A stretch of 64,000 nt of DNA from Bacillota bacterium. GTDB taxonomy: Bacteria; Bacillota_I; Bacilli_A; RF39; UBA660. A model generated the notes under the pieces. That model ran no database searches. It was given only the letters and a program-made list of their open reading frames with translations, and was not told the DNA's origin. The stretch lies in the NCBI GenBank assembly GCA_015059485.1, contig SVAH01000001.1:140104-204103 (forward strand). The letters run 5' to 3'. Within the stretch, counting starts at the first letter, position 1. Each line of letters opens with the position of its first letter. Below are positions 1 through 64,000 of this stretch, one piece after another. The position numbers and the translations under genes were made by a program.

Positions 1-467
1 TATCTAAGATTTTTGGTTGTATCAAATTTTTCAATATTAATAATAACATTACAATCATTATCATCTATTTCTATACTTGGATCAAAAATCCAAATATTAT
101 CGTTTTCAATGTTTATTACCATAAAATAATTCTCGTTCTCATAATTATTTCTAACTATTAGTACTCTTTTTTCAGTTAATGCTTTTTTTATTATTTCTAA
201 ATTAACTTCATTTTTTGCATAATACATAAAAAATATATCCATATTATGTTTAGCTCCATATATATTAAATTTATTACATATTCTTTTCATTGCAAATCTT
301 GAAGTACCATTCTCGTATATATTAGATTCTTTCCCATCTAGTGTGTTTGAATAAATAATTTTCAAAAGTTTTAATGGAATTTCATCTTTTTGATATAATA
401 TTTTTAAAGAATTGCATAGACATGTTGAAGCGCTATCAAAATTTGAAACTTGCGTATTTAAAAACAT
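1..467 (-). CDS. hypothetical protein, N-terminal part only (gene runs off window start)
   Basis: Absent from ORF track (no in-window stop). My minus-strand translation from ATG at 467..465 (GGTGA-type RBS just upstream) reads MFLNTQVSNFDSASTCLCNSLKILYQKDEIPL... and stays open to position 1. No family recognised. Confidence 0.4.
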   Translation of the reverse strand, partial: MFLNTQVSNFDSASTCLCNSLKILYQKDEIPLKLLKIIYSNTLDGKESNIYENGTSRFAMKRICNKFNIYGAKHNMDIFFMYYAKNEVNLEIIKKALTEKRVLIVRNNYENENYFMVINIENDNIWIFDPSIEIDDNDCNVIINIEKFDTTKNLR

Positions 468-490
468 ATAATCACCACTACAATATATGA

Positions 491-1096
491 TTACTTTTTG
501 AGAATATTATCATTTATTATATAAAAAACATTGTTATTGTATTTTAATTTTCCATCTAAAATTCCATAAATAAAGACCTCTATATTAGTTTGGCTATATT
601 TATTTAATACATTTTTAGATGTGATTCTATCAAGTAAACACACAAAATCATATTTATACTCTTTTTCTGAATTTATTATATAATTTAATACGCCTAATTT
701 ATAAGTGTGTTCTTTATTATATAAGGATTCAATGACTTTATTATGAAATGACATCACATACAAATTATTAGAATTTGAATTCAATTTTTTATTAATACTT
801 TCAATATCAATATTAGAATCTTTTATTTCAATTAATTTAATTTTATCTGTATTAATCTTTAATACATCATCTAAAAATAGAATATTATTTTTTTTAAAAT
901 ACTTTTTAGGATGTTTAGATATTAATTTATTTTTATATATTGCATCATGATTAATTATATAATTATTATCGCTAGTTTTTCTGACGTCACATTCAAATCC
1001 AATATAATTATTATTATTTATAGTCTTATTTATAGCCTTTAGAGTATTTTGCTCATCCTTATTATGCCATATTCCACGATGTGCAATTAATTTCAT
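491..1096 (-). CDS. glycerophosphodiester phosphodiesterase (GDPD) family protein
   Basis: N-terminal MKLIAHRG...; GFECDVRKTSDNNYIINHD matches the GDPD HRG / E-x-D / H-D catalytic pattern. Confidence 0.75.
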   Translation of the reverse strand: MKLIAHRGIWHNKDEQNTLKAINKTINNNNYIGFECDVRKTSDNNYIINHDAIYKNKLISKHPKKYFKKNNILFLDDVLKINTDKIKLIEIKDSNIDIESINKKLNSNSNNLYVMSFHNKVIESLYNKEHTYKLGVLNYIINSEKEYKYDFVCLLDRITSKNVLNKYSQTNIEVFIYGILDGKLKYNNNVFYIINDNILKK

Positions 1097-1141
1097 TAAA
1101 AATCACCTAGTAGTATATACTAGATAATTAAATAAAATATG

Positions 1142-1612
1142 TTATCTCAAAAATAAAATATAATAGAATATTATGATTAAACTTAAGCATACAGCTCCGA
1201 TAGAAGGTGCAATCTTTTTAGAAACTTCTTTTGTTTTAACTTTTAAATCCTCTTTGTTATTTTCAATATTAAAAACAGTGTCCTCAATTTTATCTACATA
1301 AATTTTGAAAATATATGTATTTTGTTCTTCGGTTTCTTCATTATAAATTGTAACATATACTAATTTATTTTGAACTAAATTTTCATTATTGGATATGACC
1401 ATTTTATATTTTTCTTCATCATATTCACATTTAATATCTAAAGTATTTGTATTTTTTGAAATGGTAACTGAATAGTAATTATTATATCTATCAAACTTCG
1501 GTTCCATAAGTGCATTGTTTATTATTATGTTTTCAATTAATAATTCTTCATCTGCATAAACATTTGTTATTAATAAAAAAAACATTATAAGTACTAGAAA
1601 TATTTTTTTCAT
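1142..1612 (-). CDS. secreted, C-terminally membrane-anchored protein with cadherin-like beta-sandwich pattern
   Basis: Signal peptide MKKIFLVLIMFFLLITNVYA, C-terminal hydrophobic helix (APSIGAVCLSLIIIFYYILFL). The central L..I.IN...L.P.F....Y.V.I pattern is typical of cadherin-like beta-sandwich domains. Confidence 0.45.
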   Translation of the reverse strand: MKKIFLVLIMFFLLITNVYADEELLIENIIINNALMEPKFDRYNNYYSVTISKNTNTLDIKCEYDEEKYKMVISNNENLVQNKLVYVTIYNEETEEQNTYIFKIYVDKIEDTVFNIENNKEDLKVKTKEVSKKIAPSIGAVCLSLIIIFYYILFLR

Positions 1613-1658
1613 TTAATCACCTAGTATTATAATGTCCAAATTATTAATTTTTAAACTT

Positions 1659-1949
1659 CTATTCAACCATTTCTCGTATTTTATCTAATTCAATAAAACC
1701 AACTGATTGATTTTTATTTTCTCCATTTTCTAAATAAATTAGTGTTGGAATACTCATTACGGCATATTCTTTCGAAAGTTCTGGAAATAAGTCTACATTA
1801 ACTTTGATTATATCAATAAAATCAACTTCTTCTAAAACATTACCCATCATTTTACAAGGACCACACCAATCTGCATAAAAATCTACTAAAACCTTTTTAT
1901 CTTTTACTAAATCTTTAAAATTTTCATTTTCTTCTAAATACTTTATCAT
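1659..1949 (-). CDS. trxA: thioredoxin
   Basis: 96 aa with the WCGPC active site and the typical thioredoxin length. Confidence 0.9.
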   Translation of the reverse strand: MIKYLEENENFKDLVKDKKVLVDFYADWCGPCKMMGNVLEEVDFIDIIKVNVDLFPELSKEYAVMSIPTLIYLENGENKNQSVGFIELDKIREMVE

Positions 1950-1965
1950 AATAATATTTCCTTTC

Positions 1966-2634
1966 TTATTTTATTTTACCATGTTTTATTAAATTATTTA
2001 TATCATTTTCTGAAATTATATCATATTTTTTTAATATTTCTATAGAATCATTATTTTTTGTTTTAATTGATTTGTCATTTTTACCAATTGAACTAATCTT
2101 ATCAAATGCTAAATATGAATTTTTAAATTCTGTAGTCATAGGAGTGTTTTTTAAAATAGTTTTAGAAAAATAACTATCTTTCAAATATTCATGTGAAAAA
2201 CTAAATTGTGAAAATATAAATAGTAGTATAAAAGCAAAAATATATGCTTCAAGAAAACCAAGAACTGTTCCAATTAATTTAGATGGGAGCGTTAAGATTA
2301 TTGAATGATCAACAAGTTTGCTGATAATTCCAGTAATTTTTAATATAATTCCAAGTAAAGCTGTAAATATTGCTAATAAAATTACGAATGCTATGCCTTT
2401 ATATATAAGAATATTGAAGGCAAATATTCCTTTGAATACCCCTTTTAATTTAAATGCTGGTAAATATGTATACATTATTTTAGCGAGTGGATTTTTTAAA
2501 ATCCAAGCAAAGTAAATTACCAAAATTGTACCTACTATATATGCGATTGTTTGAATAGCTCCTCTTTTAAATCCAATAATTGCTCCAGACAACAAAAATA
2601 AAACTATAATTGCGTCAAAAACATTAATAAACAT
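1966..2634 (-). CDS. cvpA: CvpA family membrane protein
   Basis: Polytopic membrane protein starting MFINVFDAIIVLFLLSGAIIGFKRG, as in CvpA/colicin V production proteins. ATG at 2634 preferred over the TTG at 2667 used by the track. Confidence 0.65.
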   Translation of the reverse strand: MFINVFDAIIVLFLLSGAIIGFKRGAIQTIAYIVGTILVIYFAWILKNPLAKIMYTYLPAFKLKGVFKGIFAFNILIYKGIAFVILLAIFTALLGIILKITGIISKLVDHSIILTLPSKLIGTVLGFLEAYIFAFILLFIFSQFSFSHEYLKDSYFSKTILKNTPMTTEFKNSYLAFDKISSIGKNDKSIKTKNNDSIEILKKYDIISENDINNLIKHGKIK

Positions 2635-2726
2635 ACTACACCTACTTTCTATAACAATTATATCCAAAAAATAATGAAAAATAAAGAAAATTATGATAAA
2701 ATTTTTAGTGAAGGACGTGAGATAAT

Positions 2727-3686
2727 ATGGTTATTGTTTTTAAAACAAGTAAAAATGTTCAAGAAAAAATGATAGAATTTTATAAAGATTTATATAGACC
2801 AAGTAAACCACCTTACTCAATTTTTCAAGCTCAAAGTGCCGATGTTGTTGTTACTTTATATGAAAGTGGCAAGGTGATGTTTCAAGGAATTTCTGCAGAT
2901 ATTGAAGCAAATATTTGGAAAGACCAAGAAAGACACTTAAACAAACGTGATATCGATAAAGAAATAGAAAAAGCCGATAAGAAGAAGGAAAAGAAAAAAG
3001 AAGAAATAAAAAATGATACTTTAAACTTGAGAAATATTTCTGCTATTGGTAGCGATGAGGTTGGAACTGGAGACTTTTATGGTCCAATAGTTGTAACAGC
3101 ATGCTTTGTTTCAAAAGAAAATGAAATTGATCTAATTGATATAGGTGTTAAAGATTCTAAACTTTTGGGTGACGAAAAAATTATTGAAATAGCGCCAAAG
3201 ATAATTAAATGTGTAGATTATAAAACATTTTCACTAAATAATAAAGATTTTAATGAGTATACAAAAAAAGGCTATAATATGAATAAAATTAAAGCAGTTT
3301 TACATAATAAAGTTTTAAGTGCTTTGAAAAAAGCACATATAAATGAATATGATAAAATTATAGTAGATCAATTTGCTCCACCTAAAAAATATTTTGAGTA
3401 TTTAGAAGAAGCAAATGATATTGTTAAAGATATTACATTTACTCCTAAGGCAGAAACTAAGTCTATTGCTGTTGCTTGTGCATCTATAATTAGTAGATAT
3501 TTATTTTTAAAAGAAATGGATAAGCTTTCAGATAGTATTGGTCTAACGCTTCCAAAAGGAGCAAATGATGTTGTAGATTCTATAGGTGTTTCAATTGTTA
3601 AAAAATATGGATTTGAAAAATTAAATGAACTATGCAAAAGCAATTTTAAAAATACGGAAAAAATAAAAGAAAAAATGGCTAAATAG
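2727..3686 (+). CDS. rnhC: ribonuclease HIII
   Basis: N-terminal DUF3378-like region plus an RNase HII/HIII core with the DEVGTGDFYGP motif, about 319 aa. Confidence 0.85.
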   Translation: MVIVFKTSKNVQEKMIEFYKDLYRPSKPPYSIFQAQSADVVVTLYESGKVMFQGISADIEANIWKDQERHLNKRDIDKEIEKADKKKEKKKEEIKNDTLNLRNISAIGSDEVGTGDFYGPIVVTACFVSKENEIDLIDIGVKDSKLLGDEKIIEIAPKIIKCVDYKTFSLNNKDFNEYTKKGYNMNKIKAVLHNKVLSALKKAHINEYDKIIVDQFAPPKKYFEYLEEANDIVKDITFTPKAETKSIAVACASIISRYLFLKEMDKLSDSIGLTLPKGANDVVDSIGVSIVKKYGFEKLNELCKSNFKNTEKIKEKMAK

Positions 3687-3693
3687 CCATTTT

Positions 3694-4632
3694 TTATAAT
3701 AGTTTTAACATAAAGATTTTTAACAGTGAATATTTATCAAAATAAACACTTTTTATTTGAAGATCACATTCATTTAACACTAACAAATTATTCTCTAATT
3801 CATTATAATTATAGTTGAAACTATTTTTTAATATTTTTTCCGTTTGCCAATCTTGTAGTTTCAATTCTTTTGAAATTGTATTTAAAGATTTATTTTCTTC
3901 GTAAAGTTGTTTTGTAAAATACATTAGTCTATATTCTCTAGCAAGCAAATTTATTAATGATATAGGTTCTACTTTCAAAATATTAAAGTCGTCTAACATT
4001 TTAAATGCTTTTTTTAAATCTCTATTTATTATATACTCTACAAATTTAAAATTATTTTCATCAATACTTTTAGATACTATTTTTTTGACATCTTCAAATT
4101 CAAATTTGCATGGTGCATTATAATATAATTTCAATTTTTCTAATTCATTATATATTAGATCATAATTATTTAAGCAATTATTTATTAAATAATTTATACT
4201 ATCAAGATCTATTGTATAGCCGTCATTTTTTACTATAGTCCTTATTTTATCTTGTAAATCTGAAAATTTTAATTTTTCAATATTGATTAGTTTGTATTTT
4301 TCTTTTATTTCCTTAGTAATTTTTTTTCGCATATCTGCTTTGCCGTTATATGTAAATATTAGAACAGTATTTTCGTTAGGATTTTCTATATATTTTAAAA
4401 GTAATTCATTATTTGTTTTGTTTTCTTTATCGTTGCCAAACATATAAGAATTTTTTGCAATAATTACTCTTTTTTCATTGAAAAGAGAAAGATAACTTGC
4501 TTCGTTTAATAACTCTTCTAAGGATATTATATTTAAATCAAATTTTTCGATATTTATCAGATTTTTAGTTATTTTTTTTATTTCTTCATCAATCAACCTA
4601 ATGCTTTCAGATACAATTAAATATATATTCAT
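3694..4632 (-). CDS. holA: DNA polymerase III delta subunit
   Basis: 312 aa, family-level resemblance to HolA (N-terminal Rossmann-like region, C-terminal helical region). Sits in the comE-holA neighbourhood common in Bacilli. Confidence 0.7.
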   Translation of the reverse strand: MNIYLIVSESIRLIDEEIKKITKNLINIEKFDLNIISLEELLNEASYLSLFNEKRVIIAKNSYMFGNDKENKTNNELLLKYIENPNENTVLIFTYNGKADMRKKITKEIKEKYKLINIEKLKFSDLQDKIRTIVKNDGYTIDLDSINYLINNCLNNYDLIYNELEKLKLYYNAPCKFEFEDVKKIVSKSIDENNFKFVEYIINRDLKKAFKMLDDFNILKVEPISLINLLAREYRLMYFTKQLYEENKSLNTISKELKLQDWQTEKILKNSFNYNYNELENNLLVLNECDLQIKSVYFDKYSLLKIFMLKLL

Positions 4633-5468
4633 GATTTTCTCCTTATTCTTTTATATTCCTCTGATTCTTGATATTGCCTTATTTTATTGTAAACTTTCGA
4701 ATAATCTATTTTGTTATAATATTGTGCCTTTTTAAAAATTCCTTTAACACCATCAAACGAATTCAAATATTGATAGTATTTAACTAAAAATTCTTTTTCA
4801 GTTTCATTGCAAATTGATACATATAATTTTGCAGTTTCGACTCCAAAGTTATCCATCAAAAAAAGTACTTCTTTTTCAGGTATTTCTATAAATGCTAAGT
4901 TTGCAATAGCATCATATCCAAGCGTTTTCATTAACTCATATACTAATTTTACTTCTTTAGGATAACCACAAGAATTTGTTCTTAAATCATATTTTTGTGC
5001 AATCATCCGAGTTAGTAATTCATTCATCCCTTCTTTTATAGCTGATGCTCCATCACTTCCACAATAATGCATAGTTTCATGTAATAGCAAATCTTCATAA
5101 TACTCTTCAACGGTGCTTCCACTTATAAAGACATGGTATATATATGATATAAAAGTGTTATCATTTATAACAATAGTTTTTTTATTGTATGTCTTATGTT
5201 TTTTGTTAATTCCATATCCAGGAATTTTACTAAAAGAATTAAGTGCATCTATTGCACTTAATGGCATCATAATATTATTCTCTGTTGCAAAAGCATTTAT
5301 ATTACCAAAATCTTCAATTTTTATGATTTGTTCATAATTATTTAAATCAATTAATTTATCTTTTTTTACAGGATCCATATAGTCTCCATATTCATTAATT
5401 ATGCACTTAATATAGTATTTAAGCTTTTTAGTTAAATTTTCATGAATTTGCTTTATATCATTTGTCAT
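4629..5468 (-). CDS. putative zinc metalloprotease (HExxH) of unknown family
   Basis: LLLHETMHYCG contains HExxH. The 3' end overlaps the holA start by 4 nt. Start moved to ATG 5468 (GAGGGA RBS 9 nt upstream). Confidence 0.45.
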   Translation of the reverse strand: MTNDIKQIHENLTKKLKYYIKCIINEYGDYMDPVKKDKLIDLNNYEQIIKIEDFGNINAFATENNIMMPLSAIDALNSFSKIPGYGINKKHKTYNKKTIVINDNTFISYIYHVFISGSTVEEYYEDLLLHETMHYCGSDGASAIKEGMNELLTRMIAQKYDLRTNSCGYPKEVKLVYELMKTLGYDAIANLAFIEIPEKEVLFLMDNFGVETAKLYVSICNETEKEFLVKYYQYLNSFDGVKGIFKKAQYYNKIDYSKVYNKIRQYQESEEYKRIRRKS

Positions 5469-5507
5469 AATAACCATTCCCTCTTAAAATATTTTACCAA
5501 ATTATAT

Positions 5508-5723
5508 TTATTTAGTCCATAATTTACTATCATCTATATTTAACTCTTTAATACATGAATAATATGGTATTTTCTTTTTATCTAATAGTTTGATTAATTC
5601 ACTTTCTAAATCGTTAAATTCACCGCAATTAAATATAACTTTATCTATTTTAAAATTATTAACTAAGTTAATAGCTTCTCCCATATGATCATAGTCTCCA
5701 TGTGGAGACATACGTTTATGCAT
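5508..5723 (-). pseudogene. fragment of a second comEC copy (metallo-beta-lactamase region only)
   Basis: The 71 aa ORF ..HGDYDHMGEAINLVNNFKIDKVIFNCGEFNDLESELIKLLDKKKIPYYSCIKELNID.. aligns with the intact ComEC sequence LTHGDYDHMGEAINLANNFKVEKVIFNCGEINDLENELIKVLDKKKIKYYSCIKELNID. Nucleotides ~5520-5710 align co-linearly with ~8866-9056. Confidence 0.8.
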
Positions 5724-5752
5724 ACGAATTAGGCAATAAAAAAAGAGTGATA

Positions 5753-6772
5753 TTACACCCTTTTGTGGCCTATGTTATCTTTTGAATTTTCTTCAAGTAT
5801 TTGTCTATTATTGTATTCTTTTAGGTATATTTCATTCATATTATTAAATTGCTTCAATTTTAATTTATTGCCTACTTGTATAACCTTTTTCCAATCTTCA
5901 AGGTTCCACTCTAATAATAAATCTTTATTTCTAATCAAATTGAATGATAATCGATTACGCATCCAATCTTCACCATATCCATTTTGAAAGCATTTTTCAG
6001 TATTATCACTATCTCTTTTAATCCATTCATTTAATTGGCCATTATCAGCAGTTACTATCAACATAGTTAATCCTGCGATTGAATAAAGACTTTCGTTATC
6101 TTCCAATATTATACCTATTTTGTTCTTTTCATCAGTAGTTAATTGTTTTGAAACTTCTTCTGATATTATTTCATATATTGGAAACGCAGCACCATGAATT
6201 CCCATAGAGTATGTTTCAAACATATTTTTACTCAATAATGTTGGATATTTGTTAGTATATGTTTCTATGACTCGTGATAGCAATCTATTTGAATTATAGT
6301 TTATTTCTCTCTCATCTGTCATTCCGTTATAACTACAAAAGTCTCCATCATACTTATGCATAAAGTTATCTGGATGTATATACCATTCTTCAGTTTCTAT
6401 TTTTCCAGTGATAAGTCCATATAGTAATCTAGCAGTCCTACCATTGCCATCACTAAACATGTGCAAATATATAAATGTATAATATGTCAATTCTGCTCTT
6501 AATTCGTTATCATTCATCTTTTTTAAAGTGCTAAGAAGATTTTTAATAATGTCTTTTCTAATATCACTTGTTGGTGCAGTTAATTCTCCTGCAATCATAT
6601 TATCAGAAACTACTTCTTCATCTTCTTTATTACGTAACATTTTATTTAAAGAAATTACTATTCTCATAACATCATTTACAGTTAGATTTTGAATATAATT
6701 TTCAAACAAGCTAGAATCTGCATATATATTATAATAATTGCTACTTTCCAAATATCTTTTAATCTTATCCAT
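5753..6772 (-). CDS. Fic/DOC family protein (putative AMPylase, class II auto-inhibited type)
   Basis: Fic motif HMFSDGNGRTAR (HxFx[D/E]GNGRxxR). N-terminal SSLFEN fits the inhibitory [S/T]xxxE[G/N] helix motif. Start set at MDKIKRY (GGATGTGA RBS); the first 13 track codons lie in a gene remnant. Confidence 0.75.
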   Translation of the reverse strand: MDKIKRYLESSNYYNIYADSSLFENYIQNLTVNDVMRIVISLNKMLRNKEDEEVVSDNMIAGELTAPTSDIRKDIIKNLLSTLKKMNDNELRAELTYYTFIYLHMFSDGNGRTARLLYGLITGKIETEEWYIHPDNFMHKYDGDFCSYNGMTDEREINYNSNRLLSRVIETYTNKYPTLLSKNMFETYSMGIHGAAFPIYEIISEEVSKQLTTDEKNKIGIILEDNESLYSIAGLTMLIVTADNGQLNEWIKRDSDNTEKCFQNGYGEDWMRNRLSFNLIRNKDLLLEWNLEDWKKVIQVGNKLKLKQFNNMNEIYLKEYNNRQILEENSKDNIGHKRV

Positions 6773-6803
6773 AATATCACATCCTAAAATCATTATATCA
6801 TAT

Positions 6804-6876
6804 AATTTCATATTCTCTACAGCATTCTTTCATCGAAAAAATTCATATGCATAAATCAATGTCTCCATGTGGTGAT
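6804..6876 (-). pseudogene. composite remnant: 3' end of a yhcG-like gene fused to a short comEC-like piece
   Basis: 6804-6835 (aatttcatattctctacagcattctttcatcg) aligns with the last ~13 codons of the yhcG-like gene at 7576 (aattcatattctctaacagcaatcctatcatctg) with a 1-nt indel. 6841-6874 carries catatg...tctccatgtgg, resembling comEC 9027-9050; this second part is a weaker match. Confidence 0.45.
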
Positions 6877-6910
6877 TGTCAAAAAGTAAGTCGAATTTGA
6901 GCAAAGAAAA

Positions 6911-6933
6911 AGAACTATCAAATAAATAGTTCT
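6911..6933 (-). terminator. rho-independent terminator after the S51 peptidase gene
   Basis: agaactat / atagttct 8-bp stem with a 7-nt loop, followed on the minus strand by ttttctttg. Confidence 0.55.
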
Positions 6934-7549
6934 AACACTTTTTAATACTATTATTTGTAATAACTAATGATTCATCGTTTGTAAGCTTATATACTTTGTA
7001 CTTATTCTGTTTTACCAACTCATTATATAATTCTTCTCTTTTTTTAGAATTATATTCTTCTGCCTCACAATGCGGAATAATTATTCCATCAAACAAGCCT
7101 AATGCATCATAGTCGATAAGTTTGCAATAATTATCATCTAACGAAAGTAAATGCTCTATATTATTTGTTACTATATGTGCACCACAAGAACCACCAATAT
7201 AGATTACTTCATTTTTTATATAATTAATTATGTGTTTATCAAAACCTGAATCTTTTATTTTCTTTAACGTTGCAAATGTATTCCCACCACTAATATACAA
7301 TAAATCAATGTTTAAATCAGTAAAATCTTCTATATTTTCTTCATCAAATATATATATATTTTCTTTATTTATAAATCCGTAATTATATAATCTATTATAG
7401 TACTTATCTGAATATATTTTTTCACTTGTTGCTTTTTCATTAGGAATAAATAGCAATTTACACTCATTTAATGGTTTTTCAATATTATCCAGTATTACCT
7501 TTTTTGAATTTTCATTGATAAAATCGCACGAACTAAGTATCATTTTCAT
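6932..7549 (-). CDS. peptidase S51 (dipeptidase E-like) family protein
   Basis: LYISGGNTF and IGGSCGAHI match the S51 GGNT / GxS(A/C)G nucleophile-elbow pattern, about 205 aa. ATG 7549 preferred over GTG 7558. Confidence 0.65.
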   Translation of the reverse strand: MKMILSSCDFINENSKKVILDNIEKPLNECKLLFIPNEKATSEKIYSDKYYNRLYNYGFINKENIYIFDEENIEDFTDLNIDLLYISGGNTFATLKKIKDSGFDKHIINYIKNEVIYIGGSCGAHIVTNNIEHLLSLDDNYCKLIDYDALGLFDGIIIPHCEAEEYNSKKREELYNELVKQNKYKVYKLTNDESLVITNNSIKKC

Positions 7550-7575
7550 TATAACCACATCCTGTAACTATTATA

Positions 7576-8466
7576 TCACACTAATTCATATTCTCTAACA
7601 GCAATCCTATCATCTGAACAGTATTCTATTACAAAACTATTTTTTCTTTTACAAATTACAATGCCAATTGTACTATTATTACTTACTTCTTTTATATTTT
7701 TATCAATATAATTCATATATTTCTGTACTTGTGAAATATACTCAACTTTAAACTCTGTTACCTTCAATTCAACTACTACATAACAATTATATTTTATATT
7801 AAATAGTAACAAATCAATATAATGATTTCTGTCACCTATTTTTATCTTATATTCACTACCTATGAAACTAAATGAATTACCAAGTTCTTTCATAAATGAT
7901 TCGATATCTTCTAAAATTAAATGATGTAATGCTTTTTCAGTAATTATTTCTGTATTATTCTTATTCTTAATCAATATAGGATTTGGTATTAAATCTTTTA
8001 CTTCAATTTCATCATTAAACATCAACTTGTTTTTTGTTTCTAATGGTAATCTTTCATATTCCCCATTTTTAATTATTTCTTCTAGTTGTCTTTTCGAAAG
8101 ATTTCTTTTTTCTATTTGTTTGGCATAATAATTTATTTCATTATTATCAGTTAAACTAAACAATTGTCTTATATGACTAATTGATAATTTGGTCCCCAGT
8201 GGGGACCATTTTTGTTTTTCAAAGAATTGATACAATTGTCTCATTCTTCTTAAAGTTCTAGGATTGTATTTCTTATCAACTTCAACTTTTAATTTATTAG
8301 AATAATTACCAATAATATCTTCACCATAAGCACTACCGGCTTCCAACAATAGTTTGCCTACTTCATAATGTGTAATTAAGGTATGCTTTTCTTTTGAATA
8401 ATCCTTCACTTTTGAATATATTTCATCATCAATTAATTTGTTTTTTATCTCATTATAATAATTCAT
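7576..8466 (-). CDS. YhcG-like PDDEXK nuclease domain protein (DUF1016 family)
   Basis: N-terminal helical region (YYNEIKNKL...VGKLLLEA) and C-terminal IDLLLFNIKYNCYVVVELK, which is a D...E-x-K restriction-endonuclease-like core. Paralog at 50546..51466. Confidence 0.65.
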   Translation of the reverse strand: MNYYNEIKNKLIDDEIYSKVKDYSKEKHTLITHYEVGKLLLEAGSAYGEDIIGNYSNKLKVEVDKKYNPRTLRRMRQLYQFFEKQKWSPLGTKLSISHIRQLFSLTDNNEINYYAKQIEKRNLSKRQLEEIIKNGEYERLPLETKNKLMFNDEIEVKDLIPNPILIKNKNNTEIITEKALHHLILEDIESFMKELGNSFSFIGSEYKIKIGDRNHYIDLLLFNIKYNCYVVVELKVTEFKVEYISQVQKYMNYIDKNIKEVSNNSTIGIVICKRKNSFVIEYCSDDRIAVREYELV

Positions 8467-8478
8467 ATTTACTCCTTT

Positions 8479-10497
8479 CTATGGACTACAAGTCTCAATC
8501 TTTAATTTATTATTTTTTATCTTAAACATAATACTACCGTCCACGTCTGTTCTGTAAATTTTTGATTCTTTCAAGTTTTCTAACGCTTCTTTATTTGGAT
8601 GACCATATCTGTTATTTTTACCAACTGATATAACACTATATTTAGGATCTATCTCATCTATAAACTCTTTGCTACTACTTGTCTTAGATCCATGATGTCC
8701 AACTTTTAATACGTCTATATCTGGTAGATTATATTTATTCATTATTTCATTTTCAGTAGTTGTAGATGCATCCCCCATAAACATAAATTTATAACCATTA
8801 AGTTCTGTATAAATGACATTACTATTATCATTTTCATTATCATATTCTTTTGTTTGTAAAAAATATAATTTATTTCTATCAATATTTAATTCTTTAATAC
8901 ACGAATAATATTTTATTTTTTTCTTATCTAGTACTTTTATTAATTCATTCTCTAAATCATTAATTTCACCACAATTAAATATTACTTTCTCTACTTTAAA
9001 ATTATTTGCTAGATTAATAGCTTCTCCCATATGATCGTAATCTCCATGTGTTAGAATTAAATAATCTATTTTCGATTTTCCAAGGCTTTTTAAATAATTT
9101 ATTAAACTAATACTAATGCTAAATTCCTTTTTTTTCACTTTCCACTTTTCTTTTTTATTGAATGAAATTTTTCCACCAGTATCAATCACAATAGATTTAT
9201 TGTTTATATCTATCAATATGCTATCACCTTGTTCTACGTTTAAATAACTTACAAAATTATTATTAAAATAAAATCTGCATTTAGATACTAAAACTAAGAA
9301 TACTATTACAAAAAAATATCTTTTTTTCTTACAAATGGAATAAAAATATAATGTAATATAATATAAAATAATAAGAATTATTGTTGGTTTTCCAATAATA
9401 ATATTTATTTTAAAAACAGTTAGAAGTTTATTTAGTGATTCAAAAATGTTTATAAGGATTACTACAATGTTATTAATAGGTAAAATTAATGAAAATAATA
9501 ATAACGGAAAAAATATAATTGAAATAAATGGCACTATAATAATATTTATAATAATTGATAAGAAATTAACTTCGTAATTATTATAAAGAGTTATTGGCAA
9601 AGATAATATAAATGCATAAATTGATAATAAAAAAATATTTTTGGGTTTTAATAATAATAAACCTGCTGTAATTATAAATGAATATTGAAAAACTGTATCA
9701 AAAATTATGTATGGGTTAATGCATGACAATATTAATGCAGTAAATAAAAGAATTACTATATTTGAAAAAGAATTAATAAATTTTATCTTCTTCAATGTAT
9801 AAAATATAGTAACTCTTAATACAGATGGTGTAAGCATAACTAAGAATGAATAAAAGAATAAGATTATTATTATTATATAATCATTAATTCTAAATTTTTT
9901 TAGAATTAAAATAATAATAGATATATGCATGCCAGAAATGGCAAATAAATGCGTTATACCATTAGTTTTATATAAATCATAAACATCACTATCTAAATAC
10001 TGCTTATCGCCGAAAATAAACATATAATAGTACTCATTTCTTCTTTTTTTAATAATAAATTTAGAAAAAAAATTTCTTATCTTATAAAAAATATTACATT
10101 TTTTGTTTAATTTATAATTTGTTGTATTCATGATAAGATTAATGTTTTTGTATTTTAAATATTTTTTATAATTAAAATTATTAGGTATTGTATTATTACT
10201 AGGCACTTCTAATTTACCTCTAAGATAAATTTTAGAACCTAACACAATATTATTATATAGATACTTTTTTTCTTTATACGTTTTAATACGATAAGTAGCT
10301 ATTATTCTTTCTTTTCCTTTAACTTGCAGTGTTAATTTATCACCATCAATTTTATAATATTCAATAGTTCCATAAAAGTCATTTGAATTTATATTTGAAT
10401 TTCGATATCTAAATAATAATTTAAATATAATTATAAGTACAAATACAAGAATAACACTACAAAGAAATATTATCTTTGATTTTTTCAAATAATGCAT
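8479..10497 (-). CDS. comEC: DNA internalization competence protein ComEC/Rec2
   Basis: N-terminal OB-like region, polytopic competence domain, C-terminal metallo-beta-lactamase domain (LTHGDYDHMGEA ... VGHHGSKTSS). The start may instead be TTG 9 nt downstream. Confidence 0.9.
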   Translation of the reverse strand: MHYLKKSKIIFLCSVILVFVLIIIFKLLFRYRNSNINSNDFYGTIEYYKIDGDKLTLQVKGKERIIATYRIKTYKEKKYLYNNIVLGSKIYLRGKLEVPSNNTIPNNFNYKKYLKYKNINLIMNTTNYKLNKKCNIFYKIRNFFSKFIIKKRRNEYYYMFIFGDKQYLDSDVYDLYKTNGITHLFAISGMHISIIILILKKFRINDYIIIIILFFYSFLVMLTPSVLRVTIFYTLKKIKFINSFSNIVILLFTALILSCINPYIIFDTVFQYSFIITAGLLLLKPKNIFLLSIYAFILSLPITLYNNYEVNFLSIIINIIIVPFISIIFFPLLLFSLILPINNIVVILINIFESLNKLLTVFKINIIIGKPTIILIILYYITLYFYSICKKKRYFFVIVFLVLVSKCRFYFNNNFVSYLNVEQGDSILIDINNKSIVIDTGGKISFNKKEKWKVKKKEFSISISLINYLKSLGKSKIDYLILTHGDYDHMGEAINLANNFKVEKVIFNCGEINDLENELIKVLDKKKIKYYSCIKELNIDRNKLYFLQTKEYDNENDNSNVIYTELNGYKFMFMGDASTTTENEIMNKYNLPDIDVLKVGHHGSKTSSSKEFIDEIDPKYSVISVGKNNRYGHPNKEALENLKESKIYRTDVDGSIMFKIKNNKLKIETCSP

Positions 10498-11209
10498 CTC
10501 CTATCCCTGAAACATTTTTTATTTCTTCAATATTCTTAAATCCATTATTTTTTTCACGATATTCAATAATTGCAATAGCTTTTGATTCTCCAACGCCGGG
10601 AAGAGTCATTAACTTTTCTTTTGACGATGTATTAAGTGATACTATTGTATTATCCTCTATATTAGTATTACTTATATTATTTGTACTTTCTTCATTATCT
10701 GTGATTATAGCATTAATATCATTTCCATCAATTTTAGTTATTGCATTTTCACTACATTTTTCAACATTAATATTTTTGCATACACATTCACTAATTTCAT
10801 GATTATCTTTCTTTTTTAACTCATTTTTATTTGCAATCCTAATAACCATTTGATCTTCAAGTTTTCTACTTAAATTTATATTATCAGTTGTTGCATTTTT
10901 AGCAAGTCCACCTGCAATATTTATTAAATCAGATACATTTGCACCATTTTTAATTTCATAAACATTAGGTTTTTTTACGAAACCTTTTATATCCACTTTT
11001 ATCGTATTTTTTACATTCTCATCCCTTACATTTGCATCATTATTTTCGTTAATAGTAATTTTTGAAGACTGATTTTTGGAAATGCTTACATTTTCTTTTT
11101 TTATTACGTCTTTATATATTAAAAAACAAATGCCACTAATCATAAATATTAATAATAATGTACATATAATATTAAAATAATAATCAAATAATTCTTTTAA
11201 TTTGTTCAA
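10457..11209 (-). CDS. comEA: competence protein ComEA (DNA receptor)
   Basis: N-terminal TM helix, SLBB-like VDIKGFVKKPNVYEIKNGANVSDLINIAGG, C-terminal helix-hairpin-helix LMTLPGVGESKAIAIIEYRE...SGIGDALFEKI. TTG start 8 nt after GGAGG preferred over the track GTG. Confidence 0.85.
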   Translation of the reverse strand: MNKLKELFDYYFNIICTLLLIFMISGICFLIYKDVIKKENVSISKNQSSKITINENNDANVRDENVKNTIKVDIKGFVKKPNVYEIKNGANVSDLINIAGGLAKNATTDNINLSRKLEDQMVIRIANKNELKKKDNHEISECVCKNINVEKCSENAITKIDGNDINAIITDNEESTNNISNTNIEDNTIVSLNTSSKEKLMTLPGVGESKAIAIIEYREKNNGFKNIEEIKNVSGIGDALFEKIKDNISL

Positions 11210-11255
11210 ATTAATCACCTCCTTTTTTTAGTTTTTTTTGAAGGGGTTATTTTAC

Positions 11256-11295
11256 CCCTTCTACTAGTAATATTACAAAAAAGTTTGCAATTTCC
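11256..11295 (-). promoter_or_regulatory. 40-nt conserved upstream element, copy 1 (upstream of comEA-comEC)
   Basis: Minus-strand reading GGAAATTGCAAACTTTTTTGTAATATTACTAGTAGAAGGG. It is 37/40 identical to 44138..44177 upstream of the bacteriocin-type ABC exporter. Confidence 0.55.
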
Positions 11296-11358
11296 TTTTT
11301 TTTCAGTGAAATTTATCAAAAAAATTATTTTTCAAATAAAAAAAAGATGTTTCCATCC

Positions 11359-12366
11359 TTAAATATCTATATATTCATACCCTAAATGTTTATATGCTTT
11401 TTCACATGCAACACGACCTCTTTGTGTTCTTTTAACAAAACCTTCTTGTAATAGGTATGGTTCTATTACATCTTCAATAGTTGTTGGTTCTTCACCAATG
11501 GATGTTGCTATTGTTTGGACACCAACAGGGCCTCCATTAAATTTTTCGATAAGTGCTTCTAAATATTCTTTATCTATTTGATCTAATCCTTCATCATCTA
11601 CATTCAATCTTTTTAATGCTTTAGCAGTTATTTCTTTAGTAATAATACTTCCTTCTTCTACTAAAGCGAAGTCTCTAACGCGCTTAAATAGTCTGTTTGC
11701 AATTCTTGGCGTTTTTCTACTTCTATTAGCAAGTTCTACTACCGCATCATCTTCAATAGGCATATTAAGAACTCTACTTGTTCTTTTAATTATCATCCCC
11801 AATTCTTCAGTAGAATAATAATTTAATTTAGAAACTATTCCAAAACGATCTCTTAAAGGTGCGGATATATCCCCTGAACGTGTTGTTGCTCCAACTAAAG
11901 TAAATGGTGGCAAATCTATTTTTAAACTTCTACTTTTACCGTCATTACCAATTATTATGTCAAGTTCAAAATCTTCCATAGCCGGGTAAAGAATCTCTTC
12001 TATATATCTTGGCATTCTATGTATTTCATCTATAAATAAAACATCACCAGGTTCTAAGTTAGAAAGAATTGCAGCCAAATCTCCTGGTTTTTCAATAGAA
12101 GGTCCAGAAGCAGTTTTTAAGTCACTTCCAAGTTCATTAGCAATTATATGAGCAAGTGTTGTTTTTCCAAGCCCTGGAGGGCCATATAATAGTACATGAT
12201 CTAATACTTCATCTCTCATTTTACAAGCTTTAATAAACACTCTTATATTTTCTTTTACTTCAGTTTGGCCAACATATTCATCTAAATATTCTGGCCTAAT
12301 ATTATTTTCAAAATTGTCAGCTTCCAATTTTTCATCTGTAATTATTCTTTCATCCATCTTATTCAT
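11359..12366 (-). CDS. ruvB: Holliday junction branch migration helicase RuvB
   Basis: Walker [17 protein letters not shown] sensor region, full-length match to the RuvB pattern. Confidence 0.95.
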
Positions 12367-12376
12367 CCCCCTATTT

Positions 12377-12928
12377 TTATTTTAATAATAATCTTAATGC
12401 TTCTTTAATTTGACTTTCAAGTTTTTCCTCAGTAATGCTTGGAATCACTTTTTTAATATCAGCGTGTTTATATCCAAGAGCTTCTAAAGCTTCAATTAAT
12501 TCTGCAAAACTATCATTTGATTTATCATCACTTTCAATGTTAATTTTGCCTTTTAAATCTAAAACAATTTGTCTTGCAAGTTTATCACCAATCTTTGGAA
12601 ATTTTGTTAAATATAATATATTTTCACGATCAATTGCATCAATAATCCCTGAAACACTACCTGTTGCAAGCATTGGAAGTGCCATTTTAGGACCTAAACC
12701 TTTTACGTTGATTAAACGCATAAATAAGTTTTTTTCATCTAATGTTTTGAAACCATATAGGCTAAATTCATCTTCTCTTATATGGTTATACAAATATATT
12801 TGATATTCGCATCCTACTTCAAAACTAAATGGATTTGCTACATATATTTGATATCCAATACCATTATTATCTATTACTATATAGTTACATTCATTTAAAA
12901 CTACACTACCTTTTATATAATTAAACAT
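12377..12928 (-). CDS. ruvA: Holliday junction DNA-binding protein RuvA
   Basis: MFNYIKG... OB-fold N-terminus, HhH region ([10 protein letters not shown]), directly upstream of ruvB. ATG 12928 after an AGGATGTGA RBS. Confidence 0.9.
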
Positions 12929-13001
12929 TACTATCACATCCTACTTAATAATATCATAAGAAAATTTGTTCGTCAATTTAAAGCAACAAAAAAAGAAGCA
13001 A

Positions 13002-13361
13002 TTATGCTTCTTTAACTGAATCATTTCTTTCTTTAACTTTATATTCTTTACGCATTCCTTTAATAAAGTTAAGTTTAGCACGTCTAACTAATCCTTTTTT
13101 AACTACTACTATTTTATCAATAGTTGGTGCGTTAACAGGAAAAATTCTTGTAATTCCAATTCCATAAGATTTCTTACGAACTGAGAAAGTTTCAGAAATT
13201 CCACTACCTTTTTTAGCAACTACTAAACCTTCAAATGCTTGGATTCTTTCTTTTTTACCTTCTTTTACCCATACATCTACTCTTACAGTATCTCCTACAC
13301 GGAATTCAGGAATATCAGTCTTAATGTGCTTTTCATTGATTTTATCAACTAAATTAGCCAT
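13002..13361 (-). CDS. rplS: 50S ribosomal protein L19
   Basis: IPEFRVGDTVRV...KEGKKERIQAFEG.V.A, classic L19 sequence. Confidence 0.95.
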   Translation of the reverse strand: MANLVDKINEKHIKTDIPEFRVGDTVRVDVWVKEGKKERIQAFEGLVVAKKGSGISETFSVRKKSYGIGITRIFPVNAPTIDKIVVVKKGLVRRAKLNFIKGMRKEYKVKERNDSVKEA

Positions 13362-13447
13362 TTTTCATCCATCCTTTCTAAATCATATCTTCTATAATCA
13401 TAAAATATTTTAGCGGATTATATGCGTCTTTTTTTCAAAGCATATGT

Positions 13448-13476
13448 ATTATATCAAAAAAAAATGAAAATAGCAA
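13448..13476 (-). promoter_or_regulatory. sigma-A type promoter for rplS
   Basis: Minus strand TTGCTA (13476..13471), 17 nt spacer, TATAAT (13453..13448), about 90 nt upstream of the rplS start. Confidence 0.5.
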
Positions 13477-13479
13477 ATA

Positions 13480-13812
13480 CTATCTTCCTAAATGCTTAAA
13501 ATATATATCATTTAATGTCATTTGATCATTATTTATACCTAGAAATGCTAAATATTCACTAAAAATATCATCATTAATAGGACAACAACTATCAGTCATA
13601 TTAACATCTACTAAATAATAAAATTCATTATAAGTTTGGACGAGTATAAAATTGTAATCCCCAAATCCAAATAAATCTTTTATATTAAATTTTTTATTTT
13701 TAATCCCATATATATTAAGTCCGGTTGAAATATTATCATAAGTTCTGTTAATTTCATTATCAACTATTGTAGCCTCAACTATTTCTCTAATTGTGTTTGT
13801 AAAATCTATCAT
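13480..13812 (-). CDS. hypothetical protein (110 aa)
   Basis: ORF with 4-nt overlap to the upstream ORF. No recognisable motif, no signal peptide. Confidence 0.45.
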   Translation of the reverse strand: MIDFTNTIREIVEATIVDNEINRTYDNISTGLNIYGIKNKKFNIKDLFGFGDYNFILVQTYNEFYYLVDVNMTDSCCPINDDIFSEYLAFLGINNDQMTLNDIYFKHLGR

Positions 13813-14264
13813 CTAGAATGTCCTCTTTCCTCTGTAAATTCTTCTTGTTCTATTAATCCTTTATAAACATTGTGAATTACTATTTTAGAACGTAATTCAT
13901 TTTCTAAAAATCTAAGTTTTTTAATATATTCTTCTTCTTTTTCTTTTTTTAAAAATTTTTGATATTTATTTAAAATAACTGCTCTCAATTTTGCAACTTC
14001 ATCAAGTGCAATCGAGGCATCAGAAGAAGACTCTTCATCATCAGTAGTTAATATATCATATGTAATTGAAACTAATCTTTCAAATGCTTTCTCAATTTTT
14101 TTCGAAAGTATTATGTCAATCATTGACGAATTATATAAAGTGATTTTATTCACCCTTATATCACAAGATTTAATATTCGGTTTAAAATCATATCCTAAAC
14201 TACTATCTTTTATATCAACTATGTTTTGTTCATCATCATTTCTTTTTATTAAAAAACTCATCAT
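13809..14264 (-). CDS. hypothetical protein (151 aa), acidic/coiled C-terminal half
   Basis: ORF starts 10 nt after the trmD stop and overlaps the next ORF. No family recognised. Confidence 0.45.
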   Translation of the reverse strand: MMSFLIKRNDDEQNIVDIKDSSLGYDFKPNIKSCDIRVNKITLYNSSMIDIILSKKIEKAFERLVSITYDILTTDDEESSSDASIALDEVAKLRAVILNKYQKFLKKEKEEEYIKKLRFLENELRSKIVIHNVYKGLIEQEEFTEERGHSR

Positions 14265-14274
14265 TTAAATCACC

Positions 14275-14937
14275 CTACTTTAAAAGATCACTACGATTTT
14301 TCTTAGTTTTTTCTATTCTGCTTTGTTCTCTAAATTCTTTAATCTTTTTATGATCACCAGATAAAAGTACATCTGGAACCTTCATTCCTCTGTATTCTCT
14401 AGGTTTAGTATATGTTTCATAGTCAAGCAGGTTATCACTAAAACTCTCATCATCTAAACTTTCTTTAGTTATCACTCCATCAATTAATCTAACAATGCTA
14501 TCAGTAAGTATCATGGCAGGTATTTCACCACCAGTTAGCACATAATCGCCAACACTTATTTCATAATCACATAAAGTTCTTATTCGCTCATCAAATCCTT
14601 CATAATGACCACAAATAATTATTAAATGTTTTAACTTACTAAATTCATATGCACACTTTTGATTATATGTTTTACCATCTGGAGTCATCATCACAATAAC
14701 ACTCTCATCTGTTTTTATATCATCAATACAATCAAATATAGGTTCACATCTTAAAACCATACCAGGTCCTCCGCCATATGGAGTATCATCTACTTGATTA
14801 TTTGATAACTTAGAATATTTTCTAAAATCAATTAAATTAATTTCTACTTTCTTATCATTAATAGCACGTTTGATTATAGATTCATTTAACATTCCTTCAA
14901 ACATGCTTGGAAAAAGAGTTAATATATCAATTTTCAT
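14275..14937 (-). CDS. trmD: tRNA (guanine37-N1)-methyltransferase
   Basis: MKIDILTLFP.MF.G....SI..RA start, YGGGPGMV motif, GHYEG.DER, full TrmD pattern. Confidence 0.95.
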   Translation of the reverse strand: MKIDILTLFPSMFEGMLNESIIKRAINDKKVEINLIDFRKYSKLSNNQVDDTPYGGGPGMVLRCEPIFDCIDDIKTDESVIVMMTPDGKTYNQKCAYEFSKLKHLIIICGHYEGFDERIRTLCDYEISVGDYVLTGGEIPAMILTDSIVRLIDGVITKESLDDESFSDNLLDYETYTKPREYRGMKVPDVLLSGDHKKIKEFREQSRIEKTKKNRSDLLK

Positions 14938-15428
14938 ATAATCAAATCCCTTACATTCTCACATTCAATTGTTTTATTTACTAGATCAACTTTTTTAATA
15001 AAATTGTCATTATATGGTATATAAAAATTTTTATCTGCCTTAATACATAATAAAACATTGCTATTATTATACATAAAATCTTCGACAATTCCTAGTATTT
15101 TTTCATTTTCTTTTATATTTAATCCTATCAAATCTTCTATAATGTATTCAGTACTATCTAATTTCAAATCTTCTCTTTTAATAAAAACAGACATACCCTT
15201 GTATTTTATAACATCGTTTATATTGTTAATACCATTAAGTGTTACCATATCATATTCTTTATGAACTCTATATGTATTAATACTTCTGCAATCTTTATTC
15301 TTTCCAAAATATAGTTTAAAATTTTTTTTAAATACTAACTCTTTTTTTTCAAAATCAGATTTAATTCTAATTTCACCCTTGATACCATGAGTATTGGATA
15401 CTTTTCCTAAATAAATATATTCTTTCAT
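14934..15428 (-). CDS. rimM: 16S rRNA processing protein RimM
   Basis: GKVSNTHGIKGEIRI N-terminal motif; overlaps trmD (canonical rimM-trmD pair). Confidence 0.85.
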   Translation of the reverse strand: MKEYIYLGKVSNTHGIKGEIRIKSDFEKKELVFKKNFKLYFGKNKDCRSINTYRVHKEYDMVTLNGINNINDVIKYKGMSVFIKREDLKLDSTEYIIEDLIGLNIKENEKILGIVEDFMYNNSNVLLCIKADKNFYIPYNDNFIKKVDLVNKTIECENVRDLII

Positions 15429-16129
15429 TTAATATCCCCCATTTTATACATTAATATTGATGCACATACTCCTGCATTTAAACTCTCACATAAATTATTC
15501 ATTTTAATAGTTATATTTTTATCACACAATTTTAGTATTTCATCACTAATTCCATTTCCTTCATTGCCAATAACTAAAGCTATTTTATCATCATTTTCAA
15601 AGTCACCGTTGCCATTAACAGTAGTAGCATATATTTTATAACCATTTTCTTTTAAATCAAGAATTACATCTTTTAATTTTCTTCTTAAAATATTTAAATG
15701 AAATATCATACCTTCACTAGAACGGATTACTTTATCATTATATAAATCAACGCTATTATCAGATAGTATTAGTGTATCAATATTGAAAGCAACAGCACTT
15801 CTAATTATAGTTCCCAAATTGCCTGGATCCTGTATGTTGTCAAGAATAACGACATTGCCATTTATTTTTCTTTCATCTAATTTTTCTACTACTGCAATTT
15901 CGTTAGTACCACTTGCTTGACTTGATAATTTATCAAGTACTTCTTTTGTAACTTCTAAATCGTATGAATCATCAAGTCCAATTGTACTTATTATTTTATT
16001 TGCTTTAGTTGCTTCTTTTATTAAATGATCTCCTTCAACTAAAAACTTATTTTCTATATCACGATATTTTTTTTGATGTAATTTATTAATATCAACAATT
16101 TGTTTATTTTGTAATGATGTTATTTTCAT
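15425..16129 (-). CDS. TrmH/SpoU family RNA 2'-O-methyltransferase
   Basis: LDNIQDPGNLGTIIRSA, LVIGNEGNGIS and ESLNAGVCASI are the three SpoU methylase motifs. Confidence 0.8.
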   Translation of the reverse strand: MKITSLQNKQIVDINKLHQKKYRDIENKFLVEGDHLIKEATKANKIISTIGLDDSYDLEVTKEVLDKLSSQASGTNEIAVVEKLDERKINGNVVILDNIQDPGNLGTIIRSAVAFNIDTLILSDNSVDLYNDKVIRSSEGMIFHLNILRRKLKDVILDLKENGYKIYATTVNGNGDFENDDKIALVIGNEGNGISDEILKLCDKNITIKMNNLCESLNAGVCASILMYKMGDIK

Positions 16130-16758
16130 ACTTCTCTTAATTCCTTTCTAGCACCTTTATAATCTGGGTAATATTCGCTAACATGCCTCCAAAAATTAGC
16201 ACTATGATTTGCCTCATAAAAATGACATAATTCATGAATTATAACATAGTCTAACAAATGAGGTTTCTTTTTTAGCAATTCTGAATTTAAAGTTATTATT
16301 CTTTTTGTAACGTTATTTACTCCCCATCTTGTTTTCATTTTTCTGATTTTCAAGCTAAATTTTGGAATATCATTAAAGTAACTTGATATCCTTTTAACTT
16401 CATTTTCAAATATTCTATTGCATTCTTTTTGATAGAATTTATCAAGAGTTTTTTTATCTCTTACAAATATCATATCATCTCTAAATTCTGGTGATTTTGA
16501 AGTATTATCAAAAACTATTGTATATTTTTCGCCTAAATAATTGAAAAATCTATCATTTTCTATCTCTTTATCATTATGTTTACACATTTTATATAAAGAT
16601 TCTTCATTTTTTTTAATTAAATCTAATATATATTTTTTTGAGATAAATCTATTGCAAGTAACTACTAATTTATTATTATTAAATCTAAAATAAATATTTT
16701 TATTATTTTTATATATTATTTCTAAATCTACAATAATATCTTTCAATTCAACCTGCAT
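16126..16758 (-). CDS. YgjP-like metal-dependent hydrolase (DUF45/M48-like)
   Basis: RWGVNN...IITLNSELLK...YVIIHELCHF (HExxH in the typical DUF45 context). Confidence 0.7.
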   Translation of the reverse strand: MQVELKDIIVDLEIIYKNNKNIYFRFNNNKLVVTCNRFISKKYILDLIKKNEESLYKMCKHNDKEIENDRFFNYLGEKYTIVFDNTSKSPEFRDDMIFVRDKKTLDKFYQKECNRIFENEVKRISSYFNDIPKFSLKIRKMKTRWGVNNVTKRIITLNSELLKKKPHLLDYVIIHELCHFYEANHSANFWRHVSEYYPDYKGARKELREV

Positions 16759-16817
16759 AATATCACCATATACATTGTACCATAAAAAAGAACTAATGTT
16801 TACTAGTTCTTTTTAAT

Positions 16818-19016
16818 TTATTTAACAAAAATATCATTTATAAATTTCTTTAAAGTAGTTTTTCTATTAGTTGAATAATCATTATTAATCGCCACTTCAA
16901 AAGATGTTTGTTCCCCGATTAATACTAAACTTTTCTTAGCTCTAGAAACGCCTGTATATATTAATTTATTATATAACATCTTATTATAATTTTTTGATAT
17001 AGGCATAATAACATGAGGAAACTCACTTCCTTGAGATTTATGTATTGTAATGGCATAGGCATGTTTTATCATATTCATATCCTCTTTTTTATATTCAACA
17101 TAATTTCCATCAAAATCGATAGTTATTATATCAGTCTTTCTAGGATTCATTACCGTATCAATTGATTTAATATATCCAATATCTCCATTAAATACATTAC
17201 AATCAGGGTTATTAGCAAGCTGCAACACTTTATCATTTTCCCTAAATATTACCTGTCCAACCGTTGTTTCTTTTTTCTTTTTATCTTTTGGATTAAATAA
17301 TTCTTGCATTAATATATTTAAATTATCTATGCCATTTTCCCCCTTATACATTGGTGCAAGTATTTGAATATCTCTATCTTTTAACCCTTTTTTTATGGAT
17401 TTTTCAATAACTTTTTTAATCATTGTCTTTATATTAATTGACTCAACTGGTAAGAAATTATAATCATCTTTTTTATCCAAATAATTAGTAGATAAATTAT
17501 GTTCTTTTATTTCACGAGCAAGATATGCTATATATGAATTATCACTTTGACGATATATTTTTGATAATGGACAAAAGCTAAATTTATTTGATTCGATTAA
17601 ATCACTTAATATAAGACCATATCCAACAGATGGAAGTTGAAATGAATCTCCTACTAAAATAAGCTGTATATCACTATTTAAGCCTTTTAATAAAGAATCC
17701 ATTAAATAAGTATCTATCATGCTTACTTCATCCACTATTACAAGCTTATGGTGATTTTTATTATATTCATTAACTCCGAATGAATCAGTATCCTTATTCC
17801 ATTTTAAAAATCTATGAATAGTAGATGACGGTAAATGAGTTGATTCACTCATCTTTTTAGCAGCCCTTCCAGTTGGTGCTAAGAGTGCTATATTTGTTAT
17901 TATATCAATTGGAGATAGTTTATATGCCTCAACATATAATTTACATATTGCATTAATAATTGTAGTTTTTCCTGTTCCTGGACCACCAGATATAATAGTA
18001 ACCCTATTTTCCAAAGATTTCTTTATTGCATCTTCTTGTTCATTATTATAGTTAACATTCAAAATATCTTCTAAATCTTTTATTCTATCTTCAATGTTTT
18101 TAATTTTCTTTAAAGGATAATTAATAATATCTTTTAAATTTTCTGCAATATCAACTTCCATTTGAAAAATATTATTTAAATAATATCTATTATCATCCAC
18201 TATTATAAATTCATCATGAATTAAAGATTTTAATAAATTATCTATATATACTTCATCTAATATTAATTTAAACTTAGATCTAAGTACATCTATTATTTCT
18301 TCTTTAAAATAATATGTATCACCATTAGAATCTGATAATAATTGCATACCCTCTAGAATACATGCTTTAACTCTTATTTCATCATCATACGAATTATTAT
18401 TTAAAAATATAGAATCCAACTTATTAAATGAGATTATTTCTTTAAGTAAGTATATATTAGTATCTATTAAATTTAATGATTTATCTTTATATTTATTAAA
18501 TATTTTAATAGACTCTGGGATAGAAAATCCCAGTGTTTTAAGTTTAACAATCGTATCATCAGCTTGTGATGATGACACTACTGAATTATATATTTTGAAA
18601 GCTTTATCTTCACTTATACCCGGTACTAAAGTTAAGTTAGTATGAGATTCTTTAATCTTATTAAGAGTATCATCACCAAAATATTCTACTATCTTTTTAG
18701 CAGTCTTAGCGCCACAGCCTTTTATTAGCGAGCTAGACAGAAATTCAATTATACCTTCACTAGTAGTAGGAAGTATCTTTTCATAATTATTAAATTTATA
18801 TTGTTTGCCAAATCTTTCATGAGTAGTATATTCGCCATATAATATATAATTATCTTCACAATTTACATCTATAATATTGCCTGTAACTGTAATAGTTTTA
18901 TTTATTAAATCTTTTAAGCCTTCATCATTGGTTTCTTTAACACGAAAAAGACCGACAAAAAAACCATTGCTAGTTTCATAAATAGTGTTTTTAATCTTAC
19001 CTTTTATATAATTCAT
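16818..19016 (-). CDS. recD2: ATP-dependent RecD-like DNA helicase RecD2
   Basis: 732 aa, N-terminal HhH region, Walker A GGPGTGKTT, VDEVSM Walker B, C-terminal SH3-like region and YAITIHKSQGSE motif. Confidence 0.9.
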   Translation of the reverse strand: MNYIKGKIKNTIYETSNGFFVGLFRVKETNDEGLKDLINKTITVTGNIIDVNCEDNYILYGEYTTHERFGKQYKFNNYEKILPTTSEGIIEFLSSSLIKGCGAKTAKKIVEYFGDDTLNKIKESHTNLTLVPGISEDKAFKIYNSVVSSSQADDTIVKLKTLGFSIPESIKIFNKYKDKSLNLIDTNIYLLKEIISFNKLDSIFLNNNSYDDEIRVKACILEGMQLLSDSNGDTYYFKEEIIDVLRSKFKLILDEVYIDNLLKSLIHDEFIIVDDNRYYLNNIFQMEVDIAENLKDIINYPLKKIKNIEDRIKDLEDILNVNYNNEQEDAIKKSLENRVTIISGGPGTGKTTIINAICKLYVEAYKLSPIDIITNIALLAPTGRAAKKMSESTHLPSSTIHRFLKWNKDTDSFGVNEYNKNHHKLVIVDEVSMIDTYLMDSLLKGLNSDIQLILVGDSFQLPSVGYGLILSDLIESNKFSFCPLSKIYRQSDNSYIAYLAREIKEHNLSTNYLDKKDDYNFLPVESINIKTMIKKVIEKSIKKGLKDRDIQILAPMYKGENGIDNLNILMQELFNPKDKKKKETTVGQVIFRENDKVLQLANNPDCNVFNGDIGYIKSIDTVMNPRKTDIITIDFDGNYVEYKKEDMNMIKHAYAITIHKSQGSEFPHVIMPISKNYNKMLYNKLIYTGVSRAKKSLVLIGEQTSFEVAINNDYSTNRKTTLKKFINDIFVK

Positions 19017-19069
19017 GATATCACCTTAATTATCATAACATAAAAAAGATAATCTTCAAAGATTATCTT

Positions 19070-20089
19070 TTAATAATCAATATCTGATAGAGGTACTTCT
19101 ATCGCTGGTCTTGCATAGTTCATAGATGTGACAGAATCATATGAAACATTTGAACTATAGGTATCTATATCAAATGCTGAATCATTTCTTCCATCAACTC
19201 CTGATTCAAGCCATATGTAATAAACAGAATTTGATGAATTACTGTAATTACTATCTTCAAGTAAGAAATTGCAAGAATATGAAAGCGGACCACCTGAATC
19301 CATAACGCCAACAGAATTATAACTAACAACTTGTGCAGGTATTGAACATCCAGCACTAACTTCTTGGTATGTTAATAATCTCGAAGCATAACCTGAATAA
19401 CTAAAGTTCAATTTTAATATGTTACCGGAACTATCCGTAATATGCCCAGATCTTATTTCTGGTGCATTTTTCCATTGTGTGGTATTATAAAGTTCATTTA
19501 AAGCATATTGTGGTCCATACGATGTATTACCATAATTGTTATAAGAAATATGGCCAGAAGAAAGACGATAAGTGTTACTTGTTTTAGCATATGCTAAAAC
19601 TGCAATATTTGAATCTGCTCTCATATGTCCATTATTCATAGTAGATACATAATAAAATCTTTCAGAATCGCTTTCATAATGTCCATTACCATTTACATCG
19701 CAATCAAACGCATCTCCAGCTTTTAAAGTCCCAGCAGTAGTTGAAATATTTCCATATGTTATAGTATCTCCATGACCATAAGTTTTATAATTATTTTGTA
19801 CGTGGCATGCACTTCCTGTCATACAAGTTTCAGTATGCAATGTTGATGTAGATGCCCTTTTACATAGTTTTTTTTCCGTACATGTATAACCTTCTGGACA
19901 TCTACTCTTACATTCTTGTGAAAGATTTAATAATTCAGTTAATGCACCATTAACTGTAGTTTCACTAGTTGCACTATTAGAATATAAAACTTGCTCAGAT
20001 GGAACGCTTACTGCATATGCTGCCATAGTAATTCCAAGTATAATACCCGTTAATATTCCAAATATCATTTTTGAAGATATTTTTTTCAT
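19070..20089 (-). CDS. secreted Cys-rich lectin-like protein, paralog 1
   Basis: Sec signal peptide (cleavage about AYA|VS). Shares CPEGYTCTEK...LHTETC...ITYGN...GDAFDCDVNG...RFYYVSTM...ARLLTYQEV...FLLE...WLE...RPAIEVPLSDIDY with the adjacent gene. Confidence 0.7.
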   Translation of the reverse strand: MKKISSKMIFGILTGIILGITMAAYAVSVPSEQVLYSNSATSETTVNGALTELLNLSQECKSRCPEGYTCTEKKLCKRASTSTLHTETCMTGSACHVQNNYKTYGHGDTITYGNISTTAGTLKAGDAFDCDVNGNGHYESDSERFYYVSTMNNGHMRADSNIAVLAYAKTSNTYRLSSGHISYNNYGNTSYGPQYALNELYNTTQWKNAPEIRSGHITDSSGNILKLNFSYSGYASRLLTYQEVSAGCSIPAQVVSYNSVGVMDSGGPLSYSCNFLLEDSNYSNSSNSVYYIWLESGVDGRNDSAFDIDTYSSNVSYDSVTSMNYARPAIEVPLSDIDY

Positions 20090-20125
20090 ATAATTACCTC
20101 CATTTCTATTTCAAAATATTTATTA

Positions 20126-21163
20126 TCAATAGTCTATATCCTCTAGTGGAACCTCAATTGCGGGGCGAACACCACAGTAGAGAGAGTTGCTGACGGCAGA
20201 GCCGCCGTTCACGTTACGGTAGTTCGAGTAGACTGACCAAGCGCGGTCAGTGCGACTCTCGACCGGAGTCTCTAGCCAAGGTCCGGTTGTTGAATTTGAA
20301 GAATTGGTATATTTAGTATTTTCTAATAAAAATTCACATTTACTATATATTCCATTATTTACCCCTAGATTAATTGAACCATTATAACACCCGTTATATA
20401 CTTCTTGATACGTTAAAAGTCTTGCTTGTGCTCTACCATAGTCAAAATCTACAACAGGTGTTCCAATTTCGTCAGTTATAAGTCTTGTAGATGATTTTAA
20501 ACTTACTCCTGGCCAACTAACTGGTGCATTTCCAGGTAAGTGTTTTTTTGCTGTAACAGGGCCTTTAGTATTCGAATTAGATGACAAACCAGTATCTGCC
20601 ATTGTTGCCCATGCTACACCTGTTGTATTATTATGTCCATTTACTACATTAGTATAATACACTAATACTGCATAGTTACTATCATTTACATCACTATGAC
20701 CTGCCATTGTTGATACATAATAGAATCTTGCTGCTTCTCCATTAACCATGTATGATCCATCACCCATTACATCGCAATCAAATGCATCACCTGTTGCTAA
20801 TGTTCCCTTAGTTCCTACATTACCATATGTTATAGAATGTCCATTTCCTCTTGTTTCTGCACAATGACCATATGATTGATTACATGTTTCTGTATGCAAC
20901 TCTGATGAATGCCCTACTCTTTTACATATTGGTCTTTTTTCTGTACACTCATATCCATCTGGGCATGTAGTTCCACATGTGTGTGCTGTATCAATAAGTT
21001 CGTCAAGAGTCCCTTTTACTGTCGTTTGACTAGTTAATGTGTGAGAATATGTTACTTCATTAGAAGTAATACTATTGGCGTATACTGCTATTGATATTCC
21101 TATTATTAAGCCTGCTATTGTACCAATTGAATAATCTTTAAAAAATTTTAATAATTTTTTCAT
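20126..21163 (-). CDS. secreted Cys-rich lectin-like protein, paralog 2, with GC-rich variable-region-like C-terminus
   Basis: Signal peptide (about VYA|NS), same conserved blocks as paralog 1. The C-terminal YWLE..AW.V.....GVRPAIEV pattern resembles DUF1566/C-type-lectin-like ligand-binding folds. Confidence 0.7.
   Translation of the reverse strand: MKKLLKFFKDYSIGTIAGLIIGISIAVYANSITSNEVTYSHTLTSQTTVKGTLDELIDTAHTCGTTCPDGYECTEKRPICKRVGHSSELHTETCNQSYGHCAETRGNGHSITYGNVGTKGTLATGDAFDCDVMGDGSYMVNGEAARFYYVSTMAGHSDVNDSNYAVLVYYTNVVNGHNNTTGVAWATMADTGLSSNSNTKGPVTAKKHLPGNAPVSWPGVSLKSSTRLITDEIGTPVVDFDYGRAQARLLTYQEVYNGCYNGSINLGVNNGIYSKCEFLLENTKYTNSSNSTTGPWLETPVESRTDRAWSVYSNYRNVNGGSAVSNSLYCGVRPAIEVPLEDIDY
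20129..20287 (-). other. GC-rich NNC-codon patch (candidate DGR variable region plus IMH)
   Basis: Abrupt composition switch. 21 of the 52 terminal sense codons end in C (AAC x4, TAC x3, GTC x3, CGC x3, GGC x2...), whereas the homologous stretch of paralog 1 uses ordinary AT-rich codons. Confidence 0.5.
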
Positions 21164-21202
21164 ATTCTCACCCTACTTTAAATAATTATAACATAAATTT
21201 TA

Positions 21203-21970
21203 TTAAAATAAATAAAATAATTTAACAATATTGTAAAATTTATCATAGTATAAAAATACTATAAATAAAGACGAAACAATGAATGGTCCAAATGGAACTT
21301 CATTATCTTTATTTAGTACAATTGTTGCAAGTGCATAAGGAAGTGCTAAGAAAGTGGAAAATATTAAAGATACCATAGATACTTGTATTCCAAGCACCAT
21401 TCCTATTACAAATGATAATTTAATGTCTCCTCCACCTAGCGCCTCTCGTTTATATATTTTTTTACCAATAAATCCTACGAGTAACATTATTATAAAAACC
21501 ACTAAGCCATATATTAATGATAAAAACGCTGTACTCCAATTATAATATACTACTTTTAATATAAAAATTAAAATAGATGATATTATAAGTGGCGAATCAA
21601 GTATTATCATGAATTTAAAATCACTTATAAATATTAAGATACTTAGTGAAGATAAGATTAAAGATATAAAAAACTCATAGGATATTCCAAAATATAAATA
21701 GCTAAATAAAAATAATATACCACAAGAAAGCTCCGATAAAAATAAATCATAAGGTAAATCATGATGACAATGTCTACATTTTCCTTTTTGCAATAAGTAT
21801 GAAAGAAGCGGTATATTTTCATACCACTTTAAAGGCGTATTACAATAATCACAATGACTCCCTGGTTTAACTATAGATTTATTTTGTGGCAATCTTAAGG
21901 CAACCACATTATAAAACGATCCCATAATTATTCCAAATATGAATAAAATAATTGAAAAATAAATAACCAT
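21203..21970 (-). CDS. pilD: prepilin peptidase (A24 family)
   Basis: N-terminal CDYC...CRHC zinc-binding pairs, polytopic membrane protein, GGGDIKL catalytic Asp motif. Confidence 0.85.
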   Translation of the reverse strand: MVIYFSIILFIFGIIMGSFYNVVALRLPQNKSIVKPGSHCDYCNTPLKWYENIPLLSYLLQKGKCRHCHHDLPYDLFLSELSCGILFLFSYLYFGISYEFFISLILSSLSILIFISDFKFMIILDSPLIISSILIFILKVVYYNWSTAFLSLIYGLVVFIIMLLVGFIGKKIYKREALGGGDIKLSFVIGMVLGIQVSMVSLIFSTFLALPYALATIVLNKDNEVPFGPFIVSSLFIVFLYYDKFYNIVKLFYLF

Positions 21971-21973
21971 TTT

Positions 21974-23551
21974 TTAACCTACACTTCCCATTAAATTAAA
22001 CATCGGAATAACAACTGCTAAAATAATTGTTCCTACAACAACTGCTAAGCCTGCAATTAAAACTGGTTCAATAAAACTTTTCAAAGCCCCTACAATACTT
22101 CTATGTTGCTCTGAATAATAATCTGATACTGTTTGCATCATCTCTGCAAGTTCTCCAGTTGATTCACCAGTAACAATCATATAATATGCTACATCAGGAA
22201 CAGCCCATTGTTTTTTAAAGGCATCTGATATTTTTCTACCTTCAATAATATTATTAATAGTTTTAATCATTATTTCTTTATATATTTCATTAGTTGTTAT
22301 CTTACTTAGAATCTCAACACTAGTTGTAATAAATACATTATTTCTTAAAAGTGACGCAAACGTTTTTGTAAATATTGTCAATTCATTATATATAATTACG
22401 CTTTTGACAACAGGTAAATGCATAAAAAATACTTGCATTGACTTTCTAACTGCTTTAACGTTTTTATACATCCATATTATTAATATTACTATTCCTAGAA
22501 CTACTCCTAGTACAACAAGCGCATTGGCCCTTAAAAAATTACTAGATTCAAGCACAAATCTTGTTAACCCAGCAACAGGGGCATTTGATTGAGCATATAT
22601 TTTTTCAAATTGAGGAATGACATATAATAAAATAAATGTTACAACACCTATAGCAAAAACACTTACTATTGCAGGATATGAAATAGCGCTAATCATTTCT
22701 TTACGAGTTGCTTCTACTTCTTCATAATAATTAGCCATATCTGTTAGAGTTTCTTCAATATTTCCTGTTGCTTCTGCAGCTTTAACCATATTAACTAGTA
22801 AACTTGGAAACATCTTTCCTTGTTTTTCTAGACAGCTTGAAAATGCTTCTCCATTCGTAAGCTCATAAGTTATAGCCTGAAAAATTCTTTTTTGAGTTGG
22901 TTTTTTATTCATTTGGTTTGAAAGAATTCTAATTGCTTCTGCAAGTGGAATACCAGCTTTTAAATATGTTGATAACTGACTTAATAAAAATATTAAATCT
23001 TTATTAGACATTTTATTTCCTATAATAGATGTTTCACCATATAATTTTTGTAAAAGAGGACTTGTTTCAATTTTATATACATCATATCCTTCACTTATTA
23101 AGAATGTATATACATCTAATTTAGAATAAGCATAAAATACTTGATTTACTACTTTACCATCAGTATCTCTAGCAGTATATTTGTATACTACTGCTTTTTC
23201 ACTTCTAACAGATCCTTCATCATTTAAAGTTGAAAGCAATTTTTGTTTTTCTTTTTCATAGTAATCATTTCTACTTTTTACCCAAGGCAGTTTATTATAA
23301 AATTCTTGTCTTTTTTTTCTTTGTTCTTCTTTTAAAATTTCTTCCTTTTCTGAAGATGTTAAAAAACCTTGTGATGCAGTTGAAATTGCTTTGTCAGCAG
23401 TGCCTCCAACTACATTAAAAATATAAAATATCCATTCATATAATATAAATTTAAAACCCTTAAAAGCAAAAATAAATATATATGCAAAAATCATTGTAAA
23501 TGATTCTTCTTTATCATTTTCTACTATAGATTGTGCTTTTACATCATCCAT
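21974..23551 (-). CDS. pilC: type II secretion system F / PilC family platform protein with about 110 aa N-terminal extension
   Basis: Two T2SSF repeats (LSTYLKAGIPLAEAI..., FASLLRNNVFITTSV...). An extra N-terminal TM helix plus a charged segment precedes the usual VYKYTARDTDGK start. Confidence 0.85.
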   Translation of the reverse strand: MDDVKAQSIVENDKEESFTMIFAYIFIFAFKGFKFILYEWIFYIFNVVGGTADKAISTASQGFLTSSEKEEILKEEQRKKRQEFYNKLPWVKSRNDYYEKEKQKLLSTLNDEGSVRSEKAVVYKYTARDTDGKVVNQVFYAYSKLDVYTFLISEGYDVYKIETSPLLQKLYGETSIIGNKMSNKDLIFLLSQLSTYLKAGIPLAEAIRILSNQMNKKPTQKRIFQAITYELTNGEAFSSCLEKQGKMFPSLLVNMVKAAEATGNIEETLTDMANYYEEVEATRKEMISAISYPAIVSVFAIGVVTFILLYVIPQFEKIYAQSNAPVAGLTRFVLESSNFLRANALVVLGVVLGIVILIIWMYKNVKAVRKSMQVFFMHLPVVKSVIIYNELTIFTKTFASLLRNNVFITTSVEILSKITTNEIYKEIMIKTINNIIEGRKISDAFKKQWAVPDVAYYMIVTGESTGELAEMMQTVSDYYSEQHRSIVGALKSFIEPVLIAGLAVVVGTIILAVVIPMFNLMGSVG

Positions 23552-23633
23552 TATTAAAGCCTCCCTTTATTCTATATAAAGTATATCATGATATTAAATA
23601 ATTATCTACAAAAAAATAAAAAGTGTATAAAAA

Positions 23634-25946
23634 TTATCCAAAGATATTATTATACACTTCTATATAATTTGATATTTCTATTATATTTAATGATTTCTTT
23701 ACATCATCTGGAATCATTTTTAAATCTTTATGATTCTTTTTAGGAATAAATATTGTTTTAATATTATTGTTATATGCCCCAATAATTTTTTCTTTAATTC
23801 CTCCAACTTCAAGTACTTCACCGGTAAGTGATAACTCTCCAGTTAAAGCAATTGAATTATTCACTTTTTTATTAATCAAGAGTCCAATTAACGATGTTGT
23901 AATTGCTATACCAGCAGATGGTCCATCTTTTTTTATTGCACCATCTAGCATATGAATATGAAAATCTTTATTTTTAAATATATCTTTTTTAATTCTAAAT
24001 TCATCACTATTAGCTCTAATATAACTTAGTGATACATCAACACTTTCTTTTAGTATATCTCCAAGATGTCCAGTAACTTTTATTTTACCGTCACCATCAT
24101 ACATTACACTTTCAATAGGTGTAATAATACCTCCATATGGTGTATATGCTAAACCATTTACTACTCCAATATTATTATTTTTAGTTACCATATCATAGTT
24201 ATATTTGCAAACTCCTAAATATATTTCTAAATGTTTACTATCTAAATTAACTTTTATTTCATTTTTTGAATGATTACTAGTAATAACTTTTCTTATTATT
24301 TTATCTATTGCTCTTTCTAATTCTCTTACCCCTGCTTCTTTTGTATAATCTCTAATTATATGTCTTATTGTATCAACACTTATTTTTATTTCTTTTGTTT
24401 TTATATCATATTCTTTAAATAACTTGGGTATAATATATTTCTTAGCTATATCGATTTTCTCATTTTCGGTATAACTCGCCATTTCAATTATTTCTAATCT
24501 ATCAAGTAATTCTTCAGGAATGTTATCTTTGTTATTCGCTGTTAAAATAAACATTACCTTGGATAAGTCAAATTCTTCTTCAATATAGTTGTCAACAAAT
24601 ATTTTATTTTGTTCATAATCCAAAATATCTAAAAGAACACTTGCAGGATCACCTTTATAATCTTTCACCATTTTATCAATTTCATCAATCAAGATTATTG
24701 GATTTCTACTTCCACATTTTCTGATGCTTTGAATAATCTTTCCTGGTGATGCTGCAATATACGTTTTTCTATGCCCATTTAATTCAGAACTATCATTTAA
24801 TCCACCAACACTTATTTTCGCAAATTTCTTGTTTAAAGCATTAGCTATTGAGAAAGCAAATGTAGTTTTCCCAACTCCTGGTGGCCCAACTAGACAAATT
24901 ATAGGGCTTTTAATTTCTTTGTTTCTTTTTTTTACAGAAACATATTCTAATATTCTTTCTTTTATTTCTTCTAAACCATAATGAGACTTATCCAAAACTT
25001 TTTTAACATTTATAATATTTTCTTCATCTTTAGTGAGTGTATTCCATGGAAGAGATAGCATGTATTCGATATAATTTCTAGTTATAGTCATATCAGGACT
25101 TAATTCATTTGTAAAATCGTATTTTTTGATTTCACTTATCAATCTATCATGAATATTTTTTGAAATCTTTAATGATTCTAGCTTTTCTAAATAATTATTA
25201 ACTTCTTCACTTTTATCATTAGTTTCTCCTAACTCTTTTTTTATTTGCTTCATCTTTTCTTTTAAAATGAATTCTTTTTGTGAATTTTCAAGTTCATTCG
25301 CCAAATTATCATCAAGTTTTTCATTAAGCATACTAACTTCAACTTCAATTGATAAATCTTTTATTAAATTTCTAGCTCTCTTCAAAGCATTAATTTCTTC
25401 CATATATTCTAATTTTTTTTCAATATTTAATGGAACAAATAATGTTATTTGATCAGTTATTTTATATATATCACTTTCATTTCTAACTGTTGCAAGAATA
25501 CTATTAGAAATAGCTGGATTTAAATCCAGATATTCTTTTAAGACTTCAATTAACTTTCTTTTAGCAGCAAGTATTTCAACTTCACTGAAACGTGGTAAAA
25601 TAATCTCTTTAAAACTGCATTCTAAAATATCAATATCATCTACATTATTAGAATATTCTTCAATTGCAACTCTTTTTAGACCCCTTACTTTAATTTTCAA
25701 ATGTCCATTTGATAATTCAATTTTACTGGTAATTTTACAAACAACTCCAACAAAAGGTAAATCTGTAACTTCAGGTTCTTCTTCCTTTTGATCTTTTGGA
25801 CAAACTACTAAAAGTTCATTTTTGTAATCCTTAGAAGATATCATTACAGTCTTTTTGCTAATTTTATTATTAATATCAAGTTTAACTTCTTGGTTTGGGA
25901 GTAGAACTAATCCTTTAAGTAGCATTACTGGCAATGAACTGTTCAT
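23634..25946 (-). CDS. lon: ATP-dependent Lon protease
   Basis: LON N-domain, AAA+ Walker A GPPGVGKTT, proteolytic KDGPSAG serine motif. ATG 25946 follows a GGAGGGAG RBS. Confidence 0.95.
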   Translation of the reverse strand: MNSSLPVMLLKGLVLLPNQEVKLDINNKISKKTVMISSKDYKNELLVVCPKDQKEEEPEVTDLPFVGVVCKITSKIELSNGHLKIKVRGLKRVAIEEYSNNVDDIDILECSFKEIILPRFSEVEILAAKRKLIEVLKEYLDLNPAISNSILATVRNESDIYKITDQITLFVPLNIEKKLEYMEEINALKRARNLIKDLSIEVEVSMLNEKLDDNLANELENSQKEFILKEKMKQIKKELGETNDKSEEVNNYLEKLESLKISKNIHDRLISEIKKYDFTNELSPDMTITRNYIEYMLSLPWNTLTKDEENIINVKKVLDKSHYGLEEIKERILEYVSVKKRNKEIKSPIICLVGPPGVGKTTFAFSIANALNKKFAKISVGGLNDSSELNGHRKTYIAASPGKIIQSIRKCGSRNPIILIDEIDKMVKDYKGDPASVLLDILDYEQNKIFVDNYIEEEFDLSKVMFILTANNKDNIPEELLDRLEIIEMASYTENEKIDIAKKYIIPKLFKEYDIKTKEIKISVDTIRHIIRDYTKEAGVRELERAIDKIIRKVITSNHSKNEIKVNLDSKHLEIYLGVCKYNYDMVTKNNNIGVVNGLAYTPYGGIITPIESVMYDGDGKIKVTGHLGDILKESVDVSLSYIRANSDEFRIKKDIFKNKDFHIHMLDGAIKKDGPSAGIAITTSLIGLLINKKVNNSIALTGELSLTGEVLEVGGIKEKIIGAYNNNIKTIFIPKKNHKDLKMIPDDVKKSLNIIEISNYIEVYNNIFG

Positions 25947-26225
25947 ATTAACTCCCTCCAATCAATAAAACTTATTATATTTTATTAATATAAATTTGTC
26001 TATAAAAAAACTAATTTTTATTCAAAAATATTTATAAAGTCCCTATTTATCGCTTTTTTACTAATGTCTACTAGTGCGTAAATAGACAGACTTTTACATA
26101 CTAAATTAACTATTTTTTTATTTTTAAATATATTATACACTAAAAGAAATAAGCAAATAATATTAGCTTATTTCTTTTATTTGAGTAAAATTAAATAAAT
26201 ATTAATAAAATTATTTTTTCAGTTA

Positions 26226-26762
26226 TTAGTTTGTTAAAGTTAATGTAGCACTATCGATTGGTAAATTTGAATAATTTGCATCAGTCAATGTTATAGTTCT
26301 TAGTGCTCCTAATGCATTTTGAACCTCTATAGTACTAGTTTGTTCAGTTAATGTTGTATTTTTTACAGTTGCATCAAATTCGTGGTTACCATCTGAAGCA
26401 GTTTGTTTATAATAAATTACTGGTGCACCAGTTTGAGCATATGGAATATTATTGAAAAAAGCATTACCTGATGAATCAGTCGTTATCAAAGAACCATATT
26501 CAGTACCAGTACTGTCTGTCCTTATAAATGTTGCACCTATTACTGGCGTACCTGTCGAGGTTCCATCTTCTGTTACATGTATAGTTAATGTACCAGTTGC
26601 TGATATTGTAAATGCATATGAATCCGTACCGCTTTCAATAGATACACTAGATGGATCAATAGATATATTATCATACCCTGTAGATTCTGCAGTTACAGTA
26701 TAAGTTCCATTTAGTAAATTAGCTGTACCACTACCATTGGTAATAGTTACTGTCTTTGCCAT
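26226..26762 (-). CDS. Thr/Ser/Gly-rich beta-sandwich (Cna-B / carboxypeptidase-regulatory-like) repeat protein, no signal peptide
   Basis: Contains one complete repeat (TLTIHVTEDGTSTGTPVIGATFIRTD...TTDSSGNAFFNNIP...YYKQTASDG...). It is flanked by an N-terminal partial repeat and a C-terminal partial repeat (RTITLTDANYSNLPIDSATLTLTN). Noticeably higher GC than its neighbours. Confidence 0.6.
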   Translation of the reverse strand: MAKTVTITNGSGTANLLNGTYTVTAESTGYDNISIDPSSVSIESGTDSYAFTISATGTLTIHVTEDGTSTGTPVIGATFIRTDSTGTEYGSLITTDSSGNAFFNNIPYAQTGAPVIYYKQTASDGNHEFDATVKNTTLTEQTSTIEVQNALGALRTITLTDANYSNLPIDSATLTLTN

Positions 26763-27100
26763 AAAGTAATCATCCCCTTCATTATAGGCAAATTTTTGTA
26801 GTTTCTATCTGTAAGTAAAAAGGTAATAATTCTGCTTTGGTTTTGATATAAAATACATTTATTAAAATTAAAAATATATTTATCACAATTATTTATGATA
26901 TAAAAATGCTTTTTGATAAAACCTGCATTAGATTTTGCAATTAATTTATATAGAGAGTTCTTTTTTAAACATAATAACATTCTACCGTTATAGGTTTCTT
27001 TTTTACATATAATATTATTGTCTAAATCATATATAATGACACATGCTTGCATAACATCTTTATAACCCAATCCATTGAATATCAATTCTATCTCTTTCAT
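26747..27100 (-). CDS. beta-sandwich repeat protein ending in the same half-domain motif; overlaps the downstream gene by 16 nt
   Basis: The VIIYDLDNN...TYNGRMLL...YKLIAKSNAGF pattern is followed by the C-terminal RIITFLLTDRNYKNLPIMKGMITL. ATG 27100 follows an AGGTGA RBS. Confidence 0.5.
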   Translation of the reverse strand: MKEIELIFNGLGYKDVMQACVIIYDLDNNIICKKETYNGRMLLCLKKNSLYKLIAKSNAGFIKKHFYIINNCDKYIFNFNKCILYQNQSRIITFLLTDRNYKNLPIMKGMITLWQRQ

Positions 27101-27138
27101 CTTTATCACCTTTCAATATATTTTATACACATTAAAAA

Positions 27139-27160
27139 AGATGAATAATAATATTCATCT
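27139..27160 (-). terminator. rho-independent terminator after ORF 27201..27383
   Basis: agatgaata / tattcatct 9-bp stem with a 4-nt loop, followed on the minus strand by tttttaatg. Confidence 0.55.
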
Positions 27161-27200
27161 AAAATTTTATTGATTCTTTATAAATTCATAATTACACAAA

Positions 27201-27383
27201 CTATCTTTTTAAACTTCTTTGGATATCGCCTTCATTTTCAATCAAGTTATTTTTCATTTGTTCTCTTAATTCTAATTGCATTAATTCATAAATTCTTTCT
27301 TTGGATTTAAATAAAACATACGCTTCATAAATACTTAAGCTTTCATATATTCCTTGATGTGACTCAACATAATCTTCTAACAT
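27201..27383 (-). CDS. hypothetical protein (60 aa, helical)
   Basis: ORF 11 nt downstream of the preceding ORF, followed by a terminator. No family recognised. Confidence 0.35.
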   Translation of the reverse strand: MLEDYVESHQGIYESLSIYEAYVLFKSKERIYELMQLELREQMKNNLIENEGDIQRSLKR

Positions 27384-27394
27384 TCCTTTTTCCT

Positions 27395-27769
27395 CTAATT
27401 CAGAAATATGTTTAATGCTATTTGTATTTCATCTGAATCCAATCTAGACTCAACAAGTTCTTTTAATGAACTATACATATATTCAACGACTTGATTATGT
27501 TCTTCTAAAGTACACTTTCTTTTTTGATATTTAACCAATAAATTATGCATTTTCTTTTGTTTTCTAATTCTATGATATTCATCCATTTCAAAATCTGTAA
27601 AAGAAGTAAAATCTTTTTCTTTTATGCTTTCAATGAAAGAAAGCTCCTCTGGTTTTAAATATTCTGTGAATTTTATCCATGTTTCAAGTGCAATATCACT
27701 ATTAGGATAAGAATCACATATTGTTGGATAACTCATTCTGTTATTATTTTTTAATGTAAAATTTACCAT
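27395..27769 (-). CDS. hypothetical protein (124 aa)
   Basis: ORF with a GGAG RBS (aaaaggagaaataatttATG). No family recognised. Confidence 0.4.
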   Translation of the reverse strand: MVNFTLKNNNRMSYPTICDSYPNSDIALETWIKFTEYLKPEELSFIESIKEKDFTSFTDFEMDEYHRIRKQKKMHNLLVKYQKRKCTLEEHNQVVEYMYSSLKELVESRLDSDEIQIALNIFLN

Positions 27770-28006
27770 AAATTATTTCTCCTTTTCAAATTAGTTTTAC
27801 TCTATTATAGCGCAATTTATTTAAAGTTCAATCTCTTTTTTATTAATTCTAGTACTCCATTTTTAGTTTTTTTCACTCTAATCTTCCTATATTATTTATA
27901 TTCATTCCAACTCCTTCTAACTATATTTTAACAAATAAAAAAGTAAACATTTCCTTTTTGTCTACTTTTTCTAGATTACTTTATTATAGTTTGAATAATT
28001 TTATAA

Positions 28007-28082
28007 TGGTGCCAACTACCGGATTCGAACCAGTGACCTACGCGTTACGAGGGCGTTGCACTACCAGCTGTGCTAAGTTGGC
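28007..28082 (-). tRNA. tRNA-Thr (anticodon CGU)
   Basis: Reverse complement GCCAACTTAGCACAGCTGGTAGTGCAACGCCCTCGTAACGCGTAGGTCACTGGTTCGAATCCGGTAGTTGGCACCA. It folds as a cloverleaf with anticodon loop CTCGTAA, T-loop GGTTCGAATCC and an encoded CCA. Confidence 0.9.
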
Positions 28083-28095
28083 ATATAACAAAAGT

Positions 28096-29328
28096 TTATT
28101 TTCTTTTTAAACTTTTGTCAACCTTTTTAGAATTTTTATTTAGTATAAATATTATTGCAAAATATATTGATACCATTGGTCTAATAAGAACATGACCTGA
28201 TGTTAAACTCATAAGCATAAATAATAGTAAGCTAAGAATATAATAATCTTTAAATTTAGTTTTCTTAAATCCATCTATCATAAATATTAAATAAACTATA
28301 CTTCCAACAAAACCTATTGAATAAAATATATCAAATATATCTAATTCTACATCCTTTATCGCAAGAAGCCCTGTTCTTCCTAATCCAAATATTATTACTG
28401 GAATCTTTCTTGCAAAATAGATTTTATTTATTCCTTTTAAAAAAGTTAATCTTTCACTAAATATTATCTTATCTAACGTTTTAAAAGTAAATAACTCTGA
28501 AAATTTATTAATATTATAATATTTAAAAGCTATTTCAGCATTTTTCACTATCGGTAATTTTGGTAGCACTACTATTGAAGTAATAACTATACAAATTGCA
28601 AGCCCACATCCAATATATTTAGTTTTTCTTGTAAGTTTTTTATAATTATTTTTTATAAATTTAAAGATAAAATACATTATAGTTATCGCAAGCCCCATTA
28701 TTAATGTTCTTGTTCCAACCATAAATATTGCAACGAGTATTTCTAATCCAAATATTAATTTTATAAATATATTCTTATGATTTATTAAATAATTAACAAC
28801 TACTGGTAAAAGTCCAATTAATATAGCACTAATTTCATTACCAGAATAAAATACACCCATAAATCCCCATTTATTATATTTTTCTGGATATGTATGAAAT
28901 CCAAATCCAAATATATATGGAACAATTATAAAATTAACATATACTAAATATAAGATGAATATTAGTTTATCATTTATTAATTCATTATCTAAATTTTTAA
29001 AAAAATAAATAAGTATTGGTAAATAAAAAATTATTGTTAAGTTAGATACTTCTGATACAATAGGATTTTTTAAATAATAATAATTAAAACTTGTTGCAAG
29101 TATAATATAAATTATAAATGTAATTAAATGTTTTCTTTTTATATTATTTTTTAACATGTAAAATACTATTATATATAAAAATATTCCTCTTATTAATGTC
29201 CCTATTGTTATTGAACCAACATTGTATTTAAGTTGATATGCAGTTACAGCATCAAGTACAGGATTTAAAAAAAGAAATATTATCAACAATCTATCAAAAA
29301 ATTTTTTATTCAAAATTATCAACTCCAT
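28096..29328 (-). CDS. O-antigen ligase/polymerase-like polytopic membrane protein
   Basis: 410 aa with about 10-12 TM helices and a larger central loop, in the style of Wzy_C/O-antigen ligase family proteins; assignment is by architecture only. Confidence 0.4.
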   Translation of the reverse strand: MELIILNKKFFDRLLIIFLFLNPVLDAVTAYQLKYNVGSITIGTLIRGIFLYIIVFYMLKNNIKRKHLITFIIYIILATSFNYYYLKNPIVSEVSNLTIIFYLPILIYFFKNLDNELINDKLIFILYLVYVNFIIVPYIFGFGFHTYPEKYNKWGFMGVFYSGNEISAILIGLLPVVVNYLINHKNIFIKLIFGLEILVAIFMVGTRTLIMGLAITIMYFIFKFIKNNYKKLTRKTKYIGCGLAICIVITSIVVLPKLPIVKNAEIAFKYYNINKFSELFTFKTLDKIIFSERLTFLKGINKIYFARKIPVIIFGLGRTGLLAIKDVELDIFDIFYSIGFVGSIVYLIFMIDGFKKTKFKDYYILSLLLFMLMSLTSGHVLIRPMVSIYFAIIFILNKNSKKVDKSLKRK

Positions 29329-29387
29329 CTATCATTCTAATTATATCATAATCAAAACAAAAACAACTATTAAAGTTGTTTTATTTA

Positions 29388-30101
29388 CTATTTTATGTCT
29401 ACTACATTAAATCCAAGTTCTCTTACTCTTTTAATACATTCATCACTTTCAACATGCATACAATAAACTTGTTTTTTTAATTCTTCATTTATTACTTCAT
29501 CAAGAAATCCAATATATAGATGAACGTTCCCTTCATAATTTAGAAGCGTCGTCTCGATATATAGTTTATCTATCTTATAATTTTTTTTCAATATAGATCT
29601 GATAACATCTATATCATTCGTATCTCCGGAATAATATATTATTCCGTTTTCAGTAGCAAAAACTATTCCATAACAATTTAAATTATCACTATGTCTTGTT
29701 TCTATAAATCTAATATTAGAAAAAATATCATATTTATTATCAAAAGAATCTTCAACTACATAATTATACATATCGTTGGTACAACCAACTGCTTTTAATA
29801 ACATTTCTATATTTTCTATATATTTAGCATTAGTCGGAATAATAATATTAACTTTTTCTTTCATAATATAGTATGAGTACATGATTAAACTCCCCAAACT
29901 ACCTATATGATCACTATGAGTATGTGTTATAAGCACATTAATTTGTTCTATGTCTTTTACTACATCATTTTTTATTATTCTTTCAAATACAGCCTCACCA
30001 CAATCAATTAAAAATAATTCTTTATTTTCTATAAAATATGCTGATGTATTCCCTTCTTTTGAATTAAACGCAGATCCTCTACCTAAAAAATTTAATTCCA
30101 T
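29388..30101 (-). CDS. MBL-fold metallo-hydrolase
   Basis: HTHSDHIGSLG (HxHxDH) motif, 237 aa. Confidence 0.75.
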   Translation of the reverse strand: MELNFLGRGSAFNSKEGNTSAYFIENKELFLIDCGEAVFERIIKNDVVKDIEQINVLITHTHSDHIGSLGSLIMYSYYIMKEKVNIIIPTNAKYIENIEMLLKAVGCTNDMYNYVVEDSFDNKYDIFSNIRFIETRHSDNLNCYGIVFATENGIIYYSGDTNDIDVIRSILKKNYKIDKLYIETTLLNYEGNVHLYIGFLDEVINEELKKQVYCMHVESDECIKRVRELGFNVVDIK

Positions 30102-30154
30102 AATAATCTCCTCTTGTAAAATAATATAACATATAAAATTTAAAAAATATTTAA

Positions 30155-30601
30155 TTATCTTAAATATCTTTTATTTCTTATAATACATCTTTCTCTTGTA
30201 ATACCACTAGGATTAATTTGAGCTGCTAAATCGTTTTCCATTCTTTTATAAAGGCTAAGTGTATTTTTTATTTTAAAAGAATTACATTTATCTTTAATTT
30301 CTTTATTATCATCATCAATATGGTTCTTTTCTCTATATTTTTTAATAGTGCTATCACATAATCGTTTTAATGCTATAACAGTTCCATTGCTTGTTACTTT
30401 CATTTCACATAATTCTAATATATCTTCAGTTATTTCTTCAAAACCGTGTATAACAAAATAATTTTTATATTCATCATAATCATTAAATAAATAAACTAAA
30501 CTTAAATCACTTTCTTCTTCCGAATATCTTTTAATTTTTTCTTCTTTTAATCCTAATACTTTTATAAAAAGTTCAGCTTCTAAATCAACCTTTTTCATCA
30601 T
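30155..30601 (-). CDS. hypothetical protein (148 aa)
   Basis: ORF with an AAGGAG RBS. No family recognised. Confidence 0.4.
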   Translation of the reverse strand: MMKKVDLEAELFIKVLGLKEEKIKRYSEEESDLSLVYLFNDYDEYKNYFVIHGFEEITEDILELCEMKVTSNGTVIALKRLCDSTIKKYREKNHIDDDNKEIKDKCNSFKIKNTLSLYKRMENDLAAQINPSGITRERCIIRNKRYLR

Positions 30602-30670
30602 AATTACTCCTTTTTTATTTTATAATTGACTAATTTTTTGCGTATTCTTATTCTTTATTCTTTTTTTAAT

Positions 30671-31543
30671 CTACCTTTTAAAATTTATATCAAAATTAAC
30701 TTCTTCAGTTGTCTTACAATCTTTTAAATATTCTTTAAATCTTTTTAATATTTCTCTTTTTATTTGAAATTGGTTATCTTTTGTAATTTCTTTTTCTAAT
30801 ATTCTTTTACCTTGTTTAAACCATTTAATATCTAAACTTTCTAATTTTTCTACCTGTTCTAAAGTCAATCTATGATTACCGTATCTTATTATGTTATCTT
30901 TTCCTAGCATCCCGTTGTTATAAATTGCTTTTTGAAAATTAAACCAACTGCCTATAGACACATCCTTATAGATTATACCTGCATTAATATTCTTTGTATC
31001 ATGTAAAAGCATGTATTCCTTACATAAAATAAATTTATCATTCCAAGCTGTATTTTTTTCTAATTTACTCATCAAATTTTTTATTTTTTTTACTTTATCA
31101 TGACTCAGAATAAACGTTTTATAGCAAATTGAATTATCCTTTTTCTTGATTCCGTTTTTTATTATTGTTTTATGAAGACTATACCATTTCCCAATATTTA
31201 CTCCAAAATAAAAAGTATCAGTCCTCAATCTTTTGTTTGGATTTTCTTCATACCATTTTAATATTAGAGAAAAATTATATTCCCAATCATTATAGGTTAT
31301 ATCTGTTTCATCTATTAATTCTGACATTAATAATTGCTTCTCTTTATTCATAATTGTACCATTATGTTCTAAGCATCCATTTTCTAAAGCATCTCCATAA
31401 AAATATATATTTTTTTGTCGATAATACCAAGTACCTATTTTTATGCCTTTGTATACAAGGTTTATATTTAAAAGCGTATTTGGATTATTAGATTTCCACT
31501 CAACACATAAATCATATTTTTCTTTCCATTTATCAGTTATCAT
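30671..31543 (-). CDS. helicase-associated (HA) domain repeat protein
   Basis: Three repeats of W..K(Y/F).L...(W/Y).....N........Y..(I/V).IG.W(Y/F)...K......G, the pattern of the helicase-associated domain. No helicase core present. Confidence 0.5.
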   Translation of the reverse strand: MITDKWKEKYDLCVEWKSNNPNTLLNINLVYKGIKIGTWYYRQKNIYFYGDALENGCLEHNGTIMNKEKQLLMSELIDETDITYNDWEYNFSLILKWYEENPNKRLRTDTFYFGVNIGKWYSLHKTIIKNGIKKKDNSICYKTFILSHDKVKKIKNLMSKLEKNTAWNDKFILCKEYMLLHDTKNINAGIIYKDVSIGSWFNFQKAIYNNGMLGKDNIIRYGNHRLTLEQVEKLESLDIKWFKQGKRILEKEITKDNQFQIKREILKRFKEYLKDCKTTEEVNFDINFKR

Positions 31544-31551
31544 GTTTTCAC

Positions 31552-32403
31552 CTACTTGAGCAATTTTCTAACCATTTCTTTATCTTTTTTTCTCTTATTT
31601 GTTCCAACATAACGTAGTATTTGCTGTTTAAATAGTCTATGTTCCATTGTGAAATCAACATTAATATCATATTTTTTAAAATAATCTGCTATATATTTGG
31701 GACTACCACAATCAAACAATAACTTTTCACAATCTATTTGAATTATTTTATCTGTTATAAAAGGACACTTAATTAAACTAACATCACTTTCTATAAATTC
31801 TAATAAAAAAGGATTTTCTTTTATATTTCTTTTTATAATATTAGGATTATTCTTCAGAATATTTAAATTAGTTATATTAAATATTTTTCTATAAAAGTCA
31901 GGATAATAGATTACAGATGTACCATTCTTTATTAAATTATCAATACTTTTTATAAATGCATTCATTTTTAAGTTTTCACAGATATCTGATGAATGAATTA
32001 TTCTACTCCCAAGATCATCTAATGATATAAAACATTCTAAGCAGTAGTTTTTCTTATGAAATAAATATCCACTATAATCTCCATATCCAATATATTTTAA
32101 AATTAAATCTAAAGGTATTTCATACTCTGTTAAAAATATACTTGAACCATTAATATCATGTACATAATTAAGTGTATCTGCATTATTAATAGCATCTTCT
32201 GGATAAAGAAAAAAATATTTACCTATTTCTGATGATTTATTCGGTAATTCTTTATATATATTGTTACTAGTATGGACTGTATTTCCAACATCAAATGGGA
32301 TATAGCCCATAGAATAATATACATCTTCAAGTTTTTTATAGTTTTCTAAGATTTTTCTTTCATATCTTATTTTATCATAAGGAAGCGCTCTATAGACTTT
32401 CAT
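31552..32403 (-). CDS. hypothetical protein (283 aa)
   Basis: ORF with a GGGGGA RBS and its own promoter. No family recognised. Confidence 0.45.
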   Translation of the reverse strand: MKVYRALPYDKIRYERKILENYKKLEDVYYSMGYIPFDVGNTVHTSNNIYKELPNKSSEIGKYFFLYPEDAINNADTLNYVHDINGSSIFLTEYEIPLDLILKYIGYGDYSGYLFHKKNYCLECFISLDDLGSRIIHSSDICENLKMNAFIKSIDNLIKNGTSVIYYPDFYRKIFNITNLNILKNNPNIIKRNIKENPFLLEFIESDVSLIKCPFITDKIIQIDCEKLLFDCGSPKYIADYFKKYDINVDFTMEHRLFKQQILRYVGTNKRKKDKEMVRKLLK

Positions 32404-32429
32404 ATTAATCCCCCTTTTTGTCGATATGT

Positions 32430-32458
32430 ATTATAACAAATATTAAGTTTTTTTACAA
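32430..32458 (-). promoter_or_regulatory. sigma-A type promoter for ORF 31552..32403
   Basis: Minus strand TTGTAA, 17 nt spacer, TATAAT; located between the upstream terminator and the RBS. Confidence 0.5.
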
Positions 32459-32460
32459 AC

Positions 32461-32558
32461 AAAAACGAAGATATCATTTAATGATATCTTCTTAAAAGAA
32501 TAAAAAGGGGTTGACTAGTGTGATACTAGCACCAAATCGCCTTCATAAGTGATTTGGT
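32461..32558 (-). ncRNA. candidate stand-alone small RNA (about 100 nt, unknown family)
   Basis: Lies between its own promoter (32565..32592) and a terminator (stem gaagatatca/tgatatcttc at 32467..32491 plus gttttt). Internal hairpins accaaatc/gatttggt and ctagt/actag. Longest internal ORF is 6 codons. Confidence 0.4.
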
Positions 32559-32564
32559 AAACTT

Positions 32565-32592
32565 ATTATACATCATTTTATTTTTTTTGCAA
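32565..32592 (-). promoter_or_regulatory. sigma-A type promoter (extended -10) for the candidate sRNA
   Basis: Minus strand TTGCAA, 16 nt spacer ending in TG, then TATAAT. Confidence 0.5.
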
Positions 32593-32634
32593 GAAAAATA
32601 TTAACTTTTTATTCAATTATTTATTAAATCTATA

Positions 32635-34242
32635 TCATATGAAAAAATTATTTTCTAAAGTTTCATAATTTCCAACAAGTTCTATCATTTTCTTTTCTTT
32701 TATATAAAGTATTTTTGAGGCTACATTATTAATAAAATATCTATCATGAGATATAAATAATAATGTTCCTTTATACTCTTTTAAAGAACTTTCTAGTAAT
32801 TCTCTAGTCGAAATATCTATATGATTAGTAGGTTCATCTAGTATCAAAAAATTACATTTAGCTTGTATTAATTCAAATATTTTTAATCTAACTTTTTCAC
32901 CGCCAGATAATGTATTAACTTTTCTAAATACATTATCATGATGAAAATAAAATTTATTAAGAGCACTTCTAAGCTGATACTCTTCTCCATCAAAACATTT
33001 TTTTGCATAATCAAGTACACTAACATTTTTTTCGAATTTTATATCTTGTGGTATGTATCCGATTTTCACATTAGAACCAATTTTTATATTAGAATCACTA
33101 TTACCAATTATATTTTTTATTAGTGTGGTTTTACCACATCCATTTTTGCCCATTATGCATATTTTATCGCCATGGATTATTTTAATATTAATATCTTTTA
33201 TCAACACTTTTTCTTCTATCTTCAAGTCATAATTATCAATAACTAAAACTTCTTTACCTGATCTATCAATAACTTCAAAATTAACATTTAAATCTTTTTT
33301 TATCTGAGGCTTATCTAGCATTTCAATTCTTTCAAGTCTTTTCCTAATATTATCTGCTCTTTTAAAAAATGGTTCTCCACCAGGAAAAGCCCTTCTTCCA
33401 AATTCGTCTAATTGTTTTATTTTTTTATTTAATGCAAAAATTAATTTTTTTTGATTTTTATACTCTTTAAATTCTTTTTCTATTCTTTCTTCATTTTCTT
33501 TTACATAATAAGAATAATTACCATGATAAATATAGTTTTTACCAGATTCAATTAATATAGTTTTAGTTGCTACTTTATCTAAAAAATATCTATCATGTGA
33601 AATCAATATAACTGTCCCATTATAATTTTTTAAATAATTTTCAAACCAGCTTATTGTCTCAATATCCAAATGATTAGTAGGTTCATCAAGCAATAATATT
33701 TCTGGATTTTTAATCATTATACTTGCTAAATATACAATCTTTTTTTCTCCGCCAGATAAATTATTAAAATCTCTATAAAGATGTTTTTCTATTTTAAAAC
33801 CAGTTACTATTTTATTTATTTTAGAAGATATATTATATCCCCCAAGATTCTCGTACTTTTCTTGTAGATTTCCATATTTTTTTAATAAAATATTTAATTC
33901 TTTTTTATTACAGTTTGAAAGTTTCATTTCATATTCTCTCATTTTATTTTCTATATCAAGTATTTCACTAACGTTTTCATATAGAAAATCTATAACTTTT
34001 ATATTACTTTTTAATTCTATATTTTGTTTCAAATAACCTATTTTACTATCTTTTTTAATTTGAATTTTTCCTTCATCAGGTAATATATCTTTATTAATTA
34101 AATTAAGTATAGTAGATTTTCCACAGCCATTATCTCCAATTATAGAAACTATTTCTTTTGTTTTTATTTCAAATGAAATTTTATCTAATATTTTTTTATA
34201 GCCAAAATTTATAGATATATTATTAATATTAATTTCTATCAT
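32635..34242 (-). CDS. ABC-F family ATPase (possible ARE-type ribosomal protection protein)
   Basis: Two ABC cassettes (GDNGCGKST/LSGGEKK/LLLDEPTNHLD and GKNGCGKTT/LSGGEKV/LILDEPTNHID) joined by a charged linker, with no TM domain. Start at MIEININN (AAAGGAG RBS); the longer track ORF runs through the upstream terminator. Confidence 0.85.
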   Translation of the reverse strand: MIEININNISINFGYKKILDKISFEIKTKEIVSIIGDNGCGKSTILNLINKDILPDEGKIQIKKDSKIGYLKQNIELKSNIKVIDFLYENVSEILDIENKMREYEMKLSNCNKKELNILLKKYGNLQEKYENLGGYNISSKINKIVTGFKIEKHLYRDFNNLSGGEKKIVYLASIMIKNPEILLLDEPTNHLDIETISWFENYLKNYNGTVILISHDRYFLDKVATKTILIESGKNYIYHGNYSYYVKENEERIEKEFKEYKNQKKLIFALNKKIKQLDEFGRRAFPGGEPFFKRADNIRKRLERIEMLDKPQIKKDLNVNFEVIDRSGKEVLVIDNYDLKIEEKVLIKDINIKIIHGDKICIMGKNGCGKTTLIKNIIGNSDSNIKIGSNVKIGYIPQDIKFEKNVSVLDYAKKCFDGEEYQLRSALNKFYFHHDNVFRKVNTLSGGEKVRLKIFELIQAKCNFLILDEPTNHIDISTRELLESSLKEYKGTLLFISHDRYFINNVASKILYIKEKKMIELVGNYETLENNFFI

Positions 34243-34264
34243 TATAACCACTCCTTTAATCCAT

Positions 34265-34298
34265 ATAAAAACCAAATAAGTGCTAGCACCCATTTGGT
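34265..34298 (-). terminator. leader terminator (attenuator) upstream of the ABC-F start
   Basis: Minus-strand accaaatgggtg-ctag-cacttatttggt stem-loop followed by tttttat, located between the leader ORF and the ABC-F RBS. Confidence 0.6.
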
Positions 34299-34324
34299 TT
34301 CTGGATGCAGGCACGACAAAAACT

Positions 34325-34367
34325 GTCATACCTGCTAAGTAGTTTTTTTCTATTTAACAGGTATGAC
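34325..34367 (-). promoter_or_regulatory. leader hairpin overlapping the leader-ORF stop codon
   Basis: gtcatacctg ... caggtatgac inverted repeat, extendable to about 18 bp with an A-rich loop. The 3' arm can alternatively pair with downstream gtcgtgcctg (34306-34315). Confidence 0.55.
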
Positions 34368-34410
34368 TATTATTAATATACATGATTGTTCTTCCTATAT
34401 AATTAAACAT
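34354..34410 (-). CDS. 18-codon leader peptide ORF (MFNYIGRTIMYINNSHTC)
   Basis: GGAGG RBS 7 nt upstream of the ATG. The stop codon lies inside the first leader hairpin. Not in the ORF track (below the length cut-off). Confidence 0.55.
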   Translation of the reverse strand: MFNYIGRTIMYINNSHTC

Positions 34411-34435
34411 AGTCAAACCTCCGTTCCTTAAAGAA

Positions 34436-34464
34436 ATTTTAACACTTTATTAGTATATTGTCAA
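34436..34464 (-). promoter_or_regulatory. sigma-A type promoter for the ABC-F leader
   Basis: Minus strand TTGACA, 17 nt spacer ending in TGT, then TAAAAT. Confidence 0.55.
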
Positions 34465-34481
34465 AATATTTAAATATTTCA

Positions 34482-34510
34482 TTGATTTTTCAAAATATTT
34501 ATAATATAAT
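34482..34510 (+). promoter_or_regulatory. sigma-A type promoter for pyk
   Basis: TTGATT, 17 nt spacer, TATAAT, 34 nt upstream of the pyk ATG (RBS AAGGAG). Confidence 0.5.
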
Positions 34511-34543
34511 TAAGTAGTTTTTTACAAAGAAGGAGTTGTATTT

Positions 34544-35962
34544 ATGAAAAAAACAAAGATTGTTACTAGTATTGGCCCTGCTTCAAGTAGCGTTGAAGTG
34601 TTTACTAAAATGGTTGAAGCTGGCGCTAATGTTGCACGTATTAATTTTTCGCATGCTACATTAGAAGAAAGAAAACAAGTAGTAGATACAGTTAAAACTG
34701 TACGAAAAAATCTAGGTAAATCCATTGGTATTTTATATGATACTAAAGGACCAGAATTTAGAAATGGTGAAGTAATTGAAAGTGGTATTAATTTAATAGT
34801 TGAAAATACTATCAAAATAGTACGTGAAAATGTTATTGGTGATAACGAAAGATTTTCTTTGAATCATCCAGAAGCTATTGATGCTTTAAATATTGGAGAT
34901 ACTATTTTACTTGAAAATGGTTTGATGGAAATTAAAGTAATTGATAAATCTAAAGATGAACTTATATGTGAAGTAATAAATGGTGGTATTCTATATTCAA
35001 AAAAAAGTTTATCAGCACCTGGTATTGATTTAAACATTCCATTTATTTCAGATATAGATCGTGAAGATATTATTTATGCTTGTCGTCATGAAGGAGATTA
35101 TCTTGCAGCATCATTTGTTCAATCTAAAGAAGATGTTTTAGCTATTCGAGAAATATTAAAAGAAGAAAATCGTGAAGATATGAAAATTATCTCTAAGATT
35201 GAATCTCAAATGGGAATGAAAAATTTAGAAGAAATTGTTAAAGTATCAGATGGATGCATGGTTGCACGTGGCGATTTAGGTGTAGAAGTTCCAATGTCAG
35301 ACTTACCTATTTGTCAAAAAAGAATTGTTAAATTATGTAGACAATACAGAAAAATTTGTATTGTTGCAACAGAAATGTTAGAATCAATGAAACATAATCC
35401 AAGACCTACCAGAGCTGAAGTTACTGATGTTGCTAACGCTGTATATAATGGTACTGATGCTGTTATGTTATCTGGAGAAACAACTACTGGAGAATATCCA
35501 GTTGAAACAGTTAAAAATATGGCTGATATATGCGAACATATTGAAGAATCTATTACATATAAAAATATATTTGCAGATGATGAAGTATCAAACCCTACTG
35601 ATGCTGTTATAAAATCAGTTGCAAATGCTGCAAACTCACTTGATGCTAAATTAATAGTTGTACCTACAATATCTGGTGAAAGTGCAAGATTAATATCAAA
35701 CTTAGAACCTAAATGCCCTATTTTAGCATTAGCTTCAGATGATAGTATTTGTAATAAATTAACAGTTAATTATGGAGTTTATTCTAAAAAAGTTGAATAT
35801 TGGAATGATTTAGATGAAATAATTGAAGAATCTATTAAAGAAGCAAAAGAATTTATGGATTTAAAATCAGGAGATCACATTATAATAACTGGTGGATTTA
35901 AGACAAATAAAAAAGAAAATGAAGTAATTAAAACTAACCTAATGAAAATTGAAACAATATAA
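34544..35962 (+). CDS. pyk: pyruvate kinase
   Basis: KIVTSIGPAS, NFSHA, MVARGDLGVE, full-length PK barrel plus C-terminal domain (472 aa, no PEP-utiliser extension). Confidence 0.95.
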   Translation: MKKTKIVTSIGPASSSVEVFTKMVEAGANVARINFSHATLEERKQVVDTVKTVRKNLGKSIGILYDTKGPEFRNGEVIESGINLIVENTIKIVRENVIGDNERFSLNHPEAIDALNIGDTILLENGLMEIKVIDKSKDELICEVINGGILYSKKSLSAPGIDLNIPFISDIDREDIIYACRHEGDYLAASFVQSKEDVLAIREILKEENREDMKIISKIESQMGMKNLEEIVKVSDGCMVARGDLGVEVPMSDLPICQKRIVKLCRQYRKICIVATEMLESMKHNPRPTRAEVTDVANAVYNGTDAVMLSGETTTGEYPVETVKNMADICEHIEESITYKNIFADDEVSNPTDAVIKSVANAANSLDAKLIVVPTISGESARLISNLEPKCPILALASDDSICNKLTVNYGVYSKKVEYWNDLDEIIEESIKEAKEFMDLKSGDHIIITGGFKTNKKENEVIKTNLMKIETI

Positions 35963-35996
35963 AACAACGTTTTTAAAACGTTGTTTTCTTTTTTAT
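35961..35996 (+). terminator. rho-independent terminator after pyk
   Basis: aaaacaacgtt / aacgttgtttt stem followed by cttttttat. Confidence 0.7.
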
Positions 35997-36016
35997 AATA
36001 ATACCTATATATCTTA

Positions 36017-36505
36017 TTAATAAGCTTTTCCAAAATTACTTATAGGAAATATAATCATTCTTGTTGTTCCTAAAATTTGTGATTTTTTTACAGCTCCGAA
36101 AGATCTACTATCAAGTGAAACTGATCTATTATCTCCCATAACAAAATACTCATCATCTCTTAAATAATATTTCACAAAATCATTAGTTTTAGTTGATATA
36201 TAATCTTCATTTATTACTTTATCATTAACATATACATTACCATCTTTACAATAGATACTATCCCCTGGTTCAGCAATAACCCTTTTAATTATTTTTTCAT
36301 TTCCTATGTCGACAACAACAATCTTTCCTTTTTTTATTGTGCCAAGTTTATTTAATATCATTATTTCTCCGTCTTTTAAAGTTTTGTCCATTGATGGGCC
36401 ATTAACTTTTACAGGTGTTGCGATAAATGTTCTAAAACATAAAACAACAAGTACTATTATTACATATGGCAGTAGTTCCTTCAAATAATTTTTAGTATTT
36501 TTCAT
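36017..36505 (-). CDS. lepB: signal peptidase I
   Basis: N-terminal TM helix, GPSMDKTL (Ser box), IKRVIA (Lys box), GDNRSVSLDSR. Confidence 0.9.
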   Translation of the reverse strand: MKNTKNYLKELLPYVIIVLVVLCFRTFIATPVKVNGPSMDKTLKDGEIMILNKLGTIKKGKIVVVDIGNEKIIKRVIAEPGDSIYCKDGNVYVNDKVINEDYISTKTNDFVKYYLRDDEYFVMGDNRSVSLDSRSFGAVKKSQILGTTRMIIFPISNFGKAY

Positions 36506-36557
36506 ATCAATCACTCTTTCCTATACACTACATTATTATTTTATCATAAAATATCAA

Positions 36558-36591
36558 TTAAAAAAACTTGTAATTTACCATTTTACAAGTT
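36558..36591 (-). terminator. rho-independent terminator after spoIVB
   Basis: aacttgtaa / ttacaagtt stem followed on the minus strand by tttttttaatt. Confidence 0.6.
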
Positions 36592-37580
36592 TAATTAATT
36601 TTATCCCCTTCCTCAAGCATTGTTGTTATAAAAAGACCATATCCTGTATTAACCTTGTCTATCACAACATGTGTAACAACACCTATTATTTTTCCATTTT
36701 GTATAATTGGAGACCCAGACATTCCCTGAACTATTCCTCCAGTTTTTTCCAACAGTTTTTTATCTATTATCTCAAAGCTCAAATTTTTAATTTTACTATT
36801 TTCATTTATACTTGTTATATTTATTTCGAACTGTTCTACATTATTATTTTCAACTACAGTATAAATATATGCTTTTCCAATCTTTACTTCATCTTTTTTA
36901 GCAACTTCAATTAGTTTATTATTATCAAAATTTTTATCATATTTTCCAAATATTCCATAAATAGTATTTTTATTTATAGAACCTAAAACATTATTAGAAT
37001 TAAATTTAGCTTTTTTTTCTCCTGGAGAGCCATCATATGATCTATCAATACCAGTTATTGAACTTTCAAATATATATCCAGTTTTTACTTCAATTTTTGA
37101 ATTTGAATTGCTCTCTAAAATTTCGTGTCCAAGAGAACCATATATTTTAGTTTCTGGATCAATATATGATAATGTTCCAATTCCTTTAATACTATCCTTT
37201 ACATATAAACCTGTCTTATAAATTTCATTTTCTTTAAACAAGTTTAAATTAGTTGTATATTCTTTATTATTTCTTATAAATGTTATTAAGACTTTATTGT
37301 CATTATCAATATTTTTTTCAATTTCATTTGTCAATTCTTTTATAGAATAAATATTATTATTTTCAACTTTCGTAATTAAATCACCGACTTTAAGTTCTGT
37401 ATCACCTTTATTGAAATAGCCGTTTACTTTATAAAAGCCGATAATTATTACTCCTTTATTTTGAATGCCAATTCCTATATTATCACCGCCTAAAATTATT
37501 TTATTAGAGTAAGCAATAACATTTAATGGGAATGAAAAAATTGTTAATAATATTGCTATTTTTTCCCTTAATTTATCCAT
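36591..37580 (-). CDS. spoIVB: SpoIVB peptidase (S55)
   Basis: Signal-anchor, PDZ-like region, GTLSYIDPETKIYGSLGH and QGMSGSPII catalytic motifs. Confidence 0.85.
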   Translation of the reverse strand: MDKLREKIAILLTIFSFPLNVIAYSNKIILGGDNIGIGIQNKGVIIIGFYKVNGYFNKGDTELKVGDLITKVENNNIYSIKELTNEIEKNIDNDNKVLITFIRNNKEYTTNLNLFKENEIYKTGLYVKDSIKGIGTLSYIDPETKIYGSLGHEILESNSNSKIEVKTGYIFESSITGIDRSYDGSPGEKKAKFNSNNVLGSINKNTIYGIFGKYDKNFDNNKLIEVAKKDEVKIGKAYIYTVVENNNVEQFEINITSINENSKIKNLSFEIIDKKLLEKTGGIVQGMSGSPIIQNGKIIGVVTHVVIDKVNTGYGLFITTMLEEGDKIN

Positions 37581-37710
37581 ATTTATCACCTATTTATATT
37601 ATTAACTTATATATTTTTTTTAAAATCTCAATTATTACCAGTTAATTCGACATTAATTTTACATACATTAAATTATACTTAATTCAAGCAGTACACGTAG
37701 TTTATTTTGT

Positions 37711-37758
37711 GAAAACTATTAAATGCTCAAATTTAATCACGTGTGATTAATAGTTTTC
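37711..37758. promoter_or_regulatory. nested inverted repeats (candidate operator) upstream of the XRE gene
   Basis: GAAAACTATTAA (37711-22) is inverted to TTAATAGTTTTC (37747-58). An inner TTAATCAC-GT-GTGATTAA palindrome (37733-50) overlaps a possible -35 (TTAATA, 17 nt spacer, TATAAA). Confidence 0.4.
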
Positions 37759-37794
37759 AATGCTTTAAATATAAAATGGATTTAGGTGATGCTT

Positions 37795-38034
37795 ATGAAT
37801 ATAAGTGAAGCAATTGCAAAAAAAATCACTAAAATTTGTAACGAAAGAAATATTTCGATTAATAAGCTTGCAAGTTTGAGTTGCCTCACTCAAAGTACAG
37901 TACAGCATCTTTTAGATAATCGAAGTAAAAATCCAAAACTTTTAACTATCGTTAGAATTTGTGATGGACTTGGAATTACTTTAAAAGAATTTTTTGATGA
38001 CAATTTATTTAGTAATATAAACCGTGAAGATTAA
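37795..38034 (+). CDS. XRE-family helix-turn-helix transcriptional regulator
   Basis: ISINKLASLSCLTQSTVQHLLDNRSKNPKLLTIVRICDGLGITLKEFF is the Cro/C1-type HTH pattern. AGGTGA RBS before ATG 37795. Confidence 0.8.
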   Translation: MNISEAIAKKITKICNERNISINKLASLSCLTQSTVQHLLDNRSKNPKLLTIVRICDGLGITLKEFFDDNLFSNINRED

Positions 38035-38047
38035 AAAGGAGTAAAAA

Positions 38048-38290
38048 ATGAAAGATAAAAAAAGCCTGTATAAAGATGCAGAATATATTTATTATACTTT
38101 TATAAATGATTATAAAAATAATTCAGCTAAGAAAAATTACAAAGAATATTTAGATTCACTAATAGATAGTACAAAGTATTCTTTGGCTGAAGAAGTATTT
38201 ATAAGAATTAGAATAATGGAGTTTATAAACAACGATAATTATACGATTAAAAGCATTGAGCCTTTGGAATTAGAAAAAAGATCTTTTTGA
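38048..38290 (+). CDS. hypothetical protein (80 aa) co-transcribed with the XRE regulator
   Basis: AAGGAG RBS, 13 nt after the XRE stop. No family recognised. Confidence 0.45.
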   Translation: MKDKKSLYKDAEYIYYTFINDYKNNSAKKNYKEYLDSLIDSTKYSLAEEVFIRIRIMEFINNDNYTIKSIEPLELEKRSF

Positions 38291-38303
38291 GATCTTTCTT
38301 TTT

Positions 38304-38537
38304 TTATTCTTCTATGTTAAAGTCTTCTAGTGAACCATTATCTTTTAATATTTTATTGACAGTTTCAGTAGCGTTTTCTAATTTTTTGCTACAATTAGAT
38401 GCTAAATTCATCGCTTCAGTATATTTTTCTATTGCCTCATCTAACTTTGCGTTTCCATTTTCTAATTCTTTTACAATAGTTTCTAACTTTTCTAATGATT
38501 CTTCAAAACTTAATTCTTTTTCTTCTGTTTTAGCCAT
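38304..38537 (-). CDS. xseB: exodeoxyribonuclease VII small subunit
   Basis: LSFEESLEKLETIVKELENGNAKLDEAIEKY, canonical XseB. Overlaps the xseA stop. Confidence 0.9.
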   Translation of the reverse strand: MAKTEEKELSFEESLEKLETIVKELENGNAKLDEAIEKYTEAMNLASNCSKKLENATETVNKILKDNGSLEDFNIEE

Positions 38538-39732
38538 TATCCTTTACCTCCATAACTTTAGCTTTTATATTTCCTTTATAAAACCTAATATTAATTTCGT
38601 CATCATCAGATAACATACTAGCCTCATTGATGACTTTATCATTCTTTGTGACTAAAGAATAACCATTTTCAAGTATATTAAGTGGGTTTACCAATTTTAA
38701 TGTATTAGTGGTCATTAACATTTGATGCATTTTATTTTTAAGTAAATTTTTTATAGTATTATTTAATCTATCAATATAGTTGTCTAATTTTTGCTCTTTT
38801 ATTTCATACATAGCAAGTGGATTTTTCAAAATATAAGAATCCTTTACTAATTTTAATCTATCTGATTTCAATTTTAAAAGATTTGCCATGAATTTATTGC
38901 TTCTAATTTGCAATTGATTAATTTTAAATACTACATCACTAATAGTTGGCACTGCCATTTCGGCTGCACCAGTTGGAGTCGGCGCTCTCAAATCAGCTAC
39001 AAAATCCGCAATTGTAAAATCTATTTCATGACCTACAGCACTTATAACTGGTGTTGTCATATCAAATATAGCACGCGCAACTATTTCTTCATTAAATGCC
39101 CATAAGTCTTCAATAGATCCACCCCCACGTCCACATATAATAACATCTAAATCATACTCATCAGCTTTTTTTAGCTGTCTTACTATATCTTCTTTAGCGT
39201 ACTCTCCTTGTACTAGGCATGGAAATAGTATAGTTTCACATATTGGATATCTTCTTTTGATAGTAGATAAAATATCTTTTATTGCAGCACCAGTTGGAGC
39301 TGTTATAATACCAATTTTTGATGGATATTTAGGTATCTGCTTTTTAAATTTTTCATCAAACAAACCTTCTTGAGTTAATTTCTTTTTTAACTTTTCAAAT
39401 TCAATGTATAAATTTCCAAGGCCATCTAAATCCATTTTGTCTACATATATCTGGTATGCACCAGTTGCAGGATAAGTAGATATTCTACCTTCCACTAGTA
39501 CATTCATACCATCCTCTGGTTTAAAATTTAAATTATGAGCATTACCAGCAAACATAACTGCTGAAAGACGTGAATTTTCATCTTTTAAGGTAAAATATAA
39601 ATGTCCCCTGGTATGATTTTTAAAATTAGATATTTCACCCTTCAAAAATACCCTTTGCAAGTGAGGATTATTATCAAACATTGCTTTTAAATAATTATTT
39701 AATCTAGTAATTGATATATACTTATCTTGCAT
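38530..39732 (-). CDS. xseA: exodeoxyribonuclease VII large subunit
   Basis: OB-fold N-terminus (ISNFKNHTRGHLYFTLKD), catalytic core GRGGGSIEDLW.FNEE.VAR, 400 aa. Confidence 0.9.
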   Translation of the reverse strand: MQDKYISITRLNNYLKAMFDNNPHLQRVFLKGEISNFKNHTRGHLYFTLKDENSRLSAVMFAGNAHNLNFKPEDGMNVLVEGRISTYPATGAYQIYVDKMDLDGLGNLYIEFEKLKKKLTQEGLFDEKFKKQIPKYPSKIGIITAPTGAAIKDILSTIKRRYPICETILFPCLVQGEYAKEDIVRQLKKADEYDLDVIICGRGGGSIEDLWAFNEEIVARAIFDMTTPVISAVGHEIDFTIADFVADLRAPTPTGAAEMAVPTISDVVFKINQLQIRSNKFMANLLKLKSDRLKLVKDSYILKNPLAMYEIKEQKLDNYIDRLNNTIKNLLKNKMHQMLMTTNTLKLVNPLNILENGYSLVTKNDKVINEASMLSDDDEINIRFYKGNIKAKVMEVKDNG

Positions 39733-40648
39733 GTTTATCTCCTGTTATAATATTCTTTCCTATTAATAATTCAGTAATTTTTTTATAATTTTTTTCATAA
39801 TTTTTAATAATATTCAATTTATACATATTTGATGTAAATTTTCCATTTGCTTCTTCTATTTTCTCAATTAATCCAACAAAAGTTTCTACATCTAAAGTAT
39901 TATACATTTCTAGAAACATTTCTTTATATTTATCACTGCTATTTAAAAAATTATATAAAGTTTCTTCTTTTGTTTCGTTATAATTTGAAAACTTCATTCT
40001 CGGAGAAAAATATAAATCAAATGATAATTCATTATCAAACATTTTAGATAAAACTGGTGGTTTTAAAGGGGAAAGTAAAACTGCCCAATTTTTCATATGT
40101 CTATCGCTTTGCATAGTTAAATAATCAAAGCAAAATCTCACAGCCATTTCATCCATTATTTTATCTATTATTTCATCTTTATTATCCAAATAATCAAAAT
40201 AATAATACAACGCATCATGTATTGTCTTCATATTATTCATGCATTCAAGCGCATCATTTTTATCTAAATACGTTAAATCTTTCAATAATCCTTCTTCTTT
40301 TAAATATTCATAATAATAATCTAAAAAATATAAGCCGTAAAAAGCTTTTGAACCGTATTCATTATAATCTTCCATCATTATTCCATATTTATTCTTAAAT
40401 TTATTTTTATCATCCTTAAAACAAGCCATGTGAACTTTAATACAATTTATTTTTAAAAATTGTGCTAAATTAGAAATAATAATTTCATTAAATGATGACT
40501 CTAATGCAGGTAACCCATCTGGCCCTTTTGGTGCAGGCTTAAATACATATTTGTTACCACCTGTTAAAAAGCATATAACTTTTTCTAAATTTTCACTATC
40601 TGAAATAGATTTTTTATCTATATTAAAACTATTACTTATTATATCCAT
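39722..40648 (-). CDS. HipA-like / PI-kinase-fold protein kinase domain protein
   Basis: FDYLTMQSDRHMKNWAVL (D-R-H-x-x-N catalytic loop as in the HipA C-terminal domain) followed by MFDNELSF. Wedged between nusB (2-nt gap) and xseA (11-nt overlap). Confidence 0.5.
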   Translation of the reverse strand: MDIISNSFNIDKKSISDSENLEKVICFLTGGNKYVFKPAPKGPDGLPALESSFNEIIISNLAQFLKINCIKVHMACFKDDKNKFKNKYGIMMEDYNEYGSKAFYGLYFLDYYYEYLKEEGLLKDLTYLDKNDALECMNNMKTIHDALYYYFDYLDNKDEIIDKIMDEMAVRFCFDYLTMQSDRHMKNWAVLLSPLKPPVLSKMFDNELSFDLYFSPRMKFSNYNETKEETLYNFLNSSDKYKEMFLEMYNTLDVETFVGLIEKIEEANGKFTSNMYKLNIIKNYEKNYKKITELLIGKNIITGDKHAR

Positions 40649-40650
40649 AT

Positions 40651-41046
40651 TTATTCCTTTATTATTTTATCAAGTACAGCATTAATCATCTTTCTAACGC
40701 TATCATCGCTATATTTCTTTGCAAGTTCTATTGCTTCATTTATAATCACTATTTCAGGAGTATCAGTATACTTCAATTCATAAATTGCTATTCTTAAAAT
40801 AGAAGCTCCAGTTTTATCTAGTCTATCAATTGTCCAATCATTCATATATTTATTTGCTATTTCATCTATTTCATTATAATGATCAATAACACCATTGACA
40901 ATACTATTAACAAAATCACTTTTTATATCCAAATTATTATCAATAATTTCTTCAATAGGAGTATTCTCATTTGTCTTATTTAGTATTTCATTTTGATACA
41001 ATATTACCATACATTTTTCTCTTAATTCACTTCTCGTTTTTGCCAT
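40651..41046 (-). CDS. nusB: transcription antitermination factor NusB
   Basis: R.LRE..M..LYQ start, [30 protein letters not shown]. Confidence 0.9.
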
Positions 41047-41087
41047 TTATATCACCAAAATTATTGTACCATAACCTAGAACTTTAT

Positions 41088-41119
41088 ACAAACAAAAAAT
41101 CGGTTTTCAAACCGATTTT
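41088..41119 (-). terminator. rho-independent terminator
   Basis: aaaatcggt / accgatttt stem followed on the minus strand by ttgtttg. Confidence 0.6.
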
Positions 41120-41122
41120 ACA

Positions 41123-41278
41123 CTATTTGTTCTTTTTTACCATACAATTCGCTTCATCTAACATCGAATTAATCAATTTGTTAGCATTCTTCTTTGTTTC
41201 ATTATTCATTAAAACATATGTAGTTAAACCAGCTGTTGTAATCATGGTAAGTCCTATTAAACCCATAGCTTTTTTCAT
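41123..41278 (-). CDS. small membrane protein (51 aa; candidate immunity protein, speculative)
   Basis: MKKAMGLIGLTMITTAGLTTYVL TM helix plus a charged tail. AAGGATGTGA RBS before ATG 41278. Sits immediately downstream of the bacteriocin-like genes but after their terminator. Confidence 0.4.
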   Translation of the reverse strand: MKKAMGLIGLTMITTAGLTTYVLMNNETKKNANKLINSMLDEANCMVKKNK

Positions 41279-41332
41279 TATAATCACATCCTTACATTTA
41301 GTATGTATTAAAATGATAAATATATACATCTA

Positions 41333-41367
41333 ATATAAAACAAAAGAGACCAATAAATAGTCTCTTT
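41333..41367 (-). terminator. rho-independent terminator after the double-glycine peptide genes
   Basis: aaagagac / gtctcttt stem followed on the minus strand by tgttttatatt. Confidence 0.6.
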
Positions 41368-41374
41368 AAAATAT

Positions 41375-41530
41375 TTAACACCAACTTCTAGATATTGCTC
41401 TTCTAATTGATGTACCAACGGTTCTCCCTAAATCTAGAATAGTATTTATAGCACGACTTGCAGCATTAATGTAAGTAGCTGTTAATCCTCCACCACTTAC
41501 ATTTATTAGTTCATGTTTTTCTAATTTCAT
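41375..41530 (-). CDS. double-glycine-leader peptide 2 (51 aa): MKLEKHELINVSGG|GLTATYINAASRAINTILDLGRTVGTSIRRAISRSWC
   Basis: Not in the ORF track (under 60 aa). The ATG overlaps the upstream stop (TAATG). The leader fits the L-x-x-x-E-L-x-x-(I/V)-x-G-G consensus. The mature part has a GxxxG (GRTVG). Confidence 0.75.
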   Translation of the reverse strand: MKLEKHELINVSGGGLTATYINAASRAINTILDLGRTVGTSIRRAISRSWC

Positions 41531-41673
41531 TATTTATGACACTTCAATGGTCTTATAAGCCCATCGATTACCCCTACTATAAATACTCCGCCTGCTATAA
41601 TAGCTGCTAATGCTGCTCTAGAAATTGCTCCGCCTGTTATGTTATTCATTGTTTCATTACTAAGTCTATTCAT
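41530..41673 (-). CDS. double-glycine-leader peptide 1 (47 aa): MNRLSNETMNNITGG|AISRAALAAIIAGGVFIVGVIDGLIRPLKCHK
   Basis: Not in the ORF track. ATG overlaps the upstream stop (ATGA), GGAG RBS. GG leader, hydrophobic mature peptide with GxxxG (GVIDG). Confidence 0.75.
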   Translation of the reverse strand: MNRLSNETMNNITGGAISRAALAAIIAGGVFIVGVIDGLIRPLKCHK

Positions 41674-42083
41674 TTAAAAACTCCTTTCAATATTTTTTTA
41701 ACAATGTAATCTTTATCAAAATAAAAAGTTAAATCTACTATTTCATTTTCTTTTTTATTTTGAATATTCGTTTTTATTATGACATCTTGTAAGCTAGTAT
41801 TTCCATCATTATATATTTCACTAAATTCATAGATTTTAAAATTTGAAACGGTATTATCAATTTTTATTTTTTTGCTTTTTTTTATTACTGAAATATTAGA
41901 TGTATTTACTGGGACGATTAACTCATTTTTACTTATAATACCTTTGATATGAATTTTACTATAAGTTTTATAATTTAAAATTAAAAGGAAGGACAATACT
42001 ATTATAGTTATATAAAATATTAATAAGAACATTAATGAAAAAGGTTTAGAATAAATAAAATTCATATTATTATAAGTTTTCAT
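41670..42083 (-). CDS. small single-TM accessory protein of the peptide-export operon
   Basis: 137 aa, N-terminal TM helix then a beta-rich domain. It occupies the position of the HlyD-type accessory protein in C39-ABC bacteriocin loci but is much shorter. Confidence 0.45.
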   Translation of the reverse strand: MKTYNNMNFIYSKPFSLMFLLIFYITIIVLSFLLILNYKTYSKIHIKGIISKNELIVPVNTSNISVIKKSKKIKIDNTVSNFKIYEFSEIYNDGNTSLQDVIIKTNIQNKKENEIVDLTFYFDKDYIVKKILKGVFK

Positions 42084-42084
42084 T

Positions 42085-44127
42085 TTAATCCCCTATCTTT
42101 AAGCATTTTTCAAACATTGATTCATGTTCTTTATGAGTTACGTATATTAACGTTCTATTTCTTAATTCATTTTTTAGATTACCTATAATATTTCTTTCTA
42201 ACTCAATATTTACCTCACTTAATGCTTCATCTAGAATTAAAATTTTAAAATTCCGATAAAGAGCTCTTGCTAATATAATTCTTTGTTTCTCTCCTCCTGA
42301 TAAATTGCTAAAATCTTTATCAATATAAGTTTCATAACGAAGTGGCTTTTTTGAAACTATTTCATCTAAACAACATATTTTAGCAATTTTATCAAATTTT
42401 TCTACATCATATTTTTTATTTAATAAAATATTATTTTTTATTGTGTCATTAAACAAGAATTCATTTTGAGACAAATACAAAATATTATTTCTAACAGTTT
42501 TTAAAGGATAATCTTTGATATTAATACCTCCTATACAAATACTTCCATTATCATATTCATAAGTTCTATTTAAAAGCTTGCAAAAAGTACTTTTTCCAGT
42601 TCCACTTTTTCCTTTAATCATAACTTTAGAATACTTAGGTATAATTAAATTAACATTATTTAATGTTTTATTATAATCATTATAAGAATAACTCATATTT
42701 TTAACTATTATATCTCCGTTTAAAAATTTAGTACTTTCATCTAATACTTCACCTTCCAAAGAATTAAACTCTAATATCTTCTCAAAAGAAGCTTTAAGAT
42801 AATTAAATTTTGGAAATAGATTCATTATATTTTTTAATGGTTCAACCAAGTACACTAGGACTGACTCAAAAGTAATGAAATCAACTAATGATAAATTATT
42901 ATGTAAAAACTCTATAATACCAACAGTTATGATAGTATAATACATAAAATCTATTATAGCATTCTTTAAAGTATTAATAATATTTAACCTTTTAGTAATA
43001 TCAAAATTAGTTTTCAAATAACTAATTAAACTATTATTAATCTTCAATTTTGCATAGTTTTCTAAAGAATTGTTTTTAATTGTATCAAAAGCATTACACT
43101 TTTCAATTACATCACTACTAAAGGATTCATTACTTTCGATATTTTCTTTTATCATATTATAAATCATTTTATTAGTAACTAAACATATTCCTACAAACAG
43201 AATTAAAAATATAATAAGTATTAATAGAAGTTTAGAATTAATAAAATATAATACAACAAATGTCATAATAACAAGCAAACTGTTGATAAATAATGTTACT
43301 ACTATATCTGAGACAAATTCATGAAGATTATTAAGTTCTGTAACTCTAGTAATTATTTCACCAACATTTCTACTTTTTAGTACTCTAGAAGGAAGATTAA
43401 AAAGTTTATCAAAAAAATTATTATTTACATTGAAATCAATGTTTTTTATAAGGTAATTTTTTAAATATGTAGACAATAACTCAAGGAAAATTTTAGTAAA
43501 ATAACAGAAAAAGAAAATTATAAATAATATTTTTAATAGTTTATTATCATCTACATTATTAAAGCATACCTTAAAATAAAAACCTGTGATTATTGTAAAA
43601 ATTACATTAAATAATCCAAACAACATTATTTTTATAACTAAACTTTTTTCACTTTTAATAATTTTTGTAATTGATTTTACAAGTGAGTTCTTCTTATAGT
43701 TTGCTATATAAGTAGACTTTAAATAGCAAACTATTATAACATTAGTAAAAACTTTTTTAAATTTTTCTAACTCAAACTTCACTATTCCTTTTGATGGATC
43801 CATTACTATTACAAATTTTTTGGTAATTTTATAGATAACTACATAATGGTTTAGTCCATTTTCTAAGCATAAATGTGCAATAACTGGTAAAACCAAATTT
43901 TTTTCATTAAGCTTATCAAATGCAATCTTGGCGCCATAAGAATCAAAACCATATTTAGTTAATGTGTTTACCATATGAAATGCAGTAGTTCCAGAGTTAT
44001 CTGTAAAACAATCACTCCTAATTTTTTCTAAAGGAACATAACCACCATAGTATTTTAATATTGATAAAATACATGCTGGGCCACAGTCTTTAAAATCGCG
44101 TTGTTTGACTACTTGAAATTTTTTCAT
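42085..44127 (-). CDS. peptide-cleaving/exporting ABC transporter with N-terminal C39 peptidase domain
   Basis: C39 domain (QRDFKDCGPACILSIL catalytic Cys; HYVVIYK His), 6-TM domain, Walker A GKSGTGKST, signature LSGGEKQR, Walker B ILILDEA. Confidence 0.9.
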   Translation of the reverse strand: MKKFQVVKQRDFKDCGPACILSILKYYGGYVPLEKIRSDCFTDNSGTTAFHMVNTLTKYGFDSYGAKIAFDKLNEKNLVLPVIAHLCLENGLNHYVVIYKITKKFVIVMDPSKGIVKFELEKFKKVFTNVIIVCYLKSTYIANYKKNSLVKSITKIIKSEKSLVIKIMLFGLFNVIFTIITGFYFKVCFNNVDDNKLLKILFIIFFFCYFTKIFLELLSTYLKNYLIKNIDFNVNNNFFDKLFNLPSRVLKSRNVGEIITRVTELNNLHEFVSDIVVTLFINSLLVIMTFVVLYFINSKLLLILIIFLILFVGICLVTNKMIYNMIKENIESNESFSSDVIEKCNAFDTIKNNSLENYAKLKINNSLISYLKTNFDITKRLNIINTLKNAIIDFMYYTIITVGIIEFLHNNLSLVDFITFESVLVYLVEPLKNIMNLFPKFNYLKASFEKILEFNSLEGEVLDESTKFLNGDIIVKNMSYSYNDYNKTLNNVNLIIPKYSKVMIKGKSGTGKSTFCKLLNRTYEYDNGSICIGGINIKDYPLKTVRNNILYLSQNEFLFNDTIKNNILLNKKYDVEKFDKIAKICCLDEIVSKKPLRYETYIDKDFSNLSGGEKQRIILARALYRNFKILILDEALSEVNIELERNIIGNLKNELRNRTLIYVTHKEHESMFEKCLKIGD

Positions 44128-44137
44128 TCTTTTTTCT

Positions 44138-44177
44138 CCCTTCTACTAGTCATATTACAAAAAAGTTTGTGATTTCC
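44138..44177 (-). promoter_or_regulatory. 40-nt conserved upstream element, copy 2 (upstream of the C39 ABC exporter)
   Basis: Minus-strand reading GGAAATCACAAACTTTTTTGTAATATGACTAGTAGAAGGG, 37/40 identical to 11256..11295. Its 3' GAAGGGAG doubles as the RBS 8 nt before the ATG. Confidence 0.55.
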
Positions 44178-44266
44178 TTCTTTTTTCCAAAAAAAAATTA
44201 AAAAACTTGCATTTTTTAACTTTTTTACATATATTTTTACGCTTTAAAAAGTATATTTAGTGTAAA

Positions 44267-44983
44267 TTATCTTTTTTCTTTCTTCTTTTTATATACCAAT
44301 TTCATAATTTTAAATTCTTTAAAATGATCAGCATTTATTTTTGGAAAAGCTTGAAGCAACCTTTTAGGGTAAATTTTAAAATTGCTTACTCTTTTCTTTA
44401 ATATGCTATTAAAGACTTGAGGTATCTTAGCCAATTTTTCATTTTTTAATTCTTCAACAATAATTAATCTATTTCTTAAATTATATGCAACTATTACTGA
44501 ATAAATAGTGTCAATTAACAGAATAATTAAAGAAATCGTTGAAAAAATAATCCATGATTTATAACTAAATAAATATAATAACTTATCTATAAATGGGCCA
44601 CATACGCAAATAATTAAAAAGCCTCCTATTCCAAATAAAATCGTATTTAAAAGACACACTCTGCCGTTTAAATTAAACCTATAATCAAAATAGTCCCACC
44701 ACATATTATGGAAGATTTTTTCTAAAATAACACTTGTTAAATACTCTAAAATCGTACAAATAATTGCACTGAACACAAAGACAACAAGTGGATCTTCTCT
44801 GTAACTTGTTAATGTACACACCATAAATACTGCTCCAAAACCATATATTGGTAAAAATGGGCCACATAAAAATCCTCTATTAGTTATTCCTTTTGTTTTG
44901 ATAGCCATATATATCATTTCACAAATATATCCTACTACACTATATATAACAAACAATAAATACAAGTACACTAAATTCTTCAT
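44267..44983 (-). CDS. polytopic membrane protein (putative ABC-transporter type IV / DUF1113-like family)
   Basis: FVIYSVVGYICEMIYMAIKTKGITNRGFLCGPFLPIYGFGAV matches the conserved N-terminus of that family. Confidence 0.55.
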   Translation of the reverse strand: MKNLVYLYLLFVIYSVVGYICEMIYMAIKTKGITNRGFLCGPFLPIYGFGAVFMVCTLTSYREDPLVVFVFSAIICTILEYLTSVILEKIFHNMWWDYFDYRFNLNGRVCLLNTILFGIGGFLIICVCGPFIDKLLYLFSYKSWIIFSTISLIILLIDTIYSVIVAYNLRNRLIIVEELKNEKLAKIPQVFNSILKKRVSNFKIYPKRLLQAFPKINADHFKEFKIMKLVYKKKKEKR

Positions 44984-45083
44984 GCTTCACCTCTAACTAT
45001 TATAATTATATCATCCTTTTTGATATTTTAGAATAATTTGTTTATATTTAACATATTATTAAATAGATCACAGGAGGATTTAA

Positions 45084-45575
45084 ATGATAAATAAACAAAG
45101 TTTATGGTTTGTAACACTTTTCAGCATGATACTAGTACTATCAATATATTATGTAACAATGAAAGAAGACTCTTTTACAAGTGTTAAATCTTTCAATGCA
45201 AATGATAGTGAACAAGTTAACGTAACTGAATCAAGCGCACTTGTAGCACTAAGGGTTAAAGATGATGAAGAAATGTTAAAAGAAATGCAATCTTTACAAG
45301 CAACGCTTTTAAATGACAAGGCTACTTTAGAAGAAAAAAACAAGGCCTATGAATCACTTCAAATTATTAATGAAAATAAAGGAAAGGAATCTGAAATAGA
45401 AGAAATTATTTTGAAAGAGTTTAATTTAGATTCATTTGTAAAAATTAATAATGATAGAATTAACATAACTATTGATTCTAGTGAGCATGATGCAAAACTT
45501 GCAAATAAAATAATGAATTCTATTCAAAGACTTTATAATAATAAAATGTATATAACAGTTAGATTCCAAAAATAA
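45084..45575 (+). CDS. spoIIIAH: stage III sporulation protein AH-like
   Basis: KQSLWFVTLFSMILVLSIYYV N-terminal anchor, central E/K-rich linker and C-terminal ...INITIDSSEHDAKLANKI....V.F, co-linear with B. subtilis SpoIIIAH. Confidence 0.7.
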   Translation: MINKQSLWFVTLFSMILVLSIYYVTMKEDSFTSVKSFNANDSEQVNVTESSALVALRVKDDEEMLKEMQSLQATLLNDKATLEEKNKAYESLQIINENKGKESEIEEIILKEFNLDSFVKINNDRINITIDSSEHDAKLANKIMNSIQRLYNNKMYITVRFQK

Positions 45576-45656
45576 AGTTTAGGCTTATTCTCTCACTTTA
45601 AAAAGAAAATGTCATACTATAAAATAGATGGATTATAAGAAAGTGAGGGATATATT

Positions 45657-45863
45657 TTGAATAATAAAATATTGACTGCTCGTGAAAAAGAAGTTTTCAA
45701 TCTTTTAATATTAAATAAATCTACAAAAGAAATAGCAATCTCCTTAGGTATTAGTGAAAAAACAGTTAGAAATCACATATCTAATGCTATTCAAAAACTC
45801 GAGGTTAAAGGACGCGCTCAAGCAGTAGTAGAACTTTTAAAATTAGGAGAAATAAAATTATAA
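45657..45863 (+). CDS. gerE: LuxR/GerE family DNA-binding protein
   Basis: 68 aa, LTAREKEVFNLL...STKEIAISLGISEKTVRNHISNAIQKLEV. TTG start. Confidence 0.8.
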   Translation: MNNKILTAREKEVFNLLILNKSTKEIAISLGISEKTVRNHISNAIQKLEVKGRAQAVVELLKLGEIKL

Positions 45864-45913
45864 TTAGATGAATATATTTCATCTTTTTTTAATAAAATTA
45901 ACTAGGTGATTTC

Positions 45914-46879
45914 ATGATTAAAAGAAATATTAAAAAAAGGCTATTAATTGCATCTATTTCAATGTTGATACTTGGAATTACTTATATATTTCCAGCTACA
46001 AATAGTACTAATAATATTAATCAGACCTTATCTTACATTGAACCTAATAAAACCACTATATACTTAATTGATAATAAAAATATGGTTGCTAGGGTAAATA
46101 CTATTATAAAAAATAGTAATAGCAATGATAATGATGTTGAAACAAAAGCTAAGAATATAATTAATTCTTTAATAATAAACGGTGATAATTCTAAATATAT
46201 ACCTAATGGATTTAGTGGCATAATTCCTAAAAATACTAAAATTCTTTCAATTAGTTACGATAAAAATATTTTAAAAATTAATTTTAATGATGAAATATTA
46301 AAAGTTCCACAAAATGACGAAGAAAAGATGATTGAAGCATTAATTTATTCTTTAACTGAACTTGAAAAAGTAAATGGTATCATGATTTTTATTAATAATA
46401 ATCTTTTAAAAGAACTTCCCAATTCTAATAAAATATTGCCTGATGTTTTAGATAGGTCTTATGGAATTAATAAAATATATAATATAAATGATATAAAAAA
46501 TACCACTAAAACCACTATATACTATTTTAGTAAGTGTAAAAATTTTAAATACTACACTCCTGTTACCTATGTAACTAATGATACTAATGATAAAGTTGAA
46601 ATAATAATTGAAAGATTAAAAAGTTCTCCTATTAATCAAACTAATTTGATGAGCTATCTTGCATCAAATGCAGAACTACTGGATTATCAGCTTTTAGAAG
46701 ATAGTATTAATCTATCATTTAACAATGCAATATTAAATGAACTCGATAACAAAAAAATTATAGAAGAAGTAAAATACTCTATTGGTCTTTCTTTGAGAGA
46801 CAATTTTGATGTAAAATCTGTCAGTTTTAATGTAAATAATGAAAAAATTGAAGATTTTTCACTAAATGGGCTTGAATAA
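45914..46879 (+). CDS. gerM: germination protein M-like (GerMN domains)
   Basis: N-terminal anchor plus two repeats of the GerMN pattern (...LSISYDKNILKINFNDE.., ..INLSFNNAILNEL..). Sits beside gerE and the ger receptor operon. Confidence 0.55.
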   Translation: MIKRNIKKRLLIASISMLILGITYIFPATNSTNNINQTLSYIEPNKTTIYLIDNKNMVARVNTIIKNSNSNDNDVETKAKNIINSLIINGDNSKYIPNGFSGIIPKNTKILSISYDKNILKINFNDEILKVPQNDEEKMIEALIYSLTELEKVNGIMIFINNNLLKELPNSNKILPDVLDRSYGINKIYNINDIKNTTKTTIYYFSKCKNFKYYTPVTYVTNDTNDKVEIIIERLKSSPINQTNLMSYLASNAELLDYQLLEDSINLSFNNAILNELDNKKIIEEVKYSIGLSLRDNFDVKSVSFNVNNEKIEDFSLNGLE

Positions 46880-46919
46880 TTGCCCATTTTATTATATAAT
46901 CTATTTGTCCGGTTGAAAT

Positions 46920-46996
46920 GTCCTCGTAGCTCAGCTGGATAGAGCATACGCCTTCTAAGCGTACGGTCGCAGGTTCGAATCCTGCCGGGGACACCA
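46920..46996 (+). tRNA. tRNA-Arg (anticodon UCU)
   Basis: GTCCTCGTAGCTCAGCTGGATAGAGCATACGCCTTCTAAGCGTACGGTCGCAGGTTCGAATCCTGCCGGGGACACCA. It folds as a cloverleaf with anticodon loop CTTCTAA and an encoded CCA. Confidence 0.9.
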
Positions 46997-47007
46997 CTTA
47001 TGATTAT

Positions 47008-47036
47008 AAACGACTTTATTACAAGTCGTTTTTTGT
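47008..47036 (+). terminator. rho-independent terminator after tRNA-Arg
   Basis: aaacgactt / aagtcgttt stem followed by tttgtat. Confidence 0.65.
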
Positions 47037-47078
47037 ATACCTGCCAATATTTAGTAAATAATAAAAATGGTGATATGC

Positions 47079-48497
47079 ATGGACATAATTAAAAGCATTA
47101 AAAATAATTTTAAAGATACGCCTGATCTAATTATTAAAGAATTAGAATATAATAATAAAAAATTATATTTAGTATATTTAGAAACTGTCTCAAGCTCAGA
47201 TAAAATTAATGAATATATTTTAAAAAATTTAAACTATCTCATAAGTATAAATAAATTAAAAAATATTAATAAAAATATACCTGCTCCAAATATTAAAAAT
47301 ATAGAATCTTACGATAAAATTGAATATTATTTAATTAATGGCTTTTCAATTTTGATATCTGAAAGTACTATTATCGCAATTGAAACTCGTGCTGATATAA
47401 ACAGATCTATATCTTCTCCAGATGTAGAGCAATCATTATTTGGACCTAAAGATTCTTTTGTTGAAAATTATCAAATGAATTTAGGACTTATTAAAAGAAG
47501 AATTAAAACGAGTAACTTAAAGACTATTGAAATGGATATTGGAAAGATATCTAAAACAAAGATTGGAATTGCATATCTTGAAAATATAGCTGATATTAAT
47601 AAAGTAAATTATATTTACAATACTCTATCAAAAGTAAATGTTGACGGTGTTATTGATTCATCAGAACTTGCGCAATATTTAATCGAAAATGACACAACAT
47701 TTCCTACAATTACATCAACAGAAAGGCCTGATAAAGTATCCAAAAGCTTACTTGAAGGAAAAATAGCAATAATATTTGATACATCATGTTATGTACTAAT
47801 CCTCCCTACTTTTTTAGCAGATTTTATAAATCCACCAATTGATAATTATAATAAAAATATAATATTTAACTCGCTTAGAATTTTAAGAACATTTTGTTTT
47901 TTTATTACTATTATATTTCCTGGATATTATATTGCACTTATAAACTATAATCAAGAAACTTTACCAACAAGCTTACTTTTAAAATTTTCACATCAAAGAA
48001 TTGACGTCCCATTCCCATCCATTGTAGAAGCATTAATTATGCTTTTTATTTGTGAAATGTTAAGAGAAAGTGATCTTAGATTTCCATCATCTTACAGTAG
48101 TGCTGTTTCAATACTTGGAGCATTAATACTTGGCGAAGCAGCTGTTACGGCTGGTATTGTATCACCTATTATGATTATTGTTATTGCATTTACATTTATC
48201 ACTAGTCTTATGTTTGTTGAGCCAGAAATAATAAATGCAATAAGACATTTTAGAATCATATTTTTAATTAGCGCATCGGTTTATGGTATATATGGAGTAA
48301 TACTTGCACTTCTATACTTTTTAATACACTTATGTAGTATTAAAACACTAAATTATCCATATTTTTATCCTGTTGCCCCATATGATAGATATTATTTTAA
48401 AAAACAGTTTATAAAAAGTGATTTATATAGAGACAATAGAAGAAGTAAATTAATAGCATCTAAAAACTTAACTAAACAAAGGAATGAACTATTATGA
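47079..48497 (+). CDS. spore germination protein, GerA/KA (A-subunit) family
   Basis: Conserved ...SPDVEQSLFGPKDSFVENYQMNLGLIKRRI... and a C-terminal 5-TM region typical of GerAA. Start at ATG 47079. Confidence 0.85.
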   Translation: MDIIKSIKNNFKDTPDLIIKELEYNNKKLYLVYLETVSSSDKINEYILKNLNYLISINKLKNINKNIPAPNIKNIESYDKIEYYLINGFSILISESTIIAIETRADINRSISSPDVEQSLFGPKDSFVENYQMNLGLIKRRIKTSNLKTIEMDIGKISKTKIGIAYLENIADINKVNYIYNTLSKVNVDGVIDSSELAQYLIENDTTFPTITSTERPDKVSKSLLEGKIAIIFDTSCYVLILPTFLADFINPPIDNYNKNIIFNSLRILRTFCFFITIIFPGYYIALINYNQETLPTSLLLKFSHQRIDVPFPSIVEALIMLFICEMLRESDLRFPSSYSSAVSILGALILGEAAVTAGIVSPIMIIVIAFTFITSLMFVEPEIINAIRHFRIIFLISASVYGIYGVILALLYFLIHLCSIKTLNYPYFYPVAPYDRYYFKKQFIKSDLYRDNRRSKLIASKNLTKQRNELL

Positions 48498-49546
48498 AAA
48501 AAATATTAATAATTACTATATTACTATTTTTATGTACTGGTTGTTATGATTATAAAGAACTAAATAACTTAGCAATTATAAACGGAATAGCTCTAGATTT
48601 TGATGAAAATTCAGATGAATACACCACTACATTTGAAATATTAAATGATAATAGTGAAAAAAACTTATCCTATTTTACAATTGGTAAAGGGAAAACACTT
48701 ACAGAATCTTTTAATAAAGCAAGCAATAAAATAAATAGAATTCCTTTCTTTTCACATTTGAAAATAATGATATTATCGGAAAATTTTGTTGACAATAATA
48801 GTTATGAATTAATAGACTTTATAACTCATAATAAAAAGATAACAAACATGTTTTATATCTCTATTGCAAAAAATAACACCGCTAATGAATTAATAACTAG
48901 TGAAAGTTTCAATGACGAAACAGTATCTAATAATGTCTATACGCTAATAGATAACAAGGATTTAACTAATAATATTTCTCTTAAAGTTGATTTCAATAAA
49001 TTTGCCTCGCTTACTATAAATAAACGACAAGATTTATACTTGCCAGTTATAAAACTGAATAAAGATAGAGTTCAATTAGACGGAATAGCAATATTTAACA
49101 ACAAAAAATTTATAGAATACTTAAATGAAGAAGATAGCAAAATACTAAATATTTTGTTTAACGAGGCCAAAAATTCCTATTTTGAATATTCATGTACAAA
49201 TAATAAAAAAATAATAATAAATATATATAAGCAAAAAGTAAATTTTACAATTACTAAAAAGAAAGTCAAAATAAATATAACATTGCTTGCAGATATTGAA
49301 AAAAATGATTGCGAAAATATCATAAAAGATAATAAAGAACTAGAAAAAAAATTTGATATAATACTTAAAGAGAAAATTAATAAACTAATAACTAAGTTCA
49401 AAGAAAAAAATAGTGATATTCTTGGAATAAACTATATGTACTATAAGAATAACAATAAAGATATTAAATTTAACAAGTTAATATATGATATAAAAGTAGA
49501 TGTTAAGCTTAACAATAATGGAATAATTATAGAGGTGAAGAAATGA
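48494..49546 (+). CDS. Ger(x)C family spore germination lipoprotein
   Basis: Lipobox-like LFLCTGC, CYDYKELNNLAIINGIALD N-terminus typical of GerAC. Overlaps both neighbours by 4 nt. Confidence 0.8.
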   Translation: MKKILIITILLFLCTGCYDYKELNNLAIINGIALDFDENSDEYTTTFEILNDNSEKNLSYFTIGKGKTLTESFNKASNKINRIPFFSHLKIMILSENFVDNNSYELIDFITHNKKITNMFYISIAKNNTANELITSESFNDETVSNNVYTLIDNKDLTNNISLKVDFNKFASLTINKRQDLYLPVIKLNKDRVQLDGIAIFNNKKFIEYLNEEDSKILNILFNEAKNSYFEYSCTNNKKIIINIYKQKVNFTITKKKVKINITLLADIEKNDCENIIKDNKELEKKFDIILKEKINKLITKFKEKNSDILGINYMYYKNNNKDIKFNKLIYDIKVDVKLNNNGIIIEVKK

Positions 49547-50565
49547 TAACTAATAGGCAAAAAAACTTTATGGTAATATTCTGCTGTAATTCTCTATTTT
49601 TAGGATTAGGATATTTTATTATATTTAATACAACAAACAATAATTCTTTTATATGTTCTTTAATAGGTGGTCTTTTAGGTTTACTATTTACATTTATATA
49701 TAAAATTTTTCTTGAAAAGAAAAAGGATAAAAGACTTACTGAATTTTTAAATGAATATAACACATTAGGAAAAATAATAAGATTATTACTAATATTATTA
49801 AGTATAGCTATCACCCTTACAAATATATTTATAATAAAAGAATTTATAAAATCTTTTTTTCTAATTAATATGCCATCATTTCTTATAACTTTACCTATTT
49901 TATTATTAATAGTATATATCTCTTTTAAAGATTACAATATACTTGCATACATTTCTGAATGTTTAATACCAATTTCATTAGTTTTAACTATATTTATATT
50001 TATTGCATTAATCTTTAAAGCCGACTATTCAAATTTAAAGCCATTCTTTTCCAGTAATACAATATCCATGATTAAATCTATTTTTTATTACTTTGTATTA
50101 TCAACTTCTCCATTACTACTTCTAAGTGATATAAAATTTAATAGTTATAATATATCAAATGTATATTTACTTAACTCAATTATAATAACTATCACAAGCG
50201 TATTAATAACGGGAATACTAGGAAATTTTTTAACTAAAACATATAGATTTTTGGAATACATGATATTAAAAAATATACAAATATTTAACTTTATAGAAAA
50301 AATAGAGAATATACTCTCTATTTCTTGGATTATCAATTCTTTTTTACTACTATTCTTATCAAGTCTATTTCTTAAAAATTTATTGCCTAAAAAATATAAT
50401 AACTACAGTCATTTTTTTATAATTCTTACAATAAATATAATAGTATGTACTTTAATGTCTAATAGTTATTTTGAACTAATTAATTTATATATACCCTATA
50501 TATTAGGCTTTTTACTAATATCAATAACAATATGCTTTATAATTATTAACTTAAAACATATGTAG
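49543..50565 (+). CDS. spore germination permease, GerAB (B-subunit) family
   Basis: 340 aa, about 10 TM helices, third gene of the A-C-B germinant receptor operon. Confidence 0.75.
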   Translation: MITNRQKNFMVIFCCNSLFLGLGYFIIFNTTNNNSFICSLIGGLLGLLFTFIYKIFLEKKKDKRLTEFLNEYNTLGKIIRLLLILLSIAITLTNIFIIKEFIKSFFLINMPSFLITLPILLLIVYISFKDYNILAYISECLIPISLVLTIFIFIALIFKADYSNLKPFFSSNTISMIKSIFYYFVLSTSPLLLLSDIKFNSYNISNVYLLNSIIITITSVLITGILGNFLTKTYRFLEYMILKNIQIFNFIEKIENILSISWIINSFLLLFLSSLFLKNLLPKKYNNYSHFFIILTINIIVCTLMSNSYFELINLYIPYILGFLLISITICFIIINLKHM

Positions 50566-51466
50566 TGTTATATATTCTAGGATCAGAACAATATTTCATT
50601 ACATATTTATTATTTTCTTTTGCTATTATTATTCCTATTGTTTTATCTTGATATATTGTTTTTATATTTGTATCTACATAATTCATGTATACTTGTATTT
50701 GTCCAATATGTTCTTTTTCTAATTTTGTTGTTTTTAGTTCTACTACTACATATGAATTATACTTTATATTAAATAACAATAAATCTATATAATTATAAGT
50801 ATTACCCATTTTTATTTTATATTCATTTTCTATAAATGTAAAACCATCACCTAGTTCTTTTAAAAATGTAGGTATTTCTTCAAGGATCAATTCTTGTAAT
50901 GCTTTTTCAGATATATTTTCATCTTTCTTAGTATTCTTTATAATTATTGGATTCTTTACAAAATCTGCTATTTCATATTCTTGTGTACTATCTAAAGATA
51001 ACTTATGCTTTGTCTCTTCACTTAATCTTTCATATTCTTTTGATTTTATCTTTTCACCTAACTGCCTATAACTCAAATGATACTTTTCACATATATCAAT
51101 ATAATATTTTATTTGTCCATTATCTTTTAAAGTAAATAATTTTTTATAATGATTCCAACTTAAATTGAAATTGGCACGCAATGCACGCCATTTTATGTTA
51201 TTAATAAATAAAAAAAATTGTCTCATCTCTCTTAAAGATCTTTCACTATATTTAAGTCCTGTTTCTTTTAATAGTTTAATAGAATATTCTTTAATTAGAC
51301 CATTACCATATTTTGCTCTTTCTTCTCCTCCTTGTGCTTCAATTAACATCTTACCTACATTATATTTAGTTTCAAGTTCACTTTTATTAATTGAATATTC
51401 TTTTACTTTCTTTGTTATTTCATAGTTTAATAGTTCTTTTTTTATTTCATTATAATAGTTTTCCAA
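50546..51466 (-). CDS. YhcG-like PDDEXK nuclease domain protein (DUF1016 family), second copy
   Basis: Co-linear with 7576..8466 (YYNEIKKEL...VGKMLIEA...IDLLLFNIKYNSYVVVELK). Its 3' end overlaps the gerAB 3' end by 20 nt (convergent). Confidence 0.65.
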   Translation of the reverse strand: MENYYNEIKKELLNYEITKKVKEYSINKSELETKYNVGKMLIEAQGGEERAKYGNGLIKEYSIKLLKETGLKYSERSLREMRQFFLFINNIKWRALRANFNLSWNHYKKLFTLKDNGQIKYYIDICEKYHLSYRQLGEKIKSKEYERLSEETKHKLSLDSTQEYEIADFVKNPIIIKNTKKDENISEKALQELILEEIPTFLKELGDGFTFIENEYKIKMGNTYNYIDLLLFNIKYNSYVVVELKTTKLEKEHIGQIQVYMNYVDTNIKTIYQDKTIGIIIAKENNKYVMKYCSDPRIYNTTYVLS

Positions 51467-51584
51467 AATAAAAATCTCCTTTCATTTGTTTTTGAAGAGT
51501 ATCCTAACACATGAAAGAAGAATATTTTGTCGAAATATATCTAAAAATTCAATTTTTCTTTAATATCAATATGTAAATATCCAA

Positions 51585-51615
51585 CTTTTAAAAATCACTT
51601 ATCTCTAAGTGACTT
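51585..51615 (-). terminator. terminator after the Tad-locus distal gene
   Basis: tcactta / taagtga stem with a 4-nt loop, U-rich tail on the minus strand. Confidence 0.45.
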
Positions 51616-51628
51616 TATTATATATTTT

Positions 51629-53008
51629 TTAATTTTGTCTCCATATCGCTTTTAATGTATGATCATTTGCTTGAACTACTGTTGTATCACTTGTTATATA
51701 GTATGGCTCATATTCTGTTTGTGTTTCTCCTAATTCAATCATTAAATTTTTAATTGTAGTATACGTACCATCAGGCATCGAGCCCTCTTGATATATTGTA
51801 AAGCTCCTTGTATCTTGTGGTAAAACCCTTTTTCCATTTGTAATGTAAAAACTTGAATAATCACTAAGCTGACCATATATTTGAAATGGTGCAGAATATG
51901 TTCCGTTATAATCAACCAACTCCCATGATGTATAAAAATTCGTATTAGCAGGAATTACAATTGGCATCGAATTAGCGTATCTTTGAGTAATACTATTTTT
52001 AGTTATTGTATATGTATTATCAGCGTTTTTAACAAAATTTTGATTAATTACTGAATCAACATCAAACAAATTTTTACCATTCCATCCTAGAAAAGTATAT
52101 CCTTCTCTTACTGGCGTTGGTAAATTATCATAGTCTTCATGATATTTCACTTCTTTACTTGCAGTATCTACAGTTCCTCCATTTGCATCAAATGTTACTG
52201 TATATGTACTTGGTTCCCATATTGCTTTTAAAGAAATATCTCCTTTAGTAAATTTAGGTATTACTAAGTCTTTTTTTAAATATGATTCCCATTCTGTAGC
52301 AGTATTCCCTTCTTCTAGTTGGATCTTACATATGCCATCATATACCTTTAATTCTAAACCTAGATTTTTATCTTCATCAATTGTAAACGTTTTAGAATAA
52401 CTTGAAACATTTCTTAAATCTCCATTTGTTAATTGGAAAATTATATTATTACTATCATCAAAAAGAATCATATTGCTCCATATAGCAGCTTCATTTGTTG
52501 CTTGCTTTGAATAATTTAAAGAAATCGTATATGTTCCAGCAGGTAAAGAAAATTTATAATTTGAATTATTATAATTCCAACCTCTACCATCTGAACGATT
52601 TTCACCAGATATCTCTGTATCATTAACAAATCTTAGACTAGAATTTGTTGGATATAATAATTTTTCATAGTCTAAAAGATTCCTACTAAAACCTTCCCAT
52701 CCCTTAAATGTATATCCTTCTTTTACTGGATTAGTTATAGTTGTTTCTTCTACACTTGAATAAGTTGATGGATTTGATACTCCATCTGGAAGAATTCCAC
52801 CATCTAAATCATAATTAATATTATATACATAGCTTCCTATTTTTGCTTTTATTACATCGTTCGATTCTGTTAATCTATAAAAAGCATGTGATTTGTAAAT
52901 CATAAAATACAGAGTAAAAAATAAAAGAACAGAAAATGATATAAGTAATATTTTGATATTTGGAGTATTTGATTCTTTTTTAAATCTTTCAAGTTTCAAA
53001 TCATTCAT
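51629..53008 (-). CDS. membrane-anchored protein with Listeria-Bacteroides (Flg_new) repeats
   Basis: N-terminal TM helix. YNINYDLDGG...GYTFKGWEG and YTVTFDANGG...GYTFLGWNG are repeat signatures. Last gene of the Tad cluster. Confidence 0.65.
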   Translation of the reverse strand: MNDLKLERFKKESNTPNIKILLISFSVLLFFTLYFMIYKSHAFYRLTESNDVIKAKIGSYVYNINYDLDGGILPDGVSNPSTYSSVEETTITNPVKEGYTFKGWEGFSRNLLDYEKLLYPTNSSLRFVNDTEISGENRSDGRGWNYNNSNYKFSLPAGTYTISLNYSKQATNEAAIWSNMILFDDSNNIIFQLTNGDLRNVSSYSKTFTIDEDKNLGLELKVYDGICKIQLEEGNTATEWESYLKKDLVIPKFTKGDISLKAIWEPSTYTVTFDANGGTVDTASKEVKYHEDYDNLPTPVREGYTFLGWNGKNLFDVDSVINQNFVKNADNTYTITKNSITQRYANSMPIVIPANTNFYTSWELVDYNGTYSAPFQIYGQLSDYSSFYITNGKRVLPQDTRSFTIYQEGSMPDGTYTTIKNLMIELGETQTEYEPYYITSDTTVVQANDHTLKAIWRQN

Positions 53009-53070
53009 ACTCTTTACTCTCCTTTACTGTATATAATATTATATCATTTTTTCTTATTCTATATCAAGCA

Positions 53071-53772
53071 TTATCCAGTTATTAATTCTATTAGTACAGG
53101 TGATAAAATTATTAAAAGTATTAAAGGTATAAATAGAAGCACTGATACAATGCTTATCTTAGTTGGCAATTTAGCTATTCTAGCCTTTATTTCCATTAAT
53201 TCCTTATTTCTTAAATAATCTAATTGATTATTTATTGAATTTATTATATTACTTCCAAAAATAGAAGATTCTGTCATATTTAAAATAGTATTATTTATAG
53301 TGTCAGATGGAATCCTTTCTTTCATAGCTTTTAGACTTTCAATTAAACTTTTACCCATCTTTACTTCACTTAATGTCTTTTTAAATTCTTTAGAAAGCTT
53401 ACTATCTACATTATTTGCTGTTATTTCTAATGCTTGTGATAATGTTCTCCCACTTTCAAGTGTTAACTCTAATATTTCAAAAAAGAATATTGCTTCATGT
53501 TCAAGCTCTAGGCCTCTTTTTTTAGTTGGATAATCAATAAGTAAATATGTTATTCCAATATAATATATTAAAGTAAAAAGAGGTGCTGTAATATAACTAT
53601 ATTTAGAAAACACACCAAATAATATAAAAATTAATAAACTACCAATCAAACGATAATATAAAAATTTTCTTACATTTAATGTTGTATCATCCGATAATAA
53701 TTCTATTTTAACATTATATTTTTTTATAATCTTTTTTGGATATATTTTATCTATAAAACTACGTTTTTTCAT
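53071..53772 (-). CDS. tadC: Tad pilus inner-membrane platform protein TadC-like (T2SSF)
   Basis: 233 aa, T2SSF-type domain between TM helices, adjacent to tadB/tadA. Confidence 0.7.
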   Translation of the reverse strand: MKKRSFIDKIYPKKIIKKYNVKIELLSDDTTLNVRKFLYYRLIGSLLIFILFGVFSKYSYITAPLFTLIYYIGITYLLIDYPTKKRGLELEHEAIFFFEILELTLESGRTLSQALEITANNVDSKLSKEFKKTLSEVKMGKSLIESLKAMKERIPSDTINNTILNMTESSIFGSNIINSINNQLDYLRNKELMEIKARIAKLPTKISIVSVLLFIPLILLIILSPVLIELITG

Positions 53773-54773
53773 TATATCTCCACCTTTAATAACTTTTTAA
53801 TAACATATATATACATCGCATATAAACTTAGAATCAAAATTAATATTCCAAATCCAATTGAAGATGAAAATAATGGTAAGAAGTACTGATTGTTTAGTAC
53901 AGTTATTAACGCTACAAAAATAAGTGGTAAAAGAGCTAATATTCTAAAGACAAATACTGATGAAGCAGTTAAACTACTTAATTCCGTTTTTAGTTTTTTC
54001 TTATCAAAAAATGAGTTTTCTATCATATTAAATACTTTTATAATATTACCGCCTGTTTTATTTAAAAGAGTTAAGGACGATGCAATATATTTAGCATCTT
54101 CTATTTTTACTCTGTTATAGAATCTACTAAATACTGTATCTAGTGATAAGCCATAAGAAATATCTAAAGATATTTTTTTAAATTCTTCAGCAATAGGTCC
54201 ATCTAACTCTGTTTTTACAGTTTCTATTGCTTGCATGATATTCCTTCCAGATTTAAAAGAATTATTCATTATTATAATCGCTTTAAGCAAATCATCTTCT
54301 ACACGTTTTTTATTTCTATTTCTTCTGTATACAATTATTATATTCGGAGTAAAATATCCAACTATAAAGCCAATTAGAATCTTGATAAAATCAAAACTAA
54401 ATCCTTTTACAATAATTGTAAAGAAAGTACAAATAGATAGGAATATACCAACTAATATTTTAATTGAAATAAAATCTAGACCATTTCTAATTCTACCATT
54501 TACCTTTGAATCTCTATCAAACTTACTACTATGTTTTTCTATTACCTTAGAAACATTTATTAGTTTACTTACTTTATAAACTAATTTAAAGAAAAAAGTT
54601 GCAATTTTTTCATATAAAGATACTTCTCTATCATTTACAGATAATAATGAAAAATCAGAGAACTTTTTTTCATAATCATATGATTTTAAAGACTTTATCA
54701 CTTGCATTGCTATAAATACTAAAATAAGTACTATAAATGTTTCAGTAAGTATTATTAAAAGTGTATTTTCCAT
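53772..54773 (-). CDS. tadB: Tad pilus inner-membrane platform protein TadB-like (T2SSF)
   Basis: 333 aa, T2SSF-type domain (AIIIMNNSFKSGRNIMQAIE...), TM helices at both ends. Confidence 0.7.
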   Translation of the reverse strand: MENTLLIILTETFIVLILVFIAMQVIKSLKSYDYEKKFSDFSLLSVNDREVSLYEKIATFFFKLVYKVSKLINVSKVIEKHSSKFDRDSKVNGRIRNGLDFISIKILVGIFLSICTFFTIIVKGFSFDFIKILIGFIVGYFTPNIIIVYRRNRNKKRVEDDLLKAIIIMNNSFKSGRNIMQAIETVKTELDGPIAEEFKKISLDISYGLSLDTVFSRFYNRVKIEDAKYIASSLTLLNKTGGNIIKVFNMIENSFFDKKKLKTELSSLTASSVFVFRILALLPLIFVALITVLNNQYFLPLFSSSIGFGILILILSLYAMYIYVIKKLLKVEI

Positions 54774-54796
54774 TATTATCCTCCCTTTCTAATTAT

Positions 54797-56134
54797 TTAT
54801 TTTTTAAATGGTTCAAATATATCATCAACATCATTCACTCCACGTCTTTCTATTTTCCTATATACACGTGGTATTCTTTCATAAAGAACATATTCACCAT
54901 CAACTTCATTATTATTAGTTATACCATTTTGTTTAAATTCAAATATTTTTGATAATTCTAACTTATCATCATTAAATCCTTTTATTTCAGATATAGATGT
55001 TACTTTTCTTTTTCCATCACTCATTCTTTCTATATTTACAACTAAATCTATAGCTGAATTTATATATTCACGAATTGCCTTAACAGGTATTTCAAGTCCA
55101 GCCATAAGAATCATTGTCTCAAGCCTATTTAAAGCATCTTCGCAACTGTTTGCATGTAGTGTAGTTAAAGATCCATCATGTCCTGTATTCATTGCTTGCA
55201 ACATATCAAAAGCTTCTTTTCCACGAACTTCTCCAACAATTATTCTATCTGGTCTCATACGAAGGGAATTTATAACTAAATCTCTAATAGTTATTTCTCC
55301 TCCACTTTCATAGTTAGCAGTTCTAGTTTCAAGTGATATTACATGGCTTTGTTTTAATTTTAATTCTGCAGCATCTTCAATAGTTATAATTCTTTCGTCA
55401 TGTGATATAAATCCGCTTAATATATTTAAAAGCGTTGTTTTACCACTACCAGTACCACCACATACAATAATATTAAGTTTTCCCTTAACTGCTGCTTCTA
55501 AGAATCTTGCCATATATGGTGTAAGTGTTCCTATTCTAATTAAATCTTCAATATCAGTCATTGATTCTTTAAACTTACGTATTGTTACTACAGGGCCTTT
55601 AGTAGATAATGGTGGTATTACTGCATTAATACGAGAACCATCAGAAAGTCTTGAATCAACCATTGGATTGGCAGCATCTATTGTTCTACCTAATGGTTCA
55701 ATTAAGCGTTGAATAGTTCTAACTATATGTTCGTCGTTTATAAATGATACTCCATCGTCTTTAATCAATTGTCCATCAATTTCTATATAAATATCTTCTG
55801 GAGAATTAACCATTATCTCCGTAACATTTTTATCTTTTAAAAGTTCTGTTAAAGGTCCATATCCATTTATTTCATTATCAATTAAATTATATAAATGACT
55901 TCTCTCTAAATTAGTTAAATCATATCCAAATATAGTTTGATCAATTTCATCATTTATAAACTCTGAAATTGTCTTACCAGTAGGAATTTCTTTGTCTATT
56001 AAATTTTCGACTATTTTTGTACGTAATTTATCTAATAATTTTTTATCAGGAAAGATATCATAATCAGATAGATCAGAAAAATTATTAACTTCTCTTTTTA
56101 TATTAAATGCATCATATAAACTATGTCTACTCAT
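54797..56134 (-). CDS. tadA: CpaF/TadA family secretion ATPase
   Basis: Walker A GGTGSGKTT, Asp box, Walker B, His box (TGHDGSLTTLHAN). Confidence 0.9.
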   Translation of the reverse strand: MSRHSLYDAFNIKREVNNFSDLSDYDIFPDKKLLDKLRTKIVENLIDKEIPTGKTISEFINDEIDQTIFGYDLTNLERSHLYNLIDNEINGYGPLTELLKDKNVTEIMVNSPEDIYIEIDGQLIKDDGVSFINDEHIVRTIQRLIEPLGRTIDAANPMVDSRLSDGSRINAVIPPLSTKGPVVTIRKFKESMTDIEDLIRIGTLTPYMARFLEAAVKGKLNIIVCGGTGSGKTTLLNILSGFISHDERIITIEDAAELKLKQSHVISLETRTANYESGGEITIRDLVINSLRMRPDRIIVGEVRGKEAFDMLQAMNTGHDGSLTTLHANSCEDALNRLETMILMAGLEIPVKAIREYINSAIDLVVNIERMSDGKRKVTSISEIKGFNDDKLELSKIFEFKQNGITNNNEVDGEYVLYERIPRVYRKIERRGVNDVDDIFEPFKK

Positions 56135-56900
56135 TATTATCCTCCTTATTCTTTAAAAGATCCGCAGCTATTGTTGTGAAAGTAGCATATTCTTTCGAAA
56201 AAATGTTAGCCATTTTCCTTTGTAATGTAACTATTTGTCCGCTCATTACATAATCATCCATATTTTTTATAAAAAAGTTTGATGATAATGTATAATCTAT
56301 ATTAGCTTTCATAATATTTTTCATATCAAATAATGAAAAGTAATACTTATAAGGATTAACACTATTATTTAAAAGAATTTTATAATTATTTAAATCTAAA
56401 TCTCTAAATACGCTTATTATTGATTTCATATTTTTTAAATCTTTAGGGTCATTTGTCATAATAAACAAAATATCATCTACATTATCAAGTGTAACTATAT
56501 TAATTTCAGATAATGAATGATCCATATCAATTATTACTAAATCATAACTGTTTACAGCTTTATCTATTACTAAATCGATATACTTACTATCAATTTTAGA
56601 GGCCTGTCTAGGATCTTTAGGACTTGATAATATATCAATATAATCATCATATTTTGTAACATATTTGCTAAATTCAAAGTGTCTATTATTTTCATAATCA
56701 TCAATTAAATTGAATATACTTTTTTCACATGGAAGATTTAAAGAAATAGCTACTCCACCATTAGATAAATTCATGTCTATTATTAATACTTTTTTTTCTA
56801 TTGTTTCTAATATTCCTGCAAGATTTAATGCAGTTGTTGTTTTACCAACACCACCTTTAGCAGAAAATATTCCTACAGAAGTTCCTCTTTTATTTATCAT
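56127..56900 (-). CDS. CpaE/TadZ-like ParA/MinD-type ATPase
   Basis: Deviant Walker A SAKGGVGKTT. Overlaps the tadA start. Confidence 0.75.
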   Translation of the reverse strand: MINKRGTSVGIFSAKGGVGKTTTALNLAGILETIEKKVLIIDMNLSNGGVAISLNLPCEKSIFNLIDDYENNRHFEFSKYVTKYDDYIDILSSPKDPRQASKIDSKYIDLVIDKAVNSYDLVIIDMDHSLSEINIVTLDNVDDILFIMTNDPKDLKNMKSIISVFRDLDLNNYKILLNNSVNPYKYYFSLFDMKNIMKANIDYTLSSNFFIKNMDDYVMSGQIVTLQRKMANIFSKEYATFTTIAADLLKNKEDNNE

Positions 56901-56909
56901 GCTATCCCT

Positions 56910-57299
56910 CTATTCTTTTATTACTTTTATTTTATTCTTTTCTTTATATCCTTTTATGCTTGTTTTAATTTTATATTTTTTTAAACCTATTATTTTTCCA
57001 AAAATACTATCTATTTCATAATAGTTTTTAATTTTTAAATATTCTTCCTTCTTATCTATTTTTACATTTTCATAATTTATTTTATTTTTCTTATATAAAT
57101 TATAAATCTTATCTTCCATATCATTATCAAATCTATTATCAAACATTTCTTTAATTATAGTTTTAGTAGTGCTGTCTAATTTAATTTTTTCATTTGTCAT
57201 GTAGGAAACATCAACTACTAAAGCAAGCATCATTATCAAAAGTGGTATTAATATTACAAACATTATTAACGTTTGACCTTTTTTATTTAATTTATTCAT
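56910..57299 (-). CDS. TadE/TadG-like pseudopilin
   Basis: KKGQTLIMFVILIPLLIMMLALVVD N-terminus typical of TadE/G-like proteins. Confidence 0.6.
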   Translation of the reverse strand: MNKLNKKGQTLIMFVILIPLLIMMLALVVDVSYMTNEKIKLDSTTKTIIKEMFDNRFDNDMEDKIYNLYKKNKINYENVKIDKKEEYLKIKNYYEIDSIFGKIIGLKKYKIKTSIKGYKEKNKIKVIKE

Positions 57300-57636
57300 T
57301 ATATATCACTCTTTTAACTTCAACATTATAAGGATTTTTAAATATCAAATTTAAACCAGGCGTTACTATTTCAATTTGTTTCGATAATTTAAATTCAAGA
57401 TATTCATCTTTATCATTAATTACTATTTTTGTATCTTTTAAATCATTATGAACATTCTTTTTTATTTCTTTTAGGCTTTTATTATTTTCCTTCATTACTA
57501 TAACATCATTTAACTTGTTTTCTAATCTATTTTTTGTATAGTATATTTTTCCAATATCAATTGTAGCAAGTATCATAAAAACAAAAATAGGTAATATAAG
57601 CACAAATTCAACCAATGCTTGCCCTTTCTTATTCAT
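57292..57636 (-). CDS. TadE-like pseudopilin
   Basis: KKGQALVEFVLILPIFVFMIL N-terminal TadE motif. Confidence 0.7.
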   Translation of the reverse strand: MNKKGQALVEFVLILPIFVFMILATIDIGKIYYTKNRLENKLNDVIVMKENNKSLKEIKKNVHNDLKDTKIVINDKDEYLEFKLSKQIEIVTPGLNLIFKNPYNVEVKRVIYNE

Positions 57637-57645
57637 AAAACCACC

Positions 57646-57861
57646 TTAACTTTGCATTTCCTCAATTTCTTTATCTTTACAATACGCATCGCCTGGTTTT
57701 TTACCTTTAACGTATTCCTGATCAACAAGTGAGCATGCTGTTTTAGTTACAGAATCTTTTAAATATCCGCCAAAATAACTAACTAAAGTAATAGTAATAA
57801 CACTAATTATAGCAATTATTAATACATATTCTACTAAAGCTTGTCCTCTGTTATCTATCAT
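57646..57861 (-). CDS. flp: Flp/Fap family pilin
   Basis: MIDNRGQALVEYVLIIAIISVI contains the G/xxxEY Flp processing motif. AGGTGA RBS before ATG 57861. Confidence 0.8.
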   Translation of the reverse strand: MIDNRGQALVEYVLIIAIISVITITLVSYFGGYLKDSVTKTACSLVDQEYVKGKKPGDAYCKDKEIEEMQS

Positions 57862-57948
57862 ACAACTCACCTACTATAAAGATTATATAATATTTTAATA
57901 AATTTGTAAATTATAACAAAAAAATATTAGATATTTTTATCTAATATT

Positions 57949-58596
57949 TTATCTAAATAATTCTTTAAATAACTTAATTTTTAATTTTTTAAATAATTTT
58001 TTAGTAGTTTTCTTTGCTTGAATATTTTTTTTAACATTTTTATGTTCTTTCTTAGTTTCTTTTTTTACATTTGATTTTGTAACATTTTTATTTTCTTTTT
58101 TAGTTGTTTTTTCAACTACTTTATTTTCTAATTTTGCTTCTTCTTTAACTTCATTATTATTAATTTTTTCTTCAGTTTTAGGTTCTTCAACTCTAATATT
58201 TGATGATTCAAAACTTAAATTTCTATCTTCATCCATTCCATTTATAGAACCAATACTTGCATTATCAATAATAATTTTAGCATTACATTCTTTTAAACCT
58301 TTAACTGTTATTGTAGTTGCTTTAGTAAGAACTTTTCCGGTTAAATCGATTGATGCAAAGTAATTTCCACTACCAAAATCTGAACTAACATTAATTATTT
58401 CCAGACATGTATTATCGCTTGATTTAACAAAACCATCAGCTGATGCTACATCACTAGAAAGTAAAACATTAACTTCTTTTGTTTCTCCTACTAAAATATT
58501 TGAGCTTTCAATATTCATTGTACCAACTTTTGCCTTAGCATTAAAAGGCACTGCAATCATAAAAAGTGCTAATAAACCAATTCCCCTATTTTTCAT
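57949..58596 (-). CDS. secreted cohesin-like beta-sandwich protein with Lys-rich tail
   Basis: Signal peptide (..AVPFNAKA), about 110 aa beta domain resembling cohesin-type folds, C-terminal K-rich low-complexity tail. Confidence 0.45.
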   Translation of the reverse strand: MKNRGIGLLALFMIAVPFNAKAKVGTMNIESSNILVGETKEVNVLLSSDVASADGFVKSSDNTCLEIINVSSDFGSGNYFASIDLTGKVLTKATTITVKGLKECNAKIIIDNASIGSINGMDEDRNLSFESSNIRVEEPKTEEKINNNEVKEEAKLENKVVEKTTKKENKNVTKSNVKKETKKEHKNVKKNIQAKKTTKKLFKKLKIKLFKELFR

Positions 58597-58682
58597 TACA
58601 TAACCCCCTTGTAATGACTAAATTATAGCACTTTTTAATATTTTTGTCAAGTATTTGTAAATTATATAAACTTTTTTGTTAT

Positions 58683-59237
58683 TTATTGTAAATACTGTCT
58701 GCAATATTTACATTTTCCAACCTTTTCTGATACTAAATTACTAGCTCCGCAGTGCTTGCATACTATATTTCTAGTGTTTTTTGCTTTTTCTCTTTTTTCT
58801 TGCATTATTAAATCATTTTCTTTTTTTATTTTATAACTTTTATCTTCCTCATTTTGAATATATTTTTTTATAGAATCTACTCCCTTATCAAATATTTTTT
58901 GAATTATAATTGATATAATAATTAATATTACACCCATAATTATACATAATTTACTAAATGATATTATGCTAGGAGTATTATTAAAAAAATTTGATACTTT
59001 TAGTAATACACTATTAGTTATATTTTTAGATAGTAAATTAATACCATATTTAATTATAAGAACACTAATACCCAATATTATTAAAAAAACACATGTTTTA
59101 ATATTTACATTTTTTCTGGTAAATAATCTAAACAAAAGTAAAATCACACCCAAAAAGGGAATAAAATATAATGATATTAATATTACTGGTAAACTAGAGA
59201 AAAATTTAGATAATGTATTATATGGCATTTTTTTCAC
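58683..59237 (-). CDS. membrane protein with C-terminal zinc ribbon (YdjH-position protein)
   Basis: Four predicted TM helices, C-terminal CKHCGASN...CKYC. Confidence 0.5.
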   Translation of the reverse strand: MKKMPYNTLSKFFSSLPVILISLYFIPFLGVILLLFRLFTRKNVNIKTCVFLIILGISVLIIKYGINLLSKNITNSVLLKVSNFFNNTPSIISFSKLCIIMGVILIIISIIIQKIFDKGVDSIKKYIQNEEDKSYKIKKENDLIMQEKREKAKNTRNIVCKHCGASNLVSEKVGKCKYCRQYLQ

Positions 59238-59278
59238 CTCGTCTTTAAGAAAAGATTCGATTTATTTCGAATCTTTGA

Positions 59279-60838
59279 TTATTTTTTATCATTTGTACTT
59301 TTTTCAATCGTTTTTTTAGCAAAACTTGTAATGCTATTACTTTCAATTAATGAATTAAGCATTTTACTTTTAACACTTTCTCCTGTTATTGATTTATTAT
59401 TTGCTCCATCTATCATTGAGTTTTCAAGTCTAGTTCTATGTTCCATAAATGCATCTTGTTTTCTTAAATTAGTTACGTTTGTTTTTGTTTCAGTTTCATA
59501 ATTATGTCTTGCACCTGAATTACGATATCTTGAGTACATTACAAAGAAATATATAAATCCAAGTGATAAGAATAACCAATTATAATCAAAATCAATATTT
59601 AACATTAATATGAAGCCAAGAATTTCTACAAGAATAGAAACTATTACTAATTTTGGCATATGTATTGGAACACTACCCATAGTTTCTTTAGTCCTTGCAT
59701 TAACTGCTACATAATGTAGTAGTTTTTTATCTCCTTTAACTTGCATGTATGAATATAACCATACAGGTAAATAAGCAGATTTCCATTGTTCACCTTTAAC
59801 TTTAAAATCTTCAGTTTCCCAACGAACACCTCTATCATAATTTTTTAATGTATCATTAACAGAAAATTTAGCAATATCTTTTGATTGAGCATACGCTAAA
59901 TCTTTTAAATCATCAATATTAGTATCTCTTTTTTCTGATGTATAACCATTTAAATAATTTGAATCATATTTAACACAGTTTTCTATATCAAATGGCATAA
60001 TAGAATTAATAATATTATTTGTTTTTTCTTTATCATTCTTATTAAGTCTATCCTTATTAGATTCAACAGTTAAACCATCTATAACTATGTCAAATTCACG
60101 TTCTACATGATATGCATCTGCATCATAATAAGTTTCCTTGTGTTCATCATTTCCAACTGTATATGATCTAACTAGATGTTCTCCTTCTCCAACTAAATTA
60201 GAATGAGCATTAACGTCTATAACCATATATGGAAAATAAACACCCATTATATTTTCAGTTGTAAACTCTTTTACAAATGTTGGATAAGCAAAAAATCTTC
60301 TTTTTCCAACAAATTCTTCAATATTCTTTCTAGCTTCATCTTTTTTAACAGAAAAAGGTAGAACAACATCTGGTACTGCACCATTCGGAATTTGTTCATT
60401 AATAGAAAGCATATTTCGGCACCAGTGACAACGTGCTTGTGTACTTGAAGTTGTATCAACTACAACTTCAGCCCCACAACTAGAGCATTTAAGTGTTACG
60501 ATTTCATCACTAGATGCATCTATATTACTTGCCCCCGAACCAATTACTGTTCCTTCTAATTTTGATAAATCTTTTTCAAGTCCTTCAACTTTTTCAGGTT
60601 CAAATTCATGTCTACAAAAATTACATCTCAATTTACCAGTAGTAGTATTTAAGGAAATGTCTGTAGCACCACATTTTGGACATTTACTTTGACCAGTCTT
60701 TGAACCTTCATCTGTTTTTACAACTTTCACATTATTTCCATCTGTCTTTTTTTCTTCAATTTCAACATTATTTTCAGAAGCAGTTTTAGAAACTGCTTCC
60801 TCAATATTTTCTTTTACTTCTTTGCTATTTTTTGCCAT
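59279..60838 (-). CDS. double zinc-ribbon membrane protein (YdjG-like)
   Basis: CPKCGAT...CNFC and CSSCGAE...CHWC ribbons, two C-terminal TM helices. Immediately downstream of the SPFH protein. Confidence 0.55.
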   Translation of the reverse strand: MAKNSKEVKENIEEAVSKTASENNVEIEEKKTDGNNVKVVKTDEGSKTGQSKCPKCGATDISLNTTTGKLRCNFCRHEFEPEKVEGLEKDLSKLEGTVIGSGASNIDASSDEIVTLKCSSCGAEVVVDTTSSTQARCHWCRNMLSINEQIPNGAVPDVVLPFSVKKDEARKNIEEFVGKRRFFAYPTFVKEFTTENIMGVYFPYMVIDVNAHSNLVGEGEHLVRSYTVGNDEHKETYYDADAYHVEREFDIVIDGLTVESNKDRLNKNDKEKTNNIINSIMPFDIENCVKYDSNYLNGYTSEKRDTNIDDLKDLAYAQSKDIAKFSVNDTLKNYDRGVRWETEDFKVKGEQWKSAYLPVWLYSYMQVKGDKKLLHYVAVNARTKETMGSVPIHMPKLVIVSILVEILGFILMLNIDFDYNWLFLSLGFIYFFVMYSRYRNSGARHNYETETKTNVTNLRKQDAFMEHRTRLENSMIDGANNKSITGESVKSKMLNSLIESNSITSFAKKTIEKSTNDKK

Positions 60839-60839
60839 G

Positions 60840-62039
60840 TTATAGTCCTAAAAGTTTAGCTTTTGCGGCATCAAAGTCTTCTTGTGTTATAACGCCTGAA
60901 TCTAACAATTTCTTCATTTCTGCTAATTTTGCATAAGGATCTTCAGCTGGTGCAGCCTGTTCTTGTTGAGGTTGTGCTCCAAATGAATTTTGATAAGTTG
61001 ATGGATTATTTGGTTGTTGCATAGCTCCCATCATTCCACCAGCAGCGTTCATGCCCATTCCCATAAATGCCATTGAAGCTCCACCACCATTTTCTCCAGC
61101 GGCTTGCATTCCACGAGCGGCAGCTTGTTGCATAAATGAATTTCCTCTAGCTCCAGATAATGCATCAGCTTTCTTAACATCTTTCATTAATTCTTTAGTA
61201 TCATCATCGTATTCAATAGCAAGAATTGCTGTTTTTACAATTTCAAGTCCTCTATCAGATTTCCATTGATATCCATCTTCAACAGCTTGTGACAAACTTT
61301 GTGCAAATCCAATTTGATCTCCTTGAATTTTTGACATACGATTTCCTTTTGATGGATCGTTTGTATAATTTGAGAATGCGGCAGATAAGCTTCCAACTAC
61401 TTCATTAAATAATTGTGCTCCTGCATCATTATCCATATCAGCAAAATCAAATACTGGTGCATCTGGTTGTAAATATTTAGCTGGTACAAAGTTTTTAATA
61501 AATAAAAGTGGATCAGTGATTTTTAATGTATAAGTACCTCTTGTTACTGCCCCAACTTGTGTACCAAAGAATGCATCATCCCAATAAATTTCTGATTGAG
61601 TTCCGAATTTATTATTTGGTATTTCTTTTAAATTTACATAAAAAGCTAATTGTTGACTTCCTGGTTGTCCACCAAATTTTACTTTTTCCCAAGTTGATTT
61701 AATAGTTTGTCCAAATATTCCATCACCTGCAAACATAGATTGTGAATTAGGATCATCAGATCTAAATTCATATCCACCTGCTTCTGCGATAAATCCAGTA
61801 ATTTGTCCATCTTGTAATGTAATAAGTGCTGTTCCTTCTGGTACAACTATCTTACTTCCATTAGAAATAATATTTTCATTTCCTTTAGTATTTTCTCCAC
61901 GCCCATTATTTTGTGATTGTGGTACTGCTTGGAATACAGCAGCTGTTGCTGGAACATTTCCTCTTGGAACATAAAAGTCCTTCCATTGGTCAGCAAAAGT
62001 ACCACCTAATGCTCCTGTAAATGCTTTAATAAATCCCAT
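60840..62039 (-). CDS. SPFH/virion-core-like domain protein with C-terminal SHOCT domain (YdjI-like)
   Basis: MGFIKAFTGALGGTFADQWKDFY N-terminus typical of the YdjI family, G/A/M/Q-rich linker, SHOCT-like KLAEMKKLLDSGVITQEDFDAAKAKLLG. Confidence 0.7.
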   Translation of the reverse strand: MGFIKAFTGALGGTFADQWKDFYVPRGNVPATAAVFQAVPQSQNNGRGENTKGNENIISNGSKIVVPEGTALITLQDGQITGFIAEAGGYEFRSDDPNSQSMFAGDGIFGQTIKSTWEKVKFGGQPGSQQLAFYVNLKEIPNNKFGTQSEIYWDDAFFGTQVGAVTRGTYTLKITDPLLFIKNFVPAKYLQPDAPVFDFADMDNDAGAQLFNEVVGSLSAAFSNYTNDPSKGNRMSKIQGDQIGFAQSLSQAVEDGYQWKSDRGLEIVKTAILAIEYDDDTKELMKDVKKADALSGARGNSFMQQAAARGMQAAGENGGGASMAFMGMGMNAAGGMMGAMQQPNNPSTYQNSFGAQPQQEQAAPAEDPYAKLAEMKKLLDSGVITQEDFDAAKAKLLGL

Positions 62040-62174
62040 AATATACCTCTTTTCTTTTTAGCATTTTGAATAGTATTTCTAAGCATACGTATCCTTAATA
62101 AAATTATATAATACTTTTTTTAAAAAATACACCCCTTTTGTTCCTTATTTACGTTAAAAAAAGAAGTATTATTC

Positions 62175-62858
62175 TTATCTACTCCTTTTATTTTTTAATA
62201 AATCTTCTCTTGAATAAAATTCACATTCACCATGATTTTTTAATGTTGTTGCTCCTATTATAAATTCAGGTTTTATATGTGCTAAATTATTCTTATAATC
62301 ATACACTAAATTAGGATCAACAATTACCTCATCATTTTCATTCAAATACTTGCTAGGAATTGCAAAAATAATTGCACCAGTAGATATATTGCCAAACGAA
62401 TCACGTCTATGTGATTTTAAATCTATTTGCATTTGAATATCATACTTTATTAAATCTGCTGTTTTACTAATGGGTGGTACAGTTTCTTTACTTGTTGCAT
62501 TTGAATGTGCGCTTCCATTATTTATAAGACCATTTTCCATTACATCCATTAATACATTGCTATCAAAAATGTTTTCATTATTAATGATAGATGTCCTATG
62601 AATATATAAATTCATATTTTTATCATTCATAATTTCTTTTAATCTCAAACCAAAATCAAGCGGTATTGAACCTTTTTCATCCCATTCTTTAAATAATTCA
62701 TAATTAATTTTATTACATCCTGAATATGCCATAGAATAATATTTATTATCTTTTAAAGATTTCTCTTGATAATATTTTATTTCCTTACCTATAATTTGTT
62801 TTGAAAAAAGCGAAAGCTTCATATCTAACAGTTTTTGTTTTATTTGTTTTTTTTCCAT
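62175..62858 (-). CDS. hypothetical protein (227 aa)
   Basis: ORF only; no family recognised. Confidence 0.4.
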   Translation of the reverse strand: MEKKQIKQKLLDMKLSLFSKQIIGKEIKYYQEKSLKDNKYYSMAYSGCNKINYELFKEWDEKGSIPLDFGLRLKEIMNDKNMNLYIHRTSIINNENIFDSNVLMDVMENGLINNGSAHSNATSKETVPPISKTADLIKYDIQMQIDLKSHRRDSFGNISTGAIIFAIPSKYLNENDEVIVDPNLVYDYKNNLAHIKPEFIIGATTLKNHGECEFYSREDLLKNKRSR

Positions 62859-62865
62859 AAATCAC

Positions 62866-63123
62866 CTACTTATTAGTATTCTGATAATAATTTCTCTCAG
62901 ATAGATCTGCAGATACCCAATCAAGATCTCCACAATCACTATCTCCCTCTTCATTCAAAAACTCTTCTATATCAAATATTAGTTCTTCTATTGATGCATA
63001 TTTCTTGCAATCAAATCCATATCTTTCTAATATTTCGATATGAGCATCTGATAAAAGAAGACCATTATCTAATTTTTTTAACATATTTTTATTTATGTCT
63101 TTAGTTATTATATCTTCTTCCAT
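62866..63123 (-). CDS. hypothetical acidic protein (85 aa)
   Basis: ORF 2 nt after the serS stop and 7 nt before the next ORF. No family recognised. Confidence 0.4.
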   Translation of the reverse strand: MEEDIITKDINKNMLKKLDNGLLLSDAHIEILERYGFDCKKYASIEELIFDIEEFLNEEGDSDCGDLDWVSADLSERNYYQNTNK

Positions 63124-63125
63124 AA

Positions 63126-64000
63126 TTAATTCTTAGGTTCTATTTTCTTTTTACCACCCATATAAGGTTGTAAAGCTACTGGTATAGAAATTGAACCATC
63201 CTCATTATAATTATTTTCAACTAGAGCAATTAAACCTCTTGGTGTTGCAACAACTGTATTATTAAGTGTATTAGGGTAATAGTTTTCTTTTTCACCTTTA
63301 ACTCTTATTCCAAGTCTTCTTGCTTGTGCATCACCAAGTGTTGAACAAGATCCTACTTCAAAATAACATTCCTGTCTTGGACTCCATGCTTCAATATCAC
63401 ATGACTTAACTTTAAGATCTGCAAGGTCTCCACTACAGCATTCAAGTTGTCTTACTGGAACATCAAAGTTTTCAAATATTTCAACTGTTAACTTCCACAT
63501 TTTATTATAATTATCCATGGCTTCTTTTTCATCACAGATAACAATCATTTCTTGCTTTTCGAATTGATGAACACGGTAAAGTCCTCTTTCTTCTAAGCCA
63601 TGTGCTCCACCTTCTTTTCTAAAACAAGGTGAGTAAGATGTCATTTTTATTGGTAATTCTTCTGGTTTTAAAAGTTGTCCTTTAAATTTACCAATCATTG
63701 AATGTTCTGAAGTTCCAATTAAATATAAATCTTCTCCTTCAATTTTATACATCATTGCTTCCATTTCAGCAAAAGACATTACTCCATTTACGACATCTGA
63801 TCTAATCATAAATGGTGGGATAGCATAAGTAAAACCATGATCAATCATATAATCTCTTGCATAGGCTATCATTGCTTCATGAAGTCTTGCTATATCCCCG
63901 ATTAAATAATAGAATCCTTCACCACTTGTTCTTCCAGCTGATGCCTTATCTAAACCACCAACTCTTTCAATTATATCTGCGTGATGTGGTATTTCATAAT
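63126..64000 (-). CDS. serS: seryl-tRNA synthetase, C-terminal catalytic part (5' end beyond window)
   Basis: Class II motifs: frame open to position 64000, reading ...GEGFYYLIGDIARLHEAMIAYARDY..., TSYSPCFRKEGG (motif 2 region), RVHQFEK.E, NNTVVATPRGLIAL (motif 3). Confidence 0.9.
   Translation of the reverse strand, partial: YEIPHHADIIERVGGLDKASAGRTSGEGFYYLIGDIARLHEAMIAYARDYMIDHGFTYAIPPFMIRSDVVNGVMSFAEMEAMMYKIEGEDLYLIGTSEHSMIGKFKGQLLKPEELPIKMTSYSPCFRKEGGAHGLEERGLYRVHQFEKQEMIVICDEKEAMDNYNKMWKLTVEIFENFDVPVRQLECCSGDLADLKVKSCDIEAWSPRQECYFEVGSCSTLGDAQARRLGIRVKGEKENYYPNTLNNTVVATPRGLIALVENNYNEDGSISIPVALQPYMGGKKKIEPKN

Follow-up and report, generated by a model that had tools for sequence, protein, structure and literature searches.

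The window analysed here, a stretch of 64 kb with a G+C content of 25%, carries two minus-strand operons whose upstream regions share a 40-nt element (Table 1). The first operon comprises comEA, comEC, which overlaps it, and, after a gap of 12 nt, a gene for a PDDEXK nuclease of the YhcG type; ruvB lies upstream of this copy. The ComEA product (250 aa) is identical to the database entry P0001, which comes from a MAG labelled 'Firmicutes bacterium'. The second operon encodes a C39 ABC exporter, a membrane protein and two double-glycine peptides, and a CmpB-like gene is found on the other side of its copy of the element. The two peptides are kept across four species with 54-76% identity, and each has an invariant C-terminal Cys. 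Between the terminator of the exporter operon and nusB lies a small ORF (41123-41329, minus strand), to which a separate terminator (41096-41119) belongs; its product, called as 51 aa in L001, begins MKKAMGLIGLTMITTAGL and could be an immunity-type protein.

Table 1. Coordinates of the features of both putative promoter regions and operons in the window, followed by the upstream sequences of orthologous loci
Feature	Position	Strand	Sequence or basis
40-nt element, comEA copy	11295..11256	-	GGAAATTGCAAACTTTTTTGTAATATTACTAGTAGAAGGG
40-nt element, exporter copy	44177..44138	-	3 mismatches to comEA copy
A-tract before comEA -35	11299-11304		sequence
comEA promoter -35 element	11290..11298	-	AAAGGAAAT; matches SigH -35 RWAGGAWWT
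comEA promoter spacer, 11 nt	11279..11289	-	TGCAAACTTTT; A-rich then T-rich
comEA promoter -10 region	11270..11278	-	TTGTAAT+AT, KWAT core TAAT; position as RnnGAAT in SigH promoters
TAGTAG, predicted start region of comEA transcript	11261..11266	-	start predicted about 11264-11262
comEA 5'-leader hairpin	11240..11261	-	GAAGGGGU-AAAAUA-ACCCCUUC; fold
comEA RBS	11222-11218	-	GGAGG; sequence
comEA start codon	11209-11207	-	TTG; sequence
comEA-comEC-yhcG operon	7576..11209	-	Pfam, gene spacing
comEA	10457-11209	-	Pfam SLBB+HHH_3
comEC	8479-10497	-	Pfam Competence+Lactamase_B
yhcG-type (YhcG/DUF1016) PDDEXK nuclease gene	7576-8466	-	Pfam
ruvB	11359-12366		Pfam RuvB
Exporter promoter -35 element	44172..44180	-	GAAGGAAAT
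Exporter promoter spacer, 11 nt	44161..44171	-	CACAAACTTTT; identical in exporter ortholog L008
Exporter promoter -10 region	44152..44160	-	TTGTAAT+AT
Exporter TAGTAG, running into RBS	44148-44143	-	sequence
Exporter RBS	44143-44136	-	GAAGGGAG; 8 nt before ATG at 44127
Exporter operon	41343..44127	-	Pfam, ORFs, terminator
C39 ABC exporter	42085-44127	-	Pfam Peptidase_C39/ABC_membrane/ABC_tran
137-aa membrane protein	41670-42083	-	
Double-glycine peptide, 47 aa	41530-41673	-	
Double-glycine peptide, 51 aa	41375-41530	-	
Exporter operon terminator	41343-41367	-	
L002 comEA, 70% identity to window protein			GAAGGAAAT tgaaaaaaaat TTGTAAT ATGACTAGTAGAAGGG
L003 comEA, 59%			AAAGGAAAT tgaagattttt CAGTAAT ATGTATAGTAGAGGGAGG
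L006 comEA, 51%			AAAGGAAAT aacaaattttt CTTGTAT AAGACTATTAGAGGAGG
L008 exporter, 69%			AAAGGAAAT cacaaactttt TGGGAAT ATGACTAGTAGAAGGGAG
L009 exporter, 66%			GAAGGAAAT caaagttctac CCGGTAT ATGACTAGTAGAAGGGAG
L010 exporter, 56%			AAAGGAAAT cgaggatttat CGGTAAT ATAACTAGTAGAAGGGAG

A preliminary description of this DNA had presented the element as a 40-nt box shared at 37 of 40 positions by the regions upstream of comEA and of the C39 exporter operon, lying in the coding orientation and preceded by an A-tract. The mismatch search and the shuffles bear out the identity of the two copies, sequence and Pfam confirm their positions, and the orientation and the A-tract are seen at both. The copies are co-oriented and each lies directly upstream of an operon. 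No further match with up to 3 mismatches exists in the 64 kb window, and none occurred in 100 dinucleotide-preserving shuffles; the next-best site in an ungapped scan of the window agrees at 25/40 positions. The pattern AGGAAAT-N14-KWATAT matches the window exactly twice, versus 0.05 matches expected, and shifting its spacing by +1 leaves no match in the window, both sites being lost. On a position weight matrix (PWM) derived from the promoter-like metagenome sites described below, the two copies score 27-28 bits versus a shuffle maximum of 13-17 and are the only convincing sites of the window. Hence, the shared element stands, but its anatomy is not that of one 40-nt box: it is best read as a bipartite promoter followed by a start-site/RBS module.

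The layout of the bipartite part is that of promoters read by the alternative sigma factor SigH. In Listeria monocytogenes, the SigH-dependent promoters of comEABC, comG, coiA and dnaG-rpoD have the sequence AAAGGA(A/T)TT-N11-GGCGAAT or GAAGAAT and lie 19-22 nt from the gene (PMC4754846). Those of C. difficile with mapped starts follow AAAGGAwww-N11/12-RnnGAAT, with transcription starting 8-10 nt after the final T (PMC7438776 Table 3), and GTAT replaces GAAT in a few of them, namely CD1900 and CD2650 (PMC7438776). In S. aureus, comE and comG are also driven by SigH (PMC3486894). Both window elements possess the -35 sequence RWAGGAWWT, and their 11-nt spacing falls within the known 11-12 nt. 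Compared with RnnGAAT, the -10 reads TTGTAAT in the window and TGGGAAT in the exporter ortholog L008, and members of the class have GAAT, TAAT, GTAT or TTAT; the canonical GAAT is carried by this ortholog and by many metagenome sites. For dnaG, the -10 goes, among the metagenome matches listed, from GTCGAAT/GTAGAAT at 39-41% GC to GTCGTAT/GTTGTAT/nnnTAAT at 20-30% GC. Because the -35, the spacer length and the distance to the start codon match those of SigH promoters, and because dnaG shares the motif, we favour, with a probability of roughly 0.7, the reading that each copy forms the promoter and 5' terminus of its operon and is recognised by RNA polymerase bound to a SigH (Spo0H)/ComX-family alternative sigma factor.

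In such a promoter, sigma region 4 would read AAAGGAAAT at the -35, and region 2 would read nnKWAT at the -10 after the fixed 11-nt spacer, TTGTAAT being the window's variant of RnnGAAT. Transcription would begin 8-10 nt past the -10, within TAGTAG; with the C. difficile start distances, the predicted start falls on the central G or A of this hexamer, around 44146-44144 for the exporter transcript. The exporter mRNA would then carry its RBS almost at its 5' end, and the comEA mRNA an additional hairpin leader ahead of its RBS. This agrees with the earlier reading of the 3' bases of the element as the RBS in the exporter copy and as part of a hairpin before a separate GGAGG in the comEA copy, both of which are seen. 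Since the element precedes both operons, they are probably switched jointly: activity of the sigma factor would induce comEA-comEC-yhcG at the same time as the exporter/two-peptide operon.

The comEA leader hairpin (-15.1 kcal/mol, z -3.17) is peculiar to this comEA copy. A PreQ1-I riboswitch in this leader (11222-11264, minus strand) was rejected: it scores 26.8 bits versus the Rfam gathering threshold of 39, the alignment lacks three loop positions, and L002, L003, L006 and L107 give no match. A SAM-II match of the leader, also rejected, has an E-value of 0.39 and nothing similar in orthologs. Both matches stem from the hairpin plus an A-rich (CUAA) tail, the PreQ1 one probably being a chance resemblance. 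The exporter upstream region has no Rfam match. A leader peptide in the exporter copy (ATGACTAGT...) was discarded as well: its ATG reads ATT or ATA in the other copies, so there is no conserved mini-ORF.

The preliminary description had found no good sigma-A promoter in the element and had proposed an alternative-sigma or activator site. The first point holds, since sigma-A matches are at background level only in both the comEA and the exporter regions. Two other regulatory sites were set aside: neither copy contains the AAAA-N5-TTTT unit of a ComK box, nor a sigma-A promoter with it, and a 0A box is absent from the window copies. In B. subtilis, comE is ComK-dependent and not SigH-dependent. 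As to the activator, the conservation past the putative SigH -10 needs explaining, and ATATATAGTAG, found in many metagenome sites, includes TATAGT, which agrees with the sigma-A -10 at 5/6 positions. Both observations would fit an activator binding AAGGAAAT over the -35 while the housekeeping sigma uses a weak downstream -10 (TATAGT in many relatives). This arrangement is nevertheless quite improbable: the window lineage has ACTAGT at that place, without the essential A at -11, a -35 resembling TTGACA is not conserved at a distance of 16-18 nt, and the sigma-A scans gave background only. Moreover, typical activator sites are unlike AAGGAAAT, an asymmetric single-copy box, and the geometry is exactly that of SigH promoters. 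Comparative sequence therefore supports the earlier proposal in its first form, a SigH/ComX-type alternative sigma factor rather than an activator.

Within this family, the resemblance is to SigH rather than to streptococcal ComX. ComX and SigH are related competence master regulators in lactic acid bacteria, and ComX recognises the cin-box TTNCGAATAA (PMC9300618). The window -10, TTTGTAATAT, agrees with the cin-box (TACGAATA) at 7/10 positions when the N of the latter is counted as a match. The SigH/ComX-type likeness noted earlier is thus upheld for the SigH-like -35 and the spacing but not for the streptococcal cin-box, which we reject because of the -10 mismatch and the strongly conserved -35 of the window elements. 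As regards the sigma factor itself, the host carries the sporulation genes SpoIIIAH, GerE and GerA, and is therefore expected to have a sigH gene. Endospore formers possess sigH. In a tblastn search of the window and of 155 loci, using a B. subtilis SigH sequence, no sigH or comX gene was found; only the rpoD downstream of dnaG matched.

Orthologous loci were reached through homologs of the ComEA and exporter proteins and their contigs, independently of the motif. Both the comEA (L002, L003, L006) and the exporter loci (L008, L009, L010, L013) keep AAAGGAAAT-N11-nnKWAT-ATnACTAGTAG. AAGGAAAT is invariant in 11/11 sites anchored by protein or genome, and the spacer between -35 and -10 measures 11 nt at every anchored site while its sequence varies among orthologs. 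TAGTAG, as TA(G/A)TAG, is present in seven of the eight protein-anchored sites. Exporter orthologs L008, L009 and L010 keep ACTAGTAGAAGGGAG, and L013 has ACTAGTAGAAGGGAA. The gene order around the exporter is constant in the window and four further species (spoIIIAH, cmpB, exporter, a protein of about 137 aa, two peptides); the upstream neighbours of comEA vary by species, being ruvB, an ABC transporter or ftsW/spoVE. An invariant box, a variable spacer of fixed length, a semi-conserved nnKWAT and a conserved AT-n-AC-TAGTAG running into the RBS argue for a promoter and not a repeat. Moreover, the orthologs that carry the motif have diverged to 51-70% protein identity, so its presence on both operons predates the split of these species. 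Judged from these alignments, the pairing of the comEA and exporter promoters is ancient in the lineage and does not stem from a recent duplication.

Two annotation problems were met among the related loci. As called in GCA_964533935.1 (L006, 4001-4060), comEA extends across the promoter; its real start codon seems to be ATA. L013, L022 and L023 are titled 'uncultured Muribaculaceae'; with 23-28% GC and genes resembling those of the window Firmicute, their taxon labels look wrong.

The same data bear on two readings in which the likeness of the copies has no regulatory meaning. The window pair agrees at 16/19 pattern-free positions, against an average of 7.9 when class members are paired at random, which could point to a recent copy or gene conversion of a promoter cassette as the main source of the 37/40 identity, without selected co-regulation. 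Such an origin is very improbable. The association is old, both operons carrying the motif in several diverged species, and in other lineages the promoters of distinct genes are equally alike: 16/19 for an ABC transporter and a PDDEXK_2 gene (L028 / L069), 18/19 for a 795-aa predicted protein and a C39 exporter (L039 / L106) and for the radC region and YhcG (L103 / L112), and 15-16/19 among DnaG, TopA, RhuM/Fic and YhcG (L064, L096, L113, L141). Identity as high as this in these lineages makes the likeness of entire promoters in one genome a feature of the class: either recognition extends to the spacer, or the promoters evolve in concert. Two high-identity occurrences in 64 kb could also suggest a dispersed repeat or miniature mobile element, an origin that is barely credible. 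The window holds only two copies, both in coding orientation and ending at the RBS, no terminal inverted repeats or target duplications accompany them, orthologous positions are kept with variable spacers, and a PWM scan of 924 kb of related loci adds only 5 sites, all ahead of small toxin-like peptide genes. A repeat dispersed irrespective of gene orientation, named in the preliminary description as the outcome that would speak against a regulatory site, is excluded in the window and the related loci. The copies are thus best taken as promoters.

Other loci of the window lack the motif. The PWM scan gave no convincing site upstream of a PilC/PilD/pilin cluster, a Tad-like locus and a second yhcG paralog, and the -35/-10 pattern scan of a 10-kb extension of the window (L145) gave nothing convincing. 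The first of the two pilus-like clusters (19070-23551, minus strand) encodes a PilC-like T2SSF protein whose N-terminus is greatly extended, together with a PilD-type prepilin peptidase and two pilin-like proteins of 340 aa, and has no ATPase next to it; the Tad-like locus (53071-57636, minus strand) has a CpaF-type ATPase and TadB/C-like and TadE-like proteins. Of the YhcG/DUF1016 paralogs, one belongs to the comEA-comEC operon and the other (50546-51466, minus strand) has its own upstream region. A weaker SigH-like sequence, AGGCAAT-N11-GAGGAAT, is found at about 4640-4680 (minus strand), 22 nt before the ATG of holA (3694-4632) and within the 3' end of the ORF ahead of it. Its -35 has one mismatch and its -10 the canonical GAAT; TAGTAG is absent.

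We then consider where else the motif occurs. A scan of GTDB representative genomes, among which the source MAG does not figure, with AGGAAAT-N22-CTAGTAGAAGG returned 12 matches, 4 of them genuine, namely two exporter orthologs (GCA_964533935.1 and 'Bacilli bacterium MAG100') and two genes of the PD-(D/E)XK_2 nuclease family (L022, L023). The other 8 lie inside genes of unrelated taxa. In GCA_964533935.1, the motif precedes three transcription units, those of comEA, the exporter and a PDDEXK_2 gene. Metagenome contigs were scanned with AAGGAAAT-N16-ATAT-N3-TAGTAG, which gave at least 120 stretches, with 101 unique sites among the matches listed. At least 43 sites (43/101 among the matches listed) are promoter-like, that is, intergenic, preceded by an A-tract and immediately followed by an RBS. 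Since AAGGAAAT, ATAT and TAGTAG are imposed by the pattern, independent evidence comes only from the positions that it leaves free and from the gene context. In the -10 region of the 43 listed sites, position 22 is G or T and position 23 A or T, and the A-rich/T-rich spacer is general for the class among the metagenome matches listed. Where a gene could be called, the start codon mostly lies about 7-20 nt past TAGTAG, sometimes 40-120 nt after a leader. The same pattern gave 10 matches in the phage collection IMG/VR, all of them in-gene chance matches and 0 promoter-like, and a phage promoter class was rejected on this ground.

The genes behind the metagenome motif include comEA (L107), radC (L025, L076) and dnaG at no fewer than 7 loci (at least L064, by Pfam, and L031, L050, L072, L092, L100 and L133, recognised from their CHC2 zinc finger). 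Nucleases are frequent: YhcG (L027, L108 and L112 by Pfam; L033, L082, L085 and L141 by eye), PDDEXK_2 (L069) and MvaI/BcnI-family endonucleases (L034 group, L049). Also found are a UvrD-like helicase (L087), ORF6N, Bro-N, RhuM/Fic and MazF-like genes, C39 exporters (L047, L106), ABC transporter ATPases and small toxin-like peptides. Near-identical copies of the motif stand before an MvaI/BcnI-like gene in L034, L046, L066-L068, L080, L091, L094, L137 and L142, on contigs of up to 330 kb, some labelled human gut metagenome, which probably come from one organism. In L053 (minus strand, three copies), L093, L097, L116 and L143, the motif stands ahead of tandem genes for hydrophobic peptides of 22-33 aa, e.g., MSKKGLLIFCLLIIIALLIILG. 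The 5' end of the small-peptide mRNA, including the RBS, is predicted to pair with the 3' end (-66.5 kcal/mol, z -7.4), and these mRNAs resemble type I toxin mRNAs of the hok/fst style.

This gene set, rich in nucleases, the UvrD-like helicase, Bro-N, ORF6N, RhuM/Fic, MazF-like and type-I-toxin-like genes, would also be expected of a DNA-stress, defence or toxin regulon under a non-SigH alternative sigma factor, either ECF-type or a lineage-specific group-4 one, whose likeness to SigH would be convergent; the TAGTAG module and the KWAT -10 are indeed unlike characterised SigH promoters. We regard this as unlikely, however, since the -35 sequence is the SigH consensus itself, and dnaG, a conserved SigH target, carries the motif with a -10 range from GAAT to GTAT that looks like a continuum. 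In B. subtilis, too, dnaG-rpoD is a classical SigH target (sigA P3).

Whether the regulon is one of competence is another matter. The element had been put forward as a competence regulon box, for which comEA-comEC and radC speak, the only canonical competence genes seen behind the motif; comG, comF, dprA, ssb and coiA were not seen behind it in any fetched locus. The regulon is, on the other hand, broader than proposed, with dnaG, nucleases, toxin-like peptides and ABC transporters. The name 'competence regulon' is an inference from comEA-comEC and radC; 'SigH-type regulon', with many genes for DNA handling and toxins, would suit the gene set just as well. Only tentatively, then, do we suggest that these spore-forming gut and rumen Bacilli of 25% GC possess a SigH-family natural-transformation regulon that comprises uptake genes, nucleases, RadC and a conserved, chromosomally fixed two-peptide bacteriocin with its exporter, and whose promoters are read over about 45 nt.

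This extent brings us to the TAGTAG module. In the small-peptide mRNA of the L053 type, the predicted fold pairs the 3' end with UAGGAGGGCAU, which begins at the second TAG; as the pairing runs from there, the transcript would start at or before this TAG. The module could reflect a preferred start site, or serve as an operator or as a signal at the 5' end. TAGTAG and the similar spacers within a lineage go beyond what SigH recognises in Listeria and C. difficile, and a second factor may be involved.

If the natural-transformation regulon is real, it would represent a fratricide-like module outside streptococci, and a recognition of about 45 nt, including TA(G/A)TAG and the lineage spacers, would imply an unusually extended sigma specificity or a partner factor that is always required. 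How far SigH-family sigma factors read promoter DNA is a question raised by this module and these spacers. Our results suggest a candidate programme of the competence type in a group of uncultured Firmicutes from gut and rumen, and a coupling of DNA uptake to peptide or bacteriocin export beyond streptococci. On the practical side, AAGGAAAT-N14-KWATAT-N3-TAGTAG is a very specific search motif with which the regulon can be defined in MAGs without cultivation, and the element would provide a compact regulated promoter-plus-RBS cassette for low-GC Firmicutes.

The theme itself, SigH/ComX control of DNA uptake coupled to bacteriocin export, is already known from streptococci, and what we describe is a lineage-specific form of it. 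Streptococcal ComX drives both the late competence genes (comEA/EC) and the two-peptide fratricide bacteriocin cibAB from a shared combox. The coupling of competence to bacteriocins is described in two reports (PMC5295010, PMC4497675).

Compared with the SigH promoters of Listeria and S. aureus, the likeness lies in the -35 box, the 11-nt spacer, the distance of about 20 nt to the start codon, and the targets comEA-comEC and dnaG. On the contrary, the -10 core is here TAAT or GTAT and not GAAT, with a T instead of a purine as the first -10 base in the window; a TA(G/A)TAG start module and lineage-conserved spacers are present, the regulon includes a C39 exporter/two-peptide operon, and the host belongs to an uncultured, spore-forming, low-GC lineage of Bacilli. 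With the SigH promoters of C. difficile and B. subtilis, the elements share the layout, a predicted start distance, the GTAT variants of the class and spore-forming hosts, but the C. difficile promoters lack the TAGTAG module found in the window. Finally, the streptococcal ComX regulon resembles the one proposed here by its SigH-family sigma factor, by the association of DNA uptake with a two-peptide bacteriocin, and by a T-rich tract before a (C)GAATA-like -10. It differs in that a conserved -35 is missing from ComX promoters but forms the strongest element in the window class, and in that the exporter itself belongs to the operon here.

Follow-up and report, generated by a model that had tools for sequence, protein, structure and literature searches.

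A GC-rich patch in a low-GC Bacilli genome as the probable variable region of a DGR target gene with a remote or lost cassette

We propose that a GC-rich block at positions 20158..20272 (minus strand) of a 64-kb window, by which we mean the whole stretch of 64,000 nucleotides analysed from a Bacillota bacterium, is with high probability the variable region (VR) of a target gene of a diversity-generating retroelement (DGR) whose cassette is remote or lost. The gene, hereafter paralog 2 (20126..21163, minus strand; P0001, MBE6160755.1, E7158_00840), is an open reading frame (ORF) of 345 aa whose product begins with a hydrophobic anchor or signal, continues with a Cys-rich part and closes with a DUF6273-like domain. 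The inferred VR measures ~115 nt with a GC content of 0.60, runs from GAG ACT CCG to CGC CCC GCA A and ends 29 nt short of the stop codon. It lies at the 3' end of the ORF, is within the ~100-150 nt usual for a VR and has NNC codons set between adenine-free scaffold codons (CGC/CGT and not AGA, GTC/GTG and not GTA, GCT, TGG and TCG), with 20 of its 40 core codons ending in C. Since the GC-rich tract extends to 20287, the 5' boundary of the VR can be placed only to within ~+/-15 nt; its 3' boundary has been placed by analogy with proven pairs of template repeat (TR) and VR, which end in ..CCTGCAA.

The composition of paralog 2 switches abruptly at its 3' end, as the original prediction had claimed. 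The 140 nt at 20148-20287 have a GC content of 0.593, which is the maximum of the window and lies ~6 SD above its mean (0.250, sd 0.057); the next-highest stretches reach 0.50, within a protein-coding ORF, and 0.47, in a tRNA-Arg gene. The GC3 of the gene rises from ~0.1 to 0.69-0.85 in the patch, the 3' end of which (GGTGTTCGCCCCGCAA) is GC-rich. The codon tally of the original prediction proved exact, with 21 of the 52 terminal sense codons ending in C (AAC x4, TAC x3, GTC x3, CGC x3, GGC x2, GAC x2, and one each of GCC, AGC, CTC and CCC) as against 18 of the 293 codons in the remainder of the gene (Fisher p = 1e-9). Synonymous choice changes inside the gene from AGA to CGN, from GTA to GTC/GTG, from AAT to AAC and from TAT to TAC: the VR contains four CGN and no AGA codons for Arg, the remainder seven AGA and no CGC/CGT, and Val is encoded by GTC/GTG inside the VR and by GTA outside it. 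A tandem paralogue, paralog 1 (P0112; 19070..20089, minus strand; 339 aa, 41% identical to paralog 2), had been noted to use ordinary AT-rich codons in the equivalent region, and does so at 19100..19213 (minus strand; GC 0.35). In this decayed, non-diversified VR equivalent the A-W scaffold has been lost (AF), GVRP has become ARP, and the codon-position pattern in the comparison with paralog 2 is like that of the remaining gene (p = 0.78).

A signature of templated rewriting can be read from the patch by comparison with other VRs. The VR of paralog 2 shares a DNA scaffold with its relatives P0002 and P0006, which in the closest relatives is identical as GAG ACT CCG .. GCT TGG .. GTC .. TCG .. 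CGT .. GTG .. GGT GTT CGC CCC GCA. Against P0002, the differences at codon positions 1, 2 and 3 number 16, 13 and 5 in the VR and 58, 49 and 112 in the remainder (p = 6.5e-5), and against P0006 they number 14, 13 and 3 in the VR and 92, 76 and 121 in the remainder (p = 6e-4). The ratio of differences at positions 1 and 2 to those at position 3 is hence 5.8-9.0 in the VR and 1.0-1.4 elsewhere (p = 6.5e-5, 6e-4 and 2e-3 in the comparisons made); positions 1 and 2 vary, and position 3 and the scaffold are fixed, as in templated adenine mutagenesis. No such skew is seen in comparisons with decayed copies. This inverted codon-position divergence is the footprint of AAC-templated rewriting. Only 3-5 of ~30 third positions differ between the VR and its relatives, as against 36-40% elsewhere in those genes, which places the rewriting of the VR from a conserved template well after the divergence of those species. 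The VR of paralog 2 is 40 codons long and those of its nearest relatives 38-39, and therefore no TR that we have seen could be its template.

Paralog 2 belongs to a DGR target family, and targets that are served in trans exist among its relatives. We found 2254 homologues, from uncultured low-GC gut and rumen Bacilli, and homologues at three loci, L006, L080 (UMGS855) and L019 (HGM10839), are demonstrable DGR targets. In L006 the VR (10898-11006) and the TR (11230-11338) form a proven pair in which 15 of 16 mismatches fall at TR adenines; the TR is rich in AAC/AAT codons, and beyond it lie the genes for a MutS_I-like protein (MSL; 27.9 bits against a cutoff of 20.6), bAvd and an RVT_1 reverse transcriptase (RT). 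In UMGS855, the sole TR (L080:534-640) pairs with VRs on the contig that carries it, with 14/15 and 15/21 mismatches at A, and also with VRs on other contigs, L078 (14/17 at A, p = 5e-7) and L070 (19/32), whereas the AT-rich copy L050 shows no A bias against it (p = 0.5). The TR of HGM10839 likewise serves VRs on other contigs. Copies per genome reach nine or more, and an RT lies within 10 kb at four of the 79 GTDB loci of the family, the other 75 having none nearby. The GC content of the VR is bimodal over 78 family copies, 31 being at >=0.45 and 35 at <0.40; the window holds one of each, paralog 1 belonging to the AT-rich mode. The 31 GC-rich patches occupy the same C-terminal position in other genomes of ~26% GC. 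The original prediction of a DGR VR, either a remote target or an orphan, is thus supported by proven homologous targets, TRs acting in trans, the shared scaffold and the A-mutagenesis signature, and we infer that the paralog 2 copy was itself written by such a DGR.

A conserved 3' tail (20129..20157, minus strand; TTGAGGTTCCACTAGAGGATATAGACTAT), which encodes (I)EVPLEDIDY, follows the VR. The 11 nt after the final A of the VR (TTGAGGTTCCA) are the same in the relatives with GC-rich VRs P0002, P0005 and P0006, and in decayed copies (paralog 1 and P0007) this stretch carries differences at synonymous sites. The tail is possibly a target-recognition (IMH-like) region. It is unlike the tails of the proven VRs, and no convincing hairpin was found 3' of the patch (DNA MFE -4 kcal/mol).

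The window contains no repeat of the patch and no RT, just as the original prediction had noted, nor any Avd, and the same holds for the ~81 kb of contiguous genome covered by the window together with its flanks of 9.5 kb and 7.7 kb, where neither a cognate TR nor, in tblastn searches with the L006 proteins, an RT, Avd or MSL could be found. A search for the TR over 2.95 Mb, which combined repeat finding, blastn at word size 7 and a sliding scan counting only non-adenine conflicts, returned the VR itself as its sole match; the best DGR-compatible template candidate had 21 non-A conflicts, a level of noise. Pattern scans anchored on the scaffold gave no matches in JGI metagenomes (scanned twice), GTDB representatives or IMG/VR, not even the VR itself. 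Applied locally, the pattern does match both the window and the JGI contig L002, and the source genome is therefore absent from those collections. A profile of the RTs from the three cassettes gave 2834 matches; the best 120 of these 2834 are close relatives of the queries only, and among the matches listed none is linked to the source MAG or its samples. Two RT candidates, P0194 and P0204, were rejected as the cognate RT as they come from other samples. Since members of this family usually lie far from any RT, failure to find a cassette close to paralog 2 says little.

We envisage that a TR rich in AAC/AAT codons would be transcribed and copied into cDNA by a DGR RT and Avd, in this clade also with a MutS-like accessory protein, with misincorporation opposite template adenines, and that the cDNA would replace the 3' end of paralog 2. 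This would randomise about 20 codons in a DUF6273-like binding domain exposed at the surface, while the adenine-free scaffold codons stay fixed. The cassette would be located more than 30 kb off on one side, more than 50 kb off on the other or on another contig, if it has not been lost, and its TR would be expected to read AAC/AAT where the VR has NNC codons and to be flanked on its 3' side by sequence resembling ACTTTCTYTAAAACT. The element is somewhat more likely than not still to be present in the genome, and its loss is a less probable outcome.

The possibility that comes closest to the above is a sub-case of it, differing in the present-day state alone, viz., an orphaned VR that was written by a DGR whose cassette has since been lost or inactivated and that is now slowly decaying ordinary coding sequence. 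We regard this as possible rather than probable. It would agree with the missing cassette in ~81 kb, with the decay already seen in the tandem paralogue, with the AT-rich or frozen condition of 35 of the 78 family copies and with L019, where the RT is broken across three frames and yet the VRs are still GC-rich. Comparisons between strains also fit it. In four of five related clusters the VR is static and the remaining protein variable, whereas the P0011 cluster has 19 variable columns, of which 16 lie within the 33-aa VR (p = 7e-16), an instance of allelic rewriting in nature that is confined to the VR. Among the static VRs at least one is GC-rich (P0037, whose VR equals that of L021, GC 0.56). 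We therefore rejected a GC-rich VR as proof of current activity, given that VRs can be static across diverged strains. For paralog 2 itself, the public copies (JGI 3300021318, 3300021326, SRR7110455, SRR7109575 and ERZ27247006) are 100% identical across 11-18 kb and represent one strain, and the 90% cluster of the protein has one member. Against an orphaned state stand the position of this VR at the top of the GC-rich mode in a genome of 25% GC, the few third-position differences that indicate rewriting after species divergence, and the usual remoteness of the cassette in 75 of 79 loci.

A recombination or gene-conversion tract from a higher-GC homologue, with no link to a retroelement, was the alternative allowed for by the original prediction, and it now appears very unlikely. 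The abrupt composition boundary and the lack of a template in the window would suit such a tract. However, 31 of the 78 family copies carry such a block in an identical position, and the patch is therefore a property of the family and not a foreign tract. Wherever a cassette is visible, the local TR explains the GC-rich block, and an imported orthologous tract would show the reverse of the divergence seen here, which is concentrated at positions 1 and 2 with position 3 fixed. Furthermore, blastn of the patch against phage records found no match, and no similar DNA came from the IMG/VR, JGI and GTDB scans, which did not return the VR itself either. Local selection or chance, through amino-acid composition, expression-linked codon choice or random fluctuation, is scarcely credible, since nothing specific speaks for it beyond a stretch rich in Ser, Asn, Tyr, Gly and Arg, while the ~6 SD excess, the synonymous switches within one gene and the AT-rich codons with which paralog 1 encodes a similar composition speak against it.

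The original prediction had called the protein a lectin, which holds only in the sense of a DUF6273-like domain, matched by structure and below the Pfam cutoff by sequence. An AF2 model of residues 105-345 (mbd833f7bddb7), built from a 105-sequence alignment, has a pLDDT of 89.2, and its top Foldseek match in BFVD is the phage DUF6273 protein A0A8S5VBN9 (E = 1.5e-5, probability 1.00), with several more DUF6273 proteins below it. The model thus resembles the DUF6273 fold, the VR forming the end of this C-terminal domain, and DUF6273 has been described as C-type-lectin-like (PMC11792537, PMC10743442). An earlier model from 32 sequences had a pLDDT of 66.7 and no fold match. In sequence searches, full-length paralog 2 had no match to Pfam DUF6273 (PF19789), and its C-terminal 104 aa scored 18.5 bits (E = 0.0019) against a gathering threshold of 23.5 bits; 10 of 32 family members match PF19789 at E <= 0.01, the best at 7e-5. 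FGE and C-type lectin chains recur among the structural matches, all with E > 2. A PDB profile search returned nothing.

The mechanism proposed here is known, and the gene family is little described. In Bordetella phage BPP-1 (Mtd/Brt/Avd), adenine-specific mutagenic retrohoming with Avd as a partner transfers sequence from an AAC-rich TR to a 3'-terminal VR. This pattern is reproduced in L006, but unlike BPP-1, paralog 2 has no phage context, no 14-bp all-GC IMH, no evident hairpin and no significant fold match to Mtd. The targets of the Treponema denticola DGR are FGE-type C-lectin lipoproteins, whereas the domain of paralog 2 is DUF6273-like and the cassette of its relatives carries an MSL accessory gene. 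The likeness to Treponema denticola, with TvpA and non-adjacent targets, lies in one chromosomal non-phage cassette that diversifies scattered targets and in ligand-binding domains that carry the VR at their 3' ends (PMC5758913, PMC4891356). Distances of more than 100 kb between RT and target are documented, as are MSL cassettes ('Architecture D'; PMC5758913). The L006, L019 and L080 cassettes, with the order target - TR - MutS_I-like small protein - bAvd - RT, match this architecture and share the MSL and avd class with the MSL-containing DGRs of Wu et al. 2018, which include the Legionella DGR (PMC5758913), but differ from them in their uncultured low-GC gut or rumen Bacilli hosts, their target family and their high copy number per genome. 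The phage DUF6273 targets, from Faecalibacterium prophages and the crAss-like 'tentaclins', likewise carry the VR at the C-terminus of that domain (PMC11792537, PMC10743442). They are receptor-binding proteins that adjoin their own cassette, while the family of paralog 2 is cellular and multi-copy, lies among housekeeping and pilus genes and is mostly far from an RT.

Because the mechanism is well known, the gain is one of cataloguing and method and not of concept. Composition alone can reveal a DGR VR whose retroelement lies tens of kilobases off or on another contig, and the GC-rich/AT-rich split among paralogues offers a simple sorting of rewritten from decayed copies. A large metagenome survey states that the distant-target situation is undetectable by its approach (PMC8144416). 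As the family has more than 2000 members, several to a genome and most of them distant from an RT, the DGR target repertoires of gut and rumen Bacilli are probably undercounted.

A wider reading is that one MSL-type DGR cassette serves, in trans, a large family of dispersed paralogues, which are DUF6273-like proteins displayed on or secreted through type IV/Tad pilus machinery, with copies cycling between a 'live' (GC-rich, rewritable) and a 'frozen' (AT-rich, fixed) state. We think this unlikely, though if true it would give the DGR-diversified pilus adhesins of Bacteroides a counterpart in Gram-positive bacteria, and composition would read out the history of each copy. DGRs of Bacteroides are reported to diversify type V pilus adhesins (bioRxiv 10.1101/2024.11.15.621889), and the shared idea is that of a gut-bacterial DGR diversifying pilus-associated adhesive proteins. 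Unlike in Bacteroides, the type IV/Tad link here rests on gene adjacency and on the pilin motif of one copy at L080. The G/FTLIE methylation motif of type IV pilins and pseudopilins (class III signal) is absent throughout the 64-kb window, and a 345-aa protein just beyond it, considered as a third paralogue, is unrelated. As context, an A24 prepilin peptidase (21203..21970, minus strand; PF06750 and PF01478) lies immediately upstream of paralog 2, next to a PilC/GspF-like platform protein (T2SSF; 21974..23551, minus strand; PF00482, E = 1e-49). The synteny with the prepilin peptidase is also seen in L092, and the family copy L080:2815-3960 carries a pilin N-methylation motif (PF07963, 33.7 bits against a cutoff of 21.2).

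Paralog 2 (gene 20126..21163, - strand, 345 aa) has a GC content of about 0.35 over most of its length, rising to 0.59 over the last ~140 nt, in a window with a GC content of 25.0%. The stretch 20148-20287 is the GC maximum among all 140-nt stretches of the window, about 6 SD over the mean, and the next-ranked stretches lie in a protein-coding ORF and at a tRNA-Arg gene. GC3 increases from ~0.1 to 0.69-0.85 at the patch and C-ending codons account for 21 of the 52 terminal codons against 18 of 293 elsewhere in the gene (p = 1e-9), which confirms the abrupt switch described in the original prediction and reproduces its codon tally exactly. Synonymous preference flips within this single gene: the rest of the gene uses AGA seven times for Arg and neither CGC nor CGT, whereas the patch has four CGN codons and no AGA, and likewise Val changes from mostly GTA to GTC or GTG, Asn from mostly AAT to AAC and Tyr from mostly TAT to TAC. 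As also predicted, the alignable C-terminus of the tandem paralog 1 (19070..20089, - strand) is AT-rich (GC 0.35), and neither a repeat of the patch nor a reverse transcriptase (RT) gene was found in the window. An Avd gene is absent from it as well.

The protein (MBE6160755.1, E7158_00840, from a 'Firmicutes bacterium' MAG) has 2254 homologues (E <= 1e-3). Near their C-terminal ends, a block of ~33 residues, hypervariable apart from the fixed residues of A-W-x-V and R-x-V, sits between two strongly conserved segments (..KCKYLMENTKYSSSSLKTYGGWLESP and GVRPAIEVLKSNISY). Full-length paralog 1 and paralog 2 did not match any Pfam family. A confident AlphaFold model of residues 105-345 of paralog 2, built from a deep alignment (pLDDT 89.2, pTM 0.89), has a phage DUF6273-domain protein as its top viral structural match (E = 1.5e-5, prob 1.00), followed by further DUF6273 and DUF1566 proteins, and the IgA peptidase of Thomasclavelia ramosa as its top PDB match (E = 1.1e-3). 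By sequence, the C-terminal 104 aa score 18.5 bits against DUF6273, under the curated cutoff of 23.5, and 10 of 32 family members reach E <= 0.01. In published work, DUF6273 is described as a domain with a C-type-lectin-like fold that DGRs diversify in Firmicutes-associated phages, the variable region (VR) occupying its C-terminal end (PMC10743442, PMC11792537). The description of the two genes as lectin paralogues is thus acceptable only in this loose sense. Among the PDB matches of the model, C-type lectins and formylglycine-generating enzymes appear only at E > 2.

DGR cassettes lie beside homologues of paralog 2. In locus L006, the 3' end (10898-11006) of a gene encoding a 41% identical homologue (P0075) is repeated 330 nt downstream (11230-11338), and 15 of the 16 mismatches fall at adenines of the downstream copy, in which A-free scaffold codons are separated by successive AAC/AAT codons. 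Beyond this repeat come genes for a 138-aa MutS-domain-I protein, for bAvd and for an RVT_1 reverse transcriptase. The same cassette is present in L019 and L080, and its make-up of a MutS-like accessory protein (MSL) and avd matches 'Architecture D' of Wu et al. 2018 (PMC5758913). The paralog 2 family is a DGR target family.

The patch itself carries a corresponding footprint. Its closest relatives, L091 and L092 (53-70% identical, L092 being syntenic with the window behind the prepilin peptidase), share with it a DNA scaffold, GAG ACT CCG .. GCT TGG .. GTC .. TCG .. CGT .. GTG .. GGT GTT CGC CCC GCA, the gaps of which are filled by NNC codons. In a template-free test, differences at codon positions 1, 2 and 3 were compared between the VR (20158-20272) and the rest of paralog 2. 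They number 16, 13 and 5 in the VR and 58, 49 and 112 in the rest against P0002 (p = 6.5e-5), 14, 13 and 3 and 92, 76 and 121 against P0006 (p = 6e-4), and 16, 17 and 9 and 83, 68 and 130 against P0005 (p = 0.002). The corresponding values are 20, 14 and 18 and 105, 91 and 137 against the decayed P0007 (p = 0.45), and 18, 16 and 27 and 131, 98 and 167 against paralog 1 (p = 0.78), in which the equivalent of the VR has decayed. Third positions that stay constant while the first two are scrambled are what AAC-templated adenine mutagenesis produces, and are the opposite of what ordinary divergence or an imported orthologous tract would leave. Third-position differences between the window VR and those of its relatives amount to 10-16%, compared with 36-40% in the rest of the genes, which argues that the VR was rewritten from a conserved template well after the species split. 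The mechanism also accounts for the GC excess: scaffold codons have to be A-free and template adenines are mutated to other bases, so that VRs (0.52-0.65) are more GC-rich than their template repeats (TRs; 0.47), and these far more so than the genome (0.25). The family cassettes, the shared scaffold and the codon-position test thus support the original reading of the patch as a DGR variable region, and it is very probably a DGR-written VR, in a target gene that belongs to a DUF6273-like family and is not adjacent to a cassette. Both the DGR mechanism and remote targets were known before, so the patch adds another case.

A DGR-aware scan, counting conflicts only at non-adenine template positions, covered 2.95 Mb, made up of the window with its two flanks and the 90-odd loci. 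It recovered only the window VR itself and no cognate TR, the next best candidate having 21 conflicts. The window VR comprises 40 codons against 38-39 in the nearest relatives, and therefore none of the TRs seen in the examined relatives can be its template. RT, Avd and MSL are also absent from the flanks, which extend the contiguous sequence beyond the window by 9.5 kb and 7.7 kb, so that the distance from the patch to any cassette exceeds ~30 kb in one direction and ~51 kb in the other. The source genome is absent from the JGI metagenome, GTDB and IMG/VR collections, where pattern scans gave zero matches, the window VR included, and an RT profile search found no match attributable to the source MAG.

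Members of this family are as a rule remote targets. Among the GTDB species representatives, 187 relatives were detected, and the 79 loci kept all belong to MAGs of low GC from gut or rumen, with the labels Bacilli, 'Tenericutes' or Erysipelotrichaceae. Many of these genomes carry several family copies (at least 9 in CAKOXP), and an RT lies within 10 kb of only 4 of the 79 loci. For example, in UMGS855 one TR, L080:534-640 (GC 0.47), can be compared with VRs on the same contig (L080:212-318, 14/15 mismatches at TR adenines, GC 0.56; L080:3822-3928, 15/21, GC 0.53) and on other contigs (L078, 14/17, p = 5e-7, GC 0.54; L070, 19/32, GC 0.55; L050, 15/47 without A bias, p = 0.5, GC 0.34). The same pattern is seen in HGM10839 when L018 and L040 are compared with the L019 TR. 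Non-phage DGRs with targets over 100 kb from the RT have been documented (PMC5758913), and the largest metagenome survey states that remote targets are undetectable by it (PMC8144416). The RT of the HGM10839 cassette (L019:2223-3353) is split over three frames (2223-2567, 2566-2757, 2760-3353), although it shares 96% identity with the intact RT of L006; either an assembly error or recent inactivation of the RT could account for the split. The VRs of this genome are still GC-rich, yet show some non-A mismatches and indels relative to the TR.

Block GC is bimodal among 78 family copies (35 at <0.40, 31 at >= 0.45), and the A-W scaffold is retained in 21 of the 31 GC-rich but only 4 of the 35 AT-rich copies. 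An AT-rich orthologue group from ~16 genomes (L055, L060, L061, L064-L066, L069, L073, L075, L076, L079, L082, L084-L087; ~10640-10768 in most) has an almost invariant former VR (WLETPRNTMSNHGWIIYATARRVHSVEVQRTDVLVGVRPVIEV), as if one sequence had been fixed and then held by purifying selection. L065 also contains a DGR cassette (71-3824) with a different type of target, a 294-aa protein ending ..SWVTNGDGVRAVVNLSS, and a TR-borne ORF (1944-2225); its frozen, AT-rich family copy (9263-10795) lies 6 kb downstream.

Public assemblies of the window locus are all 100% identical over 11-18 kb and therefore sample a single strain. Change in the VR was calibrated on five 90%-identity clusters of relatives. 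In one of them, which has two alleles, the VR holds 16 of the 19 variable columns (p = 7e-16), and rewriting has clearly taken place between strains that are otherwise nearly identical. In the remaining four, the VR is static (0-2 changes) although 8-38 columns elsewhere vary, and at least one static VR is GC-rich (P0037, equal to the L021 VR, GC 0.56). Since one cluster was rewritten and four are static, diversification in the family is episodic, and a GC-rich VR is a sign of past rewriting, not of current activity. If the patch is DGR-written, we lean towards a cassette still being present in the genome; its loss is plausible but less likely.

The 30 nt that follow proven VRs in several genomes are almost identical (TTGAAGTTCTAAAATCTAATAT..). 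Cassettes whose RTs are only 69% identical have a conserved TR 3' flank, ACTTTCTYTAAAACTARGAATTT (L006:11339-11365, L019:1312-1338, L080:641-667), which is a candidate RNA element for priming cDNA synthesis. The tail of the window VR (TTGAGGTTCCACTAGAGG..) differs from that of proven VRs. Over its first 11 nt, however, it matches the nearest relatives with GC-rich VRs exactly, and decayed copies differ there at synonymous sites, suggestive of a putative recognition element. A hairpin was also sought just 3' of the patch, and nothing convincing lies downstream.

Genes for a prepilin peptidase and a PilC-like protein immediately precede paralog 2 and paralog 1, an arrangement repeated in L092 (978-3151), where both tandem paralogues carry GC-rich VRs (0.52 and 0.64) of 38 and 39 codons; the second paralogue is thus GC-rich in L092 whereas its window counterpart, paralog 1, has decayed. 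In L005, a family copy directly follows a Flp/Tad locus. L080:2815-3960 fuses a type IV pilin N-terminus (MKKEKGFTLIELLAVIVLL; PF07963, 33.7 bits, over cutoff), with an N-methylation motif of the genuine pilin type, to the variable C-terminal domain, and therefore some family members may be pilin-like subunits. A pilus role for the window paralogues is only a lead, because the window's own proteins contain no pilin motif. The window also has a complete Flp/Tad-type pilus locus (53071-57861, - strand) with Flp (57646-57861), TadE (57292-57636), a CpaE-like ATPase, T2SSE (54797-56134) and two T2SSF genes (53772-54773 and 53071-53772), after which comes a Flg_new-repeat protein (51629-53008). A run of small unannotated genes (26226-27769, - strand) separates the gene for Lon protease (23634-25961) from tRNA-Thr and includes a 178-aa Thr/Ser-rich protein with weak SpaA/CarboxypepD_reg-like matches (E = 1.8e-4, under cutoff).

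Follow-up and report, generated by a model that had tools for sequence, protein, structure and literature searches.

Overlapping genes of uncultured gut and rumen Bacilli encode a naturally split CnaB/prealbumin module that may form a spore-surface fiber

The S-/L-ENA (Ena1-3, DUF3992) and F-ENA (DUF4183) fibers are endospore appendages of Bacillota. They are made in the mother cell from small leaderless β-sandwich subunits, which self-assemble into fibers on the spore surface when short connectors at their termini engage the neighboring subunit; usually there are also Cys cross-links and a distinct protein that acts as anchor or cap (Sleutel et al., PMC11844507 / PMC12357932). The two genes described here, P and M, likewise encode leaderless β-sandwich proteins with a proposed terminal connector and a Cys-rich cap, although the fiber in this case is one that we infer. 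The connectors differ: Ena and F-ENA use either an N-terminal hook of 7 residues or an N-terminal connector held by a disulfide, whereas that proposed for P-M is a two-strand hairpin filling a half-domain. There is no relation in sequence or Pfam family, and the P-M fold is of the CnaB/prealbumin type. Membership of the Ena or F-ENA families was rejected, as neither DUF3992 nor DUF4183 gave a Pfam match at E ≤ 1.

The donor-strand fibers provide a second comparison. These are the chaperone-usher pili, the type V pili of Bacteroidota, TasA, and the archaeal threads and bundling pili; the Elr/WxL pilus of E. faecalis is reportedly also a fiber of donor-strand complementation or exchange. They share with our model of P-M an incomplete Ig-like sandwich that is filled by a neighbor, a polar head-to-tail arrangement and special end subunits. 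Their subunits have Sec signal peptides and donate a single strand that is usually N-terminal, whereas in the P-M model a C-terminal pair of strands (A-B) would pass to an acceptor at the N-terminus. Moreover, P-M lacks a signal peptide, a chaperone and an usher, and its cap would come from the overlapping upstream gene.

The central domain of M has the seven-strand fold of the sortase pilins and LPXTG adhesins (BcpA 3kpt, SpaA 5f44, CnaB2 8bdw), and its sequence resembles the tandem CnaB repeats of long adhesins. Unlike these proteins, M lacks a signal peptide, LPXTG, the pilin motif, the Lys-Asn/Asp-Glu triad and a linked sortase. In SpyTag/SpyCatcher, CnaB2 has been split by engineering into a short strand donor and a larger acceptor that rejoin between molecules. 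The split in M is natural and conserved and falls after strand B, not before the last strand; M lacks the isopeptide-forming residues, and any covalent lock is putative.

Genes P and M lie on the minus strand of the window, by which we mean the whole stretch of 64,000 nucleotides analyzed, and have 16 nt in common, the overlap of the stop region of P with the start of M that had been read from the sequence at first pass (Table 1). M is present in a single copy in this genome. A GTG at 27109 lies within the Shine-Dalgarno site of P, AAAGGTGAT. The corresponding site of M lies inside the hairpin codons of P, and AAAGGAGA codes for the conserved K/R-G-E of P orthologs. P-M is an intact, self-contained two-gene module.

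Table 1. Features of the P-M locus, with positions in the window
Feature	Position	Strand	Description or basis
Gene M	26226..26762	(-)	178 aa, Thr-rich, Cys-free, Lys-poor, leaderless
Gene P	26747..27100	(-)	117 aa from ATG, 5 Cys (Cys-rich), leaderless
M residues 1-55, prealbumin/CarboxypepD_reg-like strands C-G without A-B (proposed acceptor)	26598..26762	(-)	Pfam PF13620
M residues 56-150, seven-strand CnaB-type domain, isopeptide triad absent	26313..26597	(-)	AlphaFold2, Foldseek
M residues 155-178, C-terminal A-B hairpin RTITLTDANYSNLPIDSATLTLTN, proposed donor	26229..26300	(-)	Conservation, AlphaFold2
P residues 90-113, hairpin RIITFLLTDRNYKNLPIMKGMITL	26762..26833	(-)	Proposed A-B strand supply for M half-domain
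Shine-Dalgarno site of M, AAGGGGA	26773..26779	(-)	Inside P hairpin codons K-G-M; read from sequence
-10-like element TATAAAATA	27119..27127	(-)	Same register as CATAnnnTA of orthologs; C changed to T
Terminator-like 14-bp AU-rich stem-loop downstream of M	26141..26179	(-)	RNA fold, z = -2.95
Stem-loop then U6, upstream of P promoter	27139..27160	(-)	RNA fold; terminator of preceding gene

M consists of a half-domain (strands C-G), a CnaB-fold domain that is complete, and an A-B hairpin at the C-terminus. The Pfam CarboxypepD_reg model (PF13620) matches residues 3-45 of native M at profile positions 31-72 of 82, with 19.5 bits and E = 1.3e-3. Prepending the C-terminal 28 residues of M in silico to its N-terminal part lengthens the match to positions 5-72 of 82 and raises the score by 8.7 bits to 28.2 bits (E = 2.5e-6; cut-off 32.3); the natural fusion P0227 reaches 32.3 bits. 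This is consistent with the initial reading, in which the N-terminus of M is the distal stretch of a domain and its C-terminus the first two strands. No likeness of these parts to the central repeat was seen at the level of sequence profiles: when the permuted domain, built from the hairpin and the N-terminal part, was compared with the central domain by hhalign, the probability was <1%. The case for an internal repeat is therefore based on the fold and on the match to the Pfam model rather than on self-similarity, and we make no claim of sequence-level internal repeats in M.

The central domain (M residues ~57-148) is predicted by AlphaFold2 as seven strands with a pLDDT of ~90. Foldseek matches it to CnaB2 8bdw (E = 7.7e-6, TM 0.81 on the target), and further matches are to the Gram-positive pilins BcpA, SpaD and GBS52. 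In the search with the CnaB/SpaA models (PF17802, PF05738), Pfam SpaA gives M 22.0 bits against a cut-off of 23.1, and the relative P0129 exceeds the cut-off with 27.3 bits. The complete Cna-B repeat recognized in M by the first-pass annotation is thus confirmed at the level of the fold. An isopeptide bond, for which a Lys/Asn/Asp triad had been considered, is another matter: we looked in the alignment of the CnaB domain for a Lys-Asn/Asp pair with a catalytic Glu/Asp, and the triad is absent. Strand A (TLTIHVTE) carries an invariant His62 where Lys is expected, and K119-Q120 occupies the usual position of the catalytic Glu ('ETKAP'). For comparison, canonical LTK...VETKAP repeats are present in P0196. 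K3 and K119 are the only conserved lysines in M. Within the hairpin R155, T156, L159, N163, Y164, L167 and T175 are invariant, and the C-terminus reads ...TLTLTN.

P comprises one complete β-sandwich-like domain followed by a C-terminal A-B hairpin like that of M. BLASTP aligns the two C-termini with 12 of 21 residues identical (TFLLTDRNYKNLPIMKGMITL against TITLTDANYSNLPIDSATLTL; E = 1e-5), in agreement with the original observation that P ends with the C-terminal half-domain of M. Apart from the hairpin P is fast-evolving (six word-based homologs only), and its orthologs keep the motif hTFxLTDxxYxxLPIxKGExxLW. P hairpins resemble the M hairpin encoded in the same genome more closely than the M hairpins of other genomes, and the co-variation is significant by permutation (p = 5e-5 when all pairs are counted, p = 0.015 when only split pairs are).

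Natural rearrangements bring hairpin and half-domain together in one chain. In five natural in-frame P-M fusions the hairpin lies immediately ahead of the half-domain, and in the natural M-M' tandem P0129 the hairpin of the first M directly precedes the second half-domain. M also occurs without a hairpin, as a 151-aa form in one genome (G222) and as the second half of P0129. Such fusions are rare, and the split arrangement is the norm. Two observations on them count against a fiber: around two stand-alone fusions (L060 and L064) the short contigs contain no second M gene, and P0129 is accompanied neither by P nor by a free hairpin. Domain and gene boundaries do not coincide, most likely as an arrangement by which the two-strand tail of one protein fills the half-domain of its neighbor.

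We propose that P and M form a leaderless fiber on the spore surface. Assembly would take place in the mother cell through the donation of hairpins, P would serve as cap or anchor, and we give this reading a probability of about one half. The hairpin of one subunit would enter the half-domain of the next, and M units would thereby join head to tail. P would donate its hairpin while having no free half-domain, and so would cap one end; Cys-rich P is probably also the fiber anchor (3.5% Cys against a background of 1.2%). In some genomes the hairpin-less variants of M could cap the opposite end. The composition of M, which is Thr-rich and Lys-poor (18% Thr, 8.5% Ala, 8.7% Gly and 0.1% Cys, with 1.6% Lys against 10% in the other ORFs of the window), is typical of an extracellular fiber. 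The combination of no export signal, a host with sporulation genes and a candidate mother-cell-type promoter points to assembly in the mother cell, on the spore coat or surface, a placement like that of the Ena and F-ENA appendages.

Rather more tentatively, P-M may represent a new class of endospore appendage, a naturally split CnaB/prealbumin assembly of genome-reduced uncultured gut and rumen Bacilli that works by donation of a C-terminal hairpin. Such an appendage would be polar, with a Cys-rich donor-only P cap and, in some genomes, an acceptor-only M terminator. It would be a natural counterpart of split-CnaB ligation that requires neither sortase nor chaperone, and at the broken B-C loop the conserved Lys3 might meet the C-terminal Asn of the donor in a putative covalent lock. 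If the fiber model is right, P-M would be a third, structurally distinct design of spore fiber beside Ena and F-ENA, and donor-strand complementation would be widened to a two-strand, C-terminal and leaderless form. The genes would then be a testable marker of decorated spores in small-genome gut and rumen Bacilli that have never been cultured, which bears on host-to-host transmission, and an enzyme-free self-assembling split CnaB would be of interest for the engineering of split-domain tags. Even without fibers, the pair is a clean case of a domain split across overlapping genes, cut after strand B and occasionally re-fused into one chain.

The main rival to a fiber comes from structure prediction. 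AlphaFold2 was run on single chains only, comprising M alone (34-row alignment) and a natural P-M fusion (58-row alignment). MAFFT alignments that included stand-alone P misplaced it onto the M hairpin or the central domain, and these proteins were left out for the folding; the fusion model is therefore uninformative about its P part (pLDDT <50). In the 34-row run the half-domain has a pLDDT of 45-78 and the C-terminal hairpin, at ~50, is unplaced. In the 58-row run the half-domain reaches 92-96 and the C-terminal hairpin of M ~94; the model docks this hairpin onto the half-domain of the same chain and leaves the internal hairpin of P unplaced at <50. Since hairpin and half-domain are confident within one chain, M could close on itself as a circularly permuted monomer. 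Its own hairpin would complete its own half-domain with the CnaB domain inserted, P would be a small partner or 1:1 binder, and there would be no fiber; the pair would still be a leaderless component of the spore coat or the cytoplasm. The fixed length of the linker between the second domain (D2) and the hairpin, with its conserved Gly-Ala, is consistent with such closure, as is the existence of M genes standing without P (L069).

We nevertheless consider self-closure of M rather unlikely. The same model loses confidence in the CnaB part, where residues 171-200 have a pLDDT of 39-63, and the run in which CnaB is well folded leaves the hairpin unplaced. Closure would leave the P hairpin without a role, though no other part of P is well conserved and this hairpin co-varies with that of M. 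Nor would it explain the hairpin-less M, or the M-M' tandem, whose first half-domain lacks a partner within its own chain. When known donor-strand polymers are predicted as monomers, the chains often self-complement. The idea put forward when the locus was first read, of subunits completing one another head to tail with the first protein as initiator and possibly on the spore, has the best support and gains from the register of half-domain and hairpin, the fusions, the co-variation, the hairpin-less M and the sporulation genes and promoters; the self-closing 58-row run counts against it, and polymerization is a step that we infer.

The placement of the fiber on the spore draws on the host and on the promoter of P. 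Genomes of the host lineage are of 0.7-1.6 Mb and carry spo0A, spoIVA, sigE and sigK; in the present genome Spo0A, SpoIVA, pro-sigK and pro-sigE are found. Among 301 genomes of the order, 46 encode M. All 46 have SpoIVA, against 265 of the 301 overall (p = 0.0017, ignoring kinship). The association is weak because the background is already 88% and the statistic takes no account of phylogeny. Upstream of P, TATAAAATA is a candidate mother-cell promoter element of the sigK/sigE type, but its departure from CATA counts against the reading. An exact CATAnnnTA stands ahead of the ribosome-binding site in half of the orthologous P upstream regions (16 of 32; among control ORFs it is 4 of 129, p = 4e-10), and alignment of these regions by register puts it at exactly matching positions. 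Within this genome CATAnnnTA precedes yabG, ylmC/ymxH and genes for a LysM amidase and for spoVIF-like and gerE-like products.

A role away from spores is a little less probable again than self-closure. P-M could be a vegetative surface or secreted structure that leaves the cell by an unrecognized route, or an intracellular scaffold. TATAAAATA could suit the housekeeping sigma factor, and the module is accessory and variable in position. One genome has P-M beside a SipW-like signal peptidase and proteins whose signal peptides are TasA-like, and elsewhere genes for an EssC-like ATPase and an HtrA protease precede a P-M fusion. Against this, we sought conserved neighbors other than P and M in 55 loci, including genes for secretion, sortase and chaperones, and found none; hence no dedicated export machinery accompanies the pair. 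The hydrophobic leader that a secreted structure would be expected to carry is absent from all 53 M and 36 P sequences examined (maximum Kyte-Doolittle(15) ≤1.8), which bears out the early statement that the pair has no signal peptide, LPXTG or transmembrane segment. The mother-cell-type -10 that half of the orthologs carry in exact register, the SpoIVA gene in every M genome and the fiber-like composition of M also speak against such a role.

Searches with P and M for known families gave the following. A single M sequence of the 53, and none of the 36 P sequences, contains the motif LPxT[GASN], and sortase-domain matches exist elsewhere in the genome with no sortase gene linked to P or M. Families of TasA/Peptidase_M73 or of fimbriae gave no Pfam or NCBIfam match at E ≤ 1, and a sequence search of the PDB returned no relative. 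A phage, defense or plasmid-type origin was set aside: PHROGs gave no significant match (none for M, one for P at E = 0.11), PADLOC gave none, and tblastn against 50,697 phage records found no match.

The arrangement of the pair is widely conserved. M has 1368 homologs, nearly all of 177-179 aa and 70-82% identical, and in a set of 1.84 billion proteins clustered at 50% identity the family accounts for 181 clusters. In ~49 of the 55 loci compared, which are from uncultured rumen and gut Bacilli, P (~112 aa across the family) lies directly upstream of M with an overlap of 8-26 nt; orthologs are thus mostly split. All five fusions retain a GGAGG-type Shine-Dalgarno site 8-10 nt before a start codon, ATG or TTG, at the first codon of M. 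The alternative first offered, of a decayed adhesin in which one multi-domain gene was frameshifted and truncated, is suggested by domain boundaries out of register with the ORFs and by the likeness of the central domain of M to the repeats of long LPXTG CnaB adhesins, but is refuted to the point of being very improbable by a split, overlap and M length that recur in >50 species, strong purifying selection on M, the absence of internal stops from the pair, the separate Shine-Dalgarno site of M kept even in the fusions, and relatives that carry neither a signal peptide nor a sortase signal.

The M gene has a GC content of 35%, compared with 19-29% (mostly 21-27%) in the flanking windows, and so is GC-richer than its surroundings, as had been noticed. 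We attribute this to the amino-acid composition of M, which accounts for it, and reject horizontal transfer as its source. A consensus terminator scan called neither of the stems that flank the pair because both are AT-rich; folding of the RNA places a stem on each side, and the description of the pair as a terminator-bounded unit holds.

The genes of P, a Cys-rich protein, and M, a Thr-rich protein, overlap by 16 nt, as the ORF coordinates confirm, with the Shine-Dalgarno site of M (AAGGGGA) located within the last codons of P. A GTG three codons 5' of the ATG of P falls within the Shine-Dalgarno site of that gene (AAAGGTGAT). The pair is indeed bounded by terminator-like structures, a 14-bp AU-rich stem-loop 3' of M and a stem-loop with a U-run upstream of the P promoter, and its neighbors are ordinary chromosomal genes, lon downstream and small ORFs and tRNA-Thr upstream. 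The M gene is GC-richer than its surroundings, as had been noted (35% vs 19-29%, mostly 21-27%, for flanking windows), because of the composition of M, with 18% Thr, 1.6% Lys, 0.1% Cys, no Trp and abundant Ala, Gly and Ser. Apart from its Cys content (3.5%, ~3x background), P has a near-average composition for the proteome.

Coordinates of P-M and of genes with related promoters (window unless a contig, C, of its own genome G000 is given)
Feature	Position	Strand	Description
Gene M	26226-26762	minus	178 aa
Gene P	26747-27100	minus	117 aa counted from ATG
GerE-like LuxR-type protein	45657-45863	+	68 aa; promoter about 45612-45620
CATAnnnTA gene	C12:143904-144680		
CATAnnnTA gene	C9:2249-2470		
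CATAnnnTA gene	C16:47349-48548		
CATAnnnTA gene	C32:14551-14793		
CATAnnnTA gene	C25:28669-29019		
CATAnnnTA gene	C26:63871-64131		

In an AlphaFold2 prediction with a 34-row alignment, residues 57-148 of M form a confident seven-strand domain (pLDDT about 90), with residues 1-55 at low confidence (pLDDT 45-78) and the C-terminus (150-178) unplaced. Foldseek groups the central domain with CnaB2 (8bdw, TM 0.81 on target) and Gram-positive pilins, and the Pfam SpaA score for M lies slightly below threshold. The isopeptide triad that the first-pass annotation proposed looking for is absent from this domain; strand A carries an invariant His62, not Lys, and K119-Q120 occupy the position of the catalytic Glu of canonical repeats, which read LTK...VETKAP. 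The N-terminal part matches the CarboxypepD_reg profile over positions 31-72 of 82 only (19.5 bits), in keeping with its description as the distal part of a domain. Placing the C-terminal 28 residues before it extends the match to 5-72 of 82 and raises the score to 28.2 bits, which bears out their description as the first two strands. From this longer, higher-scoring match, the tail would provide strands A and B (the hairpin) and the N-terminal part strands C-G (the half-domain) of one prealbumin-type sandwich. The partial domains had been read as repeats of the central one. The center is a complete CnaB-fold domain, but its profile-profile comparison with the permuted domain (hairpin plus N-terminal part) gave no signal, and we therefore do not claim the two as recognizable sequence repeats. 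P does end with the same piece as M (12/21 hairpin residues identical), and the part before it has the look of a single complete sandwich; in MAFFT alignments the body of P repeatedly fell on a full hairpin-plus-C-G unit.

Among orthologs the genes are mostly split and overlapping, a ~100-130-aa protein ending ...hTFxLTDxxYxxLPIxKGExxLW preceding M with an overlap of 8-26 nt in about 49/55 loci. In-frame P-M fusions occur in five divergent lineages (proteins P0132, P0133, P0224, P0227 and P0239), two of them on contigs with 51% GC. In every fusion the first residues of M come straight after the hairpin of P, so that the split domain is contiguous and unpermuted there. All five retain ATG or TTG at the first codon of M with a GGAGG-type Shine-Dalgarno 8-10 nt upstream, and therefore free M could still arise by internal initiation. 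An M-M' tandem in one lineage (P0129, a complete gene in locus L059, with no P upstream) has the M hairpin leading directly into a second half-domain, and the chain stops at the end of the second CnaB domain and lacks a terminal hairpin. Genome G222 encodes P-M plus a separate 151-aa M without the hairpin. P hairpins match the M hairpin of the same genome better than M hairpins from elsewhere (permutation p=5e-5 over all 47 pairs and p=0.015 over the 42 split pairs), as expected if both were to fit one acceptor. Donor-only (P), acceptor-plus-donor (M) and acceptor-only (hairpin-less M) forms would be what a polar polymer needs.

The best-supported explanation, unproven and with a probability of about 0.5, is the head-to-tail completion first suggested, where the hairpin of one subunit would insert into the half-domain of another; its support comes from the fusions, the tandem, the hairpin-less M and the co-variation, from which we infer polymerization. 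A serious, less likely rival is that M closes on itself, its own hairpin completing its own half-domain. A second AlphaFold2 run took the naturally fused P0133 and a 58-row alignment; pLDDT is 92-96 in the half-domain and about 94 in the strands of the C-terminal hairpin, against values below 50 for the P portion and its internal hairpin and a fall to 39-63 for part of the CnaB domain. Since both pieces are of high confidence, contact between hairpin and half-domain is strongly predicted, and the pLDDT values imply docking within a single chain, as self-closure would have it. The model is nevertheless compatible with self-closure and with a swap between subunits alike, and does not tell which. 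We favor the swap because in neither run were the split and CnaB domains both well formed, because the conserved hairpin of P would be left without a role if M closed on itself, and because self-closure poorly explains the hairpin-less and tandem forms. The remaining proposal, a single adhesin gene frameshifted and truncated, is refuted by the conservation of M and its length across 54 genomes and of the intact, overlapping pair in about 49/55 loci.

A search with M returned 1,368 proteins, the best 120 of which are all 177-179 aa with 70-82% identity. Only 181 clusters match the M profile in a search of 1.84 billion cluster representatives, most full-length members being 175-190 aa. The 54 species-level genomes with M are without exception MAGs of uncultured Bacilli from rumen or gut. 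Clustering of all ORFs in the 55 loci revealed no third conserved gene beside P-M (maximum 5/55), and the flanks are unrelated housekeeping genes. The module is accessory, being present in 46/301 genomes of the order (genome sizes 0.7-1.6 Mb), and M is single copy in its own genome. Sequence divergence is far more rapid in P than in M, and a word-based search for P retrieved only six relatives. The family is absent from Pfam and annotated only as hypothetical, and no phage, defense-system or PDB sequence relative was found.

Some individual loci have further features. P0132 (locus L061, 209-1093) translates only with one TGA near the N-terminus read as Trp, which points to either code 4 in that organism or a true start located 3' of this TGA. 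In L062/L063 (1-4927) the fusion is preceded by an ATPase gene (EssC-like, FHA/FtsK-SpoIIIE, ~1500 aa), three small ORFs, and genes for an Abi_2 protein and a protease of HtrA type; this may be a type VII secretion neighborhood or a coincidence. In L067 (G222:C54:12000-24000, 3007-9370, minus strand) P-M adjoins a SipW-like signal peptidase with a multi-pass membrane N-terminus. The hairpin-less 151-aa paralog of M and a pair of proteins whose signal peptides are of TasA/SipW type (one of the two Gly-rich, 627 aa) lie nearby; this linkage was seen in G222 only.

As first noted for the pair, P and M have no hydrophobic leader or LPXTG motif, and this holds in the 53 M and 36 P sequences examined, apart from one LPxT[GASN] motif in a single M; the genome has sortase-domain matches away from P-M. 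The closest functional analogs would be the endospore appendages Ena and F-ENA, whose leaderless subunits self-assemble, even in the cytoplasm of E. coli, and whose anchors are separate proteins (PMC11844507). These carry DUF3992 or DUF4183, whereas M and P have neither Pfam domain. There is a mechanistic likeness to donor-strand complementation, but here two C-terminal strands would go to an N-terminal acceptor, in a system without signal peptide, chaperone or usher. M has the CnaB fold in common with pilins, but signal peptide, LPXTG, isopeptide triad and linked sortase, the pilin-defining features tested, are absent. P-M would be a variant of spore appendages and strand-complemented fibers.

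RF39, RFN20 and ML615J-28 are predicted to mix sporulating and non-sporulating species (PMC10868615). The genome encodes Spo0A (138 bits), SpoIVA, and pro-sigK (297.9 bits) and pro-sigE (254 bits), each with its pro-sequence; sigK (G000:C26:43718-44374) is one uninterrupted ORF of 234 aa with no skin-like intervening element. SpoIVA occurs in 265/301 genomes of the order and in 46/46 carrying M (one-sided Fisher p 0.0017, phylogeny ignored).

An exact CATAnnnTA lies 25-48 nt upstream of the start codon in 16/32 P upstream regions vs 4/129 control ORFs of the same loci (p=4e-10). The remaining loci, including the window (TATAAAATA), have [A/T]ATAnnnTA in the same register. CATA-type elements fit the sigE/sigK -10 consensus of Bacillus subtilis, and are also found upstream of spoIVA and sigK in this genome. 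From these motifs, mother-cell expression of P-M is a reasonable proposal for the family, and a weaker one for the window's own copy because the first C of its -10-like element is T. Across the genome, just 28 genes have CATAnnnTA standing 20-45 nt ahead of a start codon that also has a ribosome-binding site; the context CATAAAATATTATAGGTGAT is common to many of them, and several encode small unknown proteins. Ten were compared with NCBIfam, and include yabG (equivalog) and the ylmC/ymxH sporulation protein, both above cut-off, a LysM amidase of CwlD/SafA type, a spoVIF-like gene and the GerE-like regulator. The set looks like a compact mother-cell regulon. The GerE-like protein, which we take to resemble closely the C-terminal portion of GerE from B. 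subtilis, is probably a late mother-cell regulator in this organism; CATACTATA stands 44 nt ahead of its TTG start. Many P loci (e.g. L041, L047, L021, L050, L019) have a second conserved box, TAGGT(N3-6)TATTATGAT, some 25-35 nt 5' of the -10-like element; the box presumably resembles a -35 region or a TRGGY site of GerE type. In the window (about 27139-27165) it falls on the terminator-like hairpin belonging to the gene upstream.

Follow-up and report, generated by a model that had tools for sequence, protein, structure and literature searches.

Class IIb bacteriocins, among them lactococcin G, plantaricin EF/JK and enterocin 1071, are specified by adjacent genes for double-glycine (GG)-leader precursors that lie in one operon and are cleaved and exported by a C39 ABC transporter. 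Their mature peptides are small and cationic, each carries a GxxxG helix-helix motif, and no modification enzymes take part in their synthesis; antimicrobial activity calls for both peptides at near-equal levels. Class IIb operons normally carry an immunity gene, and the HlyD-type accessory protein of other class II systems is about 450 aa long. In the ComAB/ComC system of streptococci, which is tied to competence, a C39 ABC exporter processes the GG leader of ComC, a single short pheromone encoded beside the ComDE sensor, and ComB is a large HlyD-type protein. In Streptococcus pneumoniae, the two-peptide GG-leader bacteriocin CibAB is expressed with the DNA-uptake genes; cibABC is induced by ComX and includes the immunity gene (PMC5295010). 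A further point of comparison is a pair of NCBIfam families whose names derive from Mbov_ and MAG locus tags: NF045998, the C39 ABC transporters of the Mbov_0121 family, and NF045999, the MAG1140 family. In the literature searched, Mbov_0121 and MAG1140 were mentioned only incidentally, with no functional publication on either.

The locus described here lies on the minus strand of a 64,000-nucleotide stretch of DNA (the window) from a genome with a G+C content of 25%. A promoter-like element is followed by genes for a C39-peptidase ABC exporter (positions 42085 to 44127, 680 aa), a single-pass membrane protein of 137 aa (41670 to 42083), the peptide A precursor (41530 to 41673, 47 aa, MNRLSNETMNNITGGAISRAALAAIIAGGVFIVGVIDGLIRPLKCHK) and the peptide B precursor (41375 to 41530, 51 aa, MKLEKHELINVSGGGLTATYINAASRAINTILDLGRTVGTSIRRAISRSWC), and then by a terminator-like hairpin (41343 to 41367; AAAGAGACTATTTATTGGTCTCTTT TGTTTTATAT, a 10-bp stem that includes 3 G-C pairs, then a T-rich tail) that begins 8 nt past the peptide B stop codon. 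The gene for the 137-aa protein starts 1 nt from the exporter stop codon and overlaps the peptide A gene by 4 nt (ATGA); the peptide A and B genes overlap by 1 nt (TAATG), and a ribosome-binding site, AAAGGAG, precedes the peptide A start codon. The preliminary description of this DNA had placed two small coupled ORFs with these overlaps behind a C39 exporter and an accessory gene and ahead of a terminator; we located both ORFs exactly there, and the same-strand gene order, the Pfam domains and the hairpin agreed with that arrangement. As in class IIb systems, two different peptides are encoded by neighbouring genes of one operon.

The GG of peptide A (positions 14 and 15) separates a leader, MNRLSNETMNNITGG, from a predicted mature peptide of 32 aa, AISRAALAAIIAGGVFIVGVIDGLIRPLKCHK, with a charge of +3 and a transmembrane-like character. 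That of peptide B (positions 13 and 14) separates the leader MKLEKHELINVSGG from a predicted mature peptide of 37 aa, GLTATYINAASRAINTILDLGRTVGTSIRRAISRSWC, with a charge of +4 and the character of an amphipathic helix. GG leaders had already been proposed for both peptides, and they were borne out by the GG positions, by hydrophobic residues at −4, −7 and −12 that follow the GG-leader pattern in both, and, for peptide A, by a score of 16 bits against the leader model TIGR01847 (NCBIfam; cut-off, 15.7 bits). We infer that each precursor is cut after the double glycine, which would give the locus the class IIb combination of a GG leader on both peptides and a dedicated C39 ABC transporter. Each predicted mature peptide contains one GxxxG motif (GVIDG in A and GRTVG in B), as class IIb peptides do, and exactly one Cys near its C terminus; the preliminary description had reported both features, and their spacing proved to be fixed across relatives. 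The hydrophobic moment of mature peptide B was 0.70, a value reached by 17 of 2000 shuffles. As calculated, the two peptides are complementary in character, with the charge, hydrophobicity and amphipathicity typical of class IIb pairs. No candidate for a modification enzyme was found among the adjoining genes as read in the window and in related loci, a context that matches the unmodified peptides of class IIb. Readings of the Cys residues as those of a lantibiotic, a sactipeptide or a lipoprotein were rejected, there being no modification enzyme and no lipobox.

The exporter contained the Pfam domains Peptidase_C39 (E value = 4.6e-34), ABC_membrane (E value = 6e-28) and ABC_tran (E value = 5.5e-26), with Cys, His and Asp in their usual C39 contexts (DCG, NHYVV and MDP) and with Walker A, signature and Walker B motifs. 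Judged by these domains and motifs, it is an intact protein with C39, transmembrane and ATPase parts. Its architecture of C39, ABC membrane and ATPase domains matches that of the NCBIfam model bacteriocin_ABC (TIGR01193), against which it scored 371 bits (E value = 1.3e-110; cut-off, 523.85 bits); against NF045998 it scored 347 bits, below the equivalog cut-off of 500. The exporter is 68% identical to its orthologue in the relative L001, compared with 82 to 90% for housekeeping proteins, and recent horizontal transfer was rejected on this basis.

In the 137-aa protein, a short N terminus leads into one transmembrane helix, and this is followed by a strand-rich domain that spans about 90 aa; the layout sets the protein apart from the HlyD-type partners of other class II exporters. 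A protein of this type was encoded at the same position in 22 of 23 genome loci and in 29 of the 41 metagenome loci having room for such a gene. It had no Pfam match, and a profile search of its family against PDB sequences returned nothing meaningful. NF045999 was the only catalogued family that it resembled (18.3 bits, E value = 0.002, over the full length; the cut-off of 35 bits was not reached), and 10 of its 28 homologues matched the same model (best E value = 6.5e-5). The exporter and the 137-aa protein thus resemble the NF045998/NF045999 pair together, with all scores below the cut-offs, and the 137-aa protein is probably a distant relative of the MAG1140 family rather than a member of it. 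Single-sequence fold prediction was poor (pLDDT 57, pTM 0.34). The protein may be an export accessory; it may instead be an immunity protein, which we consider less likely. Related as it is to the uncharacterised MAG1140 family, it may represent a minimal partner of peptide-cleaving ABC exporters.

Homology searches with both peptides, which the preliminary description had proposed as a check, returned many full-length relatives of the same size. Peptide A had 287 representative relatives at an E value of ≤1e-3 and peptide B had 104 relative clusters, almost all of them 44 to 56 aa long. The same cassette with the same gene order was present in all 23 species-level gut metagenome-assembled genomes found, and of the 46 metagenome loci that peptide A retrieved, 44 had a B-type gene directly after A. 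Pairing of the A and B genes is strict over roughly 70 loci. Comparison with two relatives gave dN/dS values of 0.36 to 0.49 for peptide A and 0.15 for peptide B. Together, these comparative sequence data confirm that both peptides are real, conserved genes. The carriers are uncultured small-genome gut Bacilli and Erysipelotrichales-like bacteria of humans, mice, rabbits and ruminants. The cassette is accessory in its distribution: its chromosomal position varies, and some contigs carry decayed copies.

The mature cores were very strongly conserved. A GxxxG motif was present in 139 of 150 A peptides, each time with a Cys 7 residues on, and in all 104 B peptides, 103 of which had the form G[RKEQ]xxG with a Cys 12 residues on. 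Exactly one Cys was found in 130 of 150 A peptides and 100 of 104 B peptides. The core G-x-x-D-G-x-x-R-P-x-x-C occurred in 135 of 150 A peptides, and in alignments the C-terminal G-x-x-D-G-x-x-R-P-L-K-C of peptide A was invariant or nearly so. G34, D37 and G38 were invariant in peptide A (alignment of 31 sequences), as were the leader residue G14 and residues G35, R36, G39 and C51 in peptide B (alignment of 78 sequences).

No Pfam, NCBIfam or PDB family matched either mature peptide at threshold. The closest approach was that of peptide A to Bacteriocin_IIc (Pfam PF10439; 15.1 bits, E value = 0.023), which fell short of the gathering threshold of 27.1; peptide B matched no curated family in Pfam or NCBIfam, Bacteriocin_IIc included. 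Among relatives, 17 of 31 A peptides and 13 of 78 B peptides had matches to Bacteriocin_IIc, all of them below threshold. Membership of Bacteriocin_IIc, LcnG-beta and ComC was rejected, since the matches to these Pfam and NCBIfam families of GG-leader bacteriocins and pheromones were all sub-threshold. Profile searches of both peptide families against PDB sequences gave nothing meaningful and no solved class IIb peptide, and a full-text literature search on conserved motifs of the peptides (for example, RPLKC and LGRTVG) found no relevant paper. The mature parts are therefore without similarity to any curated or solved class IIb member. The preliminary description had called the putative bacteriocin new; this stands insofar as no curated family covers the peptides, but the family is already widespread in gut metagenomes. 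If the bacteriocin reading is right, it is a large and so far uncatalogued two-peptide family, and its predicted cleavage sites and invariant motifs would make it possible to synthesise the peptides directly as narrow-spectrum antimicrobials.

Upstream of the exporter gene lies a 42-nt promoter-like element (44138 to 44179, minus strand, AAGGAAATcaCAAACTTTTTTGTAATATgACTAGTAGAAGGG) with a −35-like box, AAAGGAAAT, a 12-nt spacer, a −10-like box, TGTAATAT, and a leader that reaches the exporter ribosome-binding site. A second copy on the same strand (11256 to 11297) lies upstream of comEA (10457 to 11218) and comEC (8479 to 10497). That an element is shared with comEA had been noted in the preliminary description, and the match is a firm one: the two copies are identical at 39 of 42 positions, the window contains exactly these two, and shuffled sequences gave 0 matches. 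When the search was relaxed, the only further match in the window was an intragenic one, at the level expected by chance. AGGAAA(T)-N12-13-TGTA(A/T)AT lay upstream of the ABC gene in about 20 related genome loci, and the region upstream of comEA in L001 kept AAGGAAAT-N12-TGTAATAT with a different spacer sequence. The sigma-H consensus consists of a −35 box, RMAGGRWWW, and a −10 box, RRMGAAW, and in Listeria, sigma-H drives comEA, comGA and coiA (PMC4754846). The −35 box of the window element fits this consensus and the −10 box does not. The window showed neither a sigma-H gene nor a ComX gene.

The identity of the two promoters in one genome and the kept architecture in relatives suggest that expression of the operon is coupled to competence; since the promoter is nearly identical to that of comEA-comEC, the peptides are probably made when the DNA-uptake genes switch on. 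In this respect the operon recalls CibAB, with several differences. CibAB expression depends on the ComX cin-box, and cibC lies in the same operon, whereas the window promoter is AAAGGAAAT-N12-TGTAATAT and its co-regulation with the uptake genes is deduced from the shared element; the window operon contains its own dedicated exporter, its peptides are unrelated in sequence to CibAB, and no immunity gene was identified in it. If the bacteriocin reading is right, the shared promoter suggests that competence-linked killing is not confined to streptococci, which would bear on gene movement among gut bacteria that cannot yet be grown.

We consider the most probable reading to be that the operon serves to produce and export a class IIb-like bacteriocin of two unmodified peptides (probability of roughly 0.6, as judged from sequence). 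In such a system, the A and B precursors would be translated from one transcript along with the exporter, starting from the sigma-H-like promoter. The cytoplasmic C39 domain would remove both leaders by cutting behind the double glycine, and the mature peptides would leave the cell through the transporter, probably with the help of the 137-aa membrane protein. Outside the cell, the hydrophobic, cationic peptide A would associate with the amphipathic, cationic peptide B within the membrane of the target, the single invariant GxxxG of each serving as the contact, and the membrane would become leaky. Killing neighbours to release DNA would fit the promoter, as with pneumococcal CibAB. The bacteriocin proposed in the preliminary description is supported in part, by its sequence-level hallmarks (GG leaders, a coupled operon, a C39 exporter, GxxxG motifs, pairing and no modification enzyme nearby), and falls short in that no immunity gene was identifiable in the window, where the terminator directly follows peptide B. 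The mature cores are also unusually conserved across genera for an arms-race toxin, which counts against the bacteriocin reading.

Candidates for immunity came from related loci and from the other side of the exporter. A third small membrane ORF followed B in 26 of 42 related metagenome loci and was absent from the clade of the window; it looks like an immunity protein, which implies that the peptides are toxic. In the window and in 9 related loci, the gene immediately upstream of the exporter, with the same orientation, encoded a multi-pass membrane protein (44267 to 44983, minus strand in the window) that matched the uncharacterised Pfam family PF06541 (ABC_trans_CmpB; E value = 1.6e-46) and no NCBIfam family. 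Regarding this protein as an immunity candidate is speculative and its membership in the system is uncertain; in two loci (L011 and L012) a hairpin lay between its gene and the exporter promoter.

The pair also differs from described class IIb peptides by its one invariant Cys in each partner, at a fixed spacing, a feature that no class IIb pair known to us shows. The preliminary description had raised the idea of an intermolecular disulfide, and the single Cys near each cationic C terminus may indeed link A to B. The idea gains indirect support from the fixed distance between Cys and GxxxG and from locus L085, in which both partners lack the Cys. Among the Cys-less loci looked up, L085 alone is informative on joint loss: L087, L088 and L091 are truncated or decayed copies, and L090 lies too near a contig end to judge. 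The carriers live in the anoxic gut, a setting that does not favour a disulfide outside the cell. A fuller version of the bacteriocin reading, in which a disulfide-linked A-B heterodimer serves uncultured low-G+C gut Bacilli and 'Tenericutes'-type bacteria as a competence-coupled killing factor under the sigma-H-like promoter, and in which sister lineages would be immune through a small membrane protein that resembles peptide B in its C-terminal half, with one transmembrane helix and G-R-x-x-G-T-x-x-R...C, strikes us as improbable when taken as a whole. As far as we know, such a heterodimer would be the first among class II bacteriocins, and the fixed single Cys of each partner points to it as a possible new architecture.

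The promoter and the missing immunity gene also bear on the suggestion, made in the preliminary description, that one or both peptides are signalling pheromones. Such peptides would be secreted, as ComC/CSP is through ComAB, to report cell density and turn on competence. GG leaders, a C39 ABC exporter and a promoter in common with comEA-comEC would suit this role, and the Phr peptide genes of Bacillus subtilis are driven by sigma-H promoters. Weak matches to Pfam ComC were found in 5 of 31 A and 10 of 78 B peptides, all of them sub-threshold, and a pheromone would need no immunity gene. Unlike ComC and other known short pheromones, however, the mature peptides are long (32 and 37 aa), transmembrane-like or amphipathic, and carry an invariant GxxxG; their genes are strictly paired, and the motifs of their mature cores are invariant or nearly so over many species, whereas pheromones commonly split into pherotypes. 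Among the adjoining genes in the loci read, none was seen for a histidine kinase, a response regulator or a receptor of RRNPP type, which sets the window apart from ComC with its neighbouring sensor. In streptococci, moreover, comEA-comEC are late genes, so that sharing their promoter is the pattern of an effector and not of an inducer. On these grounds a pheromone is improbable and clearly less likely than a bacteriocin.

We hold it equally improbable that the peptides form an exported membrane complex with a non-killing role at the envelope of the producer in competence or stationary phase, for example permeabilising, remodelling or anchoring something there, with the Cys used for covalent attachment. 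The very strong conservation of the mature cores across species, above all of G-V-I-D-G-x-x-R-P-L-K-C in peptide A, is in keeping with such a role, as are the lack of an immunity gene in the window clade and the conserved promoter in common with DNA-uptake genes. The same can be said of the next gene in 13 of 23 genome loci, which encodes a protein with a pilin-like N terminus and no Pfam or NCBIfam family. Against this, the peptides share their positive charge, amphipathicity and GxxxG motifs with two-peptide bacteriocins that form pores, many related loci carry the immunity-like third ORF, the cassette is accessory, with varied sites and decayed copies, and we know of no precedent for a GG-leader peptide pair in a non-killing envelope role. 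A last idea is that the two ORFs have no function and are either open by chance or left over from decayed genes. Their shortness (47 and 51 codons), in a genome whose 25% G+C content makes spurious ORFs common, and the truncated copies in a few related contigs (L087, L088 and L091) might point that way. This idea is effectively refuted by the full-length relatives of equal size, which number in the hundreds, by dN/dS values below 0.5, by invariant motif spacing, by retained synteny and translational coupling, and by the ribosome-binding site before peptide A.

Two small genes for double-glycine-leader peptides lie on the minus strand directly behind the genes for an ABC exporter and a small accessory protein. 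The preliminary description of this pair was correct on re-reading in its translations, gene overlaps, GxxxG motifs and single cysteines, and the ORFs, their junctions and their conservation confirmed the observation. From a 139-nt intergenic region, the operon runs through the exporter gene (680 aa, 42085-44127) and an accessory gene (137 aa, 41670-42083), which starts 1 nt past the exporter stop, into peptide A (47 codons, 41530-41673), joined to the accessory gene by an ATGA overlap, and peptide B (51 codons, 41375-41530), joined to peptide A by a TAATG overlap. A terminator-like hairpin (41367-41343) follows 8 nt 3' of the peptide B stop. The exporter carries the Pfam domains Peptidase_C39 (E value = 4.6e-34), ABC_membrane and ABC_tran, and its translation shows the catalytic Cys, His and Asp contexts as well as the ATPase motifs; its top NCBIfam matches, both below cut-off, were TIGR01193 (peptide cleavage/export transporter, 371 bits) and NF045998 (Mbov_0121 family, 347 bits). 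The G+C content is about 25% across the entire window.

Peptides A and B are real genes of large families that are uncatalogued yet widespread. Single-sequence searches returned few full-length relatives of each peptide (identity 44 to 88%). A profile of peptide A searched against 1.84 billion representatives matched 287 proteins at an E value of ≤1e-3, almost all of 44 to 52 aa, and a profile of peptide B matched 104 clusters, nearly all of 49 to 57 aa; no cluster carried a Pfam domain or an informative name. The A family has GxxxG with a Cys 7 residues later, near the C-terminus (139/150), usually within the core G-[VI]-[IV]-D-G-x-x-R-P-x-x-C, and exactly one Cys in the mature part (130/150). 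The B family has G-[RKEQ]-x-x-G with a Cys 12 residues later, near the C-terminus (103/104), and exactly one Cys (100/104). When the window genes were compared with two relatives, dN/dS was 0.36 and 0.49 for A and 0.15 for B.

The two peptides also travel together. On contigs with relatives of A or B, the order is the same: exporter, a protein of about 137 aa, A, B. A genome scan in which each species was represented once yielded 23 loci, every one in a gut MAG, labeled uncultured Bacilli, Tenericutes or Erysipelotrichaceae or, once, Muribaculaceae; exporter, A and B occurred in that order in all 23, and the accessory gene was present in 22. A metagenome scan seeded solely by the peptide A motif DG[ILF][VIL]RPLKC gave 51 loci, and among those with enough flank, a B-type gene lay directly 3' of A in 44 of 46 and the accessory gene was present in 29 of 41. 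A few contigs carry decayed copies (loci L087, L088 and L091), which marks the cassette as accessory. Intact copies predominate, and the loci compared, with their few decayed copies, do not show the small ORFs broken in relatives that keep the exporter.

On the sequence and comparative evidence, a bacteriocin is the best-supported reading of the pair, with a probability that we put at roughly 0.6. Both leaders fit the double-glycine pattern (L-12, M-7, I-4, G-2 and G-1 in A; L-12, E-8, L-7, V-4, G-2 and G-1 in B), and peptide A scored just above the cut-off of the TIGR01847 leader model. Predicted mature A has 32 aa, a net charge of +3 and a 19-residue stretch with a mean Kyte-Doolittle hydropathy of 2.41; predicted mature B has 37 aa, a net charge of +4 and a strongly amphipathic helix, whose hydrophobic moment of 0.70 was reached in 17 of 2,000 shuffles. 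No modification enzyme was seen near the cassette in any locus read. In leaders, charge, hydropathy or amphipathicity, and the absence of a modification enzyme, the pair is like class IIb two-peptide bacteriocins at the sequence level. The mature parts matched no curated family at threshold (weak sub-threshold matches were to Bacteriocin_IIc, LcnG-beta and ComC) and no solved structure, and a full-text literature search for the peptide motifs returned nothing relevant. The preliminary description had called the pair class IIb-like; its bacteriocin reading stands as the better one, but one defining class IIb feature, an immunity gene inside the operon, is missing here, as the window operon ends right after B with no immunity gene evident. 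Its alternative of a signaling pheromone, prompted by a sequence element shared with comEA, is less likely: the size, hydrophobicity, pairing and conservation of the peptides speak against it, and no sensor gene was seen beside the cassette in the loci read. What distinguishes this system is the fixed single Cys in each partner, the small MAG1140-like accessory protein and the promoter shared with comEA-comEC.

An immunity gene may be present in relatives. Of 42 related metagenome loci, 26 carry a third small ORF that overlaps the end of B (for example, L036 4311-4487, L039 1832-2002, L042 1188-1364 and L066 4310-4474). Its product, of 44 to 60 aa, is without a GG leader, has one transmembrane helix followed by G-[RK]-x-x-G-T-x-x-R, often ends in Cys and resembles the C-terminal half of B; it is a plausible candidate for an immunity protein that mimics B. 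This ORF is absent from the window clade, where the weak candidates are a PF06541 protein and a protein with a pilin-like N-terminus. The PF06541 (ABC_trans_CmpB) gene, for a multi-pass membrane protein (44267-44983, minus strand), is the exporter's immediate upstream neighbor, in the same orientation, here and in nine related loci (L011, L012, L013, L018, L019, L021, L024, L028 and L040); its recurrence could reflect an ancestral insertion site or a functional link. The other gene, for proteins of 250 to 530 aa with the pilin-like N-terminus MKNNNKGFIAISLIYSFFLVFL, immediately follows the cassette in 13 of 23 genome loci (for example, L013 6159-7031, L017 6220-6984, L018 6261-7856 and L030 6203-7780) and has no counterpart beside the window cassette; its products lack the usual Glu5 and match no Pfam or NCBIfam family.

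Because each peptide has a single Cys, neither can form an internal bridge. An intermolecular disulfide between A and B is a reasonable hypothesis from the sequences: the Cys keeps a constant distance from GxxxG in each family, and the two cysteines lie within cationic C-terminal tails, so that a parallel GxxxG-packed dimer would bring them together. Consistent changes in both partners are known from a single case, L085 (197-483), where an A that is otherwise intact but Cys-less (ending RPLKTLKKRK) is followed by an intact, Cys-less B (…GQIVGTALRKLLKK, ending GTALRKLLKK), with leaders and GxxxG motifs intact in both. Four further Cys-less sequences were uninformative (three truncated or decayed copies and one near a contig end). 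The anoxic habitat argues against such a disulfide.

The accessory protein begins with a short basic segment, continues into one transmembrane helix and, from the alignment, has a strand-rich domain of about 90 aa with a CxxxC pair in many homologues, features that together suggest an N-in, C-out topology. It is only 60 aa long in the most distant relative (L009). From its gene position, we infer a role as an export accessory. It has no Pfam family and appears to be distantly related to NCBIfam NF045999 (MAG1140 family), which it matched over its full length below cut-off (E value = 0.002), as did 10 of 28 homologues (best E value = 6.5e-5, all below cut-off). The partner family of NF045999 is NF045998, among the exporter's best matches. 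A single-sequence AlphaFold model was too poor for use (pLDDT 57). In the peptide A profile search, two proteins (P0164, 190 aa; P0237, 185 aa) had accessory protein and peptide A called as one ORF, probably through a lost stop at an ATGA-type junction or a gene-calling artifact; if real, the fusion would be at odds with the topology suggested here.

The element shared with comEA is real: the 42-nt sequence AAGGAAATnnCAAACTTTTTTGTAATATnACTAGTAGAAGGG occurs in exactly two copies in the window, against zero expected by chance, one at 44138-44179, whose end lies 10 nt ahead of the exporter start codon, and one at 11256-11297, upstream of comEA-comEC. Upstream of comEA in the related locus L001, AAGGAAAT-N12-TGTAATAT is kept with a different spacer; AGGAAA(T)-N12-13-TGTATATAT precedes about 20 related exporters, and several more distant ones keep AAAGGAAAT. 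In Listeria, the sigma-H consensus RMAGGRWWW (-35) precedes comGA, comEA and coiA (PMC4754846); the -35 half of the element fits it, and the -10 half does not fit RRMGAAW, the consensus from the same source. We infer that the operon may be co-regulated with DNA-uptake genes through an alternative sigma factor or activator. Pneumococcal cibABC is the nearest functional precedent: this two-peptide bacteriocin, with its immunity gene, is induced by ComX along with late competence genes and serves in fratricide (PMC5295010). Just downstream of the comEA copy, the comEA leader (11240-11261, minus strand) can form a perfect hairpin, GAAGGGG-TAAAATAA-CCCCTTC, followed by an A run, which may be a regulatory structure; the GAAGGG in the exporter copy is the ribosome-binding site. 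Two further minus-strand regions, without the shared element, were named by reading translations by eye only: at 19070-21970, a protein with a prepilin peptidase-like N-terminus (21203-21970) has as neighbors two paralogs of about 340 aa, both with a transmembrane segment at the N-terminus and a Cys-rich region and neither with an NCBIfam match, and a separate cluster at 53 to 57.6 kb (53071-57636) resembles a Tad/Flp-type pilus locus that includes ATPases similar to CpaF and TadZ and small TadE-like proteins.

Gene order shows that the cassette has moved between the window and L001 sites. In L001 it lies directly upstream of ygjP-spoU-rimM-trmD…ruvAB-comEA (at 2-2760, in the orientation of comEA and about 5.6 kb upstream of it). 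In the window, this ygjP…comEA block lies at 8.5 to 16.8 kb and has no cassette beside ygjP; at that site there is only a 60-nt gap (16758-16818), and the cassette is about 25 kb away, flanked by the PF06541 gene and a small membrane ORF beside nusB. Protein identities between window and L001 (TrmD 90%, YgjP 82%, exporter 68%, ComEA 59%) gave no sign of recent horizontal transfer. The small ORF (41123-41278, minus strand; MKKAMGLIGLTMITTAGLTTYVLMNNETKKNANKLINSMLDEANCMVKKNK), which lies after the peptide B terminator and before nusB, comes with a ribosome-binding site and a terminator (41119-41096) of its own; its product is a membrane protein with one helix that belongs to no known family. In three related genome loci (L015 3069-3287, L027 3109-3309 and L030 3065-3277), the gene just 5' of the exporter promoter encodes a small XRE-type helix-turn-helix-like protein, without a counterpart in the window, that may be a local regulator. 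Between xseA and nusB, a gene for a 308-aa protein (39722-40648, minus strand) with a HipA_C-like kinase domain (Pfam E value = 2.7e-7, just above cut-off) interrupts a conserved housekeeping block, which is unusual.
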